Below are positions 1 through 64,000 of a DNA stretch of 64,000 nucleotides, in pieces. The position numbers were made by a program, and so were the translations under genes. The notes under the pieces are model-generated. The model was given only the letters and a program-made list of their open reading frames with translations, made no database searches and was not told the DNA's origin. The stretch comes from an uncultured Leptospirales bacterium. GTDB taxonomy: Bacteria > Spirochaetota > UBA4802 > JAFGDQ01. Within the stretch, counting starts at the first letter, position 1, and each line of letters opens with the position of its first letter. The DNA is taken from assembly GCA_964626055.1 (NCBI GenBank), contig CAZVDF010000005.1, forward strand, positions 6,057 to 70,056, written 5' to 3'.

Positions 1-1277
1 AGGTTAATTTTGACGTAAGGCCGGGCAGCAAGGAAGGATTGATGAATCTTATCGTTGACGTTGAAGAGCAGCCGAGCGGTACGATCTCGCTCGGAGGCGG
101 ATACGGCACTCAGTCTGGTTTTTCAATATTCGGCGATATTGCCGAAAACAATCTTATGGGCAACGGCCAGAGGATTGGGCTCAGGCTCCAGTATGGGCCG
201 ACCCAGACCGATATCACGCTGAGCTTTCAGGAGCCGTGGCTTCTGGATAAATATCCGCTCGGATTTTCGACCAGTATTTTTTACAGATTATATACGATTG
301 AAACCGACTCAATGTTCAGCAATACCAATGAGGACGCCGAGTACCAGCTGCAGAAGATCGGTTATACGCTCGGCCTGCATTACCAGTTATTTATATATTA
401 TACGATTGGAGTGATATGGACCCACGCATTTAAAACCACGTTGAATCCGTCCGGGAACAGCACGGACGAAATATTTCTTGAGGAATCATACGGCCGGCAG
501 ACTACCAGGGCAATAGGCTATTACATAGCGCGCAACACAAAAGACAATTATCTCAATCCCACAAGAGGGACTTTCGCAAAGATCAGAGTCGATTTTACGG
601 GCGGCACAGTACTTCGCGGCGATGATCATTTTATTACATATACGCCTGAAACATACGCGTATTTTTCCCCTTTTAATCTTCCTTTTCTTAAGACTCATCC
701 GTGCGTAATTGAAATCAGGGCGAACGGCACGTTCAACTCGGCTCCTTTTGATAAGGATAAGCTTGAAAAAATAAAGCCTCAAAGCAAGAACGCATGGCTT
801 GAGACGGAAGACATGCTTTATCTGGGCGGCGCCGAGACATTGAGAGGCTGGGAGCCGTATGACGACATGTTTCCCAAGTCATGGCAGAACAGGCTGTATC
901 ATCGGATAACGTACGGCGCCGAGTTCAGGGTCCCCGTACATCCGCAAATGCTCTGGCTGGTGCTTTTTTTCGATGCAGGCTCGTTATGGACAGACAAATT
1001 CTGGGAAAAATCAAGGAAGGAAAAGAGTGAGCTCAGAGATATAAAAAACGATAAAGCCAGTAAGCAACTGTATGATATAAGGGATTTCTTTGAAGCGGAT
1101 AAAATGAATTATTTTAAATATTCGTGGGGATTCGGATTCAAGATACAGATCCCAATGATGCCGCTCAGGTTCTGGTTCGGAAGGAAAGTGGAATGGGTCG
1201 GAAAAGACAGGGGATTTTTCCGTGAATTGAACCAGGATTTTAATTTCCAGTTCTCTATCGGGGATTTCAGGTTTTAA
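1..1277 (+). CDS. bamA: Outer membrane protein assembly factor BamA, C-terminal beta-barrel portion (5' partial; the frame is open back to the window start)
   Basis: Translation VDVEEQPSGTISLGGGYGTQSGF... matches the start of the Omp85 barrel and ends in an aromatic-rich C-terminus (FSIGDFRF). skp/lpxD/lpxA lie directly downstream, the canonical context. Confidence 0.8.
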   Translation, partial: VNFDVRPGSKEGLMNLIVDVEEQPSGTISLGGGYGTQSGFSIFGDIAENNLMGNGQRIGLRLQYGPTQTDITLSFQEPWLLDKYPLGFSTSIFYRLYTIETDSMFSNTNEDAEYQLQKIGYTLGLHYQLFIYYTIGVIWTHAFKTTLNPSGNSTDEIFLEESYGRQTTRAIGYYIARNTKDNYLNPTRGTFAKIRVDFTGGTVLRGDDHFITYTPETYAYFSPFNLPFLKTHPCVIEIRANGTFNSAPFDKDKLEKIKPQSKNAWLETEDMLYLGGAETLRGWEPYDDMFPKSWQNRLYHRITYGAEFRVPVHPQMLWLVLFFDAGSLWTDKFWEKSRKEKSELRDIKNDKASKQLYDIRDFFEADKMNYFKYSWGFGFKIQIPMMPLRFWFGRKVEWVGKDRGFFRELNQDFNFQFSIGDFRF

Positions 1278-1280
1278 AAA

Positions 1281-1784
1281 ATGAAATATTTTATTTGTTT
1301 AATATTTCTTTGCATTTTGTCCTGTTCTACTATAGGCGAGAAAAAAGAAAGCGATGTGACCGGGAACCCAGCAGGCAAATTGCGTTATGTTAATCTTAAT
1401 ATAATATTCGAGTATTTGAGCGGCAGGGATATTGAAGCAAGAGAGCTTAAAAAACGCAGAGAGGATATTACGCGGAAAATCGATGATATATCCGCAAAGA
1501 TGGAAAATTTGACCGGAGAAAAGAATAAAAATGAGCTTGCGGAAAAGCATAAACAGTACAGATCCGACCTGGCAAAGATTAAAGCCGATGAAGAACTTTT
1601 AAAAAGCAGGATATACGGACGTATAGACAGGGCGCTGGAAAGCATTGCAAAGAGATCGGATATCGATTTTATTTTCAGTATCGGCGAGGGCGCGGTTTAT
1701 GCCAAAAAGGAATACGATATGACGGAAGAACTGCTGAGAGAAATTTTAAAACAGGCGGAAAGAAGCGTTCCTGTTGTACGGTAA
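1281..1784 (+). CDS. skp: Periplasmic chaperone Skp/OmpH family
   Basis: 167 aa with a signal peptide and a charged coiled-coil-rich body. It sits between bamA and lpxD. Confidence 0.65.
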   Translation: MKYFICLIFLCILSCSTIGEKKESDVTGNPAGKLRYVNLNIIFEYLSGRDIEARELKKRREDITRKIDDISAKMENLTGEKNKNELAEKHKQYRSDLAKIKADEELLKSRIYGRIDRALESIAKRSDIDFIFSIGEGAVYAKKEYDMTEELLREILKQAERSVPVVR

Positions 1785-1930
1785 GATATTATATTTAAAG
1801 TCATCTTATAATTTTATATATTTAATCATTCTGTCGATTCTCAAGTGCTATTTTACTTACGAAAGTCAGTCACAATTATTAAATGAAAAATTAAAAAGAG
1901 ATAAACTCTTTACCGGCAGGTACTTATTTT

Positions 1931-2950
1931 ATGAAACTTTCCCATATTGCTCGTTTAATCGGCGGGCAGCATCATGGAGAAGACGTGAATATCGATAGGA
2001 TCGGCAGCCTGGATGCCGATTTTAAAAATGCAATACTTTACGTAGAAAATGCAAAATATCTCGCGAAAGCAATGTCAAAAAATCCATGCGCTCTTGTAAT
2101 TCCCGGAGGGCTTGACACCGGGGGCGTACCATTTATTGAAGTTGAAGATCCGAAGCTTGCTTTTATCAAACTGCTTGAAATATTCAATCCCGAAAGTGTA
2201 AAACCTGAAAAATCTTATATAGATGAACACGCGGTAATCGGCAGGAAGGTTCATTTGCATTCCGACATTACGGTTATGGCCGGTGCAGTTATAATGGACG
2301 GCGTCAGAATTGAGGCAGGCAGCGTCATATTCCCGAATTGCGTTCTTGAAAATGACTGTGCTGTCGGTGCAGGCACGGTGCTTTATTCGGGCGTTATTGT
2401 TAGAGAAAGATGCGTCATCGGAAATAAATGCATTATTCATCCCGGTACAGTCATCGGCGCGGACGGATACGGATACTATGAAAAGGGTGATAAGATATTC
2501 AAGATACCGCAGATCGGCATTGTGAAGTTAGGCGACAGGGTCGAAATAGGAGCCAACTGCACTATCGACAGAGCGACGGTGGATAAGACTGAGATAGGGA
2601 ATGACACAAAAATTGACAATATGGTGCATATCGCGCATAATGTCAGGATCGGCGAGAGATGCATAATTACCGCGCAGGCAGGAATTTCTGGATCCGTTAC
2701 GGTAGGCAATCATGTTATTATCCTCGGCCAGGCAGGCATTTCGGATCATATTACAATTGCTGACAATACAATCATAATGCCGCAGAGCGGAATTCATAAT
2801 GACATAAAGAAGAGCGATGTTGTATTCGGAACCCCGGCCAGGCCCGTTAAAGAGCATCACAGGATTCACGCAGCGCTTAAATATCTGCCGGATATTTTGA
2901 AAAGATTGAAACATCTTGAAGATATTATTGGGAAAAAACCTGAAAAATAA
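1931..2950 (+). CDS. lpxD: UDP-3-O-acylglucosamine N-acyltransferase
   Basis: 339 aa with extensive left-handed beta-helix hexapeptide repeats (VIGxxVxIG...). Its position next to lpxA supports the call. Confidence 0.85.
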   Translation: MKLSHIARLIGGQHHGEDVNIDRIGSLDADFKNAILYVENAKYLAKAMSKNPCALVIPGGLDTGGVPFIEVEDPKLAFIKLLEIFNPESVKPEKSYIDEHAVIGRKVHLHSDITVMAGAVIMDGVRIEAGSVIFPNCVLENDCAVGAGTVLYSGVIVRERCVIGNKCIIHPGTVIGADGYGYYEKGDKIFKIPQIGIVKLGDRVEIGANCTIDRATVDKTEIGNDTKIDNMVHIAHNVRIGERCIITAQAGISGSVTVGNHVIILGQAGISDHITIADNTIIMPQSGIHNDIKKSDVVFGTPARPVKEHHRIHAALKYLPDILKRLKHLEDIIGKKPEK

Positions 2951-3012
2951 TAAAAGACAATGCAATGTGCGACTTTTTTTGCAGGATAAAATAGAACGGA
3001 GAATAATTCGGG

Positions 3013-3789
3013 ATGAAGGATGGATTGATTCATAAAACCGCTATTATCGAAGGTAATGTTTCCATTGGGAGTAATGTTAAGGTCGGTCCTTATGCGTATT
3101 TGTCCGGGGACATCAGGATAGGAGATGACACAGAGATCGGACATTGCGTCCAGATAGAAGGCGATGTTAAAATCGGGAATGGCAATAAAATAGGCCATAG
3201 CGCCCATATCGGAGCTCCGCCGCAGGATGTAGCGTATAACGGGAGGAAGTCGTTTGTCATTATAGGCAATAACAATATTATCCGGGAGTTCGTGCAGATC
3301 CACAGGGGAACAAAAGAAGGCACTTCTACCGAGCTCGGCAGCGATTGCTTTTTGATGGGCGGAGTGCATCTTGCGCACAATACAAAAGTCGGCAACAATG
3401 TTATTATTGCAAACAATACATTGCTTGGGGGATATGTCGAGATAGGCGATTTCGCTTTTGTATCCGGATTATGCGGATTTCATCAGTTCGTGAGGGTTGG
3501 CAGGTATGCTATGATAGGCGGCCTTGCAAGGATAAGCAAGGATTGTCTTCCTTTCATGATCACCGAAGGAAGCCCTGCAAGGACTATCGGGCCTAATGTT
3601 GTCGGCTTAAGAAGACGGGAATTTACCCTCGAAAGACGGCAATCCATTAAAGAGGCGTACAGGATATTATTCAGATCCAGGCTCAATGTTTCTCAGGCAG
3701 TAGAAGAATTAAATAAAATTAAAAATAACATAGACATTGAAGAAATGATCGGGTTTATAAAATCCTCCGAACGGGGTATTATAAAGTAA
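3013..3789 (+). CDS. lpxA: Acyl-ACP--UDP-N-acetylglucosamine O-acyltransferase
   Basis: 258 aa with an N-terminal hexapeptide beta-helix and a C-terminal helical domain, the length and architecture typical of LpxA. Confidence 0.85.
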   Translation: MKDGLIHKTAIIEGNVSIGSNVKVGPYAYLSGDIRIGDDTEIGHCVQIEGDVKIGNGNKIGHSAHIGAPPQDVAYNGRKSFVIIGNNNIIREFVQIHRGTKEGTSTELGSDCFLMGGVHLAHNTKVGNNVIIANNTLLGGYVEIGDFAFVSGLCGFHQFVRVGRYAMIGGLARISKDCLPFMITEGSPARTIGPNVVGLRRREFTLERRQSIKEAYRILFRSRLNVSQAVEELNKIKNNIDIEEMIGFIKSSERGIIK

Positions 3790-3829
3790 ACGTCGAATTC
3801 CCTGAAATGAACATACAGGATATTTAAAC

Positions 3830-4546
3830 ATGAGAACAATTATTGGCAAAAGAATAATTCCGGTTTTTATATTTTTCTTTTTTTTATTTTTACTGCCCGT
3901 CCCTGGCTCTGAATCAAAAGATAAAATAGAATCCCGAATAAAGAAGCTGTTTTCAGTCTATCAGGGTAAGTATATAATTTATGTAAATAAAAATAATTTT
4001 ATGATGCACGTTTATAACAGAGATATGACCATAGCCAGGAGCTATAAAATAGGATATGGTTTGAATCCGGATAAAAAGGCAAAATTGTATGCCGGGGACA
4101 GCCGCACGCCTGAAGGTGTTTATAAAGTCACGGAAATTTTAAGCCTGGATGCGGATAAAAAATCAGCGGCATATAGGAAATTGCGTGATATGAACAGCGT
4201 ATATTTTAAAGCCAGGGAAGGTCATTACAGGTTCAGCCGTGCGGATGTAGACCTGGGTTACAACGCATACGGTCCTCGTTTTTTCAGAATCGATTATCCT
4301 AATCCCGAAGATGTTAAAAGATATAATGAAGCTCTTACAAAAAAAATGATCCCGAAATACAGGGGAAAGATTCAGTCAGTCGGATCGGGGATTGCCATCC
4401 ACGGGACCTGTGACGAACCTTCAATCGGGCAGCTTGCGTCAAGCGGATGTATAAGAATGCGTAATAGAGATATTGTCACACTGGATAAGTACATCGGAAT
4501 GGGTATTCCTGTAATTATTTCCGGAGATCCAACATTAAAAGATTGA
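3830..4546 (+). CDS. L,D-transpeptidase (YkuD domain) lipoprotein or secreted protein
   Basis: Signal peptide. The motif IHGTCDEPSIGQLASSGCIRM matches the catalytic H...S.GC[IV]R signature. Confidence 0.75.
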   Translation: MRTIIGKRIIPVFIFFFFLFLLPVPGSESKDKIESRIKKLFSVYQGKYIIYVNKNNFMMHVYNRDMTIARSYKIGYGLNPDKKAKLYAGDSRTPEGVYKVTEILSLDADKKSAAYRKLRDMNSVYFKAREGHYRFSRADVDLGYNAYGPRFFRIDYPNPEDVKRYNEALTKKMIPKYRGKIQSVGSGIAIHGTCDEPSIGQLASSGCIRMRNRDIVTLDKYIGMGIPVIISGDPTLKD

Positions 4547-4602
4547 CATATTTATTTTATTTTTAAAAATTTCATATATTAAAAAATTTTCGGAGGACAA
4601 AA

Positions 4603-4926
4603 TTGTTAAATTTAATTTCAAATGCTTATGCTCAGGGCCAGGCAGCTCCTGCAGGACAGTCGGGCGGCGGTCTTACCATGCTTATTTTACCGGCTGCAAT
4701 ACTGATAATATTTTATTTCCTGCTCATCAGACCTAACCAGAAAAAAGAAAAAGACAGGAAAAAGATGATTGAGGCCCTTCAGAAAGGGGATAAGGTATTA
4801 ACAAGCGGCGGAATCTACGGTGTGGTTGTTAATATTAAAAAAGAGGAAGATATTGTTGTCCTCAAGATTGCTGACGGAGCCAAAGTCGATTTTGCCAGGT
4901 CTGCAATTCAGGTCAGGCTTCCATAA
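4603..4926 (+). CDS. yajC: Preprotein translocase subunit YajC
   Basis: 107 aa with a single TM and RPNQKKEKDRKKMIEALQKGDKVLTSGGIYG, which is YajC-like. It lies upstream of secDF. Confidence 0.8.
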   Translation: MLNLISNAYAQGQAAPAGQSGGGLTMLILPAAILIIFYFLLIRPNQKKEKDRKKMIEALQKGDKVLTSGGIYGVVVNIKKEEDIVVLKIADGAKVDFARSAIQVRLP

Positions 4927-5025
4927 TACTGATTTAATGAATTAATATTTTTTGTGAATTTCGATAATTTTTATTTTAAAAATTTTTAATCGGTATGATT
5001 AACAGGCTTCGAATTTACAGTTAAT

Positions 5026-5670
5026 ATGAGAAAAGCGTTTTTAATAGCGATAATCTTTTTTTTATTTTTTATTTCAGGTAGTTTATCCGGGCAGCAGAAT
5101 AGCGTCAGTCCCGGGAATTCTTCTAAAGCCGAATCTATAACTGAAGATCCAAAACCGGTAAATAATAATATTCAGGGTACCGTTCCGAATATCCCGGATA
5201 ATAATAAGAAAGATGACGCGGATCCTGCAAAAAAAATTCAGGATATGCAGAATGAAGATGAAGCAGAAGATGCTAAAAGCGCTGTCAAGATCCATACTGA
5301 TAATAAAAAAGCGGAGCAAAAACCGTCAGCCATTATTAAACCTCCGCCTGAAAAATCGATAATCGGCAATGGCCTTATCGAGGTCAATGAGGGGGATTTT
5401 AAATATAAAAGGATCCCGGGCATCTCACTAAATACCGAAAAACCTGTTGATAGATCTGTGACAGGGAAGTACCCGGAAGGTAGTAATAGTGAGGCAAAGG
5501 ATTTATCGGAACCTGATGATAAAAAGGAAAAAAGGCTTTTTGGAATAAAAAAAAGCACAGCTGTTATAATTTTAATGATAGTGCTGATTGGAATAATAAT
5601 AGTTTTTAAAATCAGATCAAAAACCATGGGCGGCAAAAACGTCCTTAAAAGATTCCCTGGTATGAAATAA
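5026..5670 (+). CDS. Hypothetical secreted, low-complexity protein with a C-terminal TM anchor
   Basis: Signal peptide, an acidic and Pro/Lys-rich body, and a C-terminal hydrophobic helix (AVIILMIVLIGIIIVF). No recognisable domain. Confidence 0.4.
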   Translation: MRKAFLIAIIFFLFFISGSLSGQQNSVSPGNSSKAESITEDPKPVNNNIQGTVPNIPDNNKKDDADPAKKIQDMQNEDEAEDAKSAVKIHTDNKKAEQKPSAIIKPPPEKSIIGNGLIEVNEGDFKYKRIPGISLNTEKPVDRSVTGKYPEGSNSEAKDLSEPDDKKEKRLFGIKKSTAVIILMIVLIGIIIVFKIRSKTMGGKNVLKRFPGMK

Positions 5671-5737
5671 TGAAAAATGTTTGAATAAGGATGCGGGATT
5701 TTTGCCGTTGCTGTTGAATGAATGCTTCAACCATGGG

Positions 5738-5768
5738 AAAGACGCATCCCGATGCGTCTTTATTTTTG
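5738..5768 (+). terminator. Rho-independent terminator hairpin after the 5026-5670 gene
   Basis: aaagacgcatc-ccg-gatgcgtcttt stem followed by tattttt. Confidence 0.5.
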
Positions 5769-5811
5769 GCTTTTATCGAGATTTTGCTGATATGATACAA
5801 ATGAGGAAAAG

Positions 5812-7623
5812 ATGAATAAAGGAATGCTTTATAAGGGAATATTTATTTTAATAATAATAATTTTCGCGGTCATATTGGTTTTGCCGAGTGTCGGCAGTAA
5901 AAAATTGGAGATAATTCTTTCAGATGATGCCGCTTCACAGGCGACTCAGGAAATTCTGAACCGTTTTTCCGCGGACAAATACGATATTGTTAGATCATCC
6001 GGTAAAATTACAATAGAAGCGTCCGGTCTGAAGATTACGGATGCGGTTATGAACGAAGTGAAGACATTTAAAGGCGTAAAAGACGTAAAAATCCTTCCGC
6101 ACTGGGCTGAAAAGGCCGTCCTCGCGAAAAAAATCACATTCGGACTTGACCTGCAGGGCGGGATGGACCTTGTAATGATGGCCAACTTTGAAAAGATCAA
6201 AAAGCAGTACACCCATGAAAGAGATCAACTGCTTGAAAAGAAGAAATCCCTTGAGGCTAGTTTAACCGAAAAGGACAAAATCGATAAAGAAGCGGTTAAA
6301 AAGGAAATAAAAGAAACTGATTATTCTTTAAAAGATATTAATGACAACAGGCTGGACGAAAAAGGAGAATTAAGGGACCATTTCAAGGATGAGATCACCA
6401 AGCAGGCGCTTGAAATGCTTCGCAACAGGGTTGATAAATTCGGCGTAGCGGAGCCTTCGATTCTTCAAAGAGGAAGCGAGCAGATTGAAATACAGCTCCC
6501 CGGAGTAAAGGATCCTGCAGCCGTTAAAAATCTTATTGGAACTACCGGTGCCGTGCAGTACAGGCTTGTCGATGACGCGTTTACTGCTAAGACCGCGGGC
6601 TGGCTTGCGGCGAATTATAAAGAAAAGAATCTGCCGGAAACAGCAGACGCCCAGGATGTCTTATTGTCACAAATTTCAAAGGGGATCAATCTTCCGAAAA
6701 ATCTTGAGCTAATATTTCTGTATAATAGAAATGAAAAAACCAAAAAGATCTTTCCTGCCGATATAATGGCGCTTAACAGGACAGTCGCGTTATCGGGCAA
6801 TGATATTAATAAGGCGTATGTGGGTCACGATGAATATGGGGCATTCATTGTGCAGTTTACAACCACAACGGAAGGAGCTTCCAAGTTCGCGAAAGTCACG
6901 GCGTCGGAAAACAAAGGCAAAAGACTTGCCATTATTATTGATAACAAGATCCGGAGCGCTCCGAGAATAAACGATCCTATTGTAACCGGCAGTGCGCAGA
7001 TAACCGGCGATTTTACGGCAGATGAAGTTAACGCCCTTGCCAGGATCATCCAGGAAGGAGCCCTGCCGGTTGACCTGACCATAGTTCAGGAAACGACGGT
7101 TGGCCCCACTCTCGGGCAGGATTCAATCGAAGCGGGAATATGGGCTGTTATTGTCGGATTGTGTGCAATAATGATATTTATGCTTTTTTACTACAAGACT
7201 TCCGGCTTAATAGCGAATCTCGGCCTGGTATTGAATACAATATTTACCCTTGCTTTACTGTCATGGCTGGGATTCACGCTTTCCTTGCCCGGTATTGCCG
7301 GCCTTTTGCTTAACGTCGGCATGGCTGTAGACTCCAATGTCATCATTTACGAAAGAATGAAAGAGGAAGTCCAGTTCGGCAAGTCGGTAAAAATGGTCAT
7401 CAGTACCGGCTTTGCAAGGGCATTCTGGGCGATTTTCGATGCCAATCTCACTACTCTTATAGCTGCATTTGTTCTTTTTCAGTACGGTTCCGGGCCTATT
7501 AAGGGTTTCGCGGTAACACTCGCTGTAGGGGTTGTTTCGACAATGTTTGTCGCTCTATTTATCACAAAGTATGTGTATGAAGTCATCGGTTCCAAAAAAG
7601 ATATTAAAAAGCTAAGCATATAA
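5812..7623 (+). CDS. secD: Protein translocase subunit SecD
   Basis: 603 aa with a large periplasmic domain and a C-terminal six-TM bundle of SecD type. secF follows immediately. Confidence 0.9.
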   Translation: MNKGMLYKGIFILIIIIFAVILVLPSVGSKKLEIILSDDAASQATQEILNRFSADKYDIVRSSGKITIEASGLKITDAVMNEVKTFKGVKDVKILPHWAEKAVLAKKITFGLDLQGGMDLVMMANFEKIKKQYTHERDQLLEKKKSLEASLTEKDKIDKEAVKKEIKETDYSLKDINDNRLDEKGELRDHFKDEITKQALEMLRNRVDKFGVAEPSILQRGSEQIEIQLPGVKDPAAVKNLIGTTGAVQYRLVDDAFTAKTAGWLAANYKEKNLPETADAQDVLLSQISKGINLPKNLELIFLYNRNEKTKKIFPADIMALNRTVALSGNDINKAYVGHDEYGAFIVQFTTTTEGASKFAKVTASENKGKRLAIIIDNKIRSAPRINDPIVTGSAQITGDFTADEVNALARIIQEGALPVDLTIVQETTVGPTLGQDSIEAGIWAVIVGLCAIMIFMLFYYKTSGLIANLGLVLNTIFTLALLSWLGFTLSLPGIAGLLLNVGMAVDSNVIIYERMKEEVQFGKSVKMVISTGFARAFWAIFDANLTTLIAAFVLFQYGSGPIKGFAVTLAVGVVSTMFVALFITKYVYEVIGSKKDIKKLSI

Positions 7624-7633
7624 GGAGTATACC

Positions 7634-8530
7634 TTGGAAAAAATAATAGATTTTTTAAAATATAGATTTTTCGCGATCGGAATTTCCCTTGCATTATTAT
7701 TAATTTTTTCGTTTGTAACTTACATATACGGCGGATTCAACTGGGGCATCGATTTTAACGGCGGCGTTAAGACAATAGTGAAATTCGAGAAAAGCGTTGA
7801 TATTTCGAAAATCAGAGGCGTTTTGACCCAGAATAAGATCAGCGCGACTGTGCAGCAGATCGGTAAAGAAGAACAAAATAGCTACGTGATTGGGATCAAG
7901 CTTCTGGGCGAAGGCGAGACTTCCGAGAAAAGTTATCAGATGGTTAAAAGCGTCCTGGACAAAAGCTTTAAAAAAATTGAAGTTGTCAGCATTGAAACTG
8001 TCGGGCCTGCAATCGGGGCTTATTTAAGAAAATCCGGTATCCGGGCTACGATAATTGCTCTTCTGCTTATCATGATTTATCTCGCCTTCAGGTTCGAAAT
8101 TAAATACGCTGTAGGAGCAATAGCGGCGCTTGCGCACGATATTTTTCTTTCAGTGGCCTTTATCGGTTTTATGCAAATTGAATTCGATACTCCTGTCCTG
8201 GCAGCCATTCTTACACTGGCGGGATATTCCGTCAATGACACGATAGTCATTTTCGACAGAATAAGAGAAAATAAAAATATTGAATCAAAAGAGACTTTCG
8301 GGGAAGTAATTAATAAATCCGTAAGTCAGACGCTTACCCGGACGATACTTACATCGCTTCTGACCTTATTTGCAGTTATTGCTCTCTTTTTCCTCGGCGG
8401 GGAAACGCTGCACAGCTTTTCACAGGTTTTAATATTCGGTTTTATAATTGGATGTTATTCCACTATTTATATAGCATCTCCGGTAGTTCTCTGGTGGGAG
8501 AAATTAACCGCTAAAAAGATTAAATTGTGA
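7634..8530 (+). CDS. secF: Protein translocase subunit SecF
   Basis: 298 aa. Its TM pattern and conserved stretches are paralogous to the SecD C-terminus (VNDTIVIFDRIRE). Confidence 0.9.
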   Translation: MEKIIDFLKYRFFAIGISLALLLIFSFVTYIYGGFNWGIDFNGGVKTIVKFEKSVDISKIRGVLTQNKISATVQQIGKEEQNSYVIGIKLLGEGETSEKSYQMVKSVLDKSFKKIEVVSIETVGPAIGAYLRKSGIRATIIALLLIMIYLAFRFEIKYAVGAIAALAHDIFLSVAFIGFMQIEFDTPVLAAILTLAGYSVNDTIVIFDRIRENKNIESKETFGEVINKSVSQTLTRTILTSLLTLFAVIALFFLGGETLHSFSQVLIFGFIIGCYSTIYIASPVVLWWEKLTAKKIKL

Positions 8531-9468
8531 TATTTTATATAAGAAAAATTTTTTTTATACTTATATTTTTATTACTGTTCTTTCATACCGCTGTTTATCC
8601 GGACAAGAAGCAAAATATTCATGCATCCATCGATAACGCTTACAGCGCGGATAATATTCTCGGATTTGCGAAGAGCTTAATTTCCCAAAACGAGCACTAC
8701 AGGGCTTTAGTCGAATTAAAAAGGCTCGATTCGTACTATCCGGGATTCATTAACAAAGATATTATTATTACGACTGAGTTTTTTCTGCTGTTTAAAGGCG
8801 GCAGGTATTCTGATATCAAATCATCAGAATTGCGATATCCTTCCCGGAATTTAAAAGCAATTCACAATATTTTCAGAACAGATGTTTTTATTGAGGAAAA
8901 TGATTTTGTGAATGCCGATCTGATTGCCATGTCCGAAAGAATTTCAGGCATTAATAAAGATATTGATTTATTTTTATATAAAAGGACAATACTTTCATAT
9001 CTGCTTTTAAAAAAAATTGAGGAAGCCAGACGCGCAATCGATGATAGAAAAACAGATATGCCCGGACCGGGCCATGGCGAATTAAGGGAACTTATAGAAT
9101 ACAGCGAGAATTGCTTCGGGTATTTAAAAAGACCTTATTGTGCAATGGCTTTCGGAGCAATACCCGGAATGGGTTATGTTTATGCCGATAAGACCGCAAC
9201 AGGCATAATAGCGTTTCTGCTTGTTTCAGCTTTATCTGCGCTTACATATTACTCTTTCAAAACGGACAGCAAACCTGTAGGTGTGTTTGTCGGCACAGCG
9301 GCGACATTTTTTTACGGCGGCAGTATTATAGGCGGTTATCTGGCCGCGAAGAATTATAATGATACGGTCATAAATGATTTGAAAAATTCTCTATGCGGGA
9401 GAATGCATTTAGCCGGGGACAGAGAGGAAATATATAGTACTTATGGCATCGGTAATCTCGGAAAATAA
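8527..9468 (+). CDS. Hypothetical membrane protein
   Basis: N-terminal signal/TM and C-terminal hydrophobic helices. No recognised domain. Confidence 0.4.
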   Translation: MIFYIRKIFFILIFLLLFFHTAVYPDKKQNIHASIDNAYSADNILGFAKSLISQNEHYRALVELKRLDSYYPGFINKDIIITTEFFLLFKGGRYSDIKSSELRYPSRNLKAIHNIFRTDVFIEENDFVNADLIAMSERISGINKDIDLFLYKRTILSYLLLKKIEEARRAIDDRKTDMPGPGHGELRELIEYSENCFGYLKRPYCAMAFGAIPGMGYVYADKTATGIIAFLLVSALSALTYYSFKTDSKPVGVFVGTAATFFYGGSIIGGYLAAKNYNDTVINDLKNSLCGRMHLAGDREEIYSTYGIGNLGK

Positions 9469-10705
9469 CCGGAAGTTCATGGAAATGGCGCTTGAGATCG
9501 GTTTTTCCAGGATGGGCAAAACATCGCCGAATCCTTCTGTGGGTGCCGTTATTGTCAGGAACGGAGAGATAGTATCCACGGGAGGCACATCCCCGTGCGG
9601 GTCCGATCATGCTGAGATATGCGCCATCAAGAATGCGGTCACTGAGCTGGCCGGCGCCGAGATGTATGTTTCTCTCGAACCTTGCTGCCATCACAGCAAG
9701 CGAACGCCTCCCTGCACCGATGCCATCAAGGCATCGAAGATCGGCCGGGTGTATGTTCCGGTGCTCGATCCCAATCCCGAGGTCGCGGGCAGGGGAATAA
9801 GCACTCTGCGTGAAGCAGGAGTCGAAGTAGTCATAATGTCGGACATGTCGGAAAAGGCGTACGACCTCATAAGGCATTTCAGAAAATATTTGTTCAAAAA
9901 GACGCCATATATCATCCATAAGTCTGCGATCAGTCTTGACGGCCGGATAGCAACGAAAACCGGAGATTCGAAGTGGATTTCCTCCGAGTATTCCAGATAC
10001 ATAACTCATAAGCTCAGATCTGTTGTTGATGCCGTGATAGTCGGGAAAAATACCCTTATGATCGATGATCCCGCTTTAAATGTGCGCACTGATTCATTCA
10101 GCGATAATGTCAAGGAATTTTTCCGAAGATCTGATTTTAATACCGCAGGCAGGGAAAGTTTTTTTATCGAAATGCTGTTGAAATCCGCGGAGAATTCGCC
10201 TGCATCTCCTTTACGGGTTGTTGTCGGTGCGCCGGAAAAAATCGATTTTAAAAAAAAGATTTTCGATGACGGGAATTTCGTTCTTTTTATAAATGAATCG
10301 AGAATGGAAAGCCTGTTAAAACAGCACAAAAGCGAAGAAATAAAGAGCCTGGTCAAATCCGGAAATATTGTATTCGTCGGCGGCCATTCAAAAAAAGAAC
10401 GGGTTGATTTAATTTTAAAGGAATTGTATAATCGCGGGAAAATGCTTGTTATGATAGAAGGAGGCGGTGCCGCCGCCGGTTCATTTTTTGATGCCGGCGA
10501 GGTCGATCAGTTTATCTATTTCGTCGCTCCAAGGATACTTGGAGAGGGTACGGCTGTTATTGAAGCGGAAGGGAAACAGACTGTATCCGATTCCAGGACT
10601 CTGTATGATGTCACAACAGTGCTGTTAAAAGAAGACATTTTATATAATGCTTATTCCGAACCCACACTGGGGATTTGCAGGGAAATCGAATGTTTACAGG
10701 ATTGA
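9443..10705 (+). CDS. ribD: Bifunctional riboflavin biosynthesis deaminase/reductase RibD
   Basis: Cytidine-deaminase zinc motif HAE...PCCHHSKRTPPC, then a long RibD-type reductase C-terminal domain. It overlaps the previous ORF by 26 nt. Confidence 0.85.
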   Translation: MASVISENNRKFMEMALEIGFSRMGKTSPNPSVGAVIVRNGEIVSTGGTSPCGSDHAEICAIKNAVTELAGAEMYVSLEPCCHHSKRTPPCTDAIKASKIGRVYVPVLDPNPEVAGRGISTLREAGVEVVIMSDMSEKAYDLIRHFRKYLFKKTPYIIHKSAISLDGRIATKTGDSKWISSEYSRYITHKLRSVVDAVIVGKNTLMIDDPALNVRTDSFSDNVKEFFRRSDFNTAGRESFFIEMLLKSAENSPASPLRVVVGAPEKIDFKKKIFDDGNFVLFINESRMESLLKQHKSEEIKSLVKSGNIVFVGGHSKKERVDLILKELYNRGKMLVMIEGGGAAAGSFFDAGEVDQFIYFVAPRILGEGTAVIEAEGKQTVSDSRTLYDVTTVLLKEDILYNAYSEPTLGICREIECLQD

Positions 10706-11361
10706 TTGAAGAAATCGGGATCGTCAGATCCGTCAAAGCGTCGGAAGGATCCGGGGAATACGGCGGAGGGATATATCTTACCGTATCCGCGAAAAAGGTC
10801 ATTGAAGATATCAGGGCTGGAGATTCGGTTTCGATCGACGGCGCCTGCCAGACCGTGACAGGATTATCGGGCGATTCTTTCACGGTCTTTGCGTCAAAGG
10901 TCACGTGCGAAACCACGACATTTCGTTCTTTCTCGGCCGGCAGAAGAGTGAATCTGGAGAGGGCAATGACTGCCGGTGCGAGGTTCGGCGGGCATATCGT
11001 CCAGGGACATATTGACAGCCGCGGGAAAATAATTAATATTTTGAGGGACGGGAACGGAATACAAATCGAAATATCGGTACCGCGTGAAATATCAAAATAT
11101 ATCGCCGAGAAAGGTTCCGTTGCCGTTGACGGAATATCGCTTACGGTCGTGTCCAAAGCAGAACGCGGTTTTTCGCTTTATATCATTCCGGAAACAATTA
11201 AGAATACCACTCTTCCATTGAAAATGCCTGGCGCTGAAGTAAATATTGAAGTTGACATTCTGGCAAAATATGTTGAACAGATGACCGGCAATAAAAAGAC
11301 TGATGATAATAATGAGAATAAAAATCTAAAACGAATGCTGATGGAAGAAGGATTCATGTAA
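10690..11361 (+). CDS. ribE: Riboflavin synthase alpha subunit
   Basis: Canonical MFTGLIEEIG start and two lumazine-binding repeats. The ORF track starts 15 nt earlier, but I chose the conserved MFTG start. Confidence 0.8.
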   Translation: MFTGLIEEIGIVRSVKASEGSGEYGGGIYLTVSAKKVIEDIRAGDSVSIDGACQTVTGLSGDSFTVFASKVTCETTTFRSFSAGRRVNLERAMTAGARFGGHIVQGHIDSRGKIINILRDGNGIQIEISVPREISKYIAEKGSVAVDGISLTVVSKAERGFSLYIIPETIKNTTLPLKMPGAEVNIEVDILAKYVEQMTGNKKTDDNNENKNLKRMLMEEGFM

Positions 11362-11363
11362 CC

Positions 11364-12467
11364 ATGAAAAAAATATTTTTCGTATTAATTTTTTTTATTA
11401 TGACTGTCTGCTTCTGCGCTACTTCCGAAACCATACGATTATATAATAAGGAAATTTCATATTCATATTCAGATCCTGAAGCGGCTTTTCTTAACGACGT
11501 CATAAAAGGGAAGCTGATAATGGTTATGACTTTTGTGGAAGAAAAGCTTGTCGATATTAACTGCAGGGATTCTTCAGGTAAAACTGCCCTGATATACGCT
11601 TCGCAAAACGGGAATTTGAACATAATGGAATATCTGATTTCAAAAAATGCAGATTTAAACATACAGGACGGGAACGGAGTGACTGCCCTGATGTCTGCCG
11701 TCAAATTCAGAAAACCGGATGTCGTGCAGTATTTGCTTGGCAGGAATGCGGACGTAAAGCTTCTGGATTCGTATGGCTACACTGCGATGAAAATTGCAGT
11801 TGAAGGACAGCTGAATGATATTGTAAAAATATTGAGTTCGAATAGTGAATGCGTTGCCGCGCCTGACGGAGACGGGGAAACGCCTTTGATTTTTGCTGTA
11901 AAGAATAAATTTTACAATGCAGCTCTGATTCTGGCGGCAAGCGATGCGGGAATAAACGCCAGGGATAAAAACGGTCAAAACGCTCTCATACTGGCTGTAT
12001 ACAGGAAGTATTATGACATTGTTCAGCTTTTGCTGCAGAATAAATGCGAATTAAACGAACGGGACAATAACGGCCAGACCGCGCTCATGATTGCCGTATA
12101 TTATAAGTTTTATGATGGTGTTAAGCTCCTGCTGGAAAACAAGTGCGATGTAAAGATAAAGGACAATTCCGGCCAGACGGCACTTATTATTGCGGCATCG
12201 ATCAATAACTACGATGTTATACAGCAATTGCTGGATAACGGAAGCGAAATAGATGCTCAGGATAAAAGCGGGCAGACCGCTCTTATGAAAGCTGCGGATT
12301 ATAATTATTATTATATTGCGGAACTCCTGCTCCAGAACGGGGCCGATATAGATTTAGTTGACAATTTGAAGAAGACTGCGATAACAATAGCTGAGGAGAA
12401 CAGAAGGAAAGAGATTCTCGCTTTGTTGTCTGAACATAGAATAAACAAAATTAATAAAGACAGATAA
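11364..12467 (+). CDS. Ankyrin-repeat protein with signal peptide
   Basis: About nine tandem 33-aa repeats of the form G.TALM.A...G....V..LL..GAD.N. Confidence 0.8.
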   Translation: MKKIFFVLIFFIMTVCFCATSETIRLYNKEISYSYSDPEAAFLNDVIKGKLIMVMTFVEEKLVDINCRDSSGKTALIYASQNGNLNIMEYLISKNADLNIQDGNGVTALMSAVKFRKPDVVQYLLGRNADVKLLDSYGYTAMKIAVEGQLNDIVKILSSNSECVAAPDGDGETPLIFAVKNKFYNAALILAASDAGINARDKNGQNALILAVYRKYYDIVQLLLQNKCELNERDNNGQTALMIAVYYKFYDGVKLLLENKCDVKIKDNSGQTALIIAASINNYDVIQQLLDNGSEIDAQDKSGQTALMKAADYNYYYIAELLLQNGADIDLVDNLKKTAITIAEENRRKEILALLSEHRINKINKDR

Positions 12468-12477
12468 ATCAGCTTCA

Positions 12478-13740
12478 ATGAAGATAAAAATATTATTATT
12501 CTGTTCAGTTTTAATTTGTATTTCGTTTTCATGCGCATTTTTAAGCATTGACGACACGGATTCCATGCGCGTAAAGAACAGTACCGTTATTGACGCAAAG
12601 GACTTCCCGGAAAACAATACTGCGGTAATACTCGGCACTGTAAATTCCGCCCGTTCTCTCGAACAGCCGATCGTCATCGCCGTTTATTCTGCAAATCCGT
12701 TAAAAGATAAAAACGGCAGGTTTGCCGGTTATGTTTTGCTCAATCATACAAAAGAATTTATGCTGTATCTCCCCGAGGGGGAATATTATATATACGCGAT
12801 TCTTGACCTGAATAATGATTATATTTTTGAAGACAAAGAAACCGTAGGATATTACGGGAAACCAGATAAAATATCGCTTAAGATTAATGAAATTAAAACC
12901 GGAATTACGGTTCATGCCGGAGATTTAAGACCTGCGGAAAAAATATTCCCTGAAAAACTATCAATACAATATAAATTTAACAGTATTGAATACACTACCT
13001 GTAACGGCCAGGAAAGGAAGGTATACAGCGAAATTTTTTCTCCGGATAACGCGAAGATAGGATGGTGGCATCCGTCGTTATTTATGAAAGCCTTCGGAGC
13101 GAATATTTATTTAACTGAAAAATACGATCCGGGTAGAATCCCGGTGCTTTTCGTTCACGGTGCCCAGGGCTCGCCGTATGACTGGGGCCATATCTACGTG
13201 CATCTCGACAAAACAAAATTCCAGCCGTTATTTTTTTATTATCCATCAGGCCTTCGTCTGCCGATGCTTGCCGAGCTGCTGTATTTGCAGATAAAAGATC
13301 TTCAGCAAAAATATAAATTCAGGGAAATCCATATTGCGGCTCACAGCATGGGAGGTCTTGTATCGAGATCCATGCTGACGAATTACTATGGTAAAAGCGA
13401 CAATCTTATTAAGCTTTATGTGACTTTTGCCACCCCATGGTCCGGATTCGAATTCGCTGATACGGCGCTCCAGACCGCGCCCTATGTTCTTCCAAGCTGG
13501 ATCGATGTATCTTCGCATAGCATGTTCATAAAAACGACCCTTGACAGGAATATCCCGCCGACGATCGAATATTATTTATTTTTCGGAAAGTACGATAAGA
13601 CATCGAAGAACAGGGCTCTCGACAGCAGGGTATACAAGGATGCGAAAGGAATATTCGGATTCAATACCGATCATGATAGCATCTTGATAGATAAAGATTC
13701 TTTAAATAAGTTTAATGAGATATTAAATAAAAAGATTTAG
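12478..13740 (+). CDS. Secreted alpha/beta-hydrolase (lipase/esterase-like)
   Basis: Signal peptide. The nucleophile-elbow motif is AHSMGG (GxSxG-like, with Ala replacing the first Gly), and an HG oxyanion stretch (LFVHGAQGS) lies upstream. Confidence 0.6.
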   Translation: MKIKILLFCSVLICISFSCAFLSIDDTDSMRVKNSTVIDAKDFPENNTAVILGTVNSARSLEQPIVIAVYSANPLKDKNGRFAGYVLLNHTKEFMLYLPEGEYYIYAILDLNNDYIFEDKETVGYYGKPDKISLKINEIKTGITVHAGDLRPAEKIFPEKLSIQYKFNSIEYTTCNGQERKVYSEIFSPDNAKIGWWHPSLFMKAFGANIYLTEKYDPGRIPVLFVHGAQGSPYDWGHIYVHLDKTKFQPLFFYYPSGLRLPMLAELLYLQIKDLQQKYKFREIHIAAHSMGGLVSRSMLTNYYGKSDNLIKLYVTFATPWSGFEFADTALQTAPYVLPSWIDVSSHSMFIKTTLDRNIPPTIEYYLFFGKYDKTSKNRALDSRVYKDAKGIFGFNTDHDSILIDKDSLNKFNEILNKKI

Positions 13741-13767
13741 AGAGTATTTCTGTGGATAGTTTTTACC

Positions 13768-13824
13768 ATGATCTGGCTGGATAATATCTACTTCGACTCC
13801 ATAGATATTATCCAGCCAGATCAT
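13768..13824. terminator. Perfect 23-bp stem / 11-nt loop hairpin between convergent genes
   Basis: atgatctggctggataatatcta ... tagatattatccagccagatcat are exact reverse complements. The hairpin sits between the + hydrolase stop (13740) and the - oxidoreductase stop (13864). No U-tract follows. Confidence 0.45.
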
Positions 13825-13863
13825 CAGCAAAAATTTCCAGCATTTACTGTAATAGGTTTTTAA

Positions 13864-14952
13864 TCATCCGAATATCCTGCGAAGATTGATCTTTTCCGGT
13901 TTTACTGGAAGGTGTATCTTCTTGCCGTCCATATAAGATGAAAGATAGATCGCATGTATTGCTTCGAGAGCTTTATACCCGTCGTACCCGGATGAGCTGA
14001 TATCTGTATTCTTTTCGTATAACGACTTCTTTGCTTCAAGATATTCCCGCTTAAAGTAATTAACCCCGGGCTTTAACGGGAACGGTTTTTCCGAAAGATC
14101 CCGGAATCCCGTATAATATTTCGATTTTTTATTTAAATAAAGATTCTGGTACCCGTTGCCAATGACTATCTTGCCGGCCGTGCCCGATATCTGCAGTTCG
14201 AAAACGAAATAATTTCTGGACCCGCCGGCTTCGAGAAAGACATCTATGCCGGACCCGGTTTTGATCCATGCAACGGCTCTGTTCTCAAATGCGGTTTTCT
14301 TCTGTCTTTGCATTTCCCCTTTGACCCAGATGATGTCGCCGAAAAAATATCTGATCATGTCTATCATGTGAGTTCCGTCGTGAAGAAGCGGGCCGCCCCC
14401 CTGTTTTATGTCGTCGCCGCTTATCCCGGCCGACAGAACAGACGCGTAAACTGTTTTTACTTCGCCTATTTTTTTTTCTTCCAGAATTCTTTTAACGTTA
14501 TTATATCTCGCGTCGTATCTCCTTTCGTGATTAATAATGAGATTTACATTTTTTTCACGGCATAACGCGATAAGCGTTTTTGCGTCTTTAAGGCCGGATG
14601 CGATGGGTTTTTCACAGATGATTGTCTTCGCTCCTTTTCGGACGGCACTAATTCCTATCTCGGTATGCGTGTCTGTCCATGTGGCAATTATAACCAGATC
14701 GGGTTCCTGTTCCCGGAACAGCTTCCTGTAATCCGTATAAATTTGTTTTTGTGAGAGGCCTGCTGCCCCGGCAAATTTTTCAAGTCTGTCGATGTTGATG
14801 TCGCACGCGAAATTTATTTTAATTCCGGCGGCTTTTGCGCCGCCGTAATGCGTGCATGGCTTGTATCTTAACGGATCATTTTCAAGCAAAAAGCCTATTC
14901 TTCCGCAGCCTATAAGCGCTGTTTCAGTATTTTTCATTGTTTTCCTTGACAA
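13864..14952 (-). CDS. Gfo/Idh/MocA-family NAD(P)-dependent oxidoreductase
   Basis: N-terminal Rossmann motif ALIGCGRIG and a C-terminal alpha/beta domain typical of this family. Confidence 0.75.
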   Translation of the reverse strand: MSRKTMKNTETALIGCGRIGFLLENDPLRYKPCTHYGGAKAAGIKINFACDINIDRLEKFAGAAGLSQKQIYTDYRKLFREQEPDLVIIATWTDTHTEIGISAVRKGAKTIICEKPIASGLKDAKTLIALCREKNVNLIINHERRYDARYNNVKRILEEKKIGEVKTVYASVLSAGISGDDIKQGGGPLLHDGTHMIDMIRYFFGDIIWVKGEMQRQKKTAFENRAVAWIKTGSGIDVFLEAGGSRNYFVFELQISGTAGKIVIGNGYQNLYLNKKSKYYTGFRDLSEKPFPLKPGVNYFKREYLEAKKSLYEKNTDISSSGYDGYKALEAIHAIYLSSYMDGKKIHLPVKPEKINLRRIFG

Positions 14953-15003
14953 ACTAAATCGGTTTTAATTCAGTAAATTACGATGTGTTCATAAATCATT
15001 ATT

Positions 15004-15948
15004 ATGTACAATAATATTCAGACATTATACGGCGAGCTTAAAGAAAAAGTCAACCCTGCCAGATTAAAAGAGATCAGCATAGACATAATCGGCAAATTCA
15101 GGAATAAAGATATTGACTATTTTGTCCATTTCGCAAAATTGATCGGGATCGATTCATTTAACGAAAATCTTAACAGAATATTCGCAAAAATAATACAGAT
15201 ATATCATCCGGATAAATTCGCTGTAATCAAAAAAGAAATTGAAGCCGGTTTTAAAAACAATAATTACGATGACCTGCTCAGGCTGAAAAATCTATATCTT
15301 ATCGATCTGACTGTTTTAAATGTAGCTGCAGGCTATGAGTACATCACGGAAGAAGATCATATTTACAATGAAGATGATTTCGGATATGCCGGGTATGTTT
15401 TTGAGGGCGAAGATATTTTTACGGATGTGGACTTCGATGATAGCGAAGAAGAAGCTTTGTATCGGCACGAATATGGATTCGCGGAAGCCGTTAACCATCT
15501 TTTTTTCGGGAATCTGGATCATACTTTATCCGGATCTGACCTGAAAAATATTGACGGTGAACTCGATCTTTCCGATTACGAGATCAACGATCTGGCAGGC
15601 ATAGAACATTGTATAAATATCGTAATATTAAATCTTTCCGGAAATAATATTATAAAAATATTTCAGCTTTCCGCATTATCCAGATTAAACTCTTTGTATC
15701 TTGCTGATAATATGATAGAAGATATCAGCTGTCTGAATACACTGGCTGAACTCCATGAACTGGATTTATCAAATAATCAGATCGAAGATATTTCTGTTTT
15801 GCTCGAACTGCCAAAATTAAAGTACGTTAATATATTACATAATCCGGTTAAGAATAAGTCAATAATCAAAGCTTTATTGAAAAAAGGCGTAATTGTAATT
15901 TATGGAGATGCGGATTTCCGGGGGAAAAAAGGACGAATAAAGCCTTAA
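15004..15948 (+). CDS. J-domain-like / leucine-rich-repeat fusion protein
   Basis: N-terminal J-domain-like signature (IQIYHPDKF with the HPD motif). The C-terminus has about five LRRs (L.L..N.I.DIS.L..L..L). Confidence 0.6.
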   Translation: MYNNIQTLYGELKEKVNPARLKEISIDIIGKFRNKDIDYFVHFAKLIGIDSFNENLNRIFAKIIQIYHPDKFAVIKKEIEAGFKNNNYDDLLRLKNLYLIDLTVLNVAAGYEYITEEDHIYNEDDFGYAGYVFEGEDIFTDVDFDDSEEEALYRHEYGFAEAVNHLFFGNLDHTLSGSDLKNIDGELDLSDYEINDLAGIEHCINIVILNLSGNNIIKIFQLSALSRLNSLYLADNMIEDISCLNTLAELHELDLSNNQIEDISVLLELPKLKYVNILHNPVKNKSIIKALLKKGVIVIYGDADFRGKKGRIKP

Positions 15949-15963
15949 GGAGCAAAATATAAA

Positions 15964-16764
15964 ATGGCCTCAGAAAATTATTCATGGGATTCCGAGGATT
16001 ACCGGAAACATTCTTCAGCCCAGTTCGAATGGGCAAAGGAATTAATACGGAAACTTGCCCTGAAGGGATCCGAATCTGTCCTCGATATAGGGTGCGGTGA
16101 CGGGAAGATCACAGCAGTATTAAGCTCGTTTGCAAAAAAAGGCCGTGTTACGGGTATTGACAGCTCGGAGGATATGATATCTCTTGCGATCAATAACTAT
16201 CCGTCCTCGCAAAATAATAATCTGAAATTTTTCATTATGGATGCCAGGGAACTGCATTTTGCCGATGAGTTCGACATTGCATTTTCAAATGCCTCTCTGC
16301 ACTGGATAAAAGATCAGTTTTCTGTTCTAAAAGGCGTGAAGAAAGGTTTAAAAAAATCCGGCAGGATACTATTCCAGATGGGCGGAAAAGGAAATGCAAT
16401 GGATATATTGAATACCTTTGATGAAATTTTTACGGATATTAAGTGGCAGACATATTTTAAAAATTTTTCTTTCCCGTATTGTTTTTGTTCTCCCGAGGAA
16501 TATGAAAAATTATTGCGTGAAGCCGGACTTATCCCGAAACGTCTGGAGCTTATCCCGAAAGATATGACTCAAAAAGGAAGAGAGGGGCTTGCAGGATGGA
16601 TCAGGACGACATGGCTGCCGTATACTGAAAGGATACCGGAAGATATGCGCGCTGAATTTATAGATGAGATAATAAACATATATAGTAAAAAATTTCCGCC
16701 TGATAACAATGATTTTTTCCATGTAAAAATGGTCCGGCTGGAAGTCGAAGCGGTTAGCGAGTAA
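15964..16764 (+). CDS. Class I SAM-dependent methyltransferase (trans-aconitate methyltransferase-like)
   Basis: Motif I VLDIGCGDGKIT, post-I acidic residue, then FSNASLHW. Confidence 0.7.
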   Translation: MASENYSWDSEDYRKHSSAQFEWAKELIRKLALKGSESVLDIGCGDGKITAVLSSFAKKGRVTGIDSSEDMISLAINNYPSSQNNNLKFFIMDARELHFADEFDIAFSNASLHWIKDQFSVLKGVKKGLKKSGRILFQMGGKGNAMDILNTFDEIFTDIKWQTYFKNFSFPYCFCSPEEYEKLLREAGLIPKRLELIPKDMTQKGREGLAGWIRTTWLPYTERIPEDMRAEFIDEIINIYSKKFPPDNNDFFHVKMVRLEVEAVSE

Positions 16765-16884
16765 CAAAAGTAATAAATTAAAATTTTTAGTAAGGCAGTA
16801 TTAAATAATAAAATTGTTTGACGCCGGTGTTCTGTTCAATAGTAGAATAATTTTTAAAATTAAATTTCATTCTCGAGGTAATTA

Positions 16885-18270
16885 GTGAAACGTTCAATGA
16901 TAGTCGATCTTCTGAAATCGGGTTCCTCCGGTTTTGATGTGCTGGTCAAAGGCTGGGTAAGGACAAAACGCGTTTCCAAGGGTATATGCTTTATCGAAAT
17001 AAACGACGGCTCATGCCTGAGGAATATACAGGTCGTAGCGGATGAACAAACGCCGAAATACGCTTTGTTTGCCGATCTTACTACAGGCACCAGCCTAGCA
17101 GTAACGGGCAGGCTTATAGATTCTCCGGCGAAGGGGCAGAAATTCGAAATTCAGGCAAATGATATAGAGATCTACGGGAAAGCCGATGCCGGAGAATTTC
17201 CTTTGCAGAAGAAAGGGCATTCATTCGAATTTTTGCGGGAGATAGCTCACCTGCGGCCGCGCACGAACACGTTCGGAGCGGTATTCAGACTGAGGAACGC
17301 GCTCGCTTTCGCCGTTCATAGATTTTTTCAGGAACGCGGGTTCCTGTACATTCATACTCCCATAATCACAGGCAATGACTGCGAGGGCGCCGGGCAGATG
17401 TTCAGGGTCACGACTCTCGATCCGCAGCCCGCGGAGGCTGCGGGGAAAGCGCCGGATTTCTCCGGCGACTTTTTCGGAAAAAGAACGGCTCTTACTGTAA
17501 GCGGGCAGCTTGAGGGCGAACTGCTGGCGACGGCTCTGGGCAATATATACACATTCGGTCCCACCTTCCGCGCGGAAAATTCCAATACCACGCGGCATCT
17601 TTCCGAATTCTGGATGATTGAACCGGAAATGGCATTCGCAACTCTTGAAGACGATATCGAACTGGCTGAAGATTTTTTAAAATATATTTTTAAATATTGT
17701 CTTGATAACTGCAAAGAAGACATGGAATTTTTTGACCAGAGGATACAGAAGGGAGCAATTGCAAATCTCGATGGAATCATACAGTCGGAATTTGCTACAA
17801 TATCATATACCGAGGCAGTCGAAATACTCATGAAATCCGGAGAAAAATTCGAGTTTCCCGTGAAATGGGGAATTGATATGCAGTCTGAGCATGAGAGATA
17901 TTTGACTGAAAAGAAATTCAGAAAGCCGGTGATAGTTATTGATTTTCCAAGGGAAATAAAGGCTTTTTACATGAAGGTCAATGCCGACAACAAGACAGTA
18001 AGGGCAATGGATGTTCTGGTCCCTGGAATTGGAGAGATAATCGGCGGAAGCGAACGCGAGGACAATTACGACGTGCTTAAAGGGAGAATGATTGAGCTCG
18101 GGCTTAACCCTGACGAATACTGGTGGTATCTTGATACAAGGAAATACGGCTCCGTCCCGCACGCGGGATTCGGCATGGGATTCGAAAGGACAATACAGTT
18201 CATTACCGGCATGCAGAACATACGCGATGTTATTCCTTTCCCGAGAACTCCTAAAAGCGCGGACTTCTAA
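16885..18270 (+). CDS. asnS: Asparagine--tRNA ligase
   Basis: N-terminal OB fold and class II motifs ([29 protein letters not shown]). The start may be the downstream ATG (MIVDLL). Confidence 0.9.
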
Positions 18271-18354
18271 TTCTTTTTTTTTAAAATAAAAATGCCGATA
18301 TTGAATTATAAGTCTGTCTATTTAAAAATTATCTTAAAATAAGTACTTAATAGT

Positions 18355-18480
18355 GATAAACCGAAATACATTACAAAATTTATTGCGGAATGCCTTCCAG
18401 GTCAGTTTTTTATTTTTCCGAAAGCTGTTGCAACAGGTCTGAAAGACGTCCTCATAAATTATGTAATATATTTCGGTTTA
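18355..18480. repeat. Palindromic MITE-like element, copy A (~125 bp), with imperfect terminal inverted repeats
   Basis: Termini aaaccgaaatacattacaaaattt / aaattatgtaatatatttcggttt. About 80% identical to copy B at 20360-20490. Confidence 0.55.
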
Positions 18481-18582
18481 CAGCTAATTACTGAACTAAT
18501 ATATAAATTGTAAGATAGATTCTGTATAAACTGGCTGACACAATGGATCTCTGTTCCGAATTAGTAAATACACCGAGTAATA

Positions 18583-20244
18583 ATGCAAAAAAATAAAATT
18601 ATAATTTTGATCATATCATTTTTAATCATTTCCGCAAAGAACGATATTACAAATATCGTAAAAATGCCTTCGGCCGAATATCCTTCAGCCAATATAGAGA
18701 AACAGAACGCGATTGTTACATCCGATCCTGCAGGCAAAGAAGTATTTACAGTTAAAGATTTATCATACAGGGGAGAGAGCGATCCTTTGATCACAGATGT
18801 CTTATTATCATTCAATACTCCTTCTCCCTATCTTAAAAAAGACGATACCGGAAAATATATTATTCAGCAGGCACTTTATAAATTCATAAAAGAGAACGGC
18901 GTTCTCGGCGGGGGAGGGGCGGGATTTTCGCAAAGGGATCATAAAGTCGAAATCGAACCATCCAGGAATTTATGGCTCGGAAGCGCCGGCGATCTCGGAT
19001 CTTTTACGCTTGAATTCAGATTATTGCCGGTCGCTTTTAATAATGAAAGCGTTTTATTTTCCAGGGTGGGTTATTTTTCCGGCAGGAAGAACGGCATAGA
19101 AGTTAAAATAAAAGATAAAAGAATAATAGTAAATCTTTACCGAATATTTAAAGACTCCAGAGGAATAAGGTATGATGTCAGTCTTATTAAAGGCAGAGAC
19201 CTTGAGCTTAAAAAATGGCATCATTTCATATTCAGTTTCGACCGTATTTCAGGCAAGCTCGCGAAATACCTGAACGGACATGAAGAAGATGCAATATTTG
19301 TCACCGAAACGGACAGGCCTTTTGAAGATGTGTATGAACCGTCTTTTGAATCTGTAGATATGCCTGCCGCGGTAATAGGAAAAAAGTACTACGGTTATCT
19401 TGATGAATTCAGGATAACATATCGGCATATTGAAGATTTGAAGAAGGAAACGGATATTGCGTATAAAAATTATAAAAAACTCGGGACTCTCGGCAGGCAG
19501 CCCGTGAATCAGGTCGGGATTGTGACCAGCCCGGTATATGCTTTCGCTTCAACAGGGACATCCGTTTCGTTATTAAAATGGAATGAGCTGTTAAAAGAGA
19601 ATACATATATCTGGATGGAATTCAGAATAAGCGATAATCTGTTCGATAAAAATGACAAAGCGCTTAAGTGGTACCGGATAACGAACAGTCAGAAAAATAT
19701 TTATTTGATGAAAGAAGCGGGTGAATACCTGAGAGGCAAATATTACCAGTGGAAAGCTTATCTTGTCCCGTCGCCTGAGGGGAAAAATTCGCCTTATCTT
19801 TACGATGTCGAACTGACCTATCGGCTCGATCCTCCTCCGGCGGTTCCTCAATTTGTCTCATCAGCAAATGCGGGCGATAAGATCGTTCGAATCAAATGGA
19901 ATAAGAATGTAGAACACGATATTCTGGGCTACAGAATTTATTACGGCGTTATGCCGAATAAATATGAAGGCATCATAGGATATATAAACGGGAAAAGGAT
20001 AACGAATGAATTCAATAGCGGCAGAAAATATATTGAATTGGAATTGACCAATGACATAATTGAAGAAAATAAGCAGAAAGACCCGGCAGGCGTACTGGAG
20101 TACCCGTTTTTGGAAAACACTGTCCTTTACTTTTTTGCTGTCAGTGCATACGATTCGTACAGACCGGACACCCCCTATAATCATGAATCTTCATTATCGG
20201 AAGCTGTTAAAGCCCGCCCCTTCGCAGGGTCTGAAATAAAATAG
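18583..20244 (+). CDS. Hypothetical secreted protein, possibly a lectin/LamG-like domain plus an FN3-like C-terminal domain
   Basis: Signal peptide. The C-terminal segment PPPAVPQFVSSANAGDKIVRIKWNKNVEHDILGYRIYYG has an FN3-like pattern. The gene is bracketed by MITE-like copies A and B. Confidence 0.45.
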   Translation: MQKNKIIILIISFLIISAKNDITNIVKMPSAEYPSANIEKQNAIVTSDPAGKEVFTVKDLSYRGESDPLITDVLLSFNTPSPYLKKDDTGKYIIQQALYKFIKENGVLGGGGAGFSQRDHKVEIEPSRNLWLGSAGDLGSFTLEFRLLPVAFNNESVLFSRVGYFSGRKNGIEVKIKDKRIIVNLYRIFKDSRGIRYDVSLIKGRDLELKKWHHFIFSFDRISGKLAKYLNGHEEDAIFVTETDRPFEDVYEPSFESVDMPAAVIGKKYYGYLDEFRITYRHIEDLKKETDIAYKNYKKLGTLGRQPVNQVGIVTSPVYAFASTGTSVSLLKWNELLKENTYIWMEFRISDNLFDKNDKALKWYRITNSQKNIYLMKEAGEYLRGKYYQWKAYLVPSPEGKNSPYLYDVELTYRLDPPPAVPQFVSSANAGDKIVRIKWNKNVEHDILGYRIYYGVMPNKYEGIIGYINGKRITNEFNSGRKYIELELTNDIIEENKQKDPAGVLEYPFLENTVLYFFAVSAYDSYRPDTPYNHESSLSEAVKARPFAGSEIK

Positions 20245-20359
20245 CCGGGAATAATCTCAAAAATACTTTACTATAAATCCCGCAATAAGATAATATTGAA
20301 TTAATATATCTTATAATCAGAAGTCATCTCAGAATTATATTTTCACATAAATGATTAAT

Positions 20360-20490
20360 GATAAGTTGGAATACATTACAAAATTTTCTGCGGAATCAGA
20401 CCTTCCGGGTCAATCTTTTATGCTTTTGAACGCTATTGCATCAGGTCTGAAAGGCGTCCTCAAAAATTTTGTAATGTATTCCAACTTATC
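20360..20490. repeat. Palindromic MITE-like element, copy B (131 bp), with perfect 28-bp terminal inverted repeats
   Basis: gataagttggaatacattacaaaatttt (20360-20387) is the exact reverse complement of 20463-20490. The 64-aa ORF 20351-20545 inside it is very likely spurious. Confidence 0.6.
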
Positions 20491-20545
20491 AACAGATAGA
20501 TTACTATTTATAAACGACTTCTATTATTATTTTATCAATATTTAA

Positions 20546-21940
20546 ATGAAAAAGAACAGTTCGAAAATATTAAATAAAAGGCTTCAAATACCTCTTCTTG
20601 TCAGTAAGGAGATTAAAGAAATAGTTAATAAATTAACTGACAAAGGATATGAATGCTATCTTGTGGGCGGGTCGGTACGGGATCTTGTTCTCGGGCATGA
20701 AGTTCTCGATTATGATTTCGCAACCAATGCCCTCCCTGAAGATGTAATTAGGATTTTCCGCAGAACTGTGCCCACGGGTATCAAACACGGCACTGTAACT
20801 GTTCTGATGAAAAACAGGCAGTATGAAGTCACGACATACAGGGCGGACGGCAAATACATCGACGGCCGGAGACCCGAGAGCGTTTCGTTCTCGGAAACAC
20901 TGGAACAGGATGTCAGGAGGCGCGACTTTACTATAAACGGCCTTGCCTATGATATTGCAAATGAAAATGTAATAGATTATGTCAACGGGCTTGATGATAT
21001 CGATAAAAGGATCATAAGAACTATAGGCGATCCGCTTGAAAGATTCGGCGAGGACGGGCTCAGGCCTTACAGGGCCTGCAGATTCGCAGCCAGGCTTTAT
21101 TTCAGCATAGATCCGGATACTTTGGCTGCTATGTCTAAAACTCTGGATACTGCAAAGGCGGTATCCGCTGAAAGAGTACGAGACGAACTTTTAAAAATTA
21201 TGGATACCGAAAAGCCTTCAATAGGCCTTGAGTATATGCGGGAGACCGGTTTAATGAACCTTGCTCTGCCCGAGCTTCTTGAGGGATATAACGTAAGACA
21301 AAACAAATATCATATTTACGATATTTATTATCACAGTTTGTATTCCTGTGACGCCATACCGGATGCCGACCGCATCATCAAATTCGCCGCATTGCTACAT
21401 GATATAGGCAAGGCTGCGACAAGGAAGGAAGATGAGAACGGCGAAGGCACCTTTTATAATCATGAAGTGGTCGGCGCAAAGATTGCCAGGCGCATAATGA
21501 GAAGGCTTAAATTCTCCAATGAAGAGATCATTAAAGTAACAAACCTGATTATAAATCATATGTTTCACTATGTAAATGACTGGACCGACGGTGCGGTGAG
21601 AAGATTTATGAGGAAGGTCGGGCTCGAGAATCTGAATGACCTCTTAGTTCTTCGTCTCGCAGACAGAAGAGGAAACGGACAACGGGACGGTCTCCCGGCG
21701 CCGATCATACAGCTGCAGAAAAGAATCGATAAAGTAATAGAAGAAGACAGCGCGCTTACAGTCAGGGACCTTGATATCGACGGCCATGTAATTATGAGCG
21801 AATTTAATGTTGAACCCGGGCCGGTGATAGGGAAAATTCTTAACGAACTTCTGGAAATGGTTCTTGACGATCCGGAAACAAATAAAAGGGATATTTTGCT
21901 TTCCAGAGCGAGGGAGATATATAAAGGATTGTATCAATAG
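20546..21940 (+). CDS. cca: CCA-adding tRNA nucleotidyltransferase with HD domain
   Basis: N-terminal polymerase-beta motif LVGGSVRDLVLG, a central HD motif (LLHDIGK) and a C-terminal extension. Confidence 0.8.
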   Translation: MKKNSSKILNKRLQIPLLVSKEIKEIVNKLTDKGYECYLVGGSVRDLVLGHEVLDYDFATNALPEDVIRIFRRTVPTGIKHGTVTVLMKNRQYEVTTYRADGKYIDGRRPESVSFSETLEQDVRRRDFTINGLAYDIANENVIDYVNGLDDIDKRIIRTIGDPLERFGEDGLRPYRACRFAARLYFSIDPDTLAAMSKTLDTAKAVSAERVRDELLKIMDTEKPSIGLEYMRETGLMNLALPELLEGYNVRQNKYHIYDIYYHSLYSCDAIPDADRIIKFAALLHDIGKAATRKEDENGEGTFYNHEVVGAKIARRIMRRLKFSNEEIIKVTNLIINHMFHYVNDWTDGAVRRFMRKVGLENLNDLLVLRLADRRGNGQRDGLPAPIIQLQKRIDKVIEEDSALTVRDLDIDGHVIMSEFNVEPGPVIGKILNELLEMVLDDPETNKRDILLSRAREIYKGLYQ

Positions 21941-21992
21941 CAATATGAAATAGTGTAATTTAAATTAATATTAATTCATTTTATTAAAAATT

Positions 21993-23942
21993 ATGAAAAC
22001 AAATACCGCAGAAAAATATCCCAACATTTTTCAGCCGGGCCGAATAGGTAAATTCGAAACAAAGAACAGAATAAAATACGCGGCTACGGAAACAAATTTT
22101 CCTTACGGCGACGGTTTTGTCAGCGACAAAGAAGTCGCATATATGGAAGCGCAGGCAAGGGGAGGCGCCGGAATTATAACCACTCAGGGAGCATATCCCG
22201 ACAGTAAAGGCGAAGGCAAAGGCTTTAAAGGCTCCATGGCTATTTACGACGACAGGTTCATACCCGGTCTTGCCCGCATAGCGGATGTTATACGCAGACA
22301 CAATGCCCTTTCGTGTCTGCAGATATTGCACTGCGGCAGGGAAGGCGGTGTTGAGCTCGATTATTGCCTTATGCCTTCCGTTGTCCCTCAGAAGCTGTCG
22401 TATTTCAAATCTCCGCGCGAAATTTCGAAAGACGGAATAAAACAGGCCGTAAATGACCATATCGAAGCTGCGAGGCGCGCTAAGGATGCCGGTTTCGACA
22501 TGGTGGAACTTTCCGGAATTGTTGGTTATCTTATCTCGACATTTATTTCCAGATACACGAATAAAAGAAGCGATGAATACGGAGGCGATCTGCGCGCCAG
22601 ATGCAGATTGATGATCGAGATCCTTCAGGGGATTAAAGATCGCGTAGGAGATATGCCAGTCGGCATAAGGCTTTGCGGCCACGAATTGCTGGACGACCGC
22701 GGAGGCAATTCGATGGATGAGAGCATAGAGAGTTTCGCAATAGCGGAAGAAGCAGGGGCCGACTTTTTAAGCGTTACGATCGGGTGGCATGAGTCGTCCC
22801 GGTCGGTCATTACAAGGGATGTGCCTATGGGACACTGGCTTCCCGTAGCCCAGGCTGTGAGGAAGAAAGTCAATGTTCCGGTAATGATGGCTTTCAGGCA
22901 GTTTCTTCCGGATATTCCGGAAAAAGCGATAGCCGGAAAACAGATTGATTTCTGGGAAATGTGCAGGCCGATGATAGCAGATCCTGAGCTCCCTCTTAAG
23001 GCAAGGGAAGGCCGGGAAGACGAGATTATACCGTGCGTTGCCTGCAATCTTTGTTTTTCCAGGTTATATTATCATCAGCCCATAATGTGCACGGTGAGGC
23101 CTAGCCTCGGGCGTGAAGGAGAAAAAGACTGGGGTTATTACGGATTCTCTCCAGCCGAAAAGAGAAAGAAAGTCGTAATTGTCGGCGGCGGGCCGTCCGG
23201 GCTTCAATGCGCAGTCGTTGCGGCAGGCCGGGGTCACAGAGTTACGGTATATGAAAAAGAAAACAGCCTCGGCGGCAGTTTATTGCTTGCATCGAAGGTC
23301 GATGATGGAGCCGTCGAACTGTTAAGGCCGGTGAAAACTCTGGAAGCTCTTTGCAGAAAGGCGGGCGTCGATATCCGAACCGGCACAGAATTTACTGTAG
23401 ATATGTTAAAACAAATGCATAAAAATAAAGAAGTCGATGCAGTCGTAATTGCTTCCGGCCCGTCAATTAAAAAAGTTACGGATGTTTTTACTCCTTACGA
23501 AATTATTGGCGAAGGGAAAAAACCCGGACGCAATGTAGTTATAATCGGAGGCAGCGGGGCAGGTCTTGGCGCGGTCGTGTTTCTATTAAGAAATAATGAA
23601 TATCAGATAACGATAATAGAAGAGGGATTGAAGATCGGCCGTGATGTGAACCCGTTTTATTTATGGCAGTATTTGGCGCAGATGAAAAAAAGAAAAGTGA
23701 TTTTCCATACTCGGTCAAAGATAATTGAAATTAAAGATAAAAGAGTTTATTTTACCGGCCCTAAAGGCGATGTTGTTTTGAATCCCGACAGCATAATTAT
23801 GTCAGAGCTCCAGCCAGACACTATCTGGCATAAAGCGGTCAGGAGCATAAATATGGATATATACTTCATAGGAGATGCGAAAAAACCGAGACGACTTCAG
23901 AATGCAATACACGACGGATATCGTGTAGGGATGGCGCTATGA
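21993..23942 (+). CDS. NADH:flavin oxidoreductase (Old Yellow Enzyme TIM barrel) fused to an FAD/NAD(P)-binding domain; 2,4-dienoyl-CoA reductase-like
   Basis: OYE-family N-terminal region (LQILHCGREGG), a Cys cluster (CVACNLC) and a C-terminal GGGPSGLQCA Rossmann motif. Confidence 0.8.
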   Translation: MKTNTAEKYPNIFQPGRIGKFETKNRIKYAATETNFPYGDGFVSDKEVAYMEAQARGGAGIITTQGAYPDSKGEGKGFKGSMAIYDDRFIPGLARIADVIRRHNALSCLQILHCGREGGVELDYCLMPSVVPQKLSYFKSPREISKDGIKQAVNDHIEAARRAKDAGFDMVELSGIVGYLISTFISRYTNKRSDEYGGDLRARCRLMIEILQGIKDRVGDMPVGIRLCGHELLDDRGGNSMDESIESFAIAEEAGADFLSVTIGWHESSRSVITRDVPMGHWLPVAQAVRKKVNVPVMMAFRQFLPDIPEKAIAGKQIDFWEMCRPMIADPELPLKAREGREDEIIPCVACNLCFSRLYYHQPIMCTVRPSLGREGEKDWGYYGFSPAEKRKKVVIVGGGPSGLQCAVVAAGRGHRVTVYEKENSLGGSLLLASKVDDGAVELLRPVKTLEALCRKAGVDIRTGTEFTVDMLKQMHKNKEVDAVVIASGPSIKKVTDVFTPYEIIGEGKKPGRNVVIIGGSGAGLGAVVFLLRNNEYQITIIEEGLKIGRDVNPFYLWQYLAQMKKRKVIFHTRSKIIEIKDKRVYFTGPKGDVVLNPDSIIMSELQPDTIWHKAVRSINMDIYFIGDAKKPRRLQNAIHDGYRVGMAL

Positions 23943-24130
23943 TACCGGTGATTAAAGAAAATGCGTGCACAGGCTGCGGCAGCTGCGTTGAGGTCTGCCC
24001 TCCGCAGGCTATATTTCTCAAGGACGATGTCGCTTTTATTGAAAGCGATCTTTGCGAGGAGTGCGGCTTTTGTGCTGCGGAATGTCCTGTCGACGCCATC
24101 CTGATACCGTTTCCGATGTCCGGGAAATGA
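23939..24130 (+). CDS. 4Fe-4S dicluster ferredoxin
   Basis: 63 aa with two motifs, CTGCGSCVEVCP and CEECGFCAAECP. Its start overlaps the stop of the upstream reductase. Confidence 0.7.
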   Translation: MIPVIKENACTGCGSCVEVCPPQAIFLKDDVAFIESDLCEECGFCAAECPVDAILIPFPMSGK

Positions 24131-24140
24131 AAAATTTTTT

Positions 24141-24896
24141 CTATTTCTTTTTAAAGAATCCTTCAATTCTTTCCTTGAATTCTTTTTTACCCGAAAGTTC
24201 CGTTACAAACTGCCGTTCTTTATCCAGTTGAGATTCAAGCCCGGAATAGAGCGATATATTTACCAGCTCTTTAAATTGCCCGATAGTTTCCATCGGCAGG
24301 GCTTTTAGCTCGTCAATAAGTTTCTGAAGACTTGTTTCAAGTTCATTCTCCTCAACTACAAAATTAACGAGACCAAGTTCCAGCGCTTGATCCGCAGAAA
24401 TATTTTTTGATAACAAATACAGTTCGTTGAATCTTTTTGCGCCAACTATCCGCGATATTAAAATGCTTCCCCCGCCGTCGGGCGTAAGGCCTATTCTTCG
24501 ATAGCCGAGATTCATGATCGATTTCGATGCGGCAATTGAAAGATCACATGCAGCCGCGAGACCGGCGCCAGCGCCTATGGCAAGGCCTTCAATAACGGCA
24601 ATGACAATGGAGCCGCTATACCTGATGATTTTTATAATTTTATTAAAGAGTTCAGCTTCTTCATCCACAAGCGCTTCCTTGTCCTTTGCATCTTTGAAGT
24701 CGAACAGATCTCCGCCTGAACAAAATACTTTGCCGGAGCCTCTTAAAACAATAACAGAGGGCTTTTTTTCTTCGACATTCTTTAATGCTTCGTGAAGCGC
24801 CTTAAATAAAGCGAGGTTGAGAGCGTTTTTTTTATCCGGTCTGTTAAGAGTAATTGTGCAAACGTCGTCTCTAAACGATGTAAATACATTATCCAT
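24141..24896 (-). CDS. Enoyl-CoA hydratase/isomerase (crotonase fold)
   Basis: 251 aa. The oxyanion-hole segments VIVLRGSGKVFCSGGDL and IAVIEGLAIGAGAGLA are crotonase-type. Confidence 0.75.
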   Translation of the reverse strand: MDNVFTSFRDDVCTITLNRPDKKNALNLALFKALHEALKNVEEKKPSVIVLRGSGKVFCSGGDLFDFKDAKDKEALVDEEAELFNKIIKIIRYSGSIVIAVIEGLAIGAGAGLAAACDLSIAASKSIMNLGYRRIGLTPDGGGSILISRIVGAKRFNELYLLSKNISADQALELGLVNFVVEENELETSLQKLIDELKALPMETIGQFKELVNISLYSGLESQLDKERQFVTELSGKKEFKERIEGFFKKK

Positions 24897-24920
24897 ATAG
24901 TATCTCCTTTGAGTGTTCTT

Positions 24921-25460
24921 TCAGCCGCGTTTTGGCTTCAGTTTTTCTTCAAGCTTTTGTTTCAGCTTTTTTACCGCAATGCTGAAATTTTTTGGAAATA
25001 TCTCAGAAATTCTGATGTCGTCAGGCAACGATTCATAATAATTTATTGCTGTCATCTGGACTTTGGGATCGGTGCTGTTTACTGCTGATTTGATGGGCCC
25101 TCCGATGAACGCGTTAGGCAGCAGTTTAATTGCTTCGGCTGCCTCCACAGGTTCTCTCGGTGTTTCATAATTGTAAGACTCCGTTCTGTCGTGAATGCCT
25201 TTATAATTGGATTCGATAATATGCATAATCGCTTTCGCGGAAGCTATATGGAGTTTTTTGAGGACATCATTCGTTTCCTTATATATTTTCAGCTTTTTGC
25301 TTTCGCTGTCCCTAGGTATTTGAGGTAATTCCTGCAGCATCTTAAGCGCATTAAGTTTTGTATTTATATCTTCCTTCTGTAAAAATCCGATAATTTTCTC
25401 AGCTGCAGATATTATTTCCCTAAAAAATTCGATATTGTGTTGAGTTGCTTTACCCGGCAT
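24921..25460 (-). CDS. Hypothetical protein
   Basis: 179-aa ORF with no recognisable motif. Its coding-strand arrangement matches the neighbouring genes. Confidence 0.35.
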   Translation of the reverse strand: MPGKATQHNIEFFREIISAAEKIIGFLQKEDINTKLNALKMLQELPQIPRDSESKKLKIYKETNDVLKKLHIASAKAIMHIIESNYKGIHDRTESYNYETPREPVEAAEAIKLLPNAFIGGPIKSAVNSTDPKVQMTAINYYESLPDDIRISEIFPKNFSIAVKKLKQKLEEKLKPKRG

Positions 25461-25475
25461 TTTTTCCTCCTTAAA

Positions 25476-25964
25476 TTAAAACTTTTTGCTTAAATAAAGA
25501 AAATAGCCTCCTTCATTTGATGATCGTTCCTTTCTTTTATTGTTCTCTTCCATTGTCATCCATGCTTCGCGTGCCGCAATCGCAGAACTGATGCCGAAAG
25601 TGCTTATCAGGAGAGCAGGTTTGTAATCCTTCCAGACATTTTGATCCGGATCCTGTTTTTTGATAACACTATAAGTATGCAGCGTGGCGAATGTTAAAAT
25701 GAAAACAAACGGCGCTGAAATAAAAAAAGTGATCTCGAATCTGCGAAGGGGGCTTTCCAATTCCGTTTTACCGGCGGGCTTGTCTTCAAAAATATCCGGT
25801 TCTTTTTTGCCGGCCTTTTTTCTATTGGCAGCAAGATAGTCCGATCCGGCATACCGGAGATTTTCATCTGAAGTATATGTAAAATACCGGCCTTGTCCGT
25901 ACCCGGGATTCCTTAATTGCAAAATAATAAAGATAATACTTAAAGTTAAATTAATTACTTTCAA
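25476..25964 (-). CDS. Hypothetical membrane protein
   Basis: 162 aa with an N-terminal signal/TM and one internal TM. Confidence 0.35.
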   Translation of the reverse strand: MKVINLTLSIIFIILQLRNPGYGQGRYFTYTSDENLRYAGSDYLAANRKKAGKKEPDIFEDKPAGKTELESPLRRFEITFFISAPFVFILTFATLHTYSVIKKQDPDQNVWKDYKPALLISTFGISSAIAAREAWMTMEENNKRKERSSNEGGYFLYLSKKF

Positions 25965-25992
25965 GAATATTGTATTCCCCCGACTATATGTA

Positions 25993-26871
25993 TTAAAAAT
26001 ACTCCGGGAATAATATTTTAAGTTTTTTTCGCTGTCTTGGATCCATCTTTTCCGGAGCTGTAAGAATTGAATTTTTTACAGCTTCTTTACATTCGCATGT
26101 TCTTTCTTTTCCCAGGTGAGGCAGCATCGCCTTTAAAAGTTTTTTTGCATTGTCTGCATTTTTATTAAGGTTGCTTATCAGCATCTCCACGCTTACGTGC
26201 TCTTCGTCTTCTTTCCAGCAGTCGTAATCCGTACTCATGCAGATAATTGTGTAGCAGATTTCAGCTTCGCGCGCAAGTTTCGCTTCGGGCAGCGTGCTCA
26301 TATTTATTATGCCCGCGCCCCATGACCTGTACATATTGCTTTCCGCTCTTGTGGAAAACGCCGGTCCTTCCATGCATACGACGGTTTCATTTGCATGAAG
26401 TTTAAGGCCCTTTGCTTTGGCTACAGGTCTGATTATTTCCTGAAGCCTGGAACAGAACGGATGAGCGAAAGCTATATGTGCCGCGATACCGTTCCCAAAG
26501 AAAGTACTCGGCCTTGATTTTGTCCTGTCGATTACCTGGGAAGGGAGTACGAAATCCAGCGGCCTGATTTTTTCTTTAAGGCTGCCGACAGCGGAGAAAG
26601 CCAGAATTTCTTCAACGCCCAGCATCTTTAAAGCCGCAATATTTGCCCTTGAATTTACTTCATGAGGAAGAATGGAATGCCCTCTGCCGTGCCTTGGAAG
26701 GAATGCAGTTAAATTCCCTTCTACCCTGGCAATAACGATCGAATCCGAAGGTTTTCCCCACGGAGTTTTCAAATTTAATTCTTTTATAATTTCAACTCCT
26801 TCTATTTCGTAAATACCCGAACCGCCTATGACTGCAGAGTTTATTTTTTCCATTGAGTTGTTTTTCTCCAC
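25993..26871 (-). CDS. mtnP: S-methyl-5'-thioadenosine phosphorylase (PNP family)
   Basis: N-terminal AVIGGSGIYEIEG and the PNP/MTAP fold pattern. The length is about 290 aa. Confidence 0.8.
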   Translation of the reverse strand: MEKNNSMEKINSAVIGGSGIYEIEGVEIIKELNLKTPWGKPSDSIVIARVEGNLTAFLPRHGRGHSILPHEVNSRANIAALKMLGVEEILAFSAVGSLKEKIRPLDFVLPSQVIDRTKSRPSTFFGNGIAAHIAFAHPFCSRLQEIIRPVAKAKGLKLHANETVVCMEGPAFSTRAESNMYRSWGAGIINMSTLPEAKLAREAEICYTIICMSTDYDCWKEDEEHVSVEMLISNLNKNADNAKKLLKAMLPHLGKERTCECKEAVKNSILTAPEKMDPRQRKKLKILFPEYF

Positions 26872-27085
26872 TTAGATTATTTCAAAATTTAATATTATAC
26901 GTTTACATTCATGTCAAGATAAAATAAATTTTAGGTGTTAATGCAGGAAAATGCTCTATATACTTATTTTTTAAAAATTTGAAGTTTTAATAAATAGATC
27001 GATGTAGCGTTCATTACACTTCATGTAGCATTCATCACATCTCACATAACGTTTGTGACAATCCGGTTTACATAAAAAATCCATA

Positions 27086-27931
27086 ATGATATCTTCAATT
27101 TTATTCTATAAAGTTATACGGGACAGTCACGTGAGATTAGAAGTTGAGATTGGCTTTAAAAGTAAACCGCCTTTTTTAATTCCTGCTACTTATAGAAGGA
27201 ATATAGTAAGCCTCATAAGAGAATCCGTAAGATCGACGGATACAACCATGGATATTTACACCAAATATTGGGGCGAGGGCAATGCCCAAAGCATAAAACC
27301 GTACACATTTTTTTTGTCTATCCCGGGTGTAAATTATATAAATCTTAAACGAAAAAGATATATAGAAGCCCATGAAGATTCGGTAAAGCTGCATATTTCA
27401 TCGAGCGATTCTATTCTTCTTTCAATCTTTCATAAATGGCTTAACAATAATAAGCTGTTTAATTTATTTAATATTAATGTTGAAGTAGCGGGAATAAGTT
27501 TAAAAAACATTAAAACAATAAACTCGAGCTCCGTCACTTTTAAGATTTTATCCCCTGTGATTGTAAGGGATACGGAAATCGAAGGAAGAAAGAGGAAGGG
27601 AACCGGATACTTATCCTGCAATGACCACGATTTTGAAGATTCCCTGTCGCATTCGATTCTGAATCTTTGCAGGCGTTTTTTATATAATAAAAGGATAAGC
27701 AGAAACGATATCGAGATCGATGCTTCTCTCTGCGCGCACTCGGTAATTTACCATTACATGGAGACAATCCCGGTTACCATAGGCCTGATAAAAATTAAAG
27801 CGGATGAAGATGTACTTGAGCTGGTATATAATACCGGTCTTGGAGCCAGGCGCAGCCAGGGATTCGGCATGGTCGAACTGGTGTCTGAATCCGGATTTGC
27901 GCCGGTGCCGGCAATGAAGGAACTCGCCTAG
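27086..27931 (+). CDS. cas6: Cas6-family endoribonuclease homolog (solitary)
   Basis: The N-terminal ferredoxin-like domain has the Cas6 KPF/YTFS-type motif (IKPYTFFLSIP). The C-terminus has the diagnostic glycine-rich loop G-h-G-x5-G-h-G followed by hydrophobic residues (GLGARRSQGFGMVELV). Confidence 0.7.
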   Translation: MISSILFYKVIRDSHVRLEVEIGFKSKPPFLIPATYRRNIVSLIRESVRSTDTTMDIYTKYWGEGNAQSIKPYTFFLSIPGVNYINLKRKRYIEAHEDSVKLHISSSDSILLSIFHKWLNNNKLFNLFNINVEVAGISLKNIKTINSSSVTFKILSPVIVRDTEIEGRKRKGTGYLSCNDHDFEDSLSHSILNLCRRFLYNKRISRNDIEIDASLCAHSVIYHYMETIPVTIGLIKIKADEDVLELVYNTGLGARRSQGFGMVELVSESGFAPVPAMKELA

Positions 27932-28097
27932 AAAAATTAATTTTGTTCTTTGATTTTAATACCATCCTGAAAACCTGATTTGGAGTTCGTCCCAAAATCT
28001 ATTCCCGAAACCTGATTAAATATTATTTGACAAAATTAATTTTTATTATTAGGGTTTTGGGCGTCATTTTAAAGAAATTTTTTAACAGGGGGGCTAT

Positions 28098-29414
28098 ATG
28101 TTTGAAAAACTTTTCAGGCTTAAGGAGAGAAATACAAGCGTAAAAATTGAAGTGCTGGCCGGTATTACGACTTTTATGACAATGGCATATATTATTGCGG
28201 CTAATCCGATGATCCTATCTGCTGCAGGGATGGACAAGGGCGCAGTAGTGCTGGCTACATGCATCGTGAGCGGCATCATTACTATTGTAATGGGATTGTT
28301 CTCGAACTACCCCATAGCGCTGGCGCCCGGAATGGGTATAAATGCGTTCTTTGCCTTCGCGATCTGCAAGGGAATGGGGATAGACTGGCGTGTTGGTCTT
28401 GGTTTCTTTTTTATTGAAGGTATAATAATTCTTATAGTCACAATGACCAAGCTTCGGGAAACGGTAATCAATTCAATTCCGATGTCTTTAAAATGCGCAG
28501 TAAGCGTCGGTATCGGACTTTTCCTGGCTTTTATCGGATTCGAGAATGCCGGTTTTATCGCGAAATCCGATGCCACATTTATTACAATAGCCCAGATCGG
28601 GAATCCTGATATTTATCCGAAAATAATTCTTGTTGCAATAGTTCTGATATTTACTACGATCCTGCTGTTCAAGAAAATTAAGGGCGCAATTCTTATCGGA
28701 ATAATTGTCGGCACCCTGCTGAGCTTTATACCGTTTTTTAATGCGAAAGGAGAGGCATTGCAGATACTTTCTCCGACTCTTGCTCCGACGTTTTTTCAAC
28801 TCGATATACTCGGCGCTCTGCAATGGTCTTTTGCGGCGTTGATCGTTACCCTGCTGTTCGTGGATTTTTTTGATACTGCCGGTACCGTCATAGGTCTGGC
28901 TGTTAAAGCGAAAGTCGTTGATAGCAAGGGCAGGATCCCGGGGATAGGGAGAGTACTCATCTCGGATTCTTTCGGACCGATCCTTGGCGCGCTGTTCGGA
29001 ACATCGACTGTTACTTCATACATTGAAAGTGCTGCCGGCATAGAAGAGGGAGGAAAGACCGGTTTGACTGCAGTTGTTACAGGTGTCCTGTTCTTAATCG
29101 CTATCGTGGCTGCGCCGCTTATCGGCTTTGTCCCGTCTGCGGCAGTAGCCCCTGCGTTGATAATAGTCGGTATAATGATGATGGAATCGGTGACCAGAAT
29201 AAATTTCTCCGATTACTCTGAAGCGGTGCCGGCGTTTATTACCATAGCAGTCATGCCGTTTACTTACAGCATATCAAACGGTATCTTTATGGGATTTTTA
29301 TCCTATGTTCTGATCAAATTGCTTTCAGGTAAGGCAAAAGAAATTTCAATAATAATGTATATACTTGCAGTTTTCTTTTTGTTGTTCTTTATATTTAGCC
29401 CTGTATATAAATGA
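28098..29414 (+). CDS. NCS2-family purine permease (AzgA/PbuG-like)
   Basis: 438 aa with about 12 TM helices. The N-terminal FRLKERNTSVKIEVLAGITTFMTMAYII is typical of adenine/guanine/hypoxanthine permeases. Confidence 0.8.
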   Translation: MFEKLFRLKERNTSVKIEVLAGITTFMTMAYIIAANPMILSAAGMDKGAVVLATCIVSGIITIVMGLFSNYPIALAPGMGINAFFAFAICKGMGIDWRVGLGFFFIEGIIILIVTMTKLRETVINSIPMSLKCAVSVGIGLFLAFIGFENAGFIAKSDATFITIAQIGNPDIYPKIILVAIVLIFTTILLFKKIKGAILIGIIVGTLLSFIPFFNAKGEALQILSPTLAPTFFQLDILGALQWSFAALIVTLLFVDFFDTAGTVIGLAVKAKVVDSKGRIPGIGRVLISDSFGPILGALFGTSTVTSYIESAAGIEEGGKTGLTAVVTGVLFLIAIVAAPLIGFVPSAAVAPALIIVGIMMMESVTRINFSDYSEAVPAFITIAVMPFTYSISNGIFMGFLSYVLIKLLSGKAKEISIIMYILAVFFLLFFIFSPVYK

Positions 29415-29448
29415 AAAGATATATTTTAATAAAGCTGTTCTTTCAAAT

Positions 29449-29480
29449 AAAACCGCGCATTAATGCGCGGTTTTTTTAAT
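29449..29480 (+). terminator. Rho-independent terminator after the permease gene
   Basis: aaaccgcgcat-taat-gcgcggttt stem plus a ttttttt tract. Confidence 0.6.
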
Positions 29481-29624
29481 TTTTGACTTGATTTCTCCGG
29501 TTATTGTGACCGATGATATTCGGATGTCCATTTTTCGTATACCGGTATTTGATCACGGTTTTTATATCGACGGCAATATTTGAAATTCAATACTTAATAT
29601 TATTAACCTGCGGGGATAAATGAA

Positions 29625-30983
29625 ATGTTCTCCAAATTAAAAGCAGTATTGGTAATTTTTATAATATCCTTTACAGCAGTAAACGGCAATGCCGCCGCGG
29701 ATGGTACAGACGTACCCGGCTATAAACAGAAAGGCAACTTCGAACTGGGAGGCGCTTTCGGCACCCCGTCCGGATTAAATTCCAGATACTGGTTCACCGA
29801 AAGGTTCGGTCTTGATGTTAACGCAGGCGTTTCTCTCGAAAAAAGACCTGTGTTTACAATGGATTTTTTGGTGGAAGACTATAAGCTTTACAGATCAAGC
29901 ACGTTCGAGGCCAGGTTTTTTTACGGCCTGGGCGGTATGGTTGTAAAAGAGAAACACGACTATGAAAATAATTTAAGGATTCCTTTAGGATTTTCTTTCC
30001 CGATGATGCAATATCCTATTAATTTTTCCGTTTATGTCGCACCCGCTCTCATCGTGCATCCGAAGTCGGAATTCGACATTAACTGGGGTATAGGCGTCAG
30101 ATATAATTTCTCAAGGGCTTCCGAGATCATGGAAAAGCAGCATCATCTTGAAAGGGAAGTGGAGAGTCTTAAATACGGTCTCGATACTACAAAGGGAAAA
30201 CTTGCCGAGACTGAAGGAGAGCTCAGTAAAACAAAAGGCAAAGTAGATGAGCTGAACCATAGACTCTGGAATTTGAAAACCAAACTTGATAAAACGGAAA
30301 GCGAGCTTGATACCACGAAGACAAAATTAGTTCTGACGACCAGACAGCTTGATGACACGAAGAACCAGCTTGATGAGGTTAAGACTGAACTGCGGAACAC
30401 GAAAAAAAATCTGGACGACAAGCAGCTTGAACTTACAAAAAAGCAGTCTGAACTGGATAACGCGAAGATAATTATTGAAAATGCGTATACCGGGAAAATG
30501 AAAGAAGATGAAGAAGAAAAAATATCCAGGAAGCAGAAAGAACTTGATGATCAGAAAGCGGAATTAAATAATCAAAAAAAAGCCTGGGAACAGATAAAAG
30601 TCAAGGAGGCTCAAAAGAGAGAGGATTTAAAGAAGAAGTGCCAGGACAGAGGAGGAATCATAGATGAGAACGGATACTGCACGTGCCCGGAAAATCAGGA
30701 ATGGGATCCGAAGACAGATAAATGCGTCTGCGTAAAAGGATATTACAGGAACGGACCGGCAGAGAGATGCAAGCCGTGTGAAATAATAAAAGAAAGCGGA
30801 GAATGCGCAGGCGGCTGCGCGGATTTCGAGGAAAAAGTACGGTTGAAAAAGGGTCCGCATAAATTCGTTTGCGTGAAGAGATGCCGGAAAGCCAATGAGG
30901 TGTGGTCCAGACATAAAGGAGCATGTGTCTGCAGGGACGGTTATTACAGGAACGATGCCGGCGAATGCATAAAGAGGCAGTAA
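29625..30983 (+). CDS. Outer-membrane beta-barrel / long coiled-coil / Cys-rich C-terminal domain protein
   Basis: Signal peptide. The ~160-aa N-terminal region alternates hydrophobic residues and ends in an aromatic YNF (OmpA/OmpW-like 8-strand barrel). A ~180-aa heptad-like repeat region follows (LDTTKGKL, LDKTESEL, LDDTKNQL ...). The C-terminus carries about 12 Cys in EGF-like spacing (CTCPENQEWDPKTDKCVCVKGYY ... CVCRDGYY). Confidence 0.5.
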   Translation: MFSKLKAVLVIFIISFTAVNGNAAADGTDVPGYKQKGNFELGGAFGTPSGLNSRYWFTERFGLDVNAGVSLEKRPVFTMDFLVEDYKLYRSSTFEARFFYGLGGMVVKEKHDYENNLRIPLGFSFPMMQYPINFSVYVAPALIVHPKSEFDINWGIGVRYNFSRASEIMEKQHHLEREVESLKYGLDTTKGKLAETEGELSKTKGKVDELNHRLWNLKTKLDKTESELDTTKTKLVLTTRQLDDTKNQLDEVKTELRNTKKNLDDKQLELTKKQSELDNAKIIIENAYTGKMKEDEEEKISRKQKELDDQKAELNNQKKAWEQIKVKEAQKREDLKKKCQDRGGIIDENGYCTCPENQEWDPKTDKCVCVKGYYRNGPAERCKPCEIIKESGECAGGCADFEEKVRLKKGPHKFVCVKRCRKANEVWSRHKGACVCRDGYYRNDAGECIKRQ

Positions 30984-31002
30984 CATAATTATTTTAGTAT
31001 AA

Positions 31003-31092
31003 GGAGATAATGATAGTATCCCTAATTTCCTGCGGAACTCGGCCTTTGGCCTCAGACAGTCCTCGGAAATTTGGGATACTATCATTATCTCC
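31003..31092. other. Perfect 20-bp inverted-repeat stem enclosing a conserved 42-nt core, copy 1 (candidate structured RNA or REP-like element)
   Basis: ggagataatgatagtatccc (31003-31022) is the exact reverse complement of 31073-31092. The core ttcctgcggaactcggcct-ttg-gcctcagacagtcctcggaa (31027-31068) recurs at 60041-60082. Confidence 0.5.
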
Positions 31093-31154
31093 AATGGTAT
31101 TTATAAATTAATCTAAAGACAAGAAATTCAATTTTTTTATCCGGAGGAATAAAA

Positions 31155-31937
31155 ATGAGTTTTGCGAGAAGGGAATGGATCGCTCTCGGGATATCCGCGA
31201 TTGTTGCATTTGTTTTTATAGCGCTAATGACTGTCTTTCTCGGGAAGGGCCAGATGGGCATAATGCTCTTCGGGACGGACTCGGCCTACTATCCTTTTAC
31301 CCTTTACAATTTAATGCACCTGTTCTTTTTTATCGGACTTGGCCAGCTCTGGGTAAGATGGCTCAGCACATATGAAGAGAAAGTTTTTTTAAAAAAGTCC
31401 GGATTCCTTCCCGAAGACGAACATGCAATGTTAAAAACCGATGATGAAATCGAGAAAATAAGGATTAATGCAGCCAATGCGGCGGTAAGGGGAGAGGCTT
31501 TTCTTCCAGGGCTTATAAACAACTGCATAAATCAATATTTTAAATCTCATTCTGTAAGCGATACGATTTCCGTCTTAAACAGCGATCTTGAGCTGAATAT
31601 ACACAGGCTGGACCTGCGGTATTCCATGTGCAGATATATCGTCTGGGCTATCCCGACATTCGGATTTATCGGAACAGTGGTGGGGATCGCCGGGGCTCTT
31701 ACTAAACTTGATATTGTTAAATTCATGGGGTCGCAAACCGACAAGGTAGCGCAGTTCAGGATGCTGGCGTCCGATCTCGGATTCGCATTCGATACGACAA
31801 TAGTCGCGCTGGTTTTGAGCTCGATATTCGTATTTCTTATGCATATAGTCCAGAGCGGCGAGGAGGAAGTACTGAACAGATCCGGCAAATACGTACTGAC
31901 CAATCTGATAAATAAACTTGCCATAAAAAATAAATAA
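31155..31937 (+). CDS. MotA/TolQ/ExbB-family proton-channel protein
   Basis: Three TM segments. The conserved C-terminal helices (AIPTFGFIGTVVGIAGAL ... DLGFAFDTTIVALVLSSIFVF) match the MotA/TolQ/ExbB signature. Confidence 0.65.
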   Translation: MSFARREWIALGISAIVAFVFIALMTVFLGKGQMGIMLFGTDSAYYPFTLYNLMHLFFFIGLGQLWVRWLSTYEEKVFLKKSGFLPEDEHAMLKTDDEIEKIRINAANAAVRGEAFLPGLINNCINQYFKSHSVSDTISVLNSDLELNIHRLDLRYSMCRYIVWAIPTFGFIGTVVGIAGALTKLDIVKFMGSQTDKVAQFRMLASDLGFAFDTTIVALVLSSIFVFLMHIVQSGEEEVLNRSGKYVLTNLINKLAIKNK

Positions 31938-31942
31938 TTGAT

Positions 31943-32986
31943 ATGAGACGTCCCAATAGAGAATATAACATCTTCAATATATCGATGCTCGATACCATAT
32001 CGGGGGCGCTGGGCGCTGTCATGATCATTATGATAGTGCTGCTGACGCAGAAGATAGGTATTGAATCCATGTCGTGCCAGGATATCAAGGAAGAGCTGGC
32101 GACAACTTCAAGCAAACTGAGCGAAACAACCGAAGAACTCAGACAGACAAGAACGGAGCTTATAAAAAAAACATCGCGGGAAATTGCGGATGCTGAAAAA
32201 GTATTCAGCATCACCAGGATCATGGATAATACCGTGGGTAAAATAAAGCAGACTATCAATAAAATATATGAAATCAATAAAGAACTGTTTGAAAAGTCTC
32301 CGAGCAGGGGAATGTCGTTCAACATCCCGAAGAAAATCGTTATGCTTATCGATCTTTCCGGAAGCATGGCGGCGGAAAATAATAAGTACAAAGAAGACAG
32401 GCTGTCCCAGCTTAAAGCCGCTTTAAAAATGTTTATTGCAGGCATGGACCCGGATTATTATATTGACATAGTTTATTTTCCCGCTTTTCCTGAAAATATT
32501 GACAGAAAGCTGTACCCGGATTTTATTATTAAGCCTGTACTTGACGCAAAATGCAAGAATTTTGAGATGAGGGACGAAGCTTACGACAATCCGGGACTGA
32601 GCTGCTATAAATACGGATATTTTGAAGGATCGCTTAAAAAGATCCATTCCGAAGATGACAAATCCAATTTTTACAGAAAGATTGAATGTCTTAAAGCCTA
32701 TCACGATACGCCGACGGAAATTGCGCTTGATTTTGTACTATCGGATAATAGATATAGGGATGCGGAGGGAATAATACTGTTCAGCGACGGCCAGCCGGAC
32801 GCTCTAAGAAAGAAAAAAATGACAACAGAGACGTTGCTCAAGCATATTAAAAACAGGAATAAATCAAATAAAAAGATATTCACAGTCGGAGTTGGAACCG
32901 AATTCAGGAACAGAGAGGACAGCCTTGCCGTCGATTTTTCGAAAAAGCTTGCTGAGCAGAATGAAGGATTTTATATCGGCTTTTAA
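31943..32986 (+). CDS. ExbD/TolR/MotB-like membrane anchor fused to a coiled coil and a von Willebrand factor A (VWA) domain
   Basis: N-terminal single TM with a conserved Asp (NISMLDTISGALGAVMIIMIVLL), a charged coiled-coil linker, then a VWA domain with MIDAS DxSxS (IVMLIDLSGSMAAEN) and a downstream DG motif (ILFSDGQPD). It follows the MotA-like gene with a 5-nt gap. Confidence 0.6.
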   Translation: MRRPNREYNIFNISMLDTISGALGAVMIIMIVLLTQKIGIESMSCQDIKEELATTSSKLSETTEELRQTRTELIKKTSREIADAEKVFSITRIMDNTVGKIKQTINKIYEINKELFEKSPSRGMSFNIPKKIVMLIDLSGSMAAENNKYKEDRLSQLKAALKMFIAGMDPDYYIDIVYFPAFPENIDRKLYPDFIIKPVLDAKCKNFEMRDEAYDNPGLSCYKYGYFEGSLKKIHSEDDKSNFYRKIECLKAYHDTPTEIALDFVLSDNRYRDAEGIILFSDGQPDALRKKKMTTETLLKHIKNRNKSNKKIFTVGVGTEFRNREDSLAVDFSKKLAEQNEGFYIGF

Positions 32987-33108
32987 TCAGTTCATAGCGA
33001 GAGTTTCATTTCTCCCGGCTGCAGGATCGAGAAAAACGGTCCGTACGCGTTTTTAAAAGAGATAATCTGCAAAATATTATTTTTTAAATAAACTATGGAG
33101 TATTTTTT

Positions 33109-33888
33109 ATGAGCTATAAAACAATCAAGTATGAAGTAAAAGACGGGATAGCTACTATTACTGTTAATCGTCCGGATGTTTTAAACGCTTTGAACCAGGA
33201 TGTGCTGAATGATTTGCTTTCAGCCGGTAAAGAAGCTGAGAAAGATGCAAATGTCAAAGTTGTAATTTTAACGGGCGAAGGCCGTTCATTTGTCGCCGGC
33301 GCCGATATAGCTTCCATGCAAAATATGACTACCAGGGAAGCTCTTGCGTTTTCCAGGCTCGGTCACACTGTAATGAGTTCCTTCGAAGCCATGTCAAAAG
33401 CAGTGCTTGCAGCCGTTAACGGCTTCGCGCTGGGAGGGGGGATGGAGCTGTGTCTTGCCAGCGATTTTATTTACGCTTCAAAGAAGGCGAAATTCGGCCA
33501 GCCGGAAATGAATCTTGGCATTATCCCGGGCTTCGGCGCGACTCAAAGGCTTGCGCATGTAGTTGGTATAAATAAAGCGCGCGAGCTTATATATACATGC
33601 GATATGATAGACGCTGACGAAGCAAAACGAATAGGACTGGTTGCGGAAGTTTACGAGGCAGAGGATCTATTGAATAAAGTTGTCGAAAAAGCAAAACTTA
33701 TCATGTCAAAAGGCCCGTGCGGCATCGCAACAGCAAAGCGTGTTATGAACAAAGGGCTCGGGATGGGTATGGATTCCGCGCTCGAACTTGAGCAGCAGGG
33801 ATTCAGCTCGCTTTTCGGCACACAGGATAAGCTGGAAGGCATAACCGCGTTCCTTGCAAAACGCAAAGCTGAATTTAAGAACAAATAA
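33109..33888 (+). CDS. Enoyl-CoA hydratase (crotonase)
   Basis: 259 aa. VVILTGEGRSFVAGADI and GFALGGGMELCLASD are crotonase oxyanion-hole motifs. Confidence 0.8.
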   Translation: MSYKTIKYEVKDGIATITVNRPDVLNALNQDVLNDLLSAGKEAEKDANVKVVILTGEGRSFVAGADIASMQNMTTREALAFSRLGHTVMSSFEAMSKAVLAAVNGFALGGGMELCLASDFIYASKKAKFGQPEMNLGIIPGFGATQRLAHVVGINKARELIYTCDMIDADEAKRIGLVAEVYEAEDLLNKVVEKAKLIMSKGPCGIATAKRVMNKGLGMGMDSALELEQQGFSSLFGTQDKLEGITAFLAKRKAEFKNK

Positions 33889-33990
33889 CATATCTGCAGG
33901 GGCTGTTTTAAAATAAAGCCTGTTTAATATGTAATATCGAATTTCTTGGAATTAAGACATTTTGGGACAACCCCTGCAGAATAAAATTTG

Positions 33991-35379
33991 TTAAAATATT
34001 TTCCCGGGATTTAAAATCATATGAGGATCGAACGCCGCCTTGATCCTTTTTGACAGCTCAATTCCTTCTTTAGAAACGGCGAGATCGAGATAATTTTTTT
34101 TCGTGAGTCCTATGCCGTGCTCGCCAGTAAGCGTGCCTCCGCAGGCAATTGCTTTTTCAAATATGTATTTTTTAATAACAGGCATCAGCTTTTTCCATTT
34201 GCCGTCATCCATACTGCCTTTTAAAATGTTGATGTGCACGTTGCCGTCCCCCGCATGACCGTAGATGATCGACTGGAGCGATCTGGAATTTAAAAATATT
34301 TTAATATCTTTAATGAAGGCCGCTATCCTGGATCTGGGCACAACCGTATCTTCTCCGAAAAACACGCTGCTTGCGTTTTTTATTGAGTCCCTGATGGATC
34401 TTCTTGTCTTCCACAGTCTTTCTTTCTGGCTTTTTGAGCCTGCGGCAATAATCTCGTATCCGGTTTTGATCAGCTTGTTTATACGTTCAGCATCTTTCAT
34501 CACAATCTCCTCTGAAGCCCCGTCTATCTGTATCAACAAATGAGCTCCGGCATTGCCGAAAGGTATCTCTTCCTGAAGGAAATTTTTAACAAGTTTGATC
34601 GCGTCTTCTTCCATGAATTCTATTGTGGAAGGGATTATCCTGTTCTGTAATATTACGGGAACGGCATCGAGCGCTTCTTCTATGGAATCGAAGGGAATAA
34701 GAAGGTCAATGACTGCGCGAGGCGCCGGAACCAGTTTCAAGTAAATCTTTGTAATAACGGCAAGCGTGCCTTCGGAACCGACAAGTATGCCTATCAGGTT
34801 ATATCCTGTCGCGTTTTTCACTATTTTCCCGCCGGTATTTATTATGGAGCCGTCCGACAGGACGAATTCGAGCCCTGTGACATAATCTTTGGTTGTACCG
34901 TATTTAACGGCTCTTGGCCCTCCCGCGCTTTCGGCCAGGTTGCCTCCGATTGAGCACGAATCGAGGCTTGCCGGATCCGGCGGATACATGAGTCCATGTT
35001 CAAGAACGGCATCCTGAAGTGTTCTTGTGATTACTCCCGGTTCAACAACAGCGAACATGTTTTCCCTGTCGATTTCGATAATTTTATTCATTTGCTCAAG
35101 AGAAAGAACGAGCCCGCCCTTGACCGGTATTGCTCCTCCCGTAACCCCGGTGCCTGCTCCGCGCGGTATCACCGGGACGCCGAATTTACTGCATATAGCA
35201 AGAGTTTTACTTACGTCCTCAGCAGATTTTGCTCTGACTACTGCTGTCGGTACTTGTGAAATATCCGAAGTTTCGTCTTTTGAATATTTTTCAAGAATAT
35301 CCGGATCAGTGATGAGTTTATCTTTCCCGATGGATTTTTGCAGAGACAGGATTGATTTATTTAAAGTGCTTTTTTTCAT
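33991..35379 (-). CDS. FAD-linked oxidase (GlcD / D-lactate dehydrogenase family)
   Basis: N-terminal FAD-binding PCMH domain (VVRAKSAEDVSKTLAICSKFGVPVIPRGAGTG) and a C-terminal FAD-oxidase domain (TGEHGIG). Confidence 0.8.
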   Translation of the reverse strand: MKKSTLNKSILSLQKSIGKDKLITDPDILEKYSKDETSDISQVPTAVVRAKSAEDVSKTLAICSKFGVPVIPRGAGTGVTGGAIPVKGGLVLSLEQMNKIIEIDRENMFAVVEPGVITRTLQDAVLEHGLMYPPDPASLDSCSIGGNLAESAGGPRAVKYGTTKDYVTGLEFVLSDGSIINTGGKIVKNATGYNLIGILVGSEGTLAVITKIYLKLVPAPRAVIDLLIPFDSIEEALDAVPVILQNRIIPSTIEFMEEDAIKLVKNFLQEEIPFGNAGAHLLIQIDGASEEIVMKDAERINKLIKTGYEIIAAGSKSQKERLWKTRRSIRDSIKNASSVFFGEDTVVPRSRIAAFIKDIKIFLNSRSLQSIIYGHAGDGNVHINILKGSMDDGKWKKLMPVIKKYIFEKAIACGGTLTGEHGIGLTKKNYLDLAVSKEGIELSKRIKAAFDPHMILNPGKIF

Positions 35380-35464
35380 GATTATAGTATATATAGCTTC
35401 ACCAGTAAGATCGGATTTCCCTGCCAGCGGGCGTGGAAATCTGCACGAATTTTATGGTTAAGCG

Positions 35465-35581
35465 TGAAATATTCAACAAGAACTAAGTAGTTTAAGCTAA
35501 AGAATAGATTTTCCCCGCCGGCGGCGGGGAAAATCTTATGTATTTATTGCTGAAACATGAAATATTCATTTAAGAACTAAG
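35465..35581. promoter_or_regulatory. Divergent intergenic region with two ~26-bp direct repeats flanking a perfect GC-rich palindrome
   Basis: tgaaatattca-acaagaactaagta (35465-35490) and tgaaatattcatttaagaactaagta (35555-35581) flank gattttccccgccggcggcggggaaaatc (35517-35545). Confidence 0.3.
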
Positions 35582-35649
35582 TAAAGAGCCATAATATTAA
35601 TCAATTCTTTTTTTAATTGCATTTTTTACTACTTGTTTGGAAATAAATT

Positions 35650-36318
35650 ATGGAAGATCTGTTAAAGATTTATCATTCCTTATTTATAATGTACGGCCCG
35701 CAGGGATGGTGGCCTCTGCTTTCTTTCAAAAGAAGAAGGAGAGAAGAAGAATTCTTTAGAGGATATCATTGCGGTGATTACTCATTTCCAAAAAATGCGA
35801 AGCAAAGATTTGAAATTTGCACAGGAGCCTTGCTTACGCAGAATACGGCATGGACAAATGTTGAAAAAGCGCTGCTTAATCTTCATAAAATGAAACTGTT
35901 GAGCGCTGAAGCCATCGAAGCGGTAAAAATTGAGACATTAAAAAATGCGATCACTCCTGCCGGGTATTATAATCAAAAAGCCGTATACCTGAAAAATTTT
36001 ACCCAGTTTTATTTATCGACGAAAGGCAAAATCCCTACAAGAAAAGAACTTCTCTCCGTTAAAGGTATTGGACCCGAGACAGCGGATTCAATCCTGCTGT
36101 ATGCTTATAATCAGCCTGAATTCGTAGTCGATGCCTATACCAGAAGGATGTTCTCTCATCTGGGATTTTTCGATGCTAATGCAAAATACCAGGATATAAA
36201 AGAAATCTTTGAAAGTGCTCTGCCGGAAAATATTGTAATATACCAGGAATTTCATGCTTTGATCGTGCAGCATTCCAAGAAAAGCTATTCACGAAAACTG
36301 AATAAGAATAAATATTAG
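35650..36318 (+). CDS. HhH-GPD superfamily base-excision DNA glycosylase (endonuclease III-related, COG2231-like)
   Basis: YGPQGWWP, ALLTQNTAWTNV and helix-hairpin-helix LLSVKGIGPETADSILLYAY. No C-terminal Fe-S Cys cluster. Confidence 0.7.
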   Translation: MEDLLKIYHSLFIMYGPQGWWPLLSFKRRRREEEFFRGYHCGDYSFPKNAKQRFEICTGALLTQNTAWTNVEKALLNLHKMKLLSAEAIEAVKIETLKNAITPAGYYNQKAVYLKNFTQFYLSTKGKIPTRKELLSVKGIGPETADSILLYAYNQPEFVVDAYTRRMFSHLGFFDANAKYQDIKEIFESALPENIVIYQEFHALIVQHSKKSYSRKLNKNKY

Positions 36319-36409
36319 TACAGAAAATTCATTTAACATTTCTTATAGGATTGACTAATTTAAAATAATATTCTATGCTTGATTAAAATTTCCGTAAAAG
36401 CATTAAAAT

Positions 36410-38098
36410 ATGAGCAATGAAATTAAAATACTTATTGTTGATGATGACAGGCTCATCAGAACGGCCGTAAAGCGCATACTTTTAAAGAGCGGCAGGAATT
36501 TTGATGTTGATGAAATCCCGAACATTTCAACATTGTTTGAAAAATTGAAAATAAAAAAGTATGACTGCATAATACTTGATTACGTGCTGTCCGAAGCAAC
36601 AGGCATCGATGTTCTCAAAGAGCTGACAAATTTTAAAATAAATATCCCGGTTATTATGATGACCGGGCAGGGAGATGAACTGATCGCGGTCAAGGCTTTA
36701 AAAGCCGGTGCCAGCGATTACCTGCCGAAATCGATTCTCACACATAACGATGTGCAGGAAATACTTACCTATACAATACAAAATGCCATCAATTTATCCC
36801 GGATTAAGTCTGAAAGAGAAAGAACCGCGAATGCTTTACGTAAGAGCGAAGAAAGATACCGCAGCCTTGTTGAGCATTCTCCGATGCTTATAATGCGTTT
36901 TTTCCCTGATGATAAATCCGTCTCTTTCGTCAATGACGGATTCTGTAAATATTTCAATACAAGAAGGGATAACGTGATCGGCGAAAGTGTTAATCCTTAT
37001 ATCTTTGATGACGAAAATAACAGTTCGGACAGTATTTTTAAATTGTTAACACCTGAAAACCCTGCGGTCAGTTTTGATCATTATTCCAGAATAGGGAAGG
37101 AGATGAGGTGGCAGCTCTGGACATTGCAGGCTTTTTTCGACAGCCAGGGGAAGATTCTCGAATTTCAGTGCATGGGAGAGGATATTACACCTCTGAAGAA
37201 AGCTGAGAAAGAGCTAAACAATCAAAAAGTATTTTTTCAATCTATTCTTGATTCACAGGAGAATATAATTATAGTTACTGATAAAAATGAAATACTGGAG
37301 ATCAATCACAGTTTTTTAATTTTTTTCGGATACAGGAACCTGGAAGAATTCAAAAAGGAGCATGCCGATATAATAGAACTGGCGCTTGATATACCGGGCT
37401 ACATTTCTAAGAAGATCAAAGGTCACTGGATAGACGCTGTTTTAAACGGTTCCGGGACTGAGAGATTGATTTCATTTAAACCCGAAGGAGCCCGCAGCGC
37501 AAAGATATTTTCCGTGAACATAAATTTGCTTTCCCTTGAACGGGAAGTTTACGTAGTGACTTTTTCCGATGTTACCGCGCTGGAGCAGAAGAGCAAAACA
37601 TTTGAGGAAAAAGCCTCAATTGACGCTCTGACGGGCATATTCAACAAAGATAAATTTTATGAAATGATCAGCAATGATATTGAAGCCGCAAAAAAACATA
37701 AGACTAATTTATCATTGATCTTTTTTGATATAGATCATTTCAAAAATATAAATGATACTTACGGCCATCAGACGGGAGACGACGTATTACAGCAGCTTGT
37801 CGATGTGATCAGGGGAAGCATCAGGGAACCGGATATCTTCGCCAGATGGGGCGGAGAGGAATTTGTTGTGCTTCTGCCCAGGACTGATATGAATAACGCA
37901 TTAAAGGCAGCTGAAAAATTCCGCAGGCAGGTAATGAACGCAGATTTTAAAGATGCCGGACGTGTAACATGCAGTTTCGGTGTCACTAATTTGAACTTGA
38001 ACGATGATATCGACACATTTGTGAACAGGGCGGACAGGGGGCTTTATAAGGCCAAGGAGAGCGGACGAAACCGCGTCGTCGGCATTAAGTCGAAATAA
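36410..38098 (+). CDS. Response-regulator receiver / PAS / GGDEF diguanylate cyclase
   Basis: REC domain (ILIVDDD ... phospho-acceptor D in IILDYVL), two PAS-like segments, and a GGDEF domain with an intact RWGGEEF active site. Confidence 0.8.
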   Translation: MSNEIKILIVDDDRLIRTAVKRILLKSGRNFDVDEIPNISTLFEKLKIKKYDCIILDYVLSEATGIDVLKELTNFKINIPVIMMTGQGDELIAVKALKAGASDYLPKSILTHNDVQEILTYTIQNAINLSRIKSERERTANALRKSEERYRSLVEHSPMLIMRFFPDDKSVSFVNDGFCKYFNTRRDNVIGESVNPYIFDDENNSSDSIFKLLTPENPAVSFDHYSRIGKEMRWQLWTLQAFFDSQGKILEFQCMGEDITPLKKAEKELNNQKVFFQSILDSQENIIIVTDKNEILEINHSFLIFFGYRNLEEFKKEHADIIELALDIPGYISKKIKGHWIDAVLNGSGTERLISFKPEGARSAKIFSVNINLLSLEREVYVVTFSDVTALEQKSKTFEEKASIDALTGIFNKDKFYEMISNDIEAAKKHKTNLSLIFFDIDHFKNINDTYGHQTGDDVLQQLVDVIRGSIREPDIFARWGGEEFVVLLPRTDMNNALKAAEKFRRQVMNADFKDAGRVTCSFGVTNLNLNDDIDTFVNRADRGLYKAKESGRNRVVGIKSK

Positions 38099-38320
38099 CC
38101 ATGCTATTCAGGTAAATTTTAAGAATATGATCATTTTATCGCCGATATTTGCAATTTAAATAAAAAGCTCAGACAGGATGAGTAATTAACTCTAAATTAT
38201 TATTAATTATTTTTTCTCAGTATTCATTAAAATTTCTTTTTAAGAATGATAACTGGCGCCTAACAGGATATTTTTTAATATCATAGCCAATCGTTGAAAT
38301 TTAATTGTCCGGGAAATTGG

Positions 38321-39094
38321 ATGCCTGTAAAAAAAATTCTATCATGGAACGTAAACGGCATAAGAGCGGTGCATAAGAAAGGAATGCTTCTGCCTTTATT
38401 CGAAAGTAAGCCGTACATATTGTGCCTCCAGGAAACAAAGGCTGCCGAGGACCAGCTAACAAAAGAACTGCGATATATCAACGGATATCGCTCCTATTTT
38501 TCTTCTGCACAAAAGAAAGGATACAGCGGAGTATGTCTGTATTCAGAAGAAGAGCCGAATAAAATTGAGACCGGATTCGGTAATAAAGAGTTTGACAGTG
38601 AAGGCAGAATTCTTATCGCACATTATGATGAATTTATACTTTTCAATATTTACTTTCCTAACGGTAAAGCATCCCCTGACAGGCTTGATTTTAAAATGAG
38701 TTTTTATAATGCCTTTATGGAATTTTGCGACAGGCTTAAAGATTCAGGGAAAAACATAATTATCTGCGGCGATGTAAATACTGCGCATGCGGAGATTGAC
38801 CTGGCAAGGCCGAAAGAGAATGAAGATACGTCCGGTTTTTTGCCTCAGGAAAGAGCATGGATCGATAAATTTATTTCGCACGGATATACCGACACTTTCA
38901 GAATGTTCGTTAAAGAAGGGGGCCATTATTCGTGGTGGGATTACAAAACCGCCGCAAGAGAACGGAACATCGGCTGGAGGATCGATTATTTTTTTGTGAG
39001 CGACACATTTAAAGATAAAATAAAGTCGGCCTTTATATTAAAAGATGTTATGGGCTCGGATCATTGCCCCATAGGGATTGAAATTACAGAGTAG
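38321..39094 (+). CDS. xth: Exodeoxyribonuclease III (AP endonuclease, EEP fold)
   Basis: Xth-like [18 protein letters not shown] and C-terminal SDHCPI. I chose the internal start MPVKK; the ORF track starts 27 nt upstream. Confidence 0.8.
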
Positions 39095-39196
39095 CTTTTA
39101 AATATGGCCGTTTTATATATAGAGGTCAGTCAAGATTCGAAAAAAATGCAGAAAATTTAATTTAGCGGCAGGTCACTTGGTAAGGATTAAATTGCG

Positions 39197-39850
39197 ATGA
39201 TTGAAAATAAAGCATGGGATACTCATTATACCAGAGCCAAGTCTGTTTTACTTTATCCCGACGAAAATCTCATAAGAATACTCAGAAGCTTTCTTTCCGA
39301 TAAAACGCGGGAAGAGATCGAATCGCTGGTTTCAATTGATCTCGGATGCGGTACAGGCCGTCATCTTAAACTCCTTCATGAATCCGGCATCAAAGATATA
39401 ATCGGGCTTGATACAAGTTCGAACGCGCTGAAAATCTGTAAAGAACTCTATCCTTTTAAACTTGTTCGGGCAAGCAATAATTCAATGCCATTCAGGGATT
39501 CCTGTTTTGATATTGCAATAACCTGGGGATCTCTTCATTACTGCGCCAAAGATATGCTGCCGGCACAGTTTGTGGAAATACATCGCGTCCTTAAAAATGG
39601 CGGCTGCCTGTTCGGAACGCTTCGTTCGGAAATGGATACATATTTAAAAAAAGGCAGACATATGGGAAATGATACGTGGATCACCGATCTTGAAGATATT
39701 AAAAATTCAGTAGTTTCTTTTTATAGTGAGAATGAACTAATATCCATGATGGAAATTTTCAGCAGGTTTCAATACGGTATAATAGAAAGAACTCTGATCG
39801 GCGATATAAAGAAAAGAATTTCGCACTGGATTTTTCGGGCCGAGAAATAG
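39197..39850 (+). CDS. Class I SAM-dependent methyltransferase
   Basis: Motif I IDLGCGTGRH. Size and fold pattern are consistent with a small-molecule or RNA methyltransferase. Confidence 0.6.
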   Translation: MIENKAWDTHYTRAKSVLLYPDENLIRILRSFLSDKTREEIESLVSIDLGCGTGRHLKLLHESGIKDIIGLDTSSNALKICKELYPFKLVRASNNSMPFRDSCFDIAITWGSLHYCAKDMLPAQFVEIHRVLKNGGCLFGTLRSEMDTYLKKGRHMGNDTWITDLEDIKNSVVSFYSENELISMMEIFSRFQYGIIERTLIGDIKKRISHWIFRAEK

Positions 39851-39853
39851 ATA

Positions 39854-40759
39854 ATGAATAAACGGTTTGATCCAAAATTATTTAATAAACCACTGACCGG
39901 ATGCCCGCTTTGCAGAAGCAGAAATATCAGGAATCACTTTATTATAGAAAAATACATACCGAATTTTAAAATCGATATATGCTCGGACTGCGGATTTATT
40001 TTTATGAATCCGCGGTTCAAAGACAGTATCATTAAAGAAATGTACGATGAAGCTTATTACAGCGGCAATGCGGAATATTCATATTATGACGAAAGGCAAG
40101 CTATTAAATATTCAGAGTACGTCTGGAAAAAGAGAATAAATAAAATCAGGCATTATGCGGCAGGCGGAAATTTCCTGGATATCGGCTGCGCTTTCGGCGG
40201 ATTTATAAAATGTGCGTCGGAATATTATATCCCATTCGGAATCGAGTTTTCCGGGTATTCCGGCAATTATGCTAAAACCTTATTCGGCAATAACATACAT
40301 ATCGGAACACTCAACGATCATCCATTTAAATCCGGTTTTTTTTCGGTTATTACGATGATCGAACTTCTTGAACATTTAAGCGATCCGTCTGCGGCGGTTT
40401 CGGAATGTTTTCGTCTTTTAAAAGCCGGCGGTCTGCTGGTTATCCAGACGGCGAATATGGACGGGCTACAGGCAAGCCTTTTAAAGAATAGATATGCGTA
40501 TTTTATGCCGGGGCATGTATCATATTTCACAAAAAAAAATCTTATAAATTTGCTTGCAAGAGCCGGTTTTAAAAAAATAGAAATATTTTATCCGGTAGAA
40601 TTCGGATTACTGCCTAAGCTGAAAAAATCCAGGCACGGGTTTAAATGCCGAAAGGATTATCTTAAATGGCTTAGAATAACATATTATCACCTGATAAGCA
40701 AGGTGAGATTCTGTAATTTCGCCATGACAAGCTCCATGGTGATTTATGCGGTAAAATAA
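39854..40759 (+). CDS. SAM-dependent methyltransferase with an N-terminal Cys4 zinc ribbon
   Basis: CPLC...CSDC pairs at the N-terminus, motif I FLDIGCAFGGF and an acidic post-II MIELLEH. It follows the previous methyltransferase with a 3-nt gap. Confidence 0.6.
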   Translation: MNKRFDPKLFNKPLTGCPLCRSRNIRNHFIIEKYIPNFKIDICSDCGFIFMNPRFKDSIIKEMYDEAYYSGNAEYSYYDERQAIKYSEYVWKKRINKIRHYAAGGNFLDIGCAFGGFIKCASEYYIPFGIEFSGYSGNYAKTLFGNNIHIGTLNDHPFKSGFFSVITMIELLEHLSDPSAAVSECFRLLKAGGLLVIQTANMDGLQASLLKNRYAYFMPGHVSYFTKKNLINLLARAGFKKIEIFYPVEFGLLPKLKKSRHGFKCRKDYLKWLRITYYHLISKVRFCNFAMTSSMVIYAVK

Positions 40760-40857
40760 CTGCCTTGACTAAATATAAAAATGAAATTATAATAATAATT
40801 ATTCTGCTGATAACGCGCGTGCTAAGATTTTTCAAACCGGGGGTAGAATAAAAGAAT

Positions 40858-41517
40858 ATGATAAATATCATGGAAGATAGGATAAAGGCTGCCGTGAATG
40901 AGATTTTAGAGCTCAGGGAAGACAGGTTTAATTTAGTAAAATATACAGATGATATAATCGCTTATGTTCTCAACCGGGTCCCGCCAAGATATATTACCAG
41001 CGAAAGAGGCTTCGTCCATAATGAGATCGATTACTCGATGAATACCCAGTTGCAGGCGGACATTCGTTTTTGTGTGAACGATGCGATCAGGACATTATCC
41101 CAGAGGCGCGAGCCGGATCAGCATTCCGGATTATCGGTAGAAAAAATACTCGGAAAGCATTATTATTTCCCCTATATTGTCGGGGAGGTGCTGGAAGAAT
41201 CGACTTTCAGTGTAATTCCCGATGTAGAAGTTCAGCTGATATATAATGATTTCCCGGTACCTATGATCGATCCGGGATGGTCTAATCCGTATTATACATC
41301 AAAATCGACCAAGGGCTTTTTCCTATTCTGGCCGGATTATCTTACCGGCGAAATGAGCCCGTCTGCAGATAATATTTTTAAACTGATCTTTCGCCATAGA
41401 AAATTTTACAAGAAGGAACTGTCATTTCCGCTGAGAGCACTCGATAAATTTAATTATAACAAATCGCATATAGTGCCGTTAGCGCTCTTAACTCTTCAGG
41501 TCGGAGAAAATATATAA
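40858..41517 (+). CDS. Hypothetical protein with an N-terminal ComFB-like domain
   Basis: DDIIAYVLNRVPPRYITSERG resembles the ComFB core (ALALN.LPP.Y). The remaining ~120 aa are unassigned. Confidence 0.4.
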   Translation: MINIMEDRIKAAVNEILELREDRFNLVKYTDDIIAYVLNRVPPRYITSERGFVHNEIDYSMNTQLQADIRFCVNDAIRTLSQRREPDQHSGLSVEKILGKHYYFPYIVGEVLEESTFSVIPDVEVQLIYNDFPVPMIDPGWSNPYYTSKSTKGFFLFWPDYLTGEMSPSADNIFKLIFRHRKFYKKELSFPLRALDKFNYNKSHIVPLALLTLQVGENI

Positions 41518-41661
41518 CCGGTTAATTATCCTTTGCACTTGACTTTTACATTTATATTTTCTATATAGGTATACAAATACTTTTTACAAACGCTGAATCC
41601 GAAGAAAAACTGCGAAATATCGAACCGGTGATCCGGGCAGGGATGACACAAGAACAAGTTT

Positions 41662-42747
41662 ATGGATAAAAAAAATATTTCAAGCCTGAGCGAAGAAATT
41701 ATTAATAATTTTCCTACCGGAATTTTTGTAATTAATCCATCCGGCGACGTTTTAATTGAAAATCCGGCATTAAATAATATTTTTGGTTATGAAGCGAAAC
41801 ATTCAAATATAGCTGTTGAGATCTACAACTATATCAAGTCGGATCCCGGCCTGCTGCAGCATATGGATAATGCGATAAACAATAAAAAAGCGGTTAAAAT
41901 TGACAGCATTAAATATCTGCTGCATGATAAAAAAACCGAAAGGATACTGGATATCAGGATTGTTCCGATTCTGGATCAGGAAAAGAAAATTAAATATTTT
42001 TTCTTTTTAGTCGAAGATATGACAGAACATAAGTTACTGGACAATAAACTCCATCGCGCTGAAAGACTTTCTGCTATGGGGATTTTGGCTTCCGGGATAG
42101 CGGAAGAAATAAAATGGCCGCTAAGCCATATCATGATGAATCTGGATTTCGTTGAAAGAAATACAAGCGAAGACAGCCATGTAAAATCCTATTTGCAGGC
42201 AATTAAAGACGACCTGAGCAGGATAAAATTCGTCTCCAAGCAGATCATGGATCTCTCATTACCCAACCGGGAGGATGACAGGGACGTTTACGAGATAAAT
42301 AAGCTGTTTTCGTCTCAGCCTATAAAAGTAAAGTTAAAAGTGCTGAAAGAAAGAGGAATCAGCATGAAAACAGTCCTCCCTGAAATTTCACCGAAAATCA
42401 GAGCAAGCGAAAATCAGCTTATACAGGCAATGACCCATATTATTCAAAATGCCGCGGAAGCAATGCCTGATGAAGGCGCCCTTCTGCTTTCCGTTCATCT
42501 GGATAAAGAGAACGGCAATGAAATGGTGGTAATTACAATTGCAGATACCGGTTTTGGTATTTCCGAAGAGAATTTTGCAAATATTTTTAAACCGTTTTTT
42601 ACGACAAAAGGACAGGGCGCTACCGGGTTGGGACTGATGGTGGCATATTCCATTATAGATAATCTCGGCGGAGCTATCGGGATTAAAAGCAAACCAGGCG
42701 TTGGAACAACAGTAAGGATAGTACTGCCTGCGTATACTGCCGGCTAA
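41662..42747 (+). CDS. PAS-domain sensor histidine kinase (cytoplasmic)
   Basis: PAS segment, a HisKA helix with the phospho-His (RAERLSAMGILASGIAEEIKWPLSH), and an HATPase_c with G-boxes (DTGFGI, GTGLGL). Confidence 0.75.
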   Translation: MDKKNISSLSEEIINNFPTGIFVINPSGDVLIENPALNNIFGYEAKHSNIAVEIYNYIKSDPGLLQHMDNAINNKKAVKIDSIKYLLHDKKTERILDIRIVPILDQEKKIKYFFFLVEDMTEHKLLDNKLHRAERLSAMGILASGIAEEIKWPLSHIMMNLDFVERNTSEDSHVKSYLQAIKDDLSRIKFVSKQIMDLSLPNREDDRDVYEINKLFSSQPIKVKLKVLKERGISMKTVLPEISPKIRASENQLIQAMTHIIQNAAEAMPDEGALLLSVHLDKENGNEMVVITIADTGFGISEENFANIFKPFFTTKGQGATGLGLMVAYSIIDNLGGAIGIKSKPGVGTTVRIVLPAYTAG

Positions 42748-42852
42748 GAATTACTTTTAGGTTTTTCCGTCTTTTCGGGCGGGATCGGCAGATACATTAT
42801 TATACGGAAGTTTCGGAACGCACTTTGAGCAAATAAATAAGAATATATATAT

Positions 42853-44418
42853 ATGAGCGATAAAGAAAACAATTCACATCCTGATGATATGTATTATACT
42901 ATCGAATCCAGACTTAAAAATGACGGATACTTTGTGTTCTCGCACGATGAAATAAAAAGTCAGGGGAACAATAATATTTTCAAGCGAATGCCGTATATTT
43001 CGGAACAGATTATTGAGCCGAAATTGTTTGAAAATCAGGAAATGCCGGAGAGAAGAATTCCGGAAAATAAGAGCGCAGAAACGGAACCTTCCGACCGTGC
43101 GCAGAATTTAATACTCGGGTATATTAAAGACCATGCCAAGCCGGAAAGAAAGATAGATGACGCTCAATACGATGTACTGACAATCATATCCAACTTGCAG
43201 TATCATATGCAGAGGATTTCGCGCAATGTAGTAGGACGCGAAGAAATAATACAGCAGCTGATGTATGCCGTACTCACCGGCGAGCATATGCTTCTTATGT
43301 CAAGGACGGGGATGGCTAAATCCTATCTCGCAAATGAAGTATTTAACTCATTCGAGAATATAAGAATATTTTCCGCGCAGGCCAGCAAGGACCAGACGCC
43401 GGATAACTATTTCGGTCCTTATGATATCGAACAATTTAAGAGGGGTATAATAAGGCATAATATAAAAGGATCGATTATCGAGGCGAACCTTGTGCTCCTG
43501 GACGAATTCTTCGATGCAAGCGACGTTGTTCTGAGGTCACTGCTTTCAGTATTGAATGAAAGAAAGTTTATCAACGGTTCCGAGCAGATAGATGTGGCAA
43601 TTCATACCGCTATTGCGACGGCCAACTATCTGAGACTCAACGAAGTAACGGAAGCGGTACTTGACCGATTTTTATACAAAGCAATTATTCCCGAAGACAA
43701 CGACATGTACAATAGTCTGCTCATAGACAAAGCGTATTCCTCAAGAAAAGGAAAACCTGAAGACCCGGGCAGGAAGATCCCGTTCGATCAGATCTTATTT
43801 GTCCAGAATATAATTAGAAATAACTATAAGCAGATAAAAATTAATTATCCCGATTCCGTCAAATTTATGAAAAATGTGGTTATCAACAAATTTACTTCGG
43901 AAATCAGAAAAAGCGAACCGGAATTTTTTATAAGCCCCAGGAAACAGGCAAAGATGTCGGATTTCCTCAGGGCGTCCGCCATGCTTGATAACCGCAGCGA
44001 GGTTACTTTGCAGGATTTAAGAAATATGTATTTTGCGCTTGTTACGCTTAACAGGTATATTTCAGTAAAACAGAAGGAAAAACAGTTTAAAGATGTTTTT
44101 ATAGACGCATATGAACAGACAATGTCCCATTTTAAGGCCACTAACGCCTTTCAGCAGATCGATTTCCTGCTGAATATAAAAAGTATATTCCAGGTTTTGA
44201 GAGAGGACCCGGGGAAAAAGGAAAGATTGCACGAAGAAAAAGGACTGCTCCAGGGAGTGAAAGCCCTTTTCATGAAAATTTTCCCGCTTAAGAGGGATGA
44301 TGAAAATATAACGACAGTCGATTCGCTGAAAAAAAGCGTTATTGATCTAAATCCGGCTGTTGAAGAAGTAAGGGATTTAAAGCAGGGGATTCTTCGCGAT
44401 TATAAAGATATTTATTGA
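42853..44418 (+). CDS. MoxR/RavA-like AAA+ ATPase with a ~130-aa N-terminal extension
   Basis: VVGREEIIQQLMYAVLTGEHMLLMSRTGMAKS (a RavA-type P-loop whose first Gly is replaced), Walker B LVLLDEFFDAS, and the MoxR hallmark AVLDRFL. Confidence 0.7.
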   Translation: MSDKENNSHPDDMYYTIESRLKNDGYFVFSHDEIKSQGNNNIFKRMPYISEQIIEPKLFENQEMPERRIPENKSAETEPSDRAQNLILGYIKDHAKPERKIDDAQYDVLTIISNLQYHMQRISRNVVGREEIIQQLMYAVLTGEHMLLMSRTGMAKSYLANEVFNSFENIRIFSAQASKDQTPDNYFGPYDIEQFKRGIIRHNIKGSIIEANLVLLDEFFDASDVVLRSLLSVLNERKFINGSEQIDVAIHTAIATANYLRLNEVTEAVLDRFLYKAIIPEDNDMYNSLLIDKAYSSRKGKPEDPGRKIPFDQILFVQNIIRNNYKQIKINYPDSVKFMKNVVINKFTSEIRKSEPEFFISPRKQAKMSDFLRASAMLDNRSEVTLQDLRNMYFALVTLNRYISVKQKEKQFKDVFIDAYEQTMSHFKATNAFQQIDFLLNIKSIFQVLREDPGKKERLHEEKGLLQGVKALFMKIFPLKRDDENITTVDSLKKSVIDLNPAVEEVRDLKQGILRDYKDIY

Positions 44419-44527
44419 TTCATACACCGTTATGTTTTTCCGGCTGATAATTCTAAAAATTTAATGCGACGGTACAGCAACCGATTTTAAAACAATATTT
44501 AACCTTGCAGTCTTTTTATATATTTCA

Positions 44528-46165
44528 ATGACAACTCATATCCGTACTCCGAATTTTTTTGAATATTGGGAAACGCTCGGTTTCTTCGATAATTTACAGA
44601 TGACGCTGCCGCGTGAGTTTTTTCTTCTTTTCGATATCGCCCGCCTGATAGCGTCGCAGGCTGAATCCTCGGAAGCCACCGATGCAATCGATGAATTATC
44701 AAAAACGCACGTCGTTGAACCTTATGATAAAACTAAGAGCATTGCGATAAACAGATTGGAAAAGAATGTCGCATTAGGCGATAAGATGGAAATTGAGAAT
44801 TATAAAACTATTTACGATCTGAAAAAAGCGCTTCCGCGAGAGCTTTTTCTGGAAAAGCAGGTATTCAATATCAAGCTCTTTACTAAAACACTCCAGGTGC
44901 AGAAACATTTCGATACGGATACCGATAAATTTATTCATATATCCCCGATAAAGAACGACAGGGGAAGGAATAAGACCAGATTCGATCAGAAATTTTTTCT
45001 ACTACTGGATAGATCCCGTTCAATGGACAACAGAATGAGATCTTTTTTTTCGAAAAGTATTGTTGTTGAATTTTTGCGAAGAAAACTGAACAGCAACGCC
45101 AAATTATTCTACAGGGCATTTGATTCAAAGCCTGGATCCTTAATGAAAATAGAGGACAAAGAAGATTTCCCGGCTCTGATAGAAAAAGTACTATTCACTA
45201 CGACCGGCGGAACAAGCACAAATATGCAGGCAGCGATATTCCAGGCTATTGACGATATAAGTTATGACAAGGAGATGGCGGATGCGGAAATCCTGGTTGT
45301 CACGGACGGGCTTGTGCACGATCTGGACATAGAAAGAATGAAGGAAGAATTGAAGGATATTAAACTAAATATTTTAAAGATCGGGCGTGATCTGGCAGAA
45401 CCGGATAATTATCAGATTAAGAAATTGTTAACTGATGCCGGATACGATTTCGATCCGTTCTCGGTAAGTATTAAGGAAATAAAGAAAAAACTTTCAAACG
45501 ACGGCGGTAGAGAAAATATCAAACCTCTGACCAATGTTGAACAGAGAATATTTAAATATATGCTGGAATGTTCTGAAAAGATCATCAGTGATATAAAAAA
45601 AATTTCATTCAGATTTATCGAGATTGACGATATTAATTCTTCTTCTCTTATTGAGCTGAGCGAAGAAACGGCTAAATTTATCGAAACAGCGGTAAAGGAA
45701 TTAAAAAATACCGATCTAAGCGATAAAACCATTCAGGAACGTTCGATAATTTACAAGAAGGTCTATTTCTTAAGCCAGTACATTGAATTCCTTTTGAAAT
45801 CCGGCAAAGATAAAAATAATCCTCTTCTTGAAAACTCGGCAAAAGAACTTTTTTTGATGAAAGAGGCAATGTTAAGCGATCCCAGCCTCTTCGATATTAT
45901 TATGAGAACAAAAGGATTTGAAGAAGATAAAAAAATATTAAAATCAGTAAAAAAAACGGCCAGGAAAAATCTCAAAGAAATGAATCTTAAAAAGAAAAAT
46001 TTAACCAGGGATGAGATTAAGAATGCGCAGATGGTTTTTTCCATGGGTTCTGTCGGAGATTCGGGTAATTTCGGGCAATTGATCCGTATTTTAATTATAA
46101 AATTATGGGAGTTCCTGAAGGCATCAATAAAAAAACTTCTCGATCATATCGGACATCATGATTAA
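44528..46165 (+). CDS. VWA-domain protein (ViaA-like partner of the MoxR ATPase)
   Basis: MIDAS DxSxS in FFLLLDRSRSMDN, a downstream T (TTTGGTST) and DG (VVTDGLVHD). Long Lys/Glu-rich C-terminal extension. Confidence 0.65.
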   Translation: MTTHIRTPNFFEYWETLGFFDNLQMTLPREFFLLFDIARLIASQAESSEATDAIDELSKTHVVEPYDKTKSIAINRLEKNVALGDKMEIENYKTIYDLKKALPRELFLEKQVFNIKLFTKTLQVQKHFDTDTDKFIHISPIKNDRGRNKTRFDQKFFLLLDRSRSMDNRMRSFFSKSIVVEFLRRKLNSNAKLFYRAFDSKPGSLMKIEDKEDFPALIEKVLFTTTGGTSTNMQAAIFQAIDDISYDKEMADAEILVVTDGLVHDLDIERMKEELKDIKLNILKIGRDLAEPDNYQIKKLLTDAGYDFDPFSVSIKEIKKKLSNDGGRENIKPLTNVEQRIFKYMLECSEKIISDIKKISFRFIEIDDINSSSLIELSEETAKFIETAVKELKNTDLSDKTIQERSIIYKKVYFLSQYIEFLLKSGKDKNNPLLENSAKELFLMKEAMLSDPSLFDIIMRTKGFEEDKKILKSVKKTARKNLKEMNLKKKNLTRDEIKNAQMVFSMGSVGDSGNFGQLIRILIIKLWEFLKASIKKLLDHIGHHD

Positions 46166-46225
46166 TTCGAATATTATTAACTTATCTGCTTCTTCGCAAT
46201 CAACTCATTATCCGATAAGCTTTAT

Positions 46226-46370
46226 TTCAAGGCGTAATACCTCGACGCTTGCGTCGAGGATGTAAGCCTATCGATTTGCGGAGCAAATCGATAACGCCTT
46301 GAAACATAATACCCCGCCGACACCGAAGGTGGCGGCCGGTACGTCAGTACCGGGGGCTTGCCCCGGGGAA
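46226..46370. other. GC-rich multi-hairpin intergenic element (candidate structured ncRNA)
   Basis: The outer 10-bp stem ttcaaggcgt/acgccttgaa (46226-46303) encloses hairpins cctcgacg-cttg-cgtcgagg and atcgatttgc-gga-gcaaatcgat. Further hairpins follow: ccggtac-gtca-gtaccgg and cggggg-cttg-ccccgg. The GC content is far above the local background. Confidence 0.35.
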
Positions 46371-46433
46371 TTTCATTGAAATAGTATTTAAAATTTAGTA
46401 TATTAAAAATAGCTAAAATAAAACATTATTTAA

Positions 46434-46877
46434 TTGATATTTTTAATGATAAAAAAATATATTTTCTTAATTATACTTCTACAGCTATTTTTAATAGAAT
46501 GTTCCGCACCTGTAACAACACAGAAAAAAGCCGACAAAGCCCCGGGTATTGTATACGGATGCGTAGAAGGCAATTGTACTGACGGCATCGGAACATTTAC
46601 ATGGGAGAACGGCAGCAGGTATGCGGGAGAGTTTAAAAATGGGAATATGCACGGGCAGGGGACGTTTTTCTTCGGCGGAAGCCGGATCGGAATAAAATAT
46701 ATCGGAGAATTTAAGAACGGATTTATTGACGGTATAGGCACCTGGACATGGCCGAATGGCGATAAATACGTTGGCGAGAGCAAATTTAACAATATGCATG
46801 GGAATGGAACTTATTATTTCAATGACGGCACAGTTAAAAAAGGGAAATGGTTTAATGATAAATATATTGAAGAATGA
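46434..46877 (+). CDS. MORN-repeat secreted protein
   Basis: Signal peptide, then about five MORN repeats (Y.GE.KNG..HG.GT...NG..Y.G.F). Confidence 0.7.
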   Translation: MIFLMIKKYIFLIILLQLFLIECSAPVTTQKKADKAPGIVYGCVEGNCTDGIGTFTWENGSRYAGEFKNGNMHGQGTFFFGGSRIGIKYIGEFKNGFIDGIGTWTWPNGDKYVGESKFNNMHGNGTYYFNDGTVKKGKWFNDKYIEE

Positions 46878-46940
46878 TATTTTTTATTTCTGTATTCCTG
46901 TTTTTTAGCTATATCCGAACTTCTCGGGAAGTTTTTATAA

Positions 46941-46978
46941 AAAAACGGGGCTTAAATACAAGCCCCGTTTTTGTTTTC
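46941..46978. terminator. Bidirectional Rho-independent terminator between the MORN gene (+) and acs (-)
   Basis: aaaaacggggctt-aaatac-aagccccgttttt with A/T tracts on both sides. Confidence 0.6.
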
Positions 46979-47010
46979 AAAGATTAATGGAGATTGTCAG
47001 TTGTAGTTAC

Positions 47011-49008
47011 TTATTTGCTACCCTGAACTTCTTTTGCGCCGCTGATCATCGTGTCGACCACAGTCGGATCGGCAAGAGTTGAAGTGTCGCCCATGCCTTT
47101 CCTGTCGAAATCGCCTGCTGCGACTTTCTTTAAAATCCTTCTCATGATCTTTCCTGAACGTGTCTTCGGCAGAACGTCCGCCCACTGAATAAGTTCTGGA
47201 GTCGCGATCGGGCCGATCTCTTTTCTGACAGTAGCAATGAGATCTTTTTTAAGCTGATCGGTTTTCTCCACGCCTGTCTTTAAGGTAACGAATGCGTATA
47301 TCGACTGGCCTTTGATCGCATGCGGGTAGCCTACTACAGCAGCTTCCGCAACGCTTGTATGAGCGACAAGAGCGGATTCGATTTCAGCTGTTCCCATTCT
47401 GTGACCGGATACGTTGATAACATCGTCGACGCGGCCCGTGATCTGATAGTATCCGTCTTTGTCTCTCTTGGAACCGTCGCCTGTGAAGTAATTGCCCGGG
47501 AACTGGGCAAAGTAAGTATTGAAGAATCTTTCATTGCCTTTATCTCCGTAAACGCCTATCATCTGTCCAGGCCATGATTGACCTATGCAAAGATTGCCTG
47601 TGCAAACTCCCTGTAGTTCTTTACCGTCGTCATCGACAATCAGCGGTTTAACGCCCATGAATGGGACTGTCGCCATCGCCGGTTTTATGTCAATTGCGCC
47701 CGGGAGCGGAGTGATAAGAATTCCGCCGGTTTCTGTCTGCCACCATGTATCTACGATCGGGCACTCGCCTCTTCCTATTTTATTGTAATACCAGTTCCAT
47801 GCTTCGGGATTGAGAGGCTCGCCAACCGATCCCATACATTTTATTGAAGATATATCGTGTTTTTCGACCCATGAGTCGCCTTCTTTCGCAATAGCTCTAA
47901 TAGCTGTAGGAGCAGTGTAGAAAATATTTACTTTATATTTCTCGACGACTGCCCAGAACCTGTCCGGGCTCGGATAGTTCGGAACGCCTTCGAACATGAG
48001 TGTCGTTGCGCCGTTGCATAGAGGGCCGTATACTATGTATGAGTGTCCGGTTACCCAGCCGACGTCTGCCGTGCACCAGTATATGTCTCCATCGTGATAA
48101 TCAAATATCAATTTATGCGTATAGGCTACGAATGTGAGATAGCCGCCTGTCCCGTGCATAACTCCTTTCGGCTTTCCTGTCGATCCCGATGTATAAAGAA
48201 TGAATAGCGGGTCTTCCGCGTCCATCTGTTCTGGTTCGCATTTGGCGTCAACCTTTGCCATTTCTTCATGCCACCATTTGTCTGTTTTGGAATTCCATTT
48301 GCATTCAACGCCTTTCCCTTTACCGACTCTTTCCACAACAAAGTGAACTTTAACGTTCGGGCACTCTTTTAAAGCTTTATCCGCATTGTCCTTCTGAGGA
48401 ACAGCTTTTGCTCCCCTGAAAGTACCGTCGCATGATACCAGGTATCTGCTGTCGCTATCCAGAATCCTGTCCCTTAATGCTTCGGCTGAGAATCCGCCGA
48501 ATACAACAGTATGTATTGCTCCTATTCTTGTACATGCCAGAATACCTATTGCAAGTTCGGGGATCATGGGGAGGAAGAAAGAAACTCTATCTCCTTTTTT
48601 TACACCGTTTGCTTTTAAAACATTGGCAAATTTGCATACTTGCTCATGAAGCTGTTTGTAGGTGAATTTTTTATCTTCGCCTGGCTCATTGCCTTCCCAG
48701 ATCAAAGCTACCTGATTTCCTCTTTTCTCTAAATGTCTGTCGAGGCAGTTGTAAGATACATTCAATTTGCCTTTCGAAAACCAGCTTACTTTCAGGTCTT
48801 TGGGAGTTTTGCCAAATTTGCAATCATATACTTTGTCCCATTTTTTGAACCATGTTACGTATTCTTCCGCGATTTTAGCCCAGAAAGCGTTCGGATCCTT
48901 CATTGATTCATTCCATATCTTTTCGTAATCCGCGCGGCTTTTTATATATGCCTTATTTCTGAACTTTTCCGGAACTTTGTAAATTTCCTTAAGAGTAACT
49001 TCGGCCAT
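47011..49008 (-). CDS. acs: Acetyl-CoA synthetase
   Basis: 665 aa with the AMP-binding motif [11 protein letters not shown], the Acs signature WWQTETG and a C-terminal lid with the catalytic Lys (SGKIMRR). Confidence 0.9.
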
Positions 49009-49038
49009 AACACTTCTCCTTGAAATTTTTTATTATAT

Positions 49039-49059
49039 AAATATTGAAGTTCAATATTT
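49039..49059. promoter_or_regulatory. Perfect 9-1-9 palindrome about 30-50 nt upstream of the acs start codon (candidate operator)
   Basis: aatattgaa-g-ttcaatatt lies inside the AT-rich acs promoter region. Confidence 0.3.
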
Positions 49060-49324
49060 GCGTAATTAATATCTGGCGTAATTTTGCCATTTCTAAAATG
49101 AATAAGGATGCAAAGTCAAATGAAATCAAAATAATAGTTGATTTAATATAGTTTTTCATTAAAAAACGAAACCGATTTTATATAAGGCCTGCTAAAAGGT
49201 GATGGGGATATCCTTTTTATAAGAAAAAGCCGCATTTATACAAAAAATAATTAGAGTGCTGAAAAAGTCAAGGTGAAAATCAAAAAAATAAATAAATTGA
49301 TTTTATATTATTTATTATTAACAT

Positions 49325-50188
49325 TTGAAATTTGTAAAGTCGATATACTATTATACAGAGATTTGTGAGGTTTGTATGCATATGCTTTATAAATTTTTAG
49401 CTTTTTTATGTATTTCTGGATTTATTCTATCATGTACCAGCGTAGAATACATAAAAACAGGCAGCGAATTCCCCTCTCTCACAGAAAATGAGGAAATTAA
49501 AGTATTTACATCATCCCTGCCTGATCAAAAATACGAAAAAATAGGTTTAATACGCATAAGAGGCGGTAAAACTGAAAAGAGAATAGAAGAAGCAAAGGAA
49601 TATGCAAGGGAAAAAGGCGGTAATGCCGTAATTGCGAGAGAAATCGGAATTTTAACAGACCCTAAATCGGATGATATTGTTGAGAAGGTCGGGGCTTCGA
49701 CATATGAAACCCAGGAATTCGTAATAATTAAGCTGGAAGGGGGCAGGGCGATAGCTAAAGGAGAAAAGCCCGAAGGAAAAGAGGACAGTGAAAGGATATC
49801 CGGGGAGAAAGCTCCTGATGAAAACCTACTTTCGCTTCTGGATCTAAATTCAATACCGAGGGCATCCTATAGCCAATTAGTCAATAATTATAAATCATTA
49901 CAGGGCAAGATGTTCCGCGGTACTCTGTACCCGAAAAAAATTTATAAAATACCGGCTTCACTCAAGGAGGGAACGGAAATCGGGGACAGGCTTGTGCTGC
50001 TGACAACAAGAAGCGGGAAAAACAATATATATTTGATTGTCGGCAGAGAAAAGGTCACGGCTTTTCAGAACAAGATTAAATCGGGTGATATTCTTGATTT
50101 TGTGTATTCGCCTTTCAACGTGTATAAAAGTAAATCAGGCAGACATCCTGTAATTAAGTTTGTTGAAGAAGTAGTTGAAGCCAAATAA
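49325..50188 (+). CDS. Hypothetical lipoprotein
   Basis: Signal peptide with a lipobox-like LSC. No recognised domain. Confidence 0.4.
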   Translation: MKFVKSIYYYTEICEVCMHMLYKFLAFLCISGFILSCTSVEYIKTGSEFPSLTENEEIKVFTSSLPDQKYEKIGLIRIRGGKTEKRIEEAKEYAREKGGNAVIAREIGILTDPKSDDIVEKVGASTYETQEFVIIKLEGGRAIAKGEKPEGKEDSERISGEKAPDENLLSLLDLNSIPRASYSQLVNNYKSLQGKMFRGTLYPKKIYKIPASLKEGTEIGDRLVLLTTRSGKNNIYLIVGREKVTAFQNKIKSGDILDFVYSPFNVYKSKSGRHPVIKFVEEVVEAK

Positions 50189-50216
50189 TATTTCCAAAAT
50201 GACTTTTTATTTTTTT

Positions 50217-50250
50217 AAAAGGCGGGCAAAATCCCGCCTTTTTTTTGGAT
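50217..50250. terminator. Bidirectional Rho-independent terminator
   Basis: aaaaggcgggc-aaaat-cccgcctttttttt sits between convergent genes. Confidence 0.6.
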
Positions 50251-50258
50251 TAAAACAA

Positions 50259-50696
50259 TCAGCAGTCGCCTTTTCGCTGGCCTTTTATTTTGTAATTTAT
50301 GGAAGACTTATTGCCTTTTTTATCGATCGTTTCCATTTTCATTGTTCCCGTGTACGAGTCGCCTTTATAGGTTATTTTACCGCTGCTTTTAGTGCCATCC
50401 TTACAAACTGTTTCCCATGTAACTGTGTTGCCGCTTACTTTATAATTTGTTACTTTGCAGTCTTCGTTTTTACCGGCCGAAGGGAGAGTTTTTTTATTAT
50501 CTTCAAGGTCTTTTTTTGTAATGCACTGAGTATGGATAACTGCCGGCATTTTGAACGGCATTCCCTTCATTTCCATATCCATAGCGATTTCCCATTTACC
50601 TTCTCTCATTTTATTTGATGCAGCAAATATTGCGGCAATAAATAAGAAGAGCGCGGCAAAAGTAATGATGATTCTCTTCATAAATATTAACTCCAT
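50259..50696 (-). CDS. Hypothetical small lipoprotein (DUF3617-like pattern)
   Basis: Signal peptide, then a Lys/Thr-rich beta-rich body with conserved Cys pairs. Confidence 0.4.
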   Translation of the reverse strand: MELIFMKRIIITFAALFLFIAAIFAASNKMREGKWEIAMDMEMKGMPFKMPAVIHTQCITKKDLEDNKKTLPSAGKNEDCKVTNYKVSGNTVTWETVCKDGTKSSGKITYKGDSYTGTMKMETIDKKGNKSSINYKIKGQRKGDC

Positions 50697-50945
50697 ATAA
50701 ATTAATTAATTTTTATTTTAACAAGTTGAATAATGAGCTTTAAAAAGTCAATTAAAAGCTATTAATATTGAAGTAATTTCTTTTCATGACATTTTTCATG
50801 AAAATTATGACATTTCCTTAAGGAAATATTCTTACGTATCTGATAGAAAGTCGCACATAACGATAATTATTAACATTTCTGATTGACAATTTATTACTGA
50901 GTTGAATCAACTTAAAGCAATAATTTTAAATTATAGCAAAATTAT

Positions 50946-52388
50946 ATGTTTAAAAACCTGAAAAAATTTATCACAGAACTCGAGTTACAGGGTGAGCTTC
51001 GAAGGATTAAAACGGAAACCGATCCGTACCTTGAAATTACGGAAATTACCGACCGCGTGAGTAAAGCGAACGGGCCCGCGCTTTTATTCGAGAAAGTAAA
51101 AGGGGCCGCCTTCCCGCTCCTTATAAACGCTTTCGGAAGTTATAAACGAATGCAGATCGCGTTGAATTGCGGTTCATTTGATGAAATCGCTAAAAAAATA
51201 GAGTCTTACATGAAAATAGAGCCGCCTTCAGGACTCGGCAATAAAATTAAAATGCTTTTCACTTTAAAGGAAGTGGCGGATTATATCCCGAAGACTGTTA
51301 GGCATGCTCCGTGCCAGGAAAACACATTGAACGCGGAGACATCCCTGCTTGATTTGCTTCCCATTATTACCTGCTGGCCGGGAGACGGAGGCCCTTTCAT
51401 TACGTTACCTGTAGTGATCACGAAAGATCCCGATAACGGGATACAGAATGCCGGTATGTACCGGATGCATAAATACGATCGGGCAACGACCGGAATGCAC
51501 TGGCAGTACAACAAGGACGGAGCAAATCATTTTTCCAAATATAAAAACGCGGGTAAGCGCATGGAAGTCGCTGTTGCCCTCGGCGGACCGCCTGCAGTAA
51601 CGTATTCCGCGACCGCGCCTCTTCCGCCGAATATAGACGAGTTTATGTTCGCGGGTTTTATTAATGGCAGGGCAGTGGAGCTTGTCAAGGCAAGGACAGT
51701 CGATCTTCTTGTGCCTGCAGAATCGGATTTTATTATCGAAGGTTATGTCGATACTGAAGAATCGCGCATTGAAGGCCCGTTCGGCGACCATACCGGTTTT
51801 TATTCGGCGAGCGATACATATCCTGTATTTCATGTTAACTGTATTACCTATAGAAACGATGCAATATATCCTGCCACTATCGTGGGCAAGCCCCCGATGG
51901 AGGATTGCTACATGGCAAAGGCGACTGAGCGTATATTTCTTCCAATGATTAAAATGATCGTTCCCGAACTTGTCGATATGGAGCTTCCGATCGAGGGAGT
52001 GTTCCATAACTGCGCGCTTATTTCGATCGATAAAAAATTTCCGGGACAGGCCAAGAAAGTGATAAATGCATTATGGGGGCTTGGACAGATGTCTTCGACC
52101 AAATTCATAGCCGTGTTTGATAAAGACATCGATCTTCGCGATCCGTCTGCTGTCGTGTGGAAACTTTTGAACAATGTTGATCCGAAGAGGGACCTGATAT
52201 TTTCGGAAGGGCCGCTTGACGCTCTGGATCATTCCGCGCCTTACCCGAATTTCGGCGGCAAAATGGGAATAGACGCAACCCGCAAGACGAGAGAAGAGGG
52301 AATGGGCAGGGAATGGCCGGATGAAATTAAAATGTCAGATGATATAATTCAAAAAGTCAGCAAAAGATGGAAGGATTATGGATTTTAA
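50946..52388 (+). CDS. UbiD-family decarboxylase (menaquinone/futalosine-pathway decarboxylase-like)
   Basis: 480 aa with the UbiD fold pattern (GGPFITLPVVITKDPDNGIQNAGMYRM) and C-terminal prFMN-binding region. It lies next to a UbiA homolog and mqn genes. Confidence 0.8.
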   Translation: MFKNLKKFITELELQGELRRIKTETDPYLEITEITDRVSKANGPALLFEKVKGAAFPLLINAFGSYKRMQIALNCGSFDEIAKKIESYMKIEPPSGLGNKIKMLFTLKEVADYIPKTVRHAPCQENTLNAETSLLDLLPIITCWPGDGGPFITLPVVITKDPDNGIQNAGMYRMHKYDRATTGMHWQYNKDGANHFSKYKNAGKRMEVAVALGGPPAVTYSATAPLPPNIDEFMFAGFINGRAVELVKARTVDLLVPAESDFIIEGYVDTEESRIEGPFGDHTGFYSASDTYPVFHVNCITYRNDAIYPATIVGKPPMEDCYMAKATERIFLPMIKMIVPELVDMELPIEGVFHNCALISIDKKFPGQAKKVINALWGLGQMSSTKFIAVFDKDIDLRDPSAVVWKLLNNVDPKRDLIFSEGPLDALDHSAPYPNFGGKMGIDATRKTREEGMGREWPDEIKMSDDIIQKVSKRWKDYGF

Positions 52389-53220
52389 AACATTCGGCAG
52401 GCTGATCCTGATTGAGCAGACCCTTTTTGCTTTGCCTTTTGCTTATCTTGGAATACTATTTGCCGGAAAGGCTTCAATCGGGATATGGGTATGGGTGACT
52501 CTGGCTTTGGCCGCAGCCAGAACCGCCGGCATGTCTTTTAACCGTGTTATTGATGTCGATTTTGACTCAAAAAATCCAAGAACAAAAGACAGGCTGCTGC
52601 CTCAGGGAAAAGTATCGAAAAAATCAGTATGGCTCATAGCAGCTTTTTCCTGTCTGGTTTTGATAGGCTCTTCATTCATGCTGAATATGCTGTGCTTTTA
52701 TCTTTCTTTTATCGCTGTAATCCTGTTGTTTACATATTCCTATTTCAAACGGTTTTCATCGTCTTCGCATTTTTATCTTGGATTTGTGGAGGCAGCCGCG
52801 CCTGTCGGAGGTTATCTCGCAGTAACCGGCGCGTTCGATGTGTTGCCTTTTGTACTCGGTATAGTTATCATGACCTGGATAGCGGGGCTTGATATTGTTT
52901 ATGCCATTCAGGATGTCGACTTCGACAGAGTTGAAAAGCTCCATTCTTTGCCCCTGGCTATCGGCAGGAACAGGGCGCTTTTTATTTCAGCATGCTGTTA
53001 TATTGTTGCCGTTATCGGGCTTGTATATGCCGGTATATCGGCCGGAAGAAATATTCCATACTGGATCGCGGTAATTTGCACGACTTTAATATTTATTTAT
53101 CAGCAGAAGCTCGCTCGTAGCAGCGATATAGCAAATGCGGTAAGGAAGTTTTTTAAAGTAAATACATTTATTTCTCCTGTTCTGTTAATAGGTACTTTTA
53201 TAGATGTGTATTTTATGTGA
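52378..53220 (+). CDS. UbiA-family prenyltransferase (menaquinone-specific, futalosine-pathway type)
   Basis: Eight to nine TM helices. Asp-rich motifs NRVIDVDFD and DIVYAIQDVDFD. It overlaps the UbiD-like gene by 11 nt. Confidence 0.8.
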   Translation: MDFKTFGRLILIEQTLFALPFAYLGILFAGKASIGIWVWVTLALAAARTAGMSFNRVIDVDFDSKNPRTKDRLLPQGKVSKKSVWLIAAFSCLVLIGSSFMLNMLCFYLSFIAVILLFTYSYFKRFSSSSHFYLGFVEAAAPVGGYLAVTGAFDVLPFVLGIVIMTWIAGLDIVYAIQDVDFDRVEKLHSLPLAIGRNRALFISACCYIVAVIGLVYAGISAGRNIPYWIAVICTTLIFIYQQKLARSSDIANAVRKFFKVNTFISPVLLIGTFIDVYFM

Positions 53221-53285
53221 AAGTTATAAAATTATATTTTGGACTACAAATTGTTATAAGAGAGAAAAGTCATTGCTTCTGCGGA

Positions 53286-53426
53286 CCCCCTAACCCCCAG
53301 AGGGGGCACCGGCTTGGAAGGATTTAGCCAACGTGTCTTTATATTGTATACGGTTAATAAACAAAGCGGGAATTAAATTTAATTATTTTTTTGATAGTTA
53401 TTGTGCCCCCTCCGGGGGTTAGGGGG
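53286..53426. repeat. GC-rich inverted-repeat element 1 (24-bp IR arms, ~93-bp AT-rich interior)
   Basis: ccccctaacccccagagggggcac (53286-53309) versus gtgccccctccgggggttaggggg (53403-53426) has one mismatch as a reverse complement. Confidence 0.5.
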
Positions 53427-53564
53427 AACATGGAAGGCATATTTTAATAATCAACATTGCTTACTTAATGTTTAAATAAATGTGGGTAGATGTCAGTTTA
53501 AAGGGGAAAGTGGTGAGGGCATTTGTCTCCAAAATTTTTTAAAAGATGGAAAAGTTAAAAAATC

Positions 53565-54653
53565 ATGAATCTTCCAGATAAAATAAAAGATACAAAGCTT
53601 CGCGCTATCGCTGAAAAGGTGCAAGCAAAAATTCCGGTCGATGAAGCCGACACCCGTTTTATGCTTACAACAAACGATATTCTGGATCTGGGCGCAATTG
53701 CTAACTTTGTCAGGATGGAGCGCTACGGTAAAAGTACGTATTACAGCGTTAACATGAATCTCAATTATAGCAATATCTGCGAGCTGAGATGTCCGCTATG
53801 CGCTTATTCATGCGATAAAGGCGATAAGAATGCATTTCTTCTGTCTCTCGATGATATAGGGCAGCGTGTACAAAAGGCTGTTAATGCCGGAATTGACGAA
53901 GTTCATATAGTCGGAGGACTTAATCCGGAACTTAAACTCGATTATTTTGAGTCAATGCTCAGAAGGATAAAAAAGGTAAAGAAGGATATTGTTATTGTAG
54001 CTTTCACAGCAGTTGAATACGACTACTTTGCAAAACTTAACAATCTTTCACTTGAGGATGTTTTTAAAAGACTGATAGATGCAGGCCTTGATGCTATACC
54101 CGGAGGTGGAGCTGAAATATTCTCTTCAAATGTGAGGAACATCATTTCTCCTAAAAAGATTTCCGGCGACAGATGGCTTGAAGTAATGAGGACGGCTCAT
54201 GATTTCGGATTAAAGACCAATGCGACAATGCTGTATAACCAGCTTGAAGAAACTGACGATATTATAGATCATCTGTTCAGGATACGCGCGCTTCAGGAGG
54301 AGACAAGCGGATTTAAAACATTTGTGCCCCTCCTTTTCCACGGCGAAAATACGCAGATAAGATCAAAGCGCTCAACTTCAACGGGATACGACGACATCAG
54401 AATTTATGCGACAGCAAGAATTGTGCTACATAATGTTCCGCATATCAAGGCTTTGTGGATGTATCTCGGCGAGAAAATGGCGCAGCTATTGCTTAACTTC
54501 GGAGTTGACGAGCTCGGCGGGACATACGAAAACGAGAAGGTCGTTCATGCTGCCGGAGCAGGGACTCCGGATTATGGTACGGAGAGTTTTCTTGTACGCT
54601 TGATTAAAGAAGCGGGACTTAAGCCTGTCAGGTCGACGGCGCTGTATAGATAG
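53565..54653 (+). CDS. Radical SAM menaquinone biosynthesis enzyme, MqnC/MqnE family
   Basis: CELRCPLCAY (CxxxCxxC), the TIM-barrel radical SAM pattern, and a C-terminal region typical of futalosine-pathway MqnC/MqnE. The paralog cannot be resolved by eye. Confidence 0.75.
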   Translation: MNLPDKIKDTKLRAIAEKVQAKIPVDEADTRFMLTTNDILDLGAIANFVRMERYGKSTYYSVNMNLNYSNICELRCPLCAYSCDKGDKNAFLLSLDDIGQRVQKAVNAGIDEVHIVGGLNPELKLDYFESMLRRIKKVKKDIVIVAFTAVEYDYFAKLNNLSLEDVFKRLIDAGLDAIPGGGAEIFSSNVRNIISPKKISGDRWLEVMRTAHDFGLKTNATMLYNQLEETDDIIDHLFRIRALQEETSGFKTFVPLLFHGENTQIRSKRSTSTGYDDIRIYATARIVLHNVPHIKALWMYLGEKMAQLLLNFGVDELGGTYENEKVVHAAGAGTPDYGTESFLVRLIKEAGLKPVRSTALYR

Positions 54654-54731
54654 TCTCTGTTTGGTAGCTTTCCTTTCTAAGGGGCTGAGCCGTAACTTAC
54701 TAAAAGAATATATTACTGGTTTTCTGCTTTC

Positions 54732-54915
54732 GGCCCCCTAAATCCCCTTAAAGGGGGACTTAAAAGATTAGTTTTGGTATATAATGGAAAATTGTTTTAG
54801 TATATCAGATTGGATTTATTTTAGTCACTTATCTCGAAATGTGAATGGTATTATCGACTCAAATTTGAGGTCAGGTTGCAAATAAAAGTCCCCCTTTAGG
54901 GGGATTTAGGGGGCC
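54732..54915. repeat. GC-rich inverted-repeat element 2 (30-bp IR arms, ~125-bp AT-rich interior)
   Basis: ggccccctaaatccccttaaagggggactt (54732-54761) versus aagtccccctttagggggatttagggggcc (54886-54915) has one mismatch as a reverse complement. It shares the ccccctaa / ttaggggg motif with element 1. Confidence 0.5.
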
Positions 54916-54952
54916 TTTAATACTGAATTAACAGTTTTCTCGGGTAAAATTT

Positions 54953-55756
54953 ATGAAACTCGGTTATATTGATTATCTAAACTGCTATCCGTTTTATTAT
55001 CATATGTTCGAGAAGAAATCCGTCCCGGATATAAAAGTATTCCCGGATTATCCGAGCAGTCTGAACAGGATGATGCAAAACGGCGACCTCGACATGAGCC
55101 CCATATCCGCAGGCGCATACCCGGATATCGCCGACCGCGCGGTGCTTCTCCCTGATTTCTGCTTAAGCTCCGTAGGCTACGTCGGTTCCGTTAATCTTGT
55201 AAGCAAGGTGCCCATAGAAGAGCTTAGCGGCAAAGCTATTGGTGTTACGAACGCGTCCGCGACTTCCGTTGCGTTAATGAAAGTTCTGCTTGAAAAGTTC
55301 TACGGTCTTATACCTGAGTATATTCCTTCGCCGCCGCTGCCCGACATGAATAAATTCGACGCTGCCCTTTTGATCGGCAACGAGGCAATGATGACGCTTC
55401 CTCTGCCCGTATCTTTCAAATACGACCTTGGTGAGCTATGGTACAGGAAAACGGGCTATCCTGTTGTGTTCGCTGTTTTCGCAGTTCAAAAATCGGCAAT
55501 AGAGAAATATAAATTACAAATTGGCAATGTCGTAGATTCGTATAAAAGATCCCTCGAATGCATGAAAACCGAAAAGGATAAAGTCGTCCGCAAAGCAATG
55601 AAGCGTTATCCGGACATTGTTTATAACGTCGATTTTTACTATAGCTTATTTAAGTTTGAGTTCACAAAGGAACTTAAAGAAGCGCTGCTTTATTACTTTA
55701 AGCTTGCGGGCGAGATGGGGCTTTTAAAGAAAATAGATAGAATTGAGACTCTGTAA
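54953..55756 (+). CDS. Menaquinone biosynthesis protein, MqnA/MqnD family (periplasmic-binding-protein-like fold)
   Basis: N-terminal MKLGYIDYLNCYPFYY and an overall ~270-aa pattern typical of chorismate dehydratase MqnA / MqnD. Confidence 0.7.
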   Translation: MKLGYIDYLNCYPFYYHMFEKKSVPDIKVFPDYPSSLNRMMQNGDLDMSPISAGAYPDIADRAVLLPDFCLSSVGYVGSVNLVSKVPIEELSGKAIGVTNASATSVALMKVLLEKFYGLIPEYIPSPPLPDMNKFDAALLIGNEAMMTLPLPVSFKYDLGELWYRKTGYPVVFAVFAVQKSAIEKYKLQIGNVVDSYKRSLECMKTEKDKVVRKAMKRYPDIVYNVDFYYSLFKFEFTKELKEALLYYFKLAGEMGLLKKIDRIETL

Positions 55757-56143
55757 AAATATTTTTAAATTATATATCTATTTGTAAGCATATTTAATAA
55801 ACAATAGCCGCCGTAAAACCGGCCGTTCCTAGTTCCGAAAAATTATTTTCATCAACTATAAATTCGTTAAAGAGTAATATTGAATTTTGTCTTTCATCCT
55901 TTTCGTTTCCTCAAGATGAGTGGATCAGTTTAAGAACAACAAACGTTATTGAAAGAGTAAATAATGAATTTAAACGTTGTATAAGGTCAATGGAAATATT
56001 GGCGGATTCAGAATCGACATACAGATTATTATATTTTGTAGCTCTGAAAATGGAATTAACTTGGTGATCAGCACCATTGAGAAGGAATAATCTTCTAGCT
56101 AATGAAAAATTTACACAAAAAATTTGATTCTACTCAGAAAGTC

Positions 56144-56290
56144 TGTGCATAAAGACTGACAAATCATATAAAGATTTAAATGCAGATTATTACGAAATTA
56201 TGTATTATAAACGTGTCTTGAAAAATTTTAAGTATTAGGCACCCCAATTGGAATTCTCTTTATTGCCTTTACAGGCTAAGTATCCCAGAA
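56144..56290. repeat. Direct repeat DR1 (~147 bp), upstream copy
   Basis: tgtgcataaagactgacaaatcatataaagatttaaatgcagattattacgaaattatgtatt ... tatcccagaa is about 90% identical to 57465-57610. Confidence 0.65.
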
Positions 56291-56360
56291 GAAGAAAATA
56301 GCATTTACATAAAAAATTTTATTCTGAAAATTTCATAAAAATAATAGGAGGTAATGTATA

Positions 56361-57437
56361 TTGACAAATGATATTTATGAAAGGTTAGCTAATTATTTGG
56401 ATAAACTCCCGGGAGGATTTCCACACACCGAAAGCCAAGTGGAAATACGAATTTTACATCAACTTTTTACACCTCATGAAGCTGAACTTGCAATCCATTT
56501 AAAACTTTTTCCTGAAAAGCCTCAGGTAATTGCTCAACGTGCCGGGATTCCAGTCGACGAAGCTTTACGGCGATTGAAAGAAATGGAAGCCAAAGGACTT
56601 ATCATGAGTTTTAGCCCTGATAATAAAGTATTCTTATATATGGCATTACAGTACATCGTAGGCATTTGGGAAGCACAGCTTAATAAGTTGAACGCTAAGC
56701 TAATCCAAGATCATGAGGAATATTTAGAAACCGTAATGAAACAGTCGTTTTGGCATGGAACTCCTCAAATGAGGACAATTCCGATAAATAGAAGTATCAA
56801 TATCCAAAATGCCGTGATGACTTATGAAAATGCAGAAGACTTGGTAAACAGTCAAAAATCCTTTGCTGTATCTCATTGTATTTGCAGGAAAAGCATGCGT
56901 ATAATTGGTAAAGGCTGTAATAAACCTGAAGAGAGCTGTTTGACTTTTGGACATGTTGCTGATTCTTCTGTAAATGATGGTCGGGCTCGTGCTATAAATA
57001 AGGAAGAAGCCCTATCAATACTTCAGATAGCTGATGAAGCCGGGTTTGTACTCCAACCTAATAATGCTAAAGATCCTCTGTTCATTTGTACATGTTGCGG
57101 TTGCTGCTGTGGAGTGCTAAAAACTCTTAAGCACTATCCTGAACCAGCTAGTATGGTCGTCAGTGCTTTTGCAGCTACTATGAGAAGCGATACTTGCAAA
57201 GGATGTGGCCTTTGCGTTAAACGATGTCAGATGGAAGCAATTCGCATAAATAACAAGAAGGCAGTACTAGATGTGAAACGTTGTATTGGATGTGGGCTAT
57301 GTGTCAGTACATGCCCAACCAATTCTGTTTCTCTTGTACGTAAACCTGACACGGAGCAACCTTATGTACCGAAAGACTTCATTGAAACTAATATGATATT
57401 GGCAAAGAATCGTGGAAAACATAACCTAAACAGATAG
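56361..57437 (+). CDS. 4Fe-4S dicluster domain protein of unknown function (probably horizontally acquired)
   Basis: TTG start 9 nt after aggagg. Two C-terminal ferredoxin motifs (CKGCGLCVKRCQ, CIGCGLCVSTCP) plus extra Cys clusters (HCICRKS, CTCCGCCCG). Codon usage is NCG-poor (cct/gct/gga/aca), unlike the NCG-rich neighbouring genes. Confidence 0.6.
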   Translation: MTNDIYERLANYLDKLPGGFPHTESQVEIRILHQLFTPHEAELAIHLKLFPEKPQVIAQRAGIPVDEALRRLKEMEAKGLIMSFSPDNKVFLYMALQYIVGIWEAQLNKLNAKLIQDHEEYLETVMKQSFWHGTPQMRTIPINRSINIQNAVMTYENAEDLVNSQKSFAVSHCICRKSMRIIGKGCNKPEESCLTFGHVADSSVNDGRARAINKEEALSILQIADEAGFVLQPNNAKDPLFICTCCGCCCGVLKTLKHYPEPASMVVSAFAATMRSDTCKGCGLCVKRCQMEAIRINNKKAVLDVKRCIGCGLCVSTCPTNSVSLVRKPDTEQPYVPKDFIETNMILAKNRGKHNLNR

Positions 57438-57464
57438 ATCGCAAATTAATGTAAGGTAGGTATA

Positions 57465-57610
57465 TGTGCATAAAGACTGACAAATTATATAAAGATTTAA
57501 ATGCAGATTATCACGAAATTATGTATTGAAAACGTGTCTTGAGAAATTTTAAGTATAAGGCACCCAATTGGAATTTTCGTTATTGCCTTTACAGACTTAG
57601 TATCCCAGAA
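57465..57610. repeat. Direct repeat DR2 (~146 bp), downstream copy
   Basis: See DR1. Together the two copies bracket only the 4Fe-4S gene. Confidence 0.65.
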
Positions 57611-57683
57611 TCTTTTCATATTTTCGAGAGTTATCGAATCAGTTCCGGAAGTCGTTCTTAAAAATTTTATAATGTATTTTAAT

Positions 57684-59093
57684 CTATAAATTATATTTTC
57701 TTCTTATATATCTTCCATAGTTTTTCGCATCTCTCCATTGCGGGCGCGTGCCCATGCGATTGACCAATGCCTGTATGATTCTCATGGACATCCGTCTCCA
57801 GTCTGCAGGAGTTGACCATTCCGGACGTCGGCGGGCTACGGAATCCAGCACAGCAAGAGGATTTTTTCCGAGAGCCGGGGAAACATAATAGCGCGGCAGA
57901 AAAAGGTCTGCGTTGCCGGGTATCATTTTTTCTCTGATAGCGATTTTTTCGATCTCAGTATCCGGGTAGATGCGAAGTCCGAGCGATGCGAATACTGCAT
58001 TAGGTGTCTTACATGAGTCCAGAAATCGCTGTACTTCATCTATGTCGCCGGCATTCTCTTCGGGCCCTCCGAAAAGCATTTGTACGACAGCCGGCAGCTT
58101 CGCATTATGTACTGCATTTAAAGATTTGCGGATGTCAGCCTGATCGAATGGTTTTTTCATTACATTAAGCATTTTATCCGTGGCAGCGTCGACGCTCATC
58201 TCTATTCCTATACATCCGGATGCTTTCATAGCTTTCGCCAGCTCATCATCAAATCCTGCCGGATTGCAGTAAGCCATCCATGACACGGAAGAGCCCCGGC
58301 GGATCAGCTCACGGCAGATTTCAAGAGCGTGCTCGGGCGAACTGTTGAAGACATTATCTGTTATGAAAACATAACAGCCTTTGTTATTACTTGAAACATA
58401 TTCGAACTCATCTGCGATAAGGCCGGGATCGCGCAGACGCAGCCTGTGTCCTTCGAGATTCGGATAATTGCAGTAAATGCACTTGAACGGGCATCCGCGC
58501 TTGGTTTGAATGCCTATAAATCCTCCATGTGAAAGATATTTCGTGTATCTGCATAAATGGTGAGCGGGCCGGTGAAGATCATTGACTTCCGGTCGGTCGG
58601 CGGGCGATCCGTAATTACTACGGTAATTAGCCGGTGTTATGATCCCGGCTATGCCGTTCGCCCGTCTGTTTTCTGATATACATTTGAGCAATGAAACAAA
58701 GGCTTTTTCGCCTTCTCCGATCACGCCATAGTCAGGCTTCAAGCGCTCCATCCATCCGGCCGGGGAAATGGAAAAACCGCTTCCGCCGAGTATAAGAGGC
58801 GCATTGGTTAAACGTCGTATATCATCAAAGATTTCTTTTACTCCGTCTAAATATAATTCCTGGAACGCCCATGAACAGCTGTCGAGATTCCGGATTCCTA
58901 TGCCGATTGCAATATAATCACAGGATTTCAGAGCTTTTTTCAGTGCTCTTGCCGGAGACCGGACAAAGGACATATCGATAATATCCGCTTCGTAGCCTGC
59001 CTTTTCAGCAGCCGCAGCCACATATAGCACTCCGAGAGGAGCAACCGGGAAAGGCGACCTGTTCCTGTTCGATGCAACAAGCAGAATCCTCAC
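57684..59093 (-). CDS. B12-binding-domain radical SAM protein
   Basis: N-terminal cobalamin-binding Rossmann region (MRILLVASNRNRSPFPVAPLGVLYVAAAAEKAGYEADIID) and radical SAM CPFKCIYCNYP. Confidence 0.8.
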   Translation of the reverse strand: MRILLVASNRNRSPFPVAPLGVLYVAAAAEKAGYEADIIDMSFVRSPARALKKALKSCDYIAIGIGIRNLDSCSWAFQELYLDGVKEIFDDIRRLTNAPLILGGSGFSISPAGWMERLKPDYGVIGEGEKAFVSLLKCISENRRANGIAGIITPANYRSNYGSPADRPEVNDLHRPAHHLCRYTKYLSHGGFIGIQTKRGCPFKCIYCNYPNLEGHRLRLRDPGLIADEFEYVSSNNKGCYVFITDNVFNSSPEHALEICRELIRRGSSVSWMAYCNPAGFDDELAKAMKASGCIGIEMSVDAATDKMLNVMKKPFDQADIRKSLNAVHNAKLPAVVQMLFGGPEENAGDIDEVQRFLDSCKTPNAVFASLGLRIYPDTEIEKIAIREKMIPGNADLFLPRYYVSPALGKNPLAVLDSVARRRPEWSTPADWRRMSMRIIQALVNRMGTRPQWRDAKNYGRYIRRKYNL

Positions 59094-59319
59094 GCTTTAT
59101 TCTCCTTAAAATGTAAATTATGACAATATTGATTTATTTAAAAAATTATTTACAAGGAATTAATCAATTTGATTTGTTTCACCATAAAATTTGTTGCAAT
59201 TTGAATTGAAATACTACAACCCGTCCTTAAAATAATAATTTACATAAGTAACTGAAAATCATCTCGAAATTATTGATTCAATAAATGATTAACGATAAAT
59301 CGGAATATATAATAAATTT

Positions 59320-59916
59320 ATGAATCTGGCACTTTTTGATTTCGACGGGACAATAACCCGGAAAGATACTTTTACGGATTTTTTATTTTTTGCAGCAAAT
59401 TGGAAAAGACTCGTATCCGGATTTATCCTTCTGGCTCCTGTATTTTTGTGTTATAAGCTGGGAATAATTTCAGCTTCCAGAGCGCGGCAAATCGCCTACT
59501 TTTATGCTTTTAAAGGCCAAACTTTTGAGTATATCCGGTCTATGGGATTAAAATATGCGGAGTCGGTAATTCCGAAGTATGTAAAATCTGAAGCATTAAA
59601 AAGAATTGAATGGCATAGATCGCAGGGACATAATATTGTTGTTGTCTCAGCATCTATTGATGTATATCTGAAACCATGGTGCGATAAGAACAGGCTGGAT
59701 CTTATTTGTACAAGCTTCGAAGTTGATAAAGGTATTCTTACAGGAAAATATTTACACGGCGACTGCAGCGGAAAAGAAAAAGCAAAGAGAATAAAAGAGA
59801 AGTATGATACTAAATCCTATAAAATCATATACGCCTATGGCGACTCTTCTGATGACAGTGAGATGCTGGATATGGCAGATATTAAGTATTTTCGTGGTAA
59901 ACAGATAGATAATTAA
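59320..59916 (+). CDS. HAD-superfamily hydrolase (subfamily IB-like)
   Basis: Motif I LFDFDGTIT, motif II VVVSAS and motif IV GDSSDD. Confidence 0.7.
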   Translation: MNLALFDFDGTITRKDTFTDFLFFAANWKRLVSGFILLAPVFLCYKLGIISASRARQIAYFYAFKGQTFEYIRSMGLKYAESVIPKYVKSEALKRIEWHRSQGHNIVVVSASIDVYLKPWCDKNRLDLICTSFEVDKGILTGKYLHGDCSGKEKAKRIKEKYDTKSYKIIYAYGDSSDDSEMLDMADIKYFRGKQIDN

Positions 59917-60015
59917 AATCTTATCATTTTATCGTGGTGTTAAATATTAACTTAGAGTGCGTCCTAAAATTCTTATACTTTTTTATGCTGTATATAAGCA
60001 ACAATCGTTGGCAAA

Positions 60016-60095
60016 GGGATATATCATAAATCAATTTAAATTCCTGCGGAACTCGGCCTAGAGCCTCAGACAGTCCTCGGAACTATGATATGTCC
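60016..60095. other. Conserved 42-nt core, copy 2, inside an imperfect inverted repeat
   Basis: The core ttcctgcggaactcggcct-aga-gcctcagacagtcctcggaa (60041-60082) matches copy 1 in 39 of 42 positions, the three differences being the central trinucleotide. It is flanked by gggatatatcata / tatgatatgtcc. Confidence 0.45.
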
Positions 60096-60185
60096 AAATA
60101 TCGCTAATTGCCTTTTAGAGGTTTTGGATGCATTCTTAGTAAAAGTCAATCACCATGAGTTATTAAGTATAAATTTGGATGATAA

Positions 60186-61979
60186 ATGGCGCTTATAAAT
60201 TTTCAAAATATCTCTCTTGCCTTCGGTGATATATCAATACTCGATAGTGTGGATATTCAGATCCATAAGGATGAAAAAATATGCCTGCTCGGAAGGAACG
60301 GTTCCGGAAAATCCACAATGATGAAACTCATTAACGGCGATCTGGATCCTGATTCCGGAACGATTTTCCGCGAGAAAGGATTGAAAACCGCTCTTCTGCC
60401 GCAGGAAGTCCCGCGCGGGATATCGGGCTCCGTATACTCCATTATTGCATCCGGAACTGTCGATCACGATTCAATGCTTCATCATCTCGATAAATTTGAG
60501 GAGCAGAAAATCAGGATGCAGATTGAAAAAACAATATCCCTTATGAATCTTGATCCGGAACTTCTTTTTGAAAATCTTTCAGCTGGAATGAAGAGAAGGG
60601 TAATGCTGGGTCGCGCGCTTGCGATTGAACCCGATGTTATTCTTCTCGATGAACCGACGAATCATCTTGATATCGGTTCAATAAGATGGCTTGAAGATTC
60701 CCTCTCGAGATATGATAAAACAATATTTTTTGTAACTCATGACCGCGCTTTTCTGCAAAAGATAGCCGATCGCATAATCGAGCTCGACAGGGGCAAGATC
60801 TTCGACTGGAAATGCGACTACCGGACATTTCTGCAAAGAAAGGACGCATGGCTGGAATCCGAAGAGATACGCAATGCCGGGTTCGATAAAAAGCTCGCGC
60901 AGGAAGAAGCATGGATAAGACGCGGCGTAAAGGCGCGCCGCAGGAGGAATGAGGGCAGGGTAAGGGAACTCATGAAGATGAGGGAAGAGAGAGCCGCCCG
61001 CAAAGAGAGAGCAGGGAGTGTTCGCATGGAAATGCAGAAAGCGGAAAATTCCGGCAGGATGATAATAGAAGCAACAGATATTTCTTTCGGATACACCGAT
61101 GTAAAGCTTTTCTCGAAATTTTCAGCCAGAATAATGAGGGGCGACCGCATAGGAATTGTCGGGCCTAACGGATGCGGCAAAAGCACGCTCATGAAAACTC
61201 TGCTGAGTGAACTTGAGCCTCAGACCGGTAATGTGCGTATCGGCACGGGAATTCAAAAAGCGTATTTTGATCAGCTGCGAAACCAGCTCGACGATGACCT
61301 CTCAATAAAAGAGAATGTTCTGGATGGAGGGGATGTAATTGAATTCAACGGCAGGAAGAGACATGTGATAGGATATCTCGAAGATTTTCTTTTCCCACCC
61401 GACAGGGTTGACATGCCGGTAAAGGTTCTGTCCGGAGGCGAAAAGAACAGGCTTCTGCTCGCAAAACTTTTTACAAGACCCTCTAATTTTCTTGTCATGG
61501 ATGAACCGACAAATGATCTTGACATCGAAACGATTGAACTTCTGGAAGAAATCCTTCTTGAATACGACGGGACTCTGCTTCTGGTAAGCCATGACAGGGC
61601 ATTCCTTAATAATGTCGTTACAGGAATATTTGCATTCGAGGGTAAGTCCGTTGTCAGGGAATATGCCGGAGGCTACGACGACTGGCTTTCCCAAAAGGCT
61701 AATGAAACAGTAAAGGGAGTAAAACAAAAAAAGAATTTTGCAGCAAAAAAGACAAACGAAAAGACAAAACTGACTTTCAAAGAAAAAAAAGAGCTGGAGT
61801 CTATTCCGCAGGAAATAGAAGAAAAAGAAAAAAGAAAGCATGAGATATTTGCTTTAATGGCTGATCCTGTATTTTATCAGGAAAGCGGTTCAAAGATTGC
61901 TGAAATAAAAGAGGAACTGGAAGAGCTTGAGAAAGACCTCGTGTTTCTTTTTGCCAGATGGGAAGAACTGGAGTCGTGA
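60186..61979 (+). CDS. ABC-F family ATPase (Uup/EttA-like, two ABC domains, no TMD)
   Basis: Two Walker A motifs (GRNGSGKST, GPNGCGKST), two LSGGEK/LSAGMK signatures, an inter-domain linker and a C-terminal coiled-coil tail. Confidence 0.85.
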   Translation: MALINFQNISLAFGDISILDSVDIQIHKDEKICLLGRNGSGKSTMMKLINGDLDPDSGTIFREKGLKTALLPQEVPRGISGSVYSIIASGTVDHDSMLHHLDKFEEQKIRMQIEKTISLMNLDPELLFENLSAGMKRRVMLGRALAIEPDVILLDEPTNHLDIGSIRWLEDSLSRYDKTIFFVTHDRAFLQKIADRIIELDRGKIFDWKCDYRTFLQRKDAWLESEEIRNAGFDKKLAQEEAWIRRGVKARRRRNEGRVRELMKMREERAARKERAGSVRMEMQKAENSGRMIIEATDISFGYTDVKLFSKFSARIMRGDRIGIVGPNGCGKSTLMKTLLSELEPQTGNVRIGTGIQKAYFDQLRNQLDDDLSIKENVLDGGDVIEFNGRKRHVIGYLEDFLFPPDRVDMPVKVLSGGEKNRLLLAKLFTRPSNFLVMDEPTNDLDIETIELLEEILLEYDGTLLLVSHDRAFLNNVVTGIFAFEGKSVVREYAGGYDDWLSQKANETVKGVKQKKNFAAKKTNEKTKLTFKEKKELESIPQEIEEKEKRKHEIFALMADPVFYQESGSKIAEIKEELEELEKDLVFLFARWEELES

Positions 61980-62073
61980 GTTCAGCCGGTTAAGCTTCTA
62001 TAATAAATTTAATTTTAAGATGACTTATAAAGAAAATAGGTTGACAAAACGTATCCCATAGAATACATTTAAT

Positions 62074-62364
62074 ATGATAGAGATCAGACAAACAGAAACA
62101 TATAAGAAATGGTTCTCTTCCTTAAGAGACAGAAATGCAAAAATTCGGATTGATATTAGAATTAGAAGACTTTCTCTGGGTAATTATGGAAACGCAAAGC
62201 CTGTAGGAGCTGGAATATCGGAATTAAGAATTAATTACGGCCCGGGTTATAGAATATATTATATAAGAACGGATAATGAAATAATAATTCTGCTGGCAGG
62301 CGGCGATAAATCGACCCAATCAAGGGATATAAAGAAAGCGAAAGAGATTAGAGGTGTGATATGA
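62074..62364 (+). CDS. Type II toxin, RelE/ParE superfamily (HigB-like, COG3657 addiction-module killer)
   Basis: 96 aa. Pattern FSSLRDRNAKIRIDIRIRRLSLGNYGNAKPVGAGISELRINYGPGYRIYY. It overlaps the downstream gene by 4 nt. Confidence 0.7.
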   Translation: MIEIRQTETYKKWFSSLRDRNAKIRIDIRIRRLSLGNYGNAKPVGAGISELRINYGPGYRIYYIRTDNEIIILLAGGDKSTQSRDIKKAKEIRGVI

Positions 62365-62666
62365 AAAAAGAAAAAATAAGCATATGGGATGCTGCAGAGC
62401 ACCTTGAAACTGAAAAAGATATGGCCGCATATTTAGAAGCAGCATTGGAAGAAAATGACCCTTCACTAATTGCAGCTGCGTTGGGTGACATCGCGAGGGC
62501 TAAAGGAATGTCACGAATATCGAAGCGGACAGGACTTGGCAGGGAAAGCCTGTACAAAGCATTATCACCGGAGGGAAATCCTGAATTTTCTACAATACTA
62601 AAAGTTGTCAATGCTTTGGGATTAAAATTTCAGGCTGTTCCTGGAAAAATTAAATCTGCGGTTTAA
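62361..62666 (+). CDS. Cognate antitoxin (HigA-like / COG3636 addiction-module antidote, HTH)
   Basis: 101 aa. WDAAEHLETEKDMAAYLEAALEE...IAAALGDIARAKGMSRISKRTGLGRESLYKAL is the HTH core of this antidote family. Confidence 0.7.
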   Translation: MKKEKISIWDAAEHLETEKDMAAYLEAALEENDPSLIAAALGDIARAKGMSRISKRTGLGRESLYKALSPEGNPEFSTILKVVNALGLKFQAVPGKIKSAV

Positions 62667-62680
62667 CATGCTTTAATATC

Positions 62681-63742
62681 ATGAAAGACTCTCTAAAACA
62701 GAAAATATACAATAATAAGCGCATAAACCCAAAAGAAGCGCTTAAGCTTTTAAGCTGGGACATACTTGAACTCGGCAAAGCTGCGGATTACAGGCGACGC
62801 ATTATTTTCCCTGAAGAGGATGTAGGATTTATAATAGACCGCATTATCAACTACAGCAATATCTGCGAGGCTAAGTGCAACTTCTGCGCATTCCATGCAA
62901 AGGCAGGCAGAATGGATCCGTACGAGCTAACCATAGAAGAGATCCTTCGTAAAGCAGAAGAACTTGCCAATGCCGGCGGTAGTCAGATTATGCTCCAGGG
63001 CGGCCTGCATCCGGACTATATACTCGATAATTATATCGAAATGGTAAAAGCCGTCAAGTCCCGCTTCCCGAATATCAAGCTGCATTCTTTTTCTCCGTCG
63101 GAGCTTTTGCATATTGCGAAAAAGTCAAAACTTGATGTGGATGAAGTTCTTTATGTTTTACAATCGGCCGGGCTCGATTCAGTACCCGGGGCCTCGGATC
63201 TTCTGGTGGATAAAATCCGTAAAAAAGCGTGCCCGAAAAAGATAAAAACATCCGAATGGAAGAATGTAATGCTGGCTCTAAAAAAGCATAACATGTTCTC
63301 TTCCGCTACTATGACTTACGGCATGGGAGAAAGTCTTGCAGACAGGGTGGAACATTTAAATATCGTACGAAATGTCCAGGACAGCACAGGGATAATACGC
63401 GCGTTCATTCCGTGGTCGTTTTCTCCTGCGCATACGCAAATGGAGAATATTACGCCTGCTACAGGAGTCGATTATCTTAAAATCGTAGCTGTATCAAGAA
63501 TATTCCTGGATAACGTCGTTTACATACAGGCAGGCTGGCTGACCGAAGGTTTAAAGATTGCTCAGGTTGCCCTTGCTATGGGAGCGAATGACATGGGAGG
63601 AGTACTTACGGAAGAGGTTGTCGTAAAGTCAACCGGGATTGAGACCCGTGCCGGCAAACAGGAATTTATTGACTTAATCAGGAACGCGGGTAAAGTGCCT
63701 GTCGAAAGAAACTCGGCCTATGAAGTTATAAAAAAATACTAG
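62681..63742 (+). CDS. Radical SAM menaquinone biosynthesis enzyme, MqnE/MqnC family (second paralog)
   Basis: CEAKCNFCAF CxxxCxxC motif. Same architecture as the 53565-54653 gene (NYSNICE, YIQAGW). Confidence 0.75.
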   Translation: MKDSLKQKIYNNKRINPKEALKLLSWDILELGKAADYRRRIIFPEEDVGFIIDRIINYSNICEAKCNFCAFHAKAGRMDPYELTIEEILRKAEELANAGGSQIMLQGGLHPDYILDNYIEMVKAVKSRFPNIKLHSFSPSELLHIAKKSKLDVDEVLYVLQSAGLDSVPGASDLLVDKIRKKACPKKIKTSEWKNVMLALKKHNMFSSATMTYGMGESLADRVEHLNIVRNVQDSTGIIRAFIPWSFSPAHTQMENITPATGVDYLKIVAVSRIFLDNVVYIQAGWLTEGLKIAQVALAMGANDMGGVLTEEVVVKSTGIETRAGKQEFIDLIRNAGKVPVERNSAYEVIKKY

Positions 63743-64000
63743 AAGCCATTTTAAAATTTTTTTTTGCTGATCAATCGGGATATATCATAAAATTTTTGAG
63801 GAGCCTTTCAGACCTGATGGAAATGCGCTCGAAAACATCAAAGACTGGCCAGGAAGATCTGATTCCGCAGAAAATTTTTGATATATCCCGATTGATCGAT
63901 AAACATTAAAATGTATCAAAAATTTGGAGATGGCTTTTAGTAACCATTTAAAAGGTTTTTAGCTACATTCTTAATTTTTAATTTCAAAGATAATATCAGA

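Follow-up and report, generated by a model that had tools for sequence, protein, structure and literature searches.

Two palindromic repeats stand on either side of a gene for a secreted protein in the stretch of DNA analysed here (64,000 nucleotides, hereafter the window), which raises the question of what these repeats are and whether they form a unit with the gene that they bracket. The original prediction described them as MITE-like, non-autonomous elements of ~130 bp that might mobilise or silence the enclosed gene, and considered a structured RNA family as the alternative. Our best reading is that they belong to a new MITE family, possibly TA-targeting.

Anatomy of the repeat and its copies in the window

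Both inverted repeats, as well as the similarity between them, were reproduced at levels beyond chance. The arms of copy B (20359-20387 and 20463-20491) are 29 nt long, 100% complementary and separated by 75 nt, while those of copy A (18357-18383 and 18454-18480) measure 27 nt and are 93% complementary, in line with the slightly degraded ends predicted for this copy. The two copies share 83-85% identity across ~130 nt, with both cores in + orientation. A 21-nt core motif occurs twice, compared with 0.01 expected occurrences, and a stem 17-mer gave 6 matches against 1.1 expected.

The similarity between copies extends 35-55 bp past each side of this inner repeat, which reveals a second, outer pair of terminal inverted repeats. 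The perfect repeats of copy B, predicted as 28-bp terminal inverted repeats, are indeed perfectly paired (over 29 bp) but form an internal stem, and the real ends of the element lie ~40 bp beyond the ~130-bp limits first drawn. A full element spans ~200-220 bp and is organized, from the outside, as TA, outer repeat, linker arm, inner stem and core. The outer repeat of ~22 bp has the form TA-[C/G]AAGYCATCTCAAAA... at both ends of most intact copies, its consensus being further written [C/G]AAGYCATCTCAAAAWTAT after the TA; window copies A and B carry degenerate forms of it. The linker arms are dissimilar, one long ("alpha") and one short ("beta"). The inner stem, 26-31 bp and AT-rich, encloses a 75-nt asymmetric core with nearly invariant ends, CTGCGGAATCAGACCTTCC... 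at one and ...CAGGTCTGAAAGGCGTCCTC at the other. On either side, TA-[C/G]AAG... marks the limit of the similarity between copies, with unrelated sequence further out. Mean pairwise identity reaches 84% in the core, 82% in the stems and ~50% in the arms with some flank. Conservation peaks at the two core boxes and not at the termini, which a plain transposase-end model does not predict.

The window contains three full copies, two half copies, one solo end and two variant hairpins. Copy A (18323..18526, + by its core strand, ~204 bp; nhmmer match 18316-18533, score 152.8) starts with a TA at 18323-18324 and a degenerate short-arm end, followed by the stem (18354-18383 and 18454-18481) around the core (18384-18453). 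To the right of the core, its alpha arm leads through a degenerate outer repeat to the TA at 18525-18526. Copy B (20318..20523, +; nhmmer match 20308-20532, score 207.3) shows the reverse state, with the outer repeat and alpha arm (20318-20358) to the left of the core (20388-20462) and all 29 positions of the stem (20359-20387 and 20463-20491) paired. Its right side, 20492-20523, is a doubtful, degenerate short arm, and since the sequence right of 20491 also aligns with the element-free orthologous locus L035, this boundary is uncertain. Just 3′ of the stop codon of the enclosed gene, a weak match seen by eye (20249..20285, +), composed of the outer-repeat-like GAATAATCTCAAAAATAC followed by TTTACTATAAATCCCG, may be the decayed remnant of another copy.

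Copy C (63740..63939, −; nhmmer score 155.7) is a full copy that measures 200 bp when its two terminal TA are counted. Its TA at 63740-63741 and its first G together supply the TAG that ends the CofH/MqnC-like gene at 62681-63742, and orthologs of the gene terminate at the same residue without the element. One partial copy (57613..57689, +; nhmmer E = 4.7e-9) comprises the right part of the core, the right stem arm and a linker arm, and reaches a few bases into the 3′ end of the gene at 57684-59093 (−). Another (59252..59331, +; E = 2.2e-6) retains the outer repeat, long arm and left stem arm and continues directly into the ATG of a HAD-family gene (59320-59916). A solo outer terminal repeat, TATAAGTCATCTTAAAATTAAA, at 62008..62029 (−) adjoins a toxin-antitoxin-like pair of genes that has been inserted there. 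The family thus includes half copies, solo ends and mini-copies with internal deletions, as expected for decaying transposon relics.

Distribution, insertion sites and the enclosed gene

The two bracketing repeats could have been the only copies, or the family could have been numerous yet never adjacent to genes elsewhere; neither is the case. Exact matches to the core were found 15 times in the Spirochaetes MAG JAFGSG01 and once in the MAG JAZDKB01, and a profile search added window copy C, copy L007b, and partial and solo copies. The JAFGSG01 loci hold at least 17 copies. The copy count proposed along with the original prediction thus describes a multi-copy family, dispersed both in the window and in the JAFGSG01 loci. 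All 20 copies examined are intergenic, ~10 of them lying within 8 bp of the end of an adjoining ORF or slightly overlapping it, and copies adjoin genes everywhere. No match to the element was obtained in viral contigs (searched with two patterns), plasmids or phages. When metagenomes were scanned with a gapped core pattern, 14 matches appeared, about the estimated chance number, all in unrelated GC-rich sequence. As far as these searches reach, the family is restricted to a small clade of uncultivated Spirochaetota. MITE-rich genomes have already been reported in Spirochaetes (PMC11602168).

The original view of the repeats as MITE-like and non-autonomous finds the most support: the elements are small and non-coding, multi-copy, dispersed and intergenic, they carry TA-flanked terminal inverted repeats at their true ends, and they are absent at orthologous sites of a relative. 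Nearly all intact copies begin and end with TA and show no longer direct repeat, and at copy C the TA lies in a host stop codon. As no clean single-TA empty site was recovered among the sites compared, the TA may belong to the repeat itself rather than to a target duplication. Neither the 64-kb window nor ~200 kb of related loci, which carry housekeeping genes only, revealed an autonomous partner whose ends match those of the elements, and we detected no transposase or recombinase among the ~37 window genes, whose functions are likewise housekeeping. The elements would be, or would formerly have been, mobilised in trans by a transposase binding the outer repeats; the terminal TA dinucleotides suggest an IS630/Tc1-like, TA-duplicating enzyme that would insert them into AT-rich spacers, often right at stop codons.

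The enclosed gene (18583..20244, +) encodes a 553-aa product with a borderline Pfam match to Laminin_G_3 (concanavalin-like; 26.5 bits versus a cut-off of 27.6). This LamG-like gene is conserved and syntenic, and is not part of any element. The gene order around it is the same in L035 and L036, which come from two related MAGs, and in three JGI contigs. In L035 (AsnRS-LamG-CCA-OYE), the two spacers measure 157 and 82 bp without an element, compared with 312 and 301 bp in the window. In the three JGI relatives, which were compared by gene maps (sample 3300075153, 86-90% protein identity, with 87-88% for the CCA-adding enzymes), the spacers as called range over 103-312 and 37-187 bp; the 37-bp spacer follows a 494-aa CCA call that is seemingly ~30 aa too long. 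The site of copy C is empty in L037, and its two flanking genes overlap there in one JGI relative. Absence of the element at the A, B and C sites was thus seen in L035 and L037. The right arm of copy B fits the native L035 sequence about as well as the family consensus, so part of the absence in L035 could reflect a deletion instead of a never-occupied site. Alignment of the A and B flanks to L035 gave fuzzy boundaries only, with a possible ~12-bp duplication at A that is too degenerate to count, and a search of the element-bearing MAG loci for orthologs of window genes, as a source of empty sites, found none.

Since the LamG-like gene keeps its synteny where the spacers of its orthologs are element-free, it is ancestral, and the bracketing results from two independent insertions. 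Judged by sequence comparison, this gene is an old resident and not a mobile cassette. The idea that the bracketing mobilises or silences the gene as a unit did not survive this comparison. Such a composite unit, in which the two copies would mobilise, capture or silence the gene, could draw on the flanking of a single gene by two copies with the same core orientation, on assembly contigs that break inside both repeats, and on one promoter-like site at the left end of copy B, directed antisense into the gene. However, the gene is kept at the same place in L035 and L036 without flanking copies, the asymmetric arms place A and B in opposite orientations, both have degenerate outer ends, and other copies stand singly beside unrelated genes, making the probability of a composite unit close to negligible. 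Copies A and B are probably old, independent insertions of a non-coding, nested-palindromic family of MITE kind, ~200-220 bp long and limited to this small Spirochaetota clade.

Stem pairing and inversion of the core

Across copies, 97.9% of the stem cells are paired. Twelve pairs changed on both sides, compared with 0 of 500 shuffles and a maximum of 2 in slid controls. The compensated changes are of 14 kinds, 6 of which are transversions, and the single mismatches (8 G.T, 5 A.C and 5 other) favor neither strand. The core was found in both orientations relative to the arms. Copy L007b compared with the reverse complement of L015, and L019 compared with the reverse complement of L012, show nearly identical arms and inverted cores. 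Among 15 classified copies, the long arm lies to the left of the core in 9 and to the right in 6. This evidence for a flip comes from paralogous copies; copy C, the one locus for which two assemblies are available (the window and Logan contig L038), has the same core orientation in both. Population-level flipping, as might be read from the Logan contig breaks inside A and B, was rejected, these breaks being better explained by k-mers common to the copies; the Logan contigs compared come from the same sample as the window and match it.

A functional structured RNA, either a cis-regulatory hairpin or a small RNA under selection for folding, would account for the very stable folds (z-scores of -4.6 to -10.8, not equalled by any of 200 shuffles), for the strong covariation of the long stem and for the conserved core. 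It would also agree with three one-sided G.U/G-C changes in the small apical helix, which fit the + strand, and with the position of copies within co-directional gene strings, where transcription would cover them. Against this, G.T and A.C mismatches are similar in number, the 6 transversions among the 14 compensated kinds have no wobble intermediate, and in co-directional gene contexts 5 copies have a core that follows the genes and 5 a core that opposes them, so neither a strand-specific wobble pattern nor a consistent orientation was found. The core also flips relative to its own arms, orthologous sites differ in whether they carry an element, and truncation of copies is frequent. No Rfam match in the window reached the gathering score, and nothing relevant appeared when E values up to 10 were admitted, the best sub-threshold match being a plant microRNA model with 17.9 bits versus 245. 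We consider a functional RNA very unlikely. The structured-RNA alternative originally proposed is weakened, as the covarying stem comes with neither a strand bias in wobble nor a fixed orientation nor an Rfam match.

Stem covariation and core inversion point instead to concerted evolution of the arms at the DNA level, because there is no strand-specific wobble bias, many changes are transversions and the core is inverted between near-identical copies. After insertion, the two inner stem arms may recombine or template-switch with each other, a mechanism suggested by the observed pattern. Such an exchange would flip the core relative to the arms and copy changes from one arm to the other, and would explain both the perfect, "covarying" stems of decayed copies and the two core orientations. 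The family thus links three features, namely a perfectly paired stem, no sign of strand-specific RNA selection and a central segment that flips. It also calls for caution in covariation-based RNA discovery, as concerted evolution of inverted-repeat arms can mimic conservation of an RNA structure. Within a co-directional gene string, the 29-bp hairpin could still serve as a putative RNA-processing or pause site.

The presence of the core in both orientations among near-identical copies (9 versus 6) could also denote invertons, in which a recombinase would act on the 29-bp inverted repeats and the flip would alter expression of neighboring genes. The flipped segment is, however, just 75 nt long and contains no sigma-70-like promoter, no recombinase gene adjoins any copy examined, the repeat arms vary between subfamilies, and copy C keeps a single orientation in its two assemblies. 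Together these observations leave an inverton highly improbable.

Concerning coding potential, the 64-aa ORF at 20351-20545 was rightly predicted to be spurious: the reading frame that crosses the core is interrupted or lacks a start codon in other copies. For annotation, the repeats explain this ORF as well as broken short-read contigs and the variable spacers around conserved genes in the clade. Outward hybrid promoters built from the terminal-repeat TTGAGA were seen at 10 of 46 ends; a control spacing gave 5 of 46, and the excess is unconvincing. Inspection of the consensus by eye showed none of the defining motifs of a small peptide, a sigma-54 promoter, a dif/Xer site, a retron or a telomere-resolvase site. 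An integron attC site or cassette array was also rejected, since the ends do not fit RYYYAAC...GTTRRRY and the copies are dispersed among housekeeping genes in mixed orientation.

Known repeat systems, core boxes and a second hairpin family

The CREE/NEMIS (Correia) elements of Neisseria are non-coding palindromes of ~100-155 bp that begin and end with TA and have terminal inverted repeats of ~26 bp; they lie in intergenic regions near genes, form long hairpins when transcribed, have ends able to create promoters and combine left and right end subtypes in various ways. The spirochaete element is likewise small, non-coding, palindromic, TA-ended and dispersed in intergenic regions near genes, but it shows no sequence similarity to CREE, is longer, and contains a further, inner stem of 29 bp around an invariant asymmetric core that occurs either way round; no consensus for an IHF site was recognised in it. 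RUP from Streptococcus pneumoniae and other IS630-related MITEs are non-autonomous elements of ~100-200 bp, flanked by TA and presumably mobilised in trans by a transposase of the IS630 family. The spirochaete element resembles them in size and in its flanking TA, but the window and related loci yielded no cognate IS whose ends match, and its TA duplication is only putative. ERIC/IRU sequences of enterobacteria are imperfect palindromes of ~127 bp located in transcribed intergenic regions, with insertion and deletion variants. They share the palindromic structure, intergenic location and occurrence in either orientation; to our knowledge, however, no terminal-repeat/TA structure has been demonstrated for ERICs, which also lack an inner stem and core architecture like that of the present element and are unrelated in host phylum and sequence.

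Flip/flop isomers of hairpin loops are known from small inversions flanked by short inverted repeats in chloroplast spacers, from the terminal hairpins of parvoviruses and from template-switch inversions at quasi-palindromes. Here too, perfect inverted repeats enclose an asymmetric loop that occurs either way round while the arms stay complementary, but the spirochaete repeats form a dispersed, mobile-looking family, and the flip is seen between paralogous copies instead of within one locus. The family is an ordinary kind of element with an unusual flipping center.

The one feature that a plain MITE model leaves unexplained is the pair of near-invariant core boxes, which are common to a second hairpin family. 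A variant hairpin of this family 2 (31003..31092, +), without recognisable outer repeats, combines an unrelated 28-bp stem and a 34-nt core with the same boxes, TGCGGAAC ... ACAGTCCTC. A further family-2 copy (59953..60148, +; core 60045-60078) has outer-repeat-like ends and a decayed stem. In the MAG JAZDKB01 (L037), a family-2 hairpin occupies the same HAD/ABC-F spacer. The GCGGA/UCCUC box on which the stem closes is invariant and contains a C.U mismatch as well as a bulged pyrimidine, while the stems and apical parts of the two families are unrelated. These shared boxes hint at an important folded structure or an internal protein site and, as far as sequence can tell, could mark a place where a protein binds or where the folded strand is recognised.

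This observation bears on a possible REPIN/RAYT or IS200/IS605-derived (PATE) origin, in which the folded single strand would be the unit handled by an HUH/Y1-type enzyme and the outer repeats would be secondary. REPs are short, GC-rich sequences with a conserved 5′ tetranucleotide, and REPINs are hairpin-forming REP doublets associated with RAYT transposases. As in REPINs, the hairpin arms keep their pairing and the copies are dispersed in intergenic regions. The stem conserves structure rather than sequence, its basal box is common to two families otherwise unrelated in stems and apical parts, the core boxes are conserved above the termini, and the hairpin at 31003-31092 manages without recognisable outer repeats, all of which would suit a hairpin-dependent element. 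On the other hand, most intact copies show clear outer terminal inverted repeats and TA, absent from IS200/IS605-type elements and setting these copies apart from REPINs; with 26-31 bp of AT-rich sequence, the stems differ from the short, GC-rich palindromes of REPs; no RAYT or Y1/HUH gene was seen among the genes scanned in the window and related loci; and mini-copies occur that have the ends without the hairpin. Such an origin therefore seems unlikely.

A related and still more doubtful proposal is that the heart of the element is a folded-strand recognition module, in which a stem of free sequence closes on an invariant box and is read by a structure-specific enzyme acting on single-stranded DNA or RNA. 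Candidate enzymes would be an HUH/Y1-type transposase or, more speculatively, a stand-alone Cas6-like nuclease, encoded in the window at 27086-27931. If this proposal were true, the core flip would be part of the copying or switching of the module, and the family would represent a new hairpin-guided mobile or RNA-processing element and not a plain MITE. As a separate observation, a stand-alone Cas6-like nuclease is syntenic in at least three genomes of the clade.

Extent and nature of the repeats flanking the LamG-like gene

The two hairpin repeats on either side of the 553-aa LamG-like gene (18583-20244, plus strand) are 83-85% identical and, considered as hairpins, share the same orientation. 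Copy B contains a perfect 29-bp inverted repeat (20359-20387 / 20463-20491) enclosing 75 nt, and copy A a 27-bp repeat at 93% (18357-18383 / 18454-18480), in agreement with the original prediction for the inverted repeats, their identity and their position around the ORF. A chance origin is excluded, because the 21-nt core motif was found twice with an expectation of 0.01, the stem 17-mer gives 6 matches with an expectation of 1.1, and the copies fold far beyond their own shuffles (z-scores of -4.6 to -10.8, both strands). No Rfam family matched the copies.

Alignment of the copies together with their flanks revealed that similarity continues beyond the 28-bp repeats first taken as termini, and that the intact element measures ~200-220 bp. 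Its outermost layer is a TA followed by an outer terminal inverted repeat, [C/G]AAGYCATCTCAAAAWTAT. Linker arms of two dissimilar forms, a long one (alpha, e.g. GATTCAnnTAAATGATTnAnnAT) and a short one (beta, e.g. ATATTTTnnTTGCTGAT), then lead to a 26-31-bp inner stem, the 28-bp repeats of the prediction, around a 75-nt asymmetric core. Flanks past the terminal TA are unrelated between copies, and TA duplication by the elements is putative. The full elements span about 18323-18526 (A) and about 20318-20523 (B), both with degenerate outer ends; the right boundary of B is uncertain, since its right arm aligns about as well to the native sequence of an element-free ortholog as to the family consensus. 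A third full copy, C, was matched by the profile at 63740-63939 on the minus strand. The elements are MITE-like and make up a new nested-palindromic family in uncultivated Spirochaetota; MITE-rich genomes have been reported from this phylum before (PMC11602168). The family is real and largely ordinary, and the MITE idea was right in kind but not in its boundaries; the features that merit follow-up are the inverting core, the stem's concerted evolution and the invariant boxes common to a second family.

Distribution and genomic placement

A scan with the core 19-mer over one genome per species, the window's own genome not being among these representatives, found 15 copies in the Spirochaetes MAG JAFGSG01 from Zodletone, one in the Spirochaetota MAG JAZDKB01 and two further matches obviously due to chance. 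A second search, using a profile built from full copies, added a right half copy (57613-57689) and a left half copy (59252-59331), the latter extending into the start codon of a HAD-family gene. A solo terminal repeat (62008-62029) was picked up by a pattern search. The copy number therefore exceeds the two of the prediction. The window's genome is otherwise represented by a 103.5 kb NCBI MAG contig and Logan contigs of run SRR8925802. A metagenome scan gave roughly 14 matches, the number estimated for chance, and the viral, plasmid and phage collections gave none; the family is so far narrow in distribution. Short-read contigs terminate inside elements, both in Logan contigs (L001 and L034, SRR8925802) and at MAG loci (L004, L006, L011, L017 and L018), with break points inside a stem arm or at most about 10 nt from the stem/core junctions. 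The repeats thus fragment assemblies, making MAG copy numbers underestimates. In one MAG copy (L013, 2144-2429), a 56-bp GC-rich insertion replaces CAGACC in the core, possibly a further small inserted sequence.

Each of the 20 copies examined is intergenic, and about 10 slightly overlap the end of a neighbouring ORF or sit within 8 bp of one. Core and arm asymmetry show no bias in orientation with respect to flanking genes; where the neighbours are co-directional, five copies have the core running with the genes and five against. Also common are half copies, solo ends and mini-copies whose ends remain after loss of the hairpin, as expected of decaying mobile repeats. A search of about 37 window genes yielded no transposase or recombinase; they are housekeeping genes (BamA, LpxA/D, SecDF, RibD, menaquinone genes, etc.). 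The terminal repeat contains an outward -35-like TTGAGA, and hybrid promoter-like sites occur at 10/46 ends versus 5/46 at control spacing, which is not convincing. At the left end of copy B, a promoter-like CTGAGA-18-TATATT is directed antisense into LamG.

Two direct-repeat copies of ~150 bp, 90% identical (56144-56290 and 57465-57610), bracket a ferredoxin-domain gene (56361-57437). What follows each of them is a different half of the MITE-like element, which looks like the splitting or duplication of a single element. The solo terminal repeat adjoins a small toxin-antitoxin-like gene pair (62074-62666), whose second gene matches an addiction-module antidote family; the spacer holding this pair is just 60 bp in a JGI relative.

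Orthologous loci and the order of arrival

Orthologous loci were reached via homologs of the CCA-adding enzyme. In JAFGSG01 (L035), the gene order AsnRS-LamG-CCA-OYE is identical to that of the window, the two AsnRS-LamG-CCA spacers measure 157 and 82 bp, where the window has 312 and 301 bp, and a profile search of 21 kb found no element. In JAZDKB01 (L036), LamG adjoins CCA without an element. The spacers called in three closer relatives, all from one JGI sample, are 103-312 and 37-187 bp, the 37-bp value coming after a 494-aa CCA call that is apparently about 30 aa too long. Since orthologous loci keep LamG without the elements, the gene is ancestral here and not cargo, and this synteny contradicts the idea that the bracketing repeats mobilise or silence it. 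A and B are separate, lineage-specific arrivals; by their asymmetric arms they lie in opposite orientation, alpha being on the right side of the core in A but on the left side in B. Solo outer-repeat remnants lie in spacers of loci without full elements (L035, 11395-11588; L036, 2316, 7984 and 11754), one in JAZDKB01 just upstream of the LamG gene, and these spacers have therefore been struck repeatedly.

The start of copy C falls precisely on the stop codon of a CofH/MqnC-like gene, TA and the element's first G forming TAG, and two of the three orthologs retrieved stop at the same tyrosine. The site lacks the element in JAZDKB01, and the genes on its two sides overlap in one JGI relative. Copy C conforms to the history of A and B.

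Stem covariation, core inversion and conserved boxes

Across 14 full copies, 97.9% of the cells of the predicted structure are paired. In the long stem, 12 pairs have changed on both sides, a number reached by none of 500 shuffles, while slid controls gave at most 2. This strong covariation would suit the structured RNA proposed as an alternative in the original prediction. However, single mismatches (8 G.T, 5 A.C, 5 other) favour neither strand, 6 of the 14 kinds of compensated change are transversions, which have no wobble intermediate, and copy B retains a stem paired at 29/29 positions beside decayed outer arms. These features argue against selection at the RNA level and weaken the structured-RNA reading, for which there is also no Rfam match; copying of one arm onto the other fits the stem pattern better than selection on a transcript.

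Within a subfamily, copies differ from one another by inversion of the core. When L015 is reverse-complemented, its long and short arms are almost identical to those of L007b but its core is inverted, and L019 and L012 show the same relation. Alpha lies left of the core in 9 of the 15 classified copies and right in 6; one locus with two assemblies has the same core orientation in both. Both core states can arise only by exchange within the inner stem arms. Most simply, the two arms of a single element would recombine or template-switch with each other; repair using another copy, aligned either way round, would serve as well, and any of these routes would also homogenise the stem arms.

The most conserved parts are both core ends, not the termini. 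Their boxes, TGCGGAA ... GTCCTC, also close the family-2 hairpins, whose 28-bp stems and apical parts are unrelated in sequence and whose boxes, TGCGGAAC ... ACAGTCCTC, flank a short 34-41-nt core. Such hairpins occur in the window at 31003-31092 and, in the HAD/ABC-F spacer, at about 59953-60148, and in the same spacer of JAZDKB01 (L037, 56-160). A plain MITE model leaves this box conservation unexplained. In the predicted fold, they pair as GCGGA/UCCUC, including a C.U mismatch and one bulged pyrimidine. The boxes could be a site inside the element that the mobilising enzyme binds; the right box is similar to the outer repeat (GTCCTCAAAAATT versus GTCATCTCAAAATT), as in elements whose ends each carry two binding sites. 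Another possibility is recognition on a folded strand; box conservation and sharing with family 2 are the basis of this recognition-module reading and of a hairpin-dependent rival.

A stand-alone Cas6-like gene (27086-27931; Pfam Cas_Cas6_C, E = 3.7e-22) keeps the same position in L035 and a JGI relative; no cas gene directly adjoins it, and no CRISPR array was noticed. A third, GC-rich palindromic family (GGCCCCCTAAATCCCC...) occurs at 54732-54915, where its 30-bp arms are 97% complementary and separated by 124 nt, and at ~20900-20975 of L035; its loci differ between the window and this related MAG. Between convergent genes, a 38-bp inverted repeat at 13753-13839, 84% complementary with arms 11 nt apart, looks like a bidirectional terminator.

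What the first reader, a model, noticed from the sequence alone, without database searches (positions are those of the whole stretch)
27086..27931. Solitary Cas6 homolog with no CRISPR array or other cas genes, between mtnP and a purine permease
The protein carries both Cas6 hallmarks: the N-terminal KP(F/Y)TF-type motif (IKPYTFFLSIP) and the C-terminal glycine-rich loop GLGARRSQGFG followed by hydrophobics. The flanking genes are housekeeping, and nothing in the 64 kb resembles a CRISPR array or cas1/cas2/effector genes. An orphan Cas6 could be a relic of a lost locus. It could also serve a CRISPR array elsewhere, or have been recruited to process another structured RNA. The short palindromic and tandem motifs in its flanks (27003-27066 and 27975-28035) are candidate cognate hairpins.
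Basis: partly seen in the sequence, partly recalled or inferred. Interest (0 to 1): 0.62.

Follow-up and report, generated by a model that had tools for sequence, protein, structure and literature searches.

The report
Conserved stand-alone Cas6 gene in spirochaetes
This is a real, intact Cas6 RNA-cutting enzyme gene that has sat alone between housekeeping genes, with no CRISPR machinery nearby, throughout a group of uncultured spirochaetes; it most likely serves CRISPR arrays elsewhere in the genome but may have been recruited to another RNA.

Summary
ORF 27086-27931 is a genuine Cas6: TIGR01877 and PF01881 score above their cutoffs, the best PADLOC models are Cas6b, and the predicted fold matches solved Cas6 structures. 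The true start is probably GTG 27131. The 64-kb window has no CRISPR array and no other cas gene. The only "Cas3" hit is the HD domain of the CCA-adding enzyme.

It is neither a relic nor the edge of a locus. Seven further lineages of uncultured Spirochaetota (44-77% identity) carry the gene next to the same mtnP-like phosphorylase, the same purine permease, or both. The ORF is intact in all of them, dN/dS is about 0.1-0.25, and GC content matches the neighbours. Of 49 relatives with enough flank, 46 are the first gene of a type I-B operon. This clade is therefore a derived, fixed, stand-alone state.

The proposed flanking "hairpins" are not supported. The upstream motif is three 21-bp direct repeats ending 10 bp before a conserved -35/-10 promoter, a LytTR-like activator layout. 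It is probably not transcribed and folds no better than shuffled sequence. The downstream spacer is not conserved.

The best reading is a trans-acting stand-alone Cas6, like Thermus TtCas6A. Exaptation to a non-CRISPR RNA is not excluded, because I could not see the whole genomes.

The parts
27131..27931 (+). cas6 coding sequence, 266 aa plus stop, from the probable true start GTG 27131. The ORF listed from ATG 27086 is an upstream extension.
   Evidence: All 18 homologues start at the position of V16. A conserved GGA/GGGA ribosome-binding site lies 7-8 nt upstream. Residues 1-15 of the model have low confidence.
27296..27310 (+). K71-P-Y-T-F75 motif. K71 aligns with the catalytic Lys52 of P. 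furiosus Cas6.
   Evidence: K71, P72 and T74 are invariant in all 19 sequences.
27836..27868 (+). Glycine-rich loop GLGARRSQGFG, the RAMP/Cas6 hallmark.
   Evidence: G251, G253, R256, Q258, G259, F260 and G261 are invariant. It aligns with the G-loop of solved Cas6 proteins.
27881..27928 (+). C-terminal tail of about 16 residues (..PVPAMKELA), specific to the clade and predicted disordered. Operon-embedded type I-B relatives lack it.
   Evidence: Alignment. pLDDT is below 50 for residues 268-281. Tail-bearing representatives P0021 and P0022 appear.
27002..27064 (.). Three direct repeats with a 21-bp period. The 9-mers are AGCGTTCAT (27006-27014), AGCATTCAT (27027-27035) and AACGTTTGT (27048-27056). 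Probably an activator operator with a LytTR-like 9-12-9-12-9 layout.
   Evidence: The core TAGCGTTCATTAC is conserved in 5 loci although the surrounding spacer is not. There is no other copy in the window. The architecture was compared with PMC6193735.
27067..27095 (+). Predicted sigma-70 promoter of cas6: -35 TTTACA (27067-27072), a 17-nt spacer, then an extended -10 TGATATCTT (TG at 27087-27088, hexamer 27090-27095).
   Evidence: The -35 and its 10-bp distance from the third repeat are invariant in 5 loci.
25993..26871 (-). Divergently transcribed PNP_UDP_1 phosphorylase (mtnP-like). It is the conserved upstream neighbour.
   Evidence: The same neighbour is seen, and by tblastn to the partial upstream ORFs of L101 and L102.
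28098..29414 (+). Xan_ur_permease (purine permease), the usual downstream neighbour. It has its own conserved -35 (TTGACA, 28027-28032).

Best explanation
This is a functional, vertically inherited, stand-alone Cas6 of the type I-B (Cas6b-like) lineage. An ancestor of this group of uncultured Spirochaetota separated cas6 from a cas6-cas8b-cas7-cas5-cas3 operon. The gene became fixed as a single-gene unit between an mtnP-like phosphorylase gene and a purine permease gene.

It has its own sigma-70 promoter, preceded by three 21-bp-spaced activator-type repeats. Expression is therefore probably conditional.

The protein keeps the double-RRM Cas6 fold, the glycine-rich loop and every residue that is invariant in its operon-embedded relatives. 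I infer that it still binds, and most likely cleaves, a specific repeat-type RNA without metal.

The most likely substrate is pre-crRNA from CRISPR arrays located elsewhere in the genome, for example a type III or type I locus without its own cas6. That would make it a trans-acting enzyme like Thermus thermophilus TtCas6A.

Shown here: family membership, fold, solitary position, synteny, purifying selection, derived state, and conservation of the promoter and repeats. Inferred: RNA cleavage, activator control, and the identity and location of the substrate.
For: Cas6 identity rests.

Solitary state: no arrays or cas genes in 64 kb, nor within 10 kb either side in L001 and L002.

Synteny: seven further lineages at 44-77% identity share the mtnP-like neighbour, the permease, or both.

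Selection: the ORF is intact everywhere. NG86 dN/dS is 0.10-0.16 for the closest pairs and at most 0.29 overall.

Composition: GC is 39%, against a window mean of 41.5 +/- 3.4%.

Derived state: 46 of 49 non-redundant relatives with at least 3 kb of downstream flank have cas7/cas5/cas3 directly downstream. The nearest outgroups (P0012 39%, P0013 and P0014 33%) head type I-B operons.

Conserved residues: every column invariant across operon-embedded and solitary members is kept, namely P33, R37, K71, P72, T74, R161, Y175 and the G-loop.

[quoted passage not shown] The only other solitary relative in my survey is L016, from Ca. Chrysopegis kryptomonas, between hpf/HPr kinase and efp. It belongs to a phylum in which all described genomes carry I-B/III-A CRISPR-Cas (PMC4737851).
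Against: No CRISPR array or effector genes were seen for any genome of the clade. Only 64 kb plus two 20-kb stretches could be read.

CRISPR-Cas loci are usually volatile. This cas6, by contrast, has stayed fixed at one housekeeping position across divergence at which neighbours are 73-92% identical and Cas6 is 50-63% identical. That pattern is unusual for a defence gene.

The clade also acquired a C-terminal tail, a basic insertion and a dedicated activator-type promoter that the operon-embedded relatives lack.

The canonical catalytic His is absent: Gly63 aligns with PfCas6 His46, and Arg45 with Tyr31. This is also true of the operon-embedded relatives.

My attempt to find type I-B Cas7 proteins from the same assemblies was inconclusive.
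Confidence: 0.5

Rival explanations
1. Exapted Cas6. The enzyme no longer serves CRISPR immunity. It has been domesticated as a sequence- or structure-specific RNA-binding or RNA-processing protein for a cellular RNA (an mRNA, sRNA or repeated hairpin element), switched on by a signal-responsive activator.
For: It is fixed at one housekeeping position over genus-to-family level divergence, while neighbours on either side are occasionally replaced. It is under purifying selection. It has a clade-specific tail and basic insertion. It has its own conserved promoter with three activator-type repeats, which type I-B operon heads in these data do not share. No array lies within reach. The Cas6 homology search returned only one Cas6 for each of the two MAGs. 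The same lineage carries an unusual family of long hairpin elements, a conceivable substrate but one with no evidence linking it to Cas6.
Against: No candidate substrate is conserved next to the gene. Cas6 evolves faster than every annotated neighbour, which suits a defence-linked protein at least as well as a housekeeping one. Stand-alone cas6 genes with ordinary crRNA function are known. Absence of CRISPR from these genomes has not been shown.
Confidence: 0.3
2. Non-catalytic Cas6. The protein binds RNA but does not cut it, like P. horikoshii Cas6nc (PH0350). It would act as an RNA chaperone or repressor.
For: The canonical Tyr/His of the PfCas6 triad are replaced by Arg45 and Gly63. Among the best structural matches are PH0350 and the P. 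furiosus Cas6-related protein 3UFC.
Against: The same substitutions occur in relatives that head complete type I-B operons and must supply crRNAs there. The catalytic-Lys equivalent K71 is invariant, whereas the PH0350 alignment shows no Lys at the aligned position. From my own knowledge, not checked here, active Cas6 enzymes without a catalytic His exist, for example Sulfolobus Cas6 (PDB 4ILL).
Confidence: 0.1
3. Decaying relic of a lost CRISPR-Cas locus with no current function.
For: The gene is solitary. It is the fastest-evolving annotated protein in the neighbourhood, at 50-63% identity against 73-92% for its neighbours.
Against: The ORF is full-length and intact in all 11 clade sequences. 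dN/dS is 0.1-0.25. All family-invariant residues are kept. The promoter and operator are conserved. GC content has equilibrated with the host.
Confidence: 0.03
4. Edge of an ordinary CRISPR-Cas locus, or an enzyme with cis-encoded substrates: either an operon or array lies just outside the window, or the flanking motifs are its hairpin substrates.
For: Short repeats do exist at 27002-27043 and at 27971/28008.
Against: There are 27 kb upstream and 36 kb downstream without cas genes or arrays, and orthologous loci are the same over 10 kb either side. The upstream repeats lie upstream of the -35 and fold no better than shuffles (z = -0.15). The downstream spacer is unconserved (z = -0.18). The repeat of the nearest type I-B relative has no match in the window with up to 3 mismatches.
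Confidence: 0.03

Closest known systems
Thermus thermophilus TtCas6A (TTHA0078), a stand-alone Cas6
   Same: It is a Cas6 gene encoded outside any CRISPR-cas locus, and the protein is a bona fide Cas6 fold. In Thermus it processes repeats of arrays elsewhere in the genome (PMC3902920). This is the functional model I favour.
   Different: TtCas6A has a catalytic His (the H37A mutant structure 4C97 is listed) and recognises hairpin repeats. The present protein lacks that His. It is only distantly similar in structure (TM about 0.5). Its substrate and any partner CRISPR locus are unknown. Deep syntenic fixation and an activator-type promoter have not, to my knowledge, been described for TtCas6A.
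Operon-embedded type I-B Cas6 (Cas6b-like) of Spirochaetota and other bacteria (P0012-P0016; loci L003, L006, L103 and others)
   Same: This is the same subfamily. The best PADLOC models are Cas6b. Identity is 33-39%. The invariant residues are identical, including K-P-x-T-F, R161, Y175 and the G-loop. The His-less active site is the same.
   Different: Those genes are the first gene of cas6-cas8b-cas7-cas5-cas3-cas4-cas1-cas2 operons with arrays. The present clade is monocistronic among housekeeping genes. It has a roughly 16-residue C-terminal tail and a basic insertion (EIEGRKRKG).
Archaeal Cas6 and Cas6-like structures: P. furiosus Cas6 (3PKM, 3I4H), M. jannaschii Cas6-1 (5YI6), P. horikoshii PH0350 (3QJJ), P. 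furiosus Cas6-related protein (3UFC)
   Same: These are the closest solved relatives by sequence profile (E about 1e-16) and by fold (TM up to 0.85 normalised on the target). K71 aligns with the catalytic Lys52 of PfCas6.
   Different: PfCas6 Tyr31 and His46 align with Arg45 and Gly63 here. Sequence identity is only 16-23%.
Solitary cas6 of Candidatus Chrysopegis kryptomonas (L016, P0017)
   Same: It is an independent case of a Cas6 of the same broad subfamily (28% identity) standing alone among housekeeping genes, between hpf/HPr kinase and efp. It has no cas gene or array within 10 kb either side.
   Different: It is a different phylum and a different insertion site, and it lacks the C-terminal tail. 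Kryptonia genomes are reported to carry I-B/III-A CRISPR-Cas elsewhere (PMC4737851). That is not known for the spirochaete clade.

Membership tests
Cas6 endoribonuclease family (TIGR01877 / PF01881) | Sequence-profile match above the curated cutoffs | tested here: met
   TIGR01877 scores 96.4 bits against a cutoff of 58.65. PF01881 scores 79.9 bits against 23. There are 16 PADLOC Cas6, Cas6b or type IV Cas6 models at E<=3e-5, out of 24 families listed at E<=1.
Cas6 endoribonuclease family (TIGR01877 / PF01881) | Tandem ferredoxin-like (RRM) fold | tested here: met
   The AlphaFold model has pLDDT 83 and pTM 0.82. The top 20 Foldseek PDB hits are all Cas6 or Cas6-related structures, with probability 1.00 and TM up to 0.75/0.85.
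Cas6 endoribonuclease family (TIGR01877 / PF01881) | C-terminal glycine-rich loop (G-h-G-x5-G-h-G) | tested here: met
   GLGARRSQGFG spans residues 251-261. It is invariant in 19 sequences and aligns with the G-loop of solved Cas6 proteins.
Cas6 endoribonuclease family (TIGR01877 / PF01881) | Catalytic triad of the PfCas6 type (Tyr31, His46, Lys52) | tested here: not met
   Only the Lys is present (K71). Arg45 aligns with Tyr31 and Gly63 with His46. The same holds for operon-embedded relatives, so this is a subfamily trait rather than a loss in the solitary clade. The triad is not universal in the family.
Cas6 endoribonuclease family (TIGR01877 / PF01881) | Genomic association with a CRISPR array and other cas genes | tested here: not met
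   None is present in the 64-kb window, nor within 10 kb either side in L001 and L002. Association elsewhere in the genome could not be tested.
Cas6 endoribonuclease family (TIGR01877 / PF01881) | Metal-independent, site-specific cleavage of repeat RNA | not testable with these tools
   This needs recombinant protein and candidate RNAs.
Type I-B Cas6b as a component of a I-B operon | First gene of cas6-cas8b-cas7-cas5-cas3(-cas4-cas1-cas2) | tested here: not met
   46 of 49 relatives with sufficient flank show this arrangement. The window, L001 and L002 do not.
LytTR-type activator-dependent promoter | 9-bp direct repeats separated by 12 bp, ending about 10 bp upstream of the -35 | tested here: met
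   The layout is AGCGTTCAT-N12-AGCATTCAT-N12-AACGTTTGT-N10-TTTACA-N17-TATCTT (27006-27095). The spacing is invariant in 5 loci. The published architecture is in PMC6193735.
LytTR-type activator-dependent promoter | A LytTR-domain regulator that binds the repeats | not tested
   No LytTR domain appears among the annotated neighbours. The window was not scanned exhaustively for it, and the genome is unavailable. Other regulators that bind direct repeats are not excluded.

The most novel reading that the evidence does not exclude
A Cas6 endoribonuclease has been domesticated in a lineage of uncultured Spirochaetota. It was detached from type I-B CRISPR-Cas, fixed among purine and methionine-salvage genes, and placed under a signal-responsive (LytTR-like) activator. 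It would now process or bind a non-CRISPR cellular RNA, possibly the lineage-specific long hairpin elements with the conserved core CTGCGGAA...GTCCTC. This would be a natural case of a Cas6 exapted for host RNA metabolism.
Probability: 0.3. Interest if true: 0.75.

Novelty: new member of a known kind. Interest (0 to 1): 0.42.

Why it matters
Stand-alone Cas6 enzymes are known, so a solitary cas6 is not surprising in itself. What is unusual is how stable this one is. The gene has been kept at the same housekeeping position, under purifying selection and with its own conserved activator-type promoter, across a whole group of spirochaetes, whereas CRISPR-Cas loci usually come and go.

If the clade's genomes carry CRISPR loci without a cas6 of their own, this is a clean natural example of a crRNA-processing enzyme that is unlinked from its locus and separately regulated. 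If they carry none, it would be a documented exaptation of Cas6 for host RNA processing. That would be of interest for CRISPR evolution and as a source of a new orthogonal RNA-processing tool.

Tried and rejected
1. I searched the window for the repeat of the nearest type I-B relative (GTTTTAGTTTCCAATAGTGGGATATAAAC) with up to 3 mismatches and found no match.

2. I tested the flanking motifs as RNA hairpins. The single-sequence fold z-scores are -0.15 and -0.18. The alifold consensus is weak, at -8.8 kcal/mol with a covariation term of -0.9, and it simply pairs repeat copies with one another. Rejected.

3. Rfam gave nothing relevant at the gathering threshold, nor at E<=1 over 26800-31200.

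4. The "Cas3" PADLOC hits in the window are the HD domain of the CCA-adding enzyme. The mad2, mad3, AriA and PtuA hits are generic methyltransferase and ABC-F ATPase matches.

5. I tried to find out whether the two MAGs with orthologues encode type I-B effector genes. I ran a Cas7 profile search (3120 hits, 120 shown) and compared accessions. The Spirochaetota hits (MDH7554676.1, MGB4268036.1) do not share the accession series of P0006 (MBN2403827.1) or P0009 (MFH0974906.1), so they are probably from other assemblies. The result is inconclusive and does not show absence.

6. The window's own protein (P0001, on a 103.5-kb NCBI contig) could not be located with the look-up of encoding contigs. 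Its genome is not among the GTDB representatives.

7. The metagenome scan added only one clade member with DNA (L021).

8. The core of the hairpin element was not found in viral contigs.
Full report
**1. The observation**

The ORF at 27086-27931 (+), 281 aa, is present as described. It is unambiguously a Cas6.
- Pfam Cas_Cas6_C scores 3.7e-22, or 79.9 bits against a cutoff of 23.
- NCBIfam TIGR01877 cas_cas6 (an equivalog model) scores 3e-27, or 96.4 bits against 58.65.
- The two best PADLOC models are Cas6b, at 6.6e-42 and 2.2e-37.

A profile built from the protein and its homologues finds the Cas6 proteins of M. jannaschii, P. horikoshii and P. furiosus in the PDB at E about 1e-16. An AlphaFold model (pLDDT 83, pTM 0.82) has only Cas6 or Cas6-related structures as its top 20 Foldseek matches. 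The TM-score reaches 0.75 on the query and 0.85 on the target.

K71-P-Y-T-F75 aligns its Lys with the catalytic Lys52 of PfCas6. The glycine-rich loop is G251-LGARRSQGF-G261.

One correction is needed. All 18 homologues begin at the position of V16. The upstream ATG lies inside the predicted -10 element, and the extra 15 residues are modelled with low confidence. The gene most likely starts at GTG 27131, giving 266 aa, behind a GGGA ribosome-binding site at 27120-27123.

**2. The gene is alone**

- No spaced direct repeats or tandem arrays resembling a CRISPR occur anywhere in the 64 kb. An independent k-mer array finder that recovered arrays in eleven control loci also found none.
- Rfam and tRNA scans are empty.
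- I scanned the other 55 ORFs of the window against PADLOC. The only cas-named hits are Cas3-HD models at 1e-8. They fall on residues 254-341 of the 464-aa gene at 20546-21940. That gene's orthologue in L001 carries PolyA_pol, HD and tRNA_NucTran2_2 domains, so it is the CCA-adding enzyme and the hits are its generic HD domain.
- HMMs for Cas8b, Cas7, Cas5, Cas3, Cas4, Cas1 and Cas2, iterated on about 100 related loci, hit nothing in the window.
- The neighbours are a PNP_UDP_1 phosphorylase (mtnP-like, divergent) and a Xan_ur_permease. The rest of the window is housekeeping: Omp85/BamA, SecDF, enoyl-CoA hydratases, a class II tRNA synthetase (PF00152), UbiD, radical SAM/CofH-MqnC-type enzymes and others.

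**3. Not a relic and not a locus edge**

A homology search returned a tight clade of 11 proteins at 43-100% identity. Wherever context could be read, the same neighbourhood recurs.
- P0006 (63% identity, Spirochaetes MAG GCA_016934735.1) and P0009 (51%, Spirochaetota MAG GCA_043803405.1) both show ...enoyl-CoA hydratase, two hypothetical genes, PNP_UDP_1 (minus strand) | cas6 (plus strand) | Xan_ur_permease, coiled-coil protein, MotA/ExbB... No cas gene lies within 10 kb either side.
- P0005 (69%), P0003 (76%) and P0007 (64%) have the PNP_UDP_1 gene annotated directly upstream. For P0004 (74%, L101) and P0002 (77%, L102) the upstream ORF is partial and unannotated, but tblastn identifies it as the mtnP orthologue at 83-84% identity.
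- P0010 (44%, L021) keeps the permease but has an AraC-type regulator upstream.
- The permease is missing in P0005 and replaced in L102. cas6 is therefore at least as stable as its neighbours.

Between the window and the two MAGs the neighbouring proteins are 73-92% identical, while Cas6 is 63% and 50% identical. It is the fastest-evolving annotated gene there, but it is clearly constrained. The ORF is intact in all sequences. NG86 dN/dS is 0.10-0.16 for the closest pairs and at most 0.29 overall, with dS near saturation. Its GC content (39%) is within one standard deviation of the window's genes, at 41.5 +/- 3.4%.

An exhaustive HMMER search of 1.84 billion representatives found only two additional tail-bearing representatives at the 50% level. 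The clade is therefore narrow.

**4. Where it came from**

The next relatives (P0012 39%, P0013 and P0014 33%) are the first gene of classical type I-B operons, cas6-(toxin/antitoxin)-cas8b-cas7-cas5-cas3-cas4-cas1-cas2. L006 to L008 also carry a 41-repeat array after cas2.

I surveyed all fetched loci. Of 49 non-redundant relatives with at least 3 kb of downstream flank, 46 have cas7, cas5 or cas3 immediately downstream. The three exceptions are the two spirochaete orthologues and L016 from Ca. Chrysopegis kryptomonas. The solitary state is therefore derived from an operon-embedded Cas6b.

Compared with those relatives, the clade gained a disordered C-terminal tail of about 16 residues (..VMKELA) and a basic insertion (EIEGRKRKG). 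It kept every residue that is invariant across the whole alignment: P33, R37, K71, P72, T74, R161, Y175 and the G-loop.

The canonical PfCas6 Tyr31 and His46 are Arg45 and Gly63 here. This is equally true of the operon-embedded members. It is a property of the subfamily and not a sign of inactivation.

**5. The flanking motifs**

*Upstream.* The motif at 27003-27066 is real and conserved, but it is not a hairpin substrate. Alignment of five orthologous spacers shows an island of conservation in otherwise unalignable AT-rich sequence. In the window it reads as follows:
- three direct repeats with an exact 21-bp period (9-mers AGCGTTCAT, AGCATTCAT, AACGTTTGT);
- 10 bp of spacer;
- an invariant TTTACA;
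- 17 bp of spacer;
- an extended -10, TGnTATCTT.

The repeats therefore sit at about -40 to -105 relative to the predicted start, upstream of the promoter, and should not be transcribed with cas6. The divergent mtnP-like gene appears to have its own conserved TTGACA closer to its start; I read this from alignment A4.

The motif occurs nowhere else in the window. As RNA the region folds no better than shuffles (z = -0.15). The alifold consensus merely pairs repeat copies and has a negligible covariation term.

The layout of 9 bp, 12 bp, 9 bp, then about 10 bp to the -35 is the published signature of promoters activated by LytTR-family regulators (PMC6193735; PMC4227749). I treat this as an inference about regulation, not a demonstrated fact.

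*Downstream.* The spacer at 27932-28097 is not conserved except for the permease's own TTGACA and its ribosome-binding site. It has two AAACCTGATT copies and a 15-nt inverted repeat that are peculiar to this genome. It does not fold better than shuffles (z = -0.18).

cas6 thus looks monocistronic, with no conserved cis-encoded substrate.

**6. What it most likely does**

The protein is a conserved, selected Cas6 with intact RNA-binding hallmarks. Binding, and probably cleavage, of a specific RNA is the only reasonable activity.

Two precedents make a trans-acting CRISPR role the default.
- The only other solitary relative in my survey belongs to the Kryptonia. All described genomes of that phylum carry I-B/III-A CRISPR-Cas (PMC4737851; context).

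Several features fit a domesticated gene at least as well:
- the long-term fixation at one housekeeping position;
- the dedicated activator-type promoter;
- the new tail;
- the absence of any second Cas6 from the two MAGs in the homology search.

I could not inspect the rest of these genomes. The attempt through a Cas7 profile search and accession numbers was inconclusive.

My probabilities are about 0.5 for trans-acting crRNA processing and 0.3 for exaptation to a non-CRISPR RNA. A non-catalytic binder gets about 0.1. A relic or a locus edge gets a few percent each.

**7. Literature and novelty**

[quoted passage not shown] They also found a review of CRISPR exaptations that lists no solitary Cas6 case (PMC8730458). 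They found nothing on this spirochaete clade.

I therefore class it as a new member of a known kind, the stand-alone Cas6, with an unusual degree of syntenic fixation. It deserves a moderate score and a simple follow-up: array and cas typing of the complete genomes.

**8. Seen in passing**

The window contains two copies of a striking hairpin element.
- 31003-31092 has a 20-bp perfect stem.
- 20359-20491 has a 29-bp perfect stem.
- The RNA fold z-scores are -7.5 to -8.3.

The central cores both begin (C)TGCGGAA and end GTCCTC. A third copy in L002 shares a 96%-identical 48-nt core with the first, but lies at a different genomic site and has entirely different, again perfect, arms. All three copies are co-oriented with their neighbouring genes.

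Neither Rfam nor viral contigs match, apart from a spurious plant-miRNA-precursor hit. The pattern occurs nowhere else in the 980 kb of fetched loci. Nothing links the elements to Cas6 beyond co-occurrence in the lineage, but they are an obvious RNA to test.

Noticed in passing
window 31003-31092; L002 20717-20806 (minus strand): A 90-nt perfect hairpin lies between the coiled-coil gene and the MotA/ExbB gene. It has 20-bp arms around the core AATTTCCTGCGGAACTCGGCCTTTGGCCTCAGACAGTCCTCGGAAATT. The RNA fold is -51 kcal/mol, z = -7.5 on the plus strand and -8.3 on the minus strand. The 48-nt core is 96% identical in L002, at a different genomic site, where it is flanked by completely different but again perfect 21-bp arms. 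There is no match in Rfam or in viral contigs.
   Followed up: partly
window 20359-20491: A second member of the same hairpin family lies between gene 18583-20244 and the CCA-adding enzyme gene. It has perfect 29-bp arms around a 75-nt core that starts CTGCGGAA and ends GTCCTC like the first copy. The RNA fold is -55 kcal/mol, z = -7.9. In 980 kb of fetched loci the pattern occurs only in this lineage (twice in the window, once in L002), always co-oriented with the adjacent genes.
   Followed up: partly
L016 9953-10708 (Candidatus Chrysopegis kryptomonas, NZ_CZVW01000005.1): An independent solitary Cas6 (28% identity) lies between hpf plus HPr kinase and efp. No cas gene or array lies within 10 kb either side. 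Kryptonia genomes are reported to have I-B/III-A CRISPR-Cas elsewhere.
   Followed up: partly
window 26885-26925 (minus strand): The block TTCATGTCAAGATAAAAT is conserved in all orthologous spacers. On the minus strand it reads as a TTGACA -35 element for the divergent mtnP-like gene. That places both divergent promoters on either side of the three 21-bp repeats.
   Followed up: partly
window 27932-27946 / 28030-28044 and 27971-27980 / 28008-28017: A perfect 15-nt inverted repeat (AAAAATTAATTTTGT / ACAAAATTAATTTTT) brackets 83 nt that contain two AAACCTGATT copies. This is absent from orthologous spacers. It may be a small insertion next to the permease promoter.
   Followed up: no
window 62074-62666: Two small overlapping ORFs of 96 and 101 aa look, from their sequence alone, like a RelE/HigB-type addiction-module killer and its HTH antitoxin. 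I did not test this with profiles.
   Followed up: no
window 60186-61979: An ABC-F type ATPase gives a strong PADLOC hit to mad3 (4e-52) and weaker hits to AriA, PtuA and GajA. This is most likely generic ABC ATPase similarity rather than a defence system.
   Followed up: partly
window 12006-12193: A 99-nt tandem repeat (1.9 copies, 74% match) lies inside the ankyrin-repeat gene at 11364-12467. It corresponds to three ankyrin modules at the protein level.
   Followed up: no

Follow-up and report, generated by a model that had tools for sequence, protein, structure and literature searches.

Three consecutive genes on the forward strand of the 64-kb stretch of DNA analyzed here (the window) encode P1, an outer-membrane-type barrel protein with a coiled-coil rod and a Cys-rich head, P2, a divergent member of the MotA/ExbB/TolQ family, and P3, in which an Asp-bearing transpore helix leads through a helical stalk to a VWA/MIDAS head. 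On balance, and with modest confidence, we favor the view that the trio is a single operon encoding an apparatus that spans the envelope and has at its core a non-canonical, ion-driven motor of the 5:2 type, with a VWA-P1 contact linking the two membranes. A preliminary description had presented the locus as an undescribed system. This was overstated because a TolQ-like channel combined with an Asp-helix vWA protein, without TolR, was proposed in 2025 as a membrane-tethered vWA family based on genomics and AF3 models (PMC12204202; Mol Biol Evol, section 8, Fig. 4c-d). That proposal is purely computational; spirochaetes are not mentioned in it, nor is any partner in the outer membrane. What is new in spirochaetes is a three-gene form of this core idea, in which one vWA gene is accompanied by a candidate outer-membrane partner. 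The trio and its 5' boundary comprise the following features.

29449..29474, + strand: intrinsic-terminator-like hairpin (11-bp stem, T-run), 3' of the upstream permease gene
29625..30983, + strand: P1, 452 aa (signal peptide aa 1-25; barrel 36-162; rod 163-338; head 339-452)
29730..30110, + strand: P1 beta-barrel domain, C-terminal end ...GIGVRYNF (OprF/OmpA N-domain match, invariant columns)
30111..30638, + strand: P1 coiled-coil rod ('TKGxLxxTxxEL' heptad repeats, AF2 helices, family alignment)
30639..30980, + strand: P1 Cys-rich head (14 invariant cysteines, beta-rich, pLDDT ~85)
31003..31092, + strand: intercistronic hairpin in the P1/P2 gap (perfect inverted-repeat arms, 20 nt)
31155..31937, + strand: P2, 260 aa, divergent MotA/ExbB/TolQ-family A subunit (Pfam PF01618, family alignment)
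31644..31685, + strand: P2 channel motif WAIPTFGFIGTVVG (family alignment and alignment with TolQ, ExbB and MotA)
31785..31799, + strand: P2 second channel motif AFDTT (alignment with TolQ, ExbB and MotA)
31943..32986, + strand: P3, 347 aa, B-subunit analogue with basic N-terminus, Asp transpore helix, helical stalk and VWA/MIDAS head
31967..32050, + strand: P3 transpore helix NIFNISMLDTISGALGAVMIIMIVLLTQ (Asp17 codon 31991-31993; invariant F11, L16, D17 and G21-A25)
32084..32290, + strand: P3 helical stalk, aa 48-116 (AF2 helix, low confidence as a monomer)
32318..32983, + strand: P3 VWA domain (DLSGS 32351-32365; T256 32708-32710; D282 32786-32788)

The three open reading frames lie at the positions, on the shared strand and with the spacing first reported (29625-30983, 31155-31937 and 31943-32986), the P2 stop codon being separated from the P3 ATG by 5 nt (TAA-TTGAT-ATG). 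No obvious RBS was found at the P3 start. The terminator-like hairpin, which follows a Xan_ur_permease gene at 28098-29414, delimits the transcription unit on its 5' side.

P2 matches Pfam PF01618 (MotA_ExbB) at 39.6 bits (cutoff 22.9) and otherwise shows only weak PomA/MotA matches. Across its family, for which 342 homologs were found, the motif 'W-x-IPT-x-GFIGTV-x-G' is invariant and is followed by a second motif, 'AF-x-TT', both aligning column-for-column with TolQ, ExbB and MotA. P167 aligns with MotA P173, T174 with TolQ T145 and ExbB T148, and T215 with TolQ T178, ExbB T181 and MotA T209. The initial assignment of P2 to the MotA/TolQ/ExbB channels by its conserved signature thus holds, and P2 is presumably a pentameric ion channel and stator ring. 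In phmmer searches (E<=1e-3), E. coli TolQ, ExbB and MotA detect almost none of the P2-like ORFs, with one marginal match for TolQ and two for MotA, while ExbD, TolR and MotB detect zero ORFs. Neither the window nor the +-7 kb flanks of 87 related loci contain an ExbD/TolR/MotB homolog, and the remainder of the window is free of Tol/Ton/Mot genes. P2 does not look like an ordinary TolQ, and a canonical B subunit is not found nearby.

P3 possesses a sole strongly hydrophobic segment (residues 16-34) within a helix that represents the best-conserved part of its family. Asp17 is invariant among 58 family members, and an Asp is found at residues 15-18 in 82 of 87 P3 homologs. The preliminary description had likened this helix to those of ExbD and TolR; the single membrane segment and its conserved Asp are borne out, but homology is not statistically established. 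An Asp-anchored comparison sets Asp17 against TolR D23, ExbD D25 and MotB D32, and hhalign places D17 on TolR D23 in the same register at a non-significant P = 0.08. As the helix also has no match to Pfam ExbD, its homology to ExbD/TolR rests on context. The distance from membrane to VWA domain is near constant in Spirochaetota at ~90-94 aa. The predicted coiled coil and VWA/MIDAS head are confirmed. The MIDAS residues D137-x-S139-x-S141, T256 and D282 are all invariant in the family, residues 126-347 are modeled by AF2 with pLDDT >90, and a Foldseek search of this model against solved structures returns ITIH1 at 1.9e-9 together with CLCA1, alpha2-delta, SpaC and integrins. PDB profile matches are found too, and the Pfam VWA_2 score falls just short of threshold (26.1 vs 27). 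An insertion in the VWA domain carrying a conserved Cys is common to a group without P1.

The P1 barrel is 8-stranded and of the OmpA/OprF type, matching OprF and OmpA N-domains, with G, W, R and P columns invariant in the family alignment; a Pfam search of P1 gave no OmpA match. Rod length ranges from 180 to 236 aa in the family and is quantised: in 31 of 32 members the difference from the window's rod is an exact multiple of 7, the pattern one would expect of a rigid spacer maintained by selection. The barrel, coiled coil and Cys-rich head all stand as first described, while the label 'EGF-like' is only putative, the matches of the head to TIL, TNFR-CRD and EGF all being weak and sub-threshold.

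To place the trio in a wider context, we compared 87 related loci with flanks of +-7 kb. Synteny of P2 and P3 holds in 72 of these, which span several phyla, and persists down to ~28% identity; the system occurs in Spirochaetota, Bdellovibrionota and Bacteroidota. Every locus (87/87) has one vWA gene. The P3 start overlaps the P2 stop or is found within 30 nt of it in 68 of 74 loci, 31 of them with -4 or -1 overlaps. In Spirochaetota, the trio is collinear with P1 directly upstream of the pair in 22 of 23 loci, so the three genes are co-conserved in related genomes, and the arrangement of trio and pair is far beyond chance. The helix '...IFNLSMLDV..GALGA...' also follows P2-like genes at loci where it carries a different head domain (L085-L087, L092, L093), which indicates that it is the helix, not the head, that co-evolves with the channel. 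At 13 Bacteroidota loci, the Asp-helix-VWA gene has no MotA-like gene in the examined flanks. In an unrelated lineage (L026), the genes directly upstream of the pair encode a 4xDsbA protein and a lipoprotein with true EGF repeats, so that a disulfide-rich envelope protein is independently associated with the pair a second time.

In the layout we propose, P2 would be the A subunit, presumably forming an inner-membrane pentamer, and P3 would stand in for ExbD/TolR/MotB at a predicted 5:2 stoichiometry with its Asp17 helix probably inside the P2 ring. By protonation and deprotonation against the ring of P2 Thr174 and Thr215, Asp17 would let proton flow drive rotation or a power stroke of the dimeric P3. 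The P3 stalk of ~70-90 residues (~10 nm) would end in a VWA head, probably periplasmic, instead of a peptidoglycan-binding or ExbD-type domain, and the complete MIDAS should clamp an acidic side chain of its partner via a bound divalent cation. In Spirochaetota, P1 would be the likeliest partner, its barrel residing in the outer membrane with the C-terminus directed into the periplasm. The rod of 180-236 residues would then project into the periplasm for up to ~27-35 nm if straight, with the disulfide-rich head at its tip, but the AF2 model (helices 162-196, 200-287 and 291-341; pTM 0.37) is interrupted at 197-199 and 288-290, so the rod may fold back and fall short of this estimate. Through the VWA-to-P1 link, the motor would exert a pull on the outer membrane, tether it or probe it, as in Tol-Pal or TonB systems, and we infer a physiological role in outer-membrane tethering, integrity or spacing. 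The early suggestion that P1 is the interaction partner agrees with its strict synteny in Spirochaetota, but P1 is absent from Bdellovibrionota, Bacteroidota and all other pair-bearing lineages and so cannot be a universal ligand. The same core mechanism was proposed independently for related proteins from AF3 models (PMC12204202).

In that work, 'TPH-vWA' proteins are paired with tolQ-like genes, mostly as heterologous vWA gene pairs and mainly in Proteobacteria and Verrucomicrobia. Both systems combine a MotA/TolQ-family gene with an adjoining membrane-tethered vWA gene in the absence of tolR/exbD/motB, an N-terminal transpore helix with a conserved Asp, an A subunit retaining Thr residues, and a proposed role as a PMF motor whose dimeric axle bears vWA heads. 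Going by the published description, our loci are set apart by their single vWA gene, by the phyla in which they occur and, in spirochaetes, by the dedicated barrel-rod-Cys-head protein P1. Tol-Pal (TolQ-TolR-TolA-TolB-Pal) likewise pairs a MotA-family channel of the inner membrane with an Asp-helix protein, has a long helical element in the periplasm, includes in the same operon a partner anchored in the outer membrane and presumably couples both membranes in a PMF-dependent manner. In contrast, TolA, TolB and Pal are not found in the window, the periplasm-spanning helix belongs mainly to outer-membrane P1 and not to an inner-membrane TolA, the binding head sits on the B subunit itself and E. 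coli TolQ does not detect P2. ExbB-ExbD-TonB resembles the trio in its MotA-family channel, whose Thr residues align, in a B-type helix that has its Asp at a matching position and, in our proposal, in the delivery of energy to an outer-membrane protein; unlike there, TonB and the ExbD periplasmic domain are missing, and the candidate partner combines an 8-stranded barrel with a rod in the periplasm instead of being a 22-stranded TonB-dependent transporter. Where OmpA/OprF proteins have an OmpA-like peptidoglycan-binding domain, P1 has a coiled-coil rod of 180 aa followed by a head with 14 cysteines. The Myxococcus Agl-Glt gliding machinery with its VWA adhesin CglB also joins a TolQR-type PMF motor, a VWA/MIDAS protein and outer-membrane components (PMC9946355), but there the VWA domain belongs to a separate lipoprotein of the outer membrane and the TolR-like subunits of the motor are ordinary ones, whereas here the VWA domain is fused to the motor's Asp helix and Glt genes are lacking.

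A sensor or signaling device in place of a force transducer is conceivable but rather unlikely. The VWA head would sense a periplasmic ligand, a metal or the state of the envelope, P2-P3 would relay this across the inner membrane by gating of ion flow or a change in the P2 cytoplasmic domain, and P1, rather than being a load, would serve as a scaffold or as the structure that is sensed. Periplasmic VWA domains act as sensors in the PpkA/Fha1/PppA pathway of the Pseudomonas T6SS, and FHA, FHA-trypsin, PP2C and Ser/Thr-kinase genes surround relatives at loci L085, L087, L092, L093, L094, L095, L097 and L098. Such FHA/PP2C/Ser-Thr-kinase/trypsin clusters hold 4 of 4 sampled distant Asp-helix-VWA relatives as well as the sister clade with other heads, so a signaling role is possible, and signaling, more than mechanical tethering, is indicated as the ancestral context. 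However, FHA/PP2C/kinase genes are not found beside the trio in the window or at the 22 spirochaete loci, the cytoplasmic part of P2 is small and a rigid rod of quantised length is better explained as a mechanical spacer than as a ligand.

Zorya-like or other anti-phage defense, with the MotAB-like motor sensing envelope breach, appears very improbable. P2 has a weak PADLOC match to ZorA2 (E 0.0031, 14.6 bits), but this is confined to the shared MotA domain, and the long tail of ZorA is missing from P2. P3 is devoid of a PG-binding domain, ZorC/D/E-type genes are absent, and P1 and P3 return only coiled-coil noise against defense families. Genes flanking the trio differ between species and relatives are associated with trypsin-FHA and kinase genes resembling conflict systems, as defense would suggest, yet the neighbors in the window are housekeeping genes and form no defense island, and phage genomes lack the P2-P3 pair, as do essentially all viral contigs. 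Three unrelated neighbors, namely an ordinary TolQ/ExbB with TolR/ExbD elsewhere, a Bat-like anchored VWA protein and a separate outer-membrane protein, are strongly disfavored to the point of being nearly negligible: the Pfam family of P2 is generic, membrane-anchored VWA proteins (BatA/BatB) are common and some Bacteroidota have the VWA gene with no MotA-like gene beside it, but the NCBIfam BatA match is weak (13.6 bits vs a cutoff of 380), the pair with its overlapping start and stop codons is kept across phyla, the invariant Asp helix follows the P2 clade irrespective of which head domain is attached, and the E. coli A-subunit queries barely detect P2-like ORFs while the B-subunit queries detect none.

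The intercistronic hairpin between P1 and P2 (dG -55.5 kcal/mol, z -7.2) is present as a single copy within the window and has no match in Rfam. At this site, relatives have either an unrelated hairpin or just a spacer of 18-24 nt; the hairpin described here is local to the source genome and lies outside the conserved system.

We checked the three ORFs and their domains and find the trio to be real and its anatomy accurately drawn in the preliminary description, all three plus-strand ORFs lying exactly where it placed them. The features of the gene cluster are as follows.

29449-29474: strong terminator-like hairpin 3' of the upstream permease gene
29625-30983, plus strand: P1, 452 aa ORF, outer-membrane barrel, coiled-coil rod and Cys-rich head
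31003-31092: intercistronic hairpin in the 171-nt P1-P2 spacer, with 20-nt perfect inverted-repeat arms
31155-31937, plus strand: P2, 260 aa ORF, predicted channel (A) subunit
31943-32986, plus strand: P3, 347 aa ORF, Asp helix, stalk and VWA head, analogue of a B subunit

No terminator is predicted between P1, P2 and P3. The P2 stop and the P3 ATG are separated by a gap of 5 nt, and no obvious ribosome-binding site precedes the P3 ATG. The hairpin in the P1-P2 spacer is very stable (dG -55.5 kcal/mol, z -7.2), is present as a single copy in the window and has no Rfam match. In relatives this spacer carries unrelated GC-rich hairpins or is only 18-24 nt long, and because of this lack of conservation we rejected the hairpin as a component of the system; it could set the ratio of P1 to P2/P3 expression. 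The flanks of the trio are unrelated housekeeping genes, namely enoyl-CoA hydratases, a xanthine/uracil permease, an FAD oxidase and a lone Cas6 gene (27086-27931; Pfam Cas_Cas6_C, 79.9 bits), the last without other cas domains among the window ORFs scanned and without a detectable CRISPR-like tandem array across the 64-kb window. Pfam scans of the 64 kb identified no Tol, Ton or Mot components and no FHA, PP2C or kinase genes among the 40 other window ORFs, and P3 is the sole match to an ExbD/TolR-type helix motif in all six frames.

P2 is assigned by sequence profile and predicted channel residues to the MotA/TolQ/ExbB family, as the preliminary description had proposed. Residues 131-234 match Pfam MotA_ExbB (PF01618) with 39.6 bits at a cutoff of 22.9, and the same domain is present in all listed P2 homologues except the truncated protein P0189. 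Hydropathy is compatible with either three or four transmembrane helices. P2 is far from the named orthologues, scoring 15.4 and 15.2 bits against the NCBIfam models for PomA and MotA (cutoffs 341 and 380, respectively), and its closest solved relative by sequence in a PDB search is PomA, a weak match (E = 0.19). An alignment of 21 members shows the invariant stretches W164-x-IPT168-x-GFIGTV175-x-G177 and A211-F212-x-T214-T215. When the E. coli TolQ, ExbB and MotA sequences are added, P167 corresponds to MotA P173, T174 to TolQ T145 and ExbB T148, and T215 to TolQ T178, ExbB T181 and MotA T209. P167, T174 and T215, all located in the last two transmembrane helices, are invariant in the P2 family. 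According to the literature on the MotA, TolQ and ExbB families, the aligned Pro/Thr sites line the channel around the aspartate of the B subunit.

P3 combines an N-terminal Asp helix with a stalk and a VWA head. A basic N-terminus (MRRPNRE) is followed by the sole strongly hydrophobic segment of the protein (residues 16-34), and this helix is the best-conserved region of P3, with F11, L16, D17 and G21-A25 invariant in 58 aligned homologues of 29-85% identity. The Asp is found at residues 15-18 in 82 of the proteins from 87 loci. A single N-in transmembrane helix with a basic N-terminus and an Asp near its cytoplasmic end is the layout of ExbD/TolR-type subunits, and an Asp-anchored comparison places D17 opposite TolR D23, ExbD D25 and MotB D32; P3 also resembles TolR and ExbD in the order of a basic stretch, an 'INI..LLD' motif and a hydrophobic helix. 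The ExbD/TolR-type helix of the preliminary description thus stands as a single transmembrane segment with an invariant Asp, but not as a profile-level assignment: full-length P3 has no match to Pfam ExbD (PF02472), and the isolated N-terminal helices of seven members returned nothing relevant from Pfam at E<=10, ExbD included. Profile comparison of the P3 helix with TolR/ExbD by hhalign does put D17 on TolR D23, the register expected, but not significantly (P = 0.083, probability 0.7%, over only 12 columns), and a PDB search with the P3 profile returned VWA and coiled-coil matches only and no motor B subunit. Because of the hhalign value and the blank Pfam result, formal homology of the helix to ExbD/TolR is undemonstrated, and the claim for the helix cannot rest on sequence statistics.

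In the AlphaFold2 model of P3, the transmembrane helix (residues 13-41) is followed by one long helix (residues 48-116) of low confidence, as is usual when a dimeric stalk is modelled as a monomer. The stalk spans 90-94 residues from membrane to VWA and is almost constant in Spirochaetota. Residues 126-347 are modelled as one domain with pLDDT >90, and Foldseek matches this head to solved VWA domains, including those of ITIH1 (E = 1.9e-9), CLCA1, the calcium-channel alpha2-delta subunit, SpaC and integrin I-domains. Most P3 homologues pass Pfam VWA models, and the full MIDAS (DxSxS ... T ... D) is represented by D137, S139, S141, T256 and D282, all invariant in 58 sequences. Model and alignment together identify the head as a predicted VWA (Rossmann-like) fold with a complete MIDAS. 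The periplasmic part of P3 is consequently a coiled coil plus VWA and not an ExbD-type domain, in agreement with the preliminary description. The VWA carries an insertion of about 45 residues (window 32489-32650, P3 residues 183-236) with conserved Cys, 'P..C.....D.AY......CYKYG.F.G.L', which is found in Spirochaetota and an unclassified group, whereas the VWA domains from Bdellovibrionota and Bacteroidota lack it; the insertion and P1 are not strictly correlated in their occurrence.

The P2-P3 pair is conserved across several lineages. P3 homologues form 115 clusters at 90% identity, and a scan of one genome per species detected P3 relatives in 210 genomes, with Idiomarina absent among the best 80 loci. 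In 72 of 87 loci the gene immediately before the P3-like gene is P2-like, and the two genes overlap from stop to start or lie within 30 nt of each other in 68 of 74 scorable cases, 31 of which are -4 or -1 overlaps. Each of the 87 loci contains a single P3-type gene, as do L094, L097 and L098 (L-numbers denote loci of relatives compared with the window). Hosts of the pair are Spirochaetota/Leptospirales MAGs, Bdellovibrionota including the cultured Halobacteriovorax sp. CON-3 and Bacteriovorax sp. DB6_IX, the unclassified group (L004, L026, L027) and one Chitinophagales locus. The cultured Halobacteriovorax and Bacteriovorax isolates (L044, L047) make genetics possible. Other genes flanking the trio are not conserved between species, and no conserved third gene was found in Bdellovibrionota, where synteny is local only. 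E. coli ExbD, TolR and MotB used as queries matched nothing in any locus at E<=1e-3. The preliminary description had named three findings that would speak against it: an unrelated P3 N-terminus lacking the Asp, a trio that is not co-conserved, and an ordinary TolQ with tolR or tolA elsewhere. None was observed: the Asp is conserved, pair and trio are co-conserved, and ExbD, TolR and MotB are not detected in the loci. That the three genes are unrelated neighbors is likewise ruled out by synteny and gene coupling.

Bacteroidota and the unclassified group vary this arrangement. Bacteroidota homologues of P3 are 400-480 aa long and keep the Asp helix and VWA around a coiled coil of about 180-250 aa. 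No MotA-like gene was detected in the fetched flanks of 13 such long-stalk loci from Chitinophagales/Sphingobacteriales (L036, L037, L039, L041, L046, L048, L050, L056, L059, L063, L064, L072 and L078), L055 being the only Bacteroidota locus with one. At L026 (1979-9948), the genes directly upstream of the pair encode a lipoprotein of 349 aa with four EGF domains, true EGF repeats by Pfam (EGF, 48 bits), and a protein of 953 aa in which the DsbA/thioredoxin domain occurs four times; downstream come MlaD/MCE and CvpA-like proteins. Of these, the DsbA-repeat protein, MlaD and CvpA recur at L004. L026 represents an independent association of the pair with an oxidized, Cys-rich envelope protein.

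In spirochaetes the pair is joined by P1, which is found directly upstream of P2 in 22 of 23 loci, the exception being a 1.9-kb contig. The P1 family consists of 35 clusters, all spirochaetal, and no homologues were found outside spirochaetes. Behind its signal peptide, P1 has an N-terminal 8-stranded antiparallel transmembrane beta-barrel of the OmpA/OprF type; the C-terminal OmpA-like peptidoglycan-binding domain is absent, and a coiled coil and a Cys-rich head are present instead. The coiled-coil rod is built from 'TKGxLxxTxxEL' heptads and is 180-236 residues long in 32 family members, corresponding to about 27-35 nm if straight (at the standard coiled-coil rise of 0.148 nm per residue). 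Compared with the P1 of the window, 31 of these 32 rods differ in length by an exact multiple of seven. Insertions and deletions that preserve heptad phase in this way argue for a continuous coiled coil with its length under selection. We looked for covariation between the P1 rod and the P3 stalk, but the near constancy of the stalk leaves nothing to correlate. The head contains 14 invariant cysteines, so its description as Cys-rich holds, but 'EGF-like' is no more than a descriptive label: no EGF family profile is above threshold, and the only matches are sub-threshold ones to TIL (14 of 15 members, best E 5.7e-4), TNFR_nem (8 of 15) and EGF_4 (3 of 15). Against PDB profiles, the head matches the TIL-like inhibitor IMPI (E = 0.009). 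BLAST detects no homology between the P1 head and the EGF lipoprotein of L026, and the parallel between the two is architectural only.

A wider family carries the same channel and Asp helix with the VWA or with other heads. An exhaustive P3-type profile search of 1.84 billion representatives returned 83 clusters at E<=1e-30 and 714 at E<=1e-10. Distant members follow a common plan of a basic N-terminus, the motif '...F-s-h-S-h-LD-h-h-s-x-ALG...', a coiled coil of about 100 aa and a VWA with DxSxS. In all four distant relatives with readable context a MotA_ExbB gene is adjacent (directly upstream in three, downstream in L095), and all four lie amid FHA, FHA-trypsin, PP2C and Ser/Thr-kinase genes. 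The recurring cassette comprises FHA, an FHA-trypsin fusion, FHA, MotA_ExbB and the Asp-helix-VWA gene, plus PP2C, a Ser/Thr kinase or WD40/Kelch. Its locations, and those of a sister system, are as follows.

L094, 326-5897: recurring FHA/motor cassette
L095, 118-7424: recurring FHA/motor cassette
L097, 500-8838: recurring FHA/motor cassette
L098, 375-5906: recurring FHA/motor cassette
L093, 3945-7277: sister system in Rhizobium leguminosarum pRlBT01d (NZ_CP125637.1); also found at L085, L086, L087 and L092

The MotA-like genes of this sister system encode the non-spirochaete proteins closest to P2 (41-48% identity), and the gene after each specifies a protein of 226-296 aa that has the Asp helix and a different, beta-rich head without a Pfam match. 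An example of the sister Asp helix is IEIFSMSVLDLFASALGG, and an example of the beta-rich head is WDTPGVDIDLGVRDP. The sister system is also found amid FHA, PP2C and Ser/Thr-kinase genes, and cultured Rhizobium leguminosarum carries it on a 1.3-Mb replicon. P3 has no match in a plasmid collection, and P0355 has one partial match there, which led to the Rhizobium sister system. We found no publication describing the sister system. Whichever head it carries, the Asp helix accompanies the P2-type channel, and no other contextual evidence speaks as strongly for the helix being the B-subunit element of the channel. The genomic context suggests that this motor family is often coupled to phospho-Thr signalling, and the recurrence of the core with other heads in FHA/PP2C/Ser-Thr-kinase clusters is a hint that envelope motors and phospho-signalling are connected.

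Apart from generic MotA_ExbB and VWA matches, the trio proteins received no ExbD, Tol, Mot-equivalog or defence assignment from Pfam, NCBIfam or PADLOC. Flagellar stators (MotAB/PomAB) have an equivalog-level A subunit that P2 does not match and a B subunit with an OmpA-like peptidoglycan-binding domain and plug, whereas P3 has no peptidoglycan-binding domain. Tol-Pal systems encode tolA, tolB and pal beside tolQR; none of these (nor ybgC/cpoB) was found among the 43 Pfam-scanned ORFs of the 64-kb window. Bat proteins (BatA/BatB) belong to MoxR/DUF58/BatB-D operons, unlike the trio with its unrelated neighbors, and the NCBIfam BatA model gives 13.6 bits against a cutoff of 380. A full-text literature search returned one relevant paper (PMC12204202; Mol Biol Evol 2025, section 8, Fig. 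4c-d), which reports that membrane-tethered vWA proteins tightly co-occur with tolQ homologues at loci lacking tolR/exbD. The vWA genes are predominantly heterologous pairs, mainly in Proteobacteria and Verrucomicrobia, with function unknown, and spirochaetes are not mentioned (PMC12204202). Those pairs and the window module share a vWA protein with an Asp transpore helix (TPH-vWA) beside a tolQ-like gene without tolR, exbD or motB; they differ in that two vWA genes per locus are predominant, not universal, in the former, while the window and its relatives have one. Compared by description, the module fits every architectural feature of the published proposal except the paired vWA genes. In the literature searched we found no description of P1, of the FHA/PP2C/kinase association or of the single-gene spirochaete, Bdellovibrionota and Bacteroidota forms, and our survey extends the family to these three phyla. 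The claim of an undescribed system is accordingly narrowed: the module is unnamed, uncharacterized and widespread, but systems of this kind had already been proposed from genomics, and it is not categorically new.

To our knowledge, ion-driven 5:2 motors, in which a pentamer of A subunits surrounds a dimer of B-subunit helices (MotAB, ExbBD, TolQR, GldLM, ZorAB), are the only route for inner-membrane energy to the periplasm and outer membrane, and we know of no new output module of such motors that did not reveal a new cell-envelope process. A motor with an axle ending in a MIDAS-type VWA head has so far been suggested from genomics only. In the reading we consider most likely, and judge somewhat more probable than a coin toss, P2 and P3 would form a MotA/ExbB-type motor in which the Asp helices of a P3 dimer sit in a P2 pentamer and P3 is driven by proton flow. 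The P3 stalk would carry a pair of MIDAS heads to a height of about 10 nm over the membrane. Their target in spirochaetes would be the P1 rod, which would reach down from the outer membrane and be bound at its disulfide-rich tip. The outcome would be an energized link from inner to outer membrane similar in logic to Tol-Pal and TonB. The spirochaete operon offers a concrete candidate ligand, with an outer-membrane barrel, a rigid rod quantized in steps of seven residues and a disulfide-rich tip, and with P1 as a specific candidate partner, what the VWA grips becomes directly testable by a binding experiment.

A sensor or signalling device in place of a mechanical motor has, in our estimate, a small but real share of the probability. 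We keep this alternative because several observations argue against a purely mechanical reading: P1 is confined to one phylum, Bacteroidota genes lack an adjacent channel gene and distant relatives reside in phospho-signalling clusters. We consider a Zorya-like role in defence unlikely. The PADLOC ZorA2 model matches P2 (14.6 bits, E 0.0031) over the shared MotA core only and PADLOC has no match for P3; Zorya has a ZorA with a long cytoplasmic tail, a ZorB with a peptidoglycan-binding domain and ZorC/D/E, whereas P2 is only 260 aa long, no Zor accessory genes are present, the neighbors are housekeeping genes and the pair is absent from phages. A phage-borne origin was rejected because phage and viral collections show no real presence of the pair.

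The motor reading with its P3-P1 link can be extended, and as a joint proposal the extension is tentative and on balance doubtful. The trio would then form, on its own, a complete machine for exerting force across the envelope, found in uncultured Leptospirales-like spirochaetes and nowhere else: a PMF-driven P2(5)P3(2) rotor with MIDAS heads gripping the disulfide-rich tip of an outer-membrane-anchored, length-quantized P1 ruler. It would take on the Tol-Pal role with entirely different parts, tethering the outer membrane and fixing how wide the periplasm is around the periplasmic flagella. More broadly, the channel and Asp helix with interchangeable heads would constitute a modular motor superfamily. 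If true, this superfamily has gone unrecognized with 714 representative clusters (E<=1e-10) for the VWA-headed form alone, and many of its members would be tied to FHA/PP2C/kinase signalling.

MoxR ATPases usually work with VWA proteins as partners. About 10 kb downstream of the trio, the region 42853-46165 encodes a bpMoxR-type AAA+ ATPase (116.6 bits; the Pfam model is described as 'MoxR domain in the MoxR-vWA-beta-propeller ternary systems') followed by a 545-aa ORF without Pfam match. Envelope and quinone housekeeping genes surround the module at 39-8530 and 50946-63742.

39-1277: Omp85/BamA-like protein
1931-2950: LpxD-like hexapeptide transferase
5812-8530: SecD/SecF
within 39-8530 / 50946-63742: UbiD/UbiA and a futalosine-type menaquinone cluster (VitK2_biosynth, two CofH/MqnC radical-SAM genes)

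Follow-up and report, generated by a model that had tools for sequence, protein, structure and literature searches.

REPs are intergenic bacterial repeats that occur as inverted dimers of a preferred type and form G·T pairs on one strand (PMC3733652, PMC2817692, PMC6006769). They are thought to be moved by RAYT/TIRYT (TnpA-Y1) enzymes, which act on folded single strands (PMC3733652, PMC6006769). Bacterial dispersed repeats, REPs and MITEs among them, are as a rule lineage-specific, and in a census of 1.4 million prokaryotic MITEs 97.4% were genus-specific (PMC11602168). In this work, a 64,000-nt stretch of DNA from an uncultured Leptospirales bacterium (the window) was found to hold two solo copies of a widespread, previously uncatalogued structured intergenic repeat. 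An earlier note on this DNA had offered a REP-like element as one alternative, and this is the closest known analogue of the repeat, although its cross-phylum core departs from the rule of lineage specificity.

Two copies in the window and the fold of the core

The 42-nt core occurs twice in the window, and 39 of the 42 bases are identical; the copies differ solely at the three central bases (TTG vs AGA). This description, given in the earlier note, was borne out by a scan with TTCCTGCGGAACTCGGCCTNNNGCCTCAGACAGTCCTCGGAA that tolerated up to 3 mismatches: exactly 2 matches were obtained, both on the plus strand and with 0 mismatches outside NNN, and none appeared in 100 dinucleotide-preserving shuffles. 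The covariance model R1, built from 124 distinct copies, also reported only these two copies in the window, and a search with its filters off gave no degenerate partner copies near either locus. The features are listed below with the strand that folds.

31027..31068, minus strand: core copy 1, exact pattern match (R1 57.9 bits, E = 3.8e-15 over 31021-31074); the folding strand reads UUCC GA GGAC UGUCUGA GGCC-AAA-GGCC GA GUUCC GCA GGAA
31034-31038 with 31059-31062, minus strand: helix P2 of copy 1
31041-31044 with 31048-31051, minus strand: helix P3 of copy 1, loop 31045-31047
31003..31026, minus strand: outer stem P1 of copy 1, 3' arm on the folding strand, from sequence and fold; the perfect 20 bp are 31003-31022, and A24-T26 are part of the 7-bp inner extension
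31069..31092, minus strand: outer stem P1 of copy 1, 5' arm on the folding strand, from sequence and fold (perfect arm 31073-31092)
60041..60082, minus strand: core copy 2, exact pattern match (R1 55.3 bits, E = 2.4e-14 over 60035-60088); P3 is reduced to GGC/GCC, and its loop has 5 nt
60016..60040, minus strand: P1 arm of copy 2, GGGATATATCATAAATCAATTTAAA, homologous to the arm of the copy L006
60083..60095, minus strand: opposite P1 arm of copy 2, shorter than the L006-type arm by a deletion of 11 nt

The perfect 20-bp inverted repeat around the core at locus 1 stands as first described, and its pairing runs 7 further pairs inward (31024-31030 with 31065-31071). The core is not the plain loop for which it had been taken; it is itself an irregular hairpin of three helices (P1, P2 and P3). 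The whole 90-nt hairpin reaches -49.6 kcal/mol on the plus strand (z = -10.3) and -51.3 kcal/mol on the minus strand, with z about -10 on either, and the 42-mer folded alone is thermodynamically ordinary (z from -0.3 to +1.0, no better than shuffles). At locus 2 the imperfect inverted repeat of about 12 bp noted before is present at 60017-60028 / 60084-60095, and P1 pairs over only this length because of the 11-nt deletion in the opposite arm. The flanking stems had been thought to lack conservation, which has to be corrected, as the 5' arm of locus 2 agrees at 24 of 29 positions with an arm found in a copy from an unrelated contig of Spirochaetes (L006) and the changes in the 3' arm compensate. 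Therefore, P1 travels with the core between unrelated loci. The 33-codon ORF at 31010-31111 that spans locus 1 is real, as is its lack of conservation at locus 2; it is absent from every other copy as well, and a coding reading was rejected because of this. A weak R1 match on the plus strand at 21040-21098 (10.8 bits, E = 0.65) keeps GGCGAGGAC…CGCAGCC and loses the junctions, and is probably due to chance.

On the folding strand the consensus runs, 5' to 3', through a variable P1a of 6-40 bp, a 5' bulge of 3-6 nt, P1b of 3 bp, C, GA, GGAC, UGUYYGA, P3 of 3-6 bp with its loop, GA, GUUCC, GCA and G to the returning strands P1b' and P1a'. P3 is usually capped by a GNA triloop, and the GA/GA positions that flank it are invariant. 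The covariance model proposed in the earlier note as a check did reveal structural covariation: among the 124 distinct copies, 93.9% of cells in the named structure are paired vs 75.9% in column shuffles and 29-42% with the partners slid, and 213 cells are changed on both sides of a pair. P1b and P3 covary strongly, P3 having 77 distinct sequences. In P2, prescribed by the search pattern, at least 8 of the extra copies have G-C changed to C-G, and one has U·G.

The strand under selection to fold is the minus strand of the window, the complement of the one first written. Thus the idea of a conserved core in a family of structured elements survives and its strand is reversed. The P3 loops on the folding strand are GCA (20), GAA (19) and GUA (6) in 45 of 77 cases, closed by C-G; the tetraloops GAAA, GUAA and UUCG (GNRA and UUCG types) are found on the same strand, far outnumbered by triloops. 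Mismatches in the modelled pairs fall on 64 G·A/A·G cells vs 0 C·U, with tandem G·A in 15 P3 variants, and P1 holds 63 G·T wobbles on this strand vs 16 A·C, which are wobbles on the other. Furthermore, the folding strand is the more stable one in 153 of 162 copies with RNA parameters (mean -6.6 kcal/mol) and in 154 of 162 with DNA parameters. C(GNA)G triloops reportedly form exceptionally stable DNA mini-hairpins, a finding ascribed to Hirao in 1994 and Yoshizawa in 1997.

Both copies in the window lie in ordinary contexts, one between a Cys-rich protein and a MotA/ExbB-like protein and the other between a HAD hydrolase and an ABC-F ATPase, and the folding strand is antisense to all four flanking genes. 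Neither promoter nor terminator signals rose above shuffles at either locus, so an independent small-RNA gene in the window, which the first reading had considered, found no support; with 0 terminator-like sites at either locus, the core hairpin was also rejected as an intrinsic (Rho-independent) terminator. The Cys-rich product (29625-30983, 452 aa) consists of repeated modules of the form C..GYYRN....C, belongs to no Pfam family and gives weak PADLOC matches of coiled-coil type. Downstream of the ABC-F gene, at 62074-62666, lies a toxin-antitoxin-like pair, a Gp49/HigB-like protein of 96 aa followed by an HI1420-type antidote of 101 aa, whose genes overlap by 4 nt. A defence function for the neighbouring genes of the window was not supported.

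Distribution, paired units and their cargo

One genome per species, 185,579 species genomes altogether, was scanned with CTGCGGAACTC-N9-16-TCAGACAGTCC, leaving the inner hairpin free. The possibility that only these two copies exist, which the earlier note had named as damaging, is clearly not the case, as at least 120 genome stretches carry the core. Among the matches listed, 97 are, by record title, from Beta-, Gamma- or unclassified Pseudomonadota, 10 from Actinomycetota (mostly Coriobacteriia), 4 from CPR, 4 from Bacillota and 1 from Spirochaetota, with single matches in Planctomycetota, Verrucomicrobiota, Thermodesulfobacteriota and Alphaproteobacteria. The labels Akkermansia and Phycisphaeraceae look like binning contamination because the flanks are typical of another phylum. 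Carriers in Pseudomonadota include Gallionellaceae, Rhodocyclaceae, Methylophilaceae, Sulfuricella, Thauera, Litorivivens and Zhongshania. In the loci from the matches listed, R1 found 165 copies in 121 loci, including about 40 missed by the exact pattern, which differ from it at 1-3 core positions only. The 24-nt core is nearly invariant across phyla, in part by construction because the genome scan demanded an exact core, and only the two pyrimidines of UGUYYGA commonly vary. That it stays nearly constant in CPR, Spirochaetes, Coriobacteriia and Betaproteobacteria implies a partner or function that is itself conserved and transferable and has not been described.

In a metagenome scan, the TTCC…GGAA variant of the window was found in one contig only (JGI, L123), where two same-strand copies lie 1.2 kb apart (L123:5458-5516 and 6699-6769); in one of them P1 is perfect over 22 bp, and P3, read on the folding strand, combines tandem G·A with a C(UUCG)G loop. 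Plasmid, phage and E. coli records gave no match to the core, and only an outer AT-rich hairpin module, described below, was matched there, in Ilyobacter and Pasteurella. Among viral contigs the strict pattern had 0 matches and a relaxed one 4, all four of which resemble proteobacterial prophage or host DNA. No Rfam 15 family matched the element at gathering thresholds in the window or in 18 loci covering it, and the window as a whole (1-64000) has no Rfam match at that threshold and no tRNA, rRNA or riboswitch. At E <= 10, generic long-hairpin (miRNA-type) matches were obtained at locus 1 only and none at locus 2. Hammerhead, twister, pistol, hatchet, HDV-like, uup and HEARO stayed below the gathering threshold, and the first four were rejected for mismatches in the core as well. 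Neither 14-mer of the core was found in the literature searched, where keyword searching likewise gave nothing specific, and likenesses to Tn3 inverted repeats, Neisseria DUS, RNase P, the sarcin-ricin loop and the type I-E CRISPR repeat were coincidences of 6-9 nt. Other RNAs near copies elsewhere, unrelated to the element, are TwoAYGGAY (L006:2997-3132), lysM-TM7 (L068:4523-4629) and a ZTP riboswitch (L093:2955-3041).

Gene calls based on codon-position GC place about 95% of copies in intergenic DNA. Of the single copies, 26 lie between convergent genes, 6 between divergent genes and 40 between co-directional ones, 15 of the latter being sense and 25 antisense; on the point that the earlier note had proposed to check, copies do not always sit 3' of genes in one orientation. 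Neither this bias relative to transcription nor that relative to local GC skew, taken as the replication strand (40 vs 27), is significant. No recurrent gene family was found near the copies, since clustering of 1261 ORFs within 1.5 kb returned only spurious ORFs reading through the repeat, and no association with any gene class was found. In the 8-kb stretches around copies, about 1 Mb of loci, and in the window, 0 ORFs had an HUH/Y1 motif, and no RAYT/TIRYT gene was seen beside any copy in these stretches.

The unit is 54-90 nt long in the window and about 130-250 nt in proteobacteria. In Beta- and Gammaproteobacteria a domain of about 130 nt forms a three-way junction, with the core hairpin as one of its arms, and is closed by a long-range helix that is followed by UCGCCUUCUUUUGG and by further hairpins with T-rich tails. 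The order downstream on the folding strand is a T-rich tract, an AT-rich perfect hairpin and a GC hairpin. A GAGTAGCGCAGG box is confined to proteobacterial flanks, away from the core hairpin. Across genera, the unit sequence is 84.6% identical vs 78.6% for coding DNA. The AT-rich perfect hairpin has a consensus of about GTNACTTTTCTTTG-loop-CAAAGAAAAGTNAC next to CAAAGAAAAGGCGACCCC and is common to Rhodocyclaceae, Fusobacteriota and Pasteurellaceae (L037:1611-1666 and 2054-2109; L122:1500-1550 in Ilyobacter pILYOP01, which has it in 6 places). A palindromic element of about 420 bp in Pasteurella multocida, located between dapF and a DUF484 gene, has this module at both ends (L124:826-880 and 1195-1245); the element has another inner hairpin and lacks the core. 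The module is likewise coreless in Ilyobacter, and it is absent from Rfam and E. coli. A further short repeat, ACCGTTCGTCCTGAGCCTGTCGAAGGATGGGCGAAGCCCGC, stands just outside the units in L027 (1440-1500, where it is duplicated), L108 and L099 (alignment A6, columns 60-135), and its translation, …SLSNHERPFDRLRANG…, falls inside called ORFs.

Neighbouring copies are arranged with a fixed polarity: 39 pairs are '-+', with their 5' ends facing each other and their 3' ends outward, vs 4 that are '+-', and only 4 are on the same strand. By comparing the spacings, '-+' and '+-' pairs number 26 and 3 below 700 nt, 10 and 0 at 700-1500 nt, and 3 and 1 at 1.5-4 kb. The short pairs are palindromic elements of 450-550 bp. 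Such doublets are kept at the orthologous sites L037, L046 and L076 in species that have diverged by about 20%, for which stable inheritance or a host function is a better fit than active transposition, and the centre of L046 is inverted relative to L037 and L076. No direct repeat that could count as a target-site duplication was recognised at the boundaries.

Pairs 0.9-3.5 kb apart enclose one or two genes, and in 12 of 14 segments the enclosed DNA is 7-21 GC points lower than the rest of the locus. The best matches of the cargo are given below; several further products are uncharacterised.

L016: PDC-S67 (2e-56)
L125: PDC-S31 (6e-48)
L040: PDC-S14 (5e-102)
L027: PDC-S33 / RelA_SpoT (3e-104)
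L074: BstA / KilA-N
L022: McrBC
L087: Mrr_N
L093: two ChrA
L015: an IS with its own inverted repeats

The enclosed cargo is foreign and often consists of candidate anti-phage defence genes; the evidence on pairs and cargo comes almost entirely from Gallionellaceae and their relatives, a lineage other than that of the window. Both flanks and both units are common to L027, L108 and L099, which have unrelated inner segments, and the same is true of L074 vs L087. L086 has a solo unit; in L019, a further unit with cargo is inserted exactly between the inner end of the corresponding unit and a host gene. In L018 a low-GC island adjoins a solo unit. The presence of different cargo at one locus in related species points to replacement and not to independent insertion. 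The genes between pairs were rejected as a transposase of the repeat because the cargo is diverse and the sole transposase, in L015, belongs to an IS with unrelated inverted repeats of its own. This IS4/IS5-type element (L015:1940-3445; DDE_Tnp_1, 444 aa, 47-nt inverted repeats) occupies the exact centre of the unit pair, and the centres of pairs may be insertion targets.

Possible roles of the repeat

We hypothesize, with a probability of about 0.42, that the family is REP/BIME- or MITE-like and that the core is the hairpin through which a non-autonomous module, of repeat or recombination type, is recognised in single-stranded form. The core is read in this way because the behaviour of the family is REP/BIME- or MITE-like. 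A trans-acting protein would then recognise the invariant junction nucleotides; it would most likely be a strand-specific enzyme acting on nucleic acids, similar to those by which REPs or transposon ends are propagated. Such a factor would act on the folded single strand and spread or recombine the units, and small cassettes acquired by horizontal transfer could have the units as their portable 'bookends'. The window copies, beside ordinary genes and with no partner copy detected, would be solo ends or relics. Counting against this hypothesis, no HUH/Y1 ORF and no recurrent gene family was found in the stretches around the copies, no target-site duplication was seen, and doublets are kept at orthologous sites.

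The main rival, possible if doubtful, is that the repeat acts at the RNA level, as a structured 3'-end, terminator or insulator transcribed outward from its 5' side, where the cargo lies in pairs. An element of this type would shield neighbours from read-through of foreign genes and stabilise the transcript, and a conserved protein for RNA binding or processing would recognise its junctions, which are conserved as well and have two tandem G·A motifs and a k-turn-like kink. The strand asymmetry is of the sort usual for RNA, in the wobbles of P1 as in the UUCG and GNRA loops. A T-rich tract lies 40-80 nt downstream in 76 of 148 copies on the folding strand vs 27 of 148 on the other, so the larger proteobacterial unit, with its closing helix, UCGCCUUCUUUUGG and T-tailed hairpins, may include terminators, and a canonical GC hairpin with a U-run stands at the inner boundary on the folding strand. 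Moreover, since the 3' ends in '-+' pairs always point outward, transcription out of the centre reads the folding strand whichever way it runs. However, solo copies show no preference for sense behind genes, both window copies are antisense to both neighbours without a promoter- or terminator-like site above shuffles, and AT-rich lineages have no T-tract. The dominance of C(GNA)G triloops over the tetraloops that usually cap selected RNA helices also speaks against this role, and perfect stems of 20-27 bp would be substrates of RNase III. The repeat-module and RNA-level readings are not mutually exclusive, as with REPs.

A bolder version of the repeat-module hypothesis, which we regard as rather unlikely, is a cross-phylum cassette system, integron-like but with inverted repeats, in which an enzyme would read the conserved, structured bookends single-stranded and the bookends would capture, insulate and exchange single foreign genes, largely for anti-phage defence, at fixed chromosomal sites. 

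That the units are portable homology arms, or a site-specific recombination site whose shared sequence lets cassettes be swapped after DNA uptake, with the hairpin being secondary, seems distinctly unlikely. It would account for the same units with different cargo at orthologous loci, for the solo unit and the pair with cargo as alternatives at one locus (L086 and L019), for the centre of L046 being inverted between its arms, and for units that are conserved between genera at least as well as coding DNA. The compensatory changes in P1, P2 and P3 and their strand-specific wobble bias are left unexplained by it, as are the solo hairpins of AT-rich genomes, that of the window among them, whose arms are specific to the lineage. 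In addition, a simple site-specific recombinase acting on inverted sites inverts the DNA between them and neither excises nor integrates it.

A trans-acting or catalytic small RNA, either a new ribozyme or a class of aptamer or protein sponge that is multi-copy by happenstance, is very improbable. Nearly invariant junctions between helices that covary across phyla are also found in ribozymes and aptamers, and the junction CUGA...GA is one that we take, from inspection of the sequence, to resemble hammerhead and k-turn motifs. Yet Rfam has no matching ribozyme or riboswitch family, even at E <= 10, the hammerhead core is broken by one extra nucleotide and by G in place of A14, there is no association with a gene class, the orientation is random relative to host genes, and inverted pairs around cargo would be unexpected. 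Chance similarity or decayed dispersed-repeat debris without structure or function, which the mere two copies in 64 kb and the ordinary fold of the 42-mer might have suggested, is already refuted by the shuffles (0/100), the at least 120 genome stretches, the covarying helices and the conservation at orthologous sites.

The fixed-polarity pairs around low-GC candidate defence genes, with cargo that differs at one locus in related species, suggest a simple searchable marker for small defence-gene cassettes and a possible new route of cassette exchange. Since the motif is short and sharply defined and has cultured carriers (Thauera, Dechloromonas, Azonexus, Sulfuricella and Litorivivens), the choice between RNA and single-stranded DNA, and the identity of the partner, are directly testable.

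Comparison with known systems

The likeness to a kink-turn (the 5' stem-loop of U4 snRNA, box C/D) consists of a C-stem GGAC/GUUCC, a bulge, and tandem G·A/A·G by a short capped helix. A kink-turn has tandem trans sugar-Hoogsteen G·A pairs after a 3-nt bulge, placed between one canonical and one non-canonical helix. The likeness is no more than a resemblance, and the bulge is 5 nt instead of 3, with a second G·A motif and a bulged U. With integron attC sites the repeat shares the folded single strand as the selected form and the association with single promoter-less or foreign genes, including defence genes. The attC site of aadA7 has short GC hairpins capped by a GAA-type triloop on the folding strand, as here. 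On the other hand, the repeat is without the R''/R' boxes of attC (RYYYAAC / GTTRRRY), its centre is conserved and its stem base variable where attC has the opposite, and its sites flank the cargo in inverted and not in direct orientation, with no integrase seen.

MITEs and cargo-carrying non-autonomous transposons, such as TIME-COMP and composite MITE structures, are similar in their long terminal inverted units, their short or gene-bearing centres, their foreign cargo and the lack of a transposase inside. The inverted arms are present here as well; they are about 150-250 bp long, highly structured and under strand-specific structural selection, which sets them apart. A MITE has, besides its terminal inverted repeats, a target-site duplication and derives from an identifiable IS; in the loci covered, no direct repeat and hence no target-site duplication was recognised at the boundaries, and no parent IS was found. 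Another difference is that the cargo at one locus differs between related species.

From REPs, REPINs and BIMEs the repeat differs in that the foot of the hairpin carries no GTAG/CGTC tag (GT[AG]G or CGTC), the feet of P1 being lineage-specific, and in that its conserved part is the inner irregular hairpin and not the stem. The unit is longer than the REP palindrome of 20-40 nt, its core is near-identical across phyla whereas REPs co-evolve with RAYT and are lineage-specific, and its pairs carry cargo genes. REPs have a cognate single-copy tnpA(REP)/RAYT gene with repeats on either side (REPtron), and in the 8-kb stretches around copies no RAYT/TIRYT gene was seen. Nevertheless, like these elements it is a high-copy (165 copies at 121 loci), extragenic (about 95% intergenic), imperfect palindrome that lies mostly between convergent or co-directional genes. 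It also shares with them the inverted dimers of preferred polarity, with tandem (head-to-tail) dimers being rare, the mosaic association with other repeat modules, the G·T stem pairs on one strand and the stable vertical inheritance.
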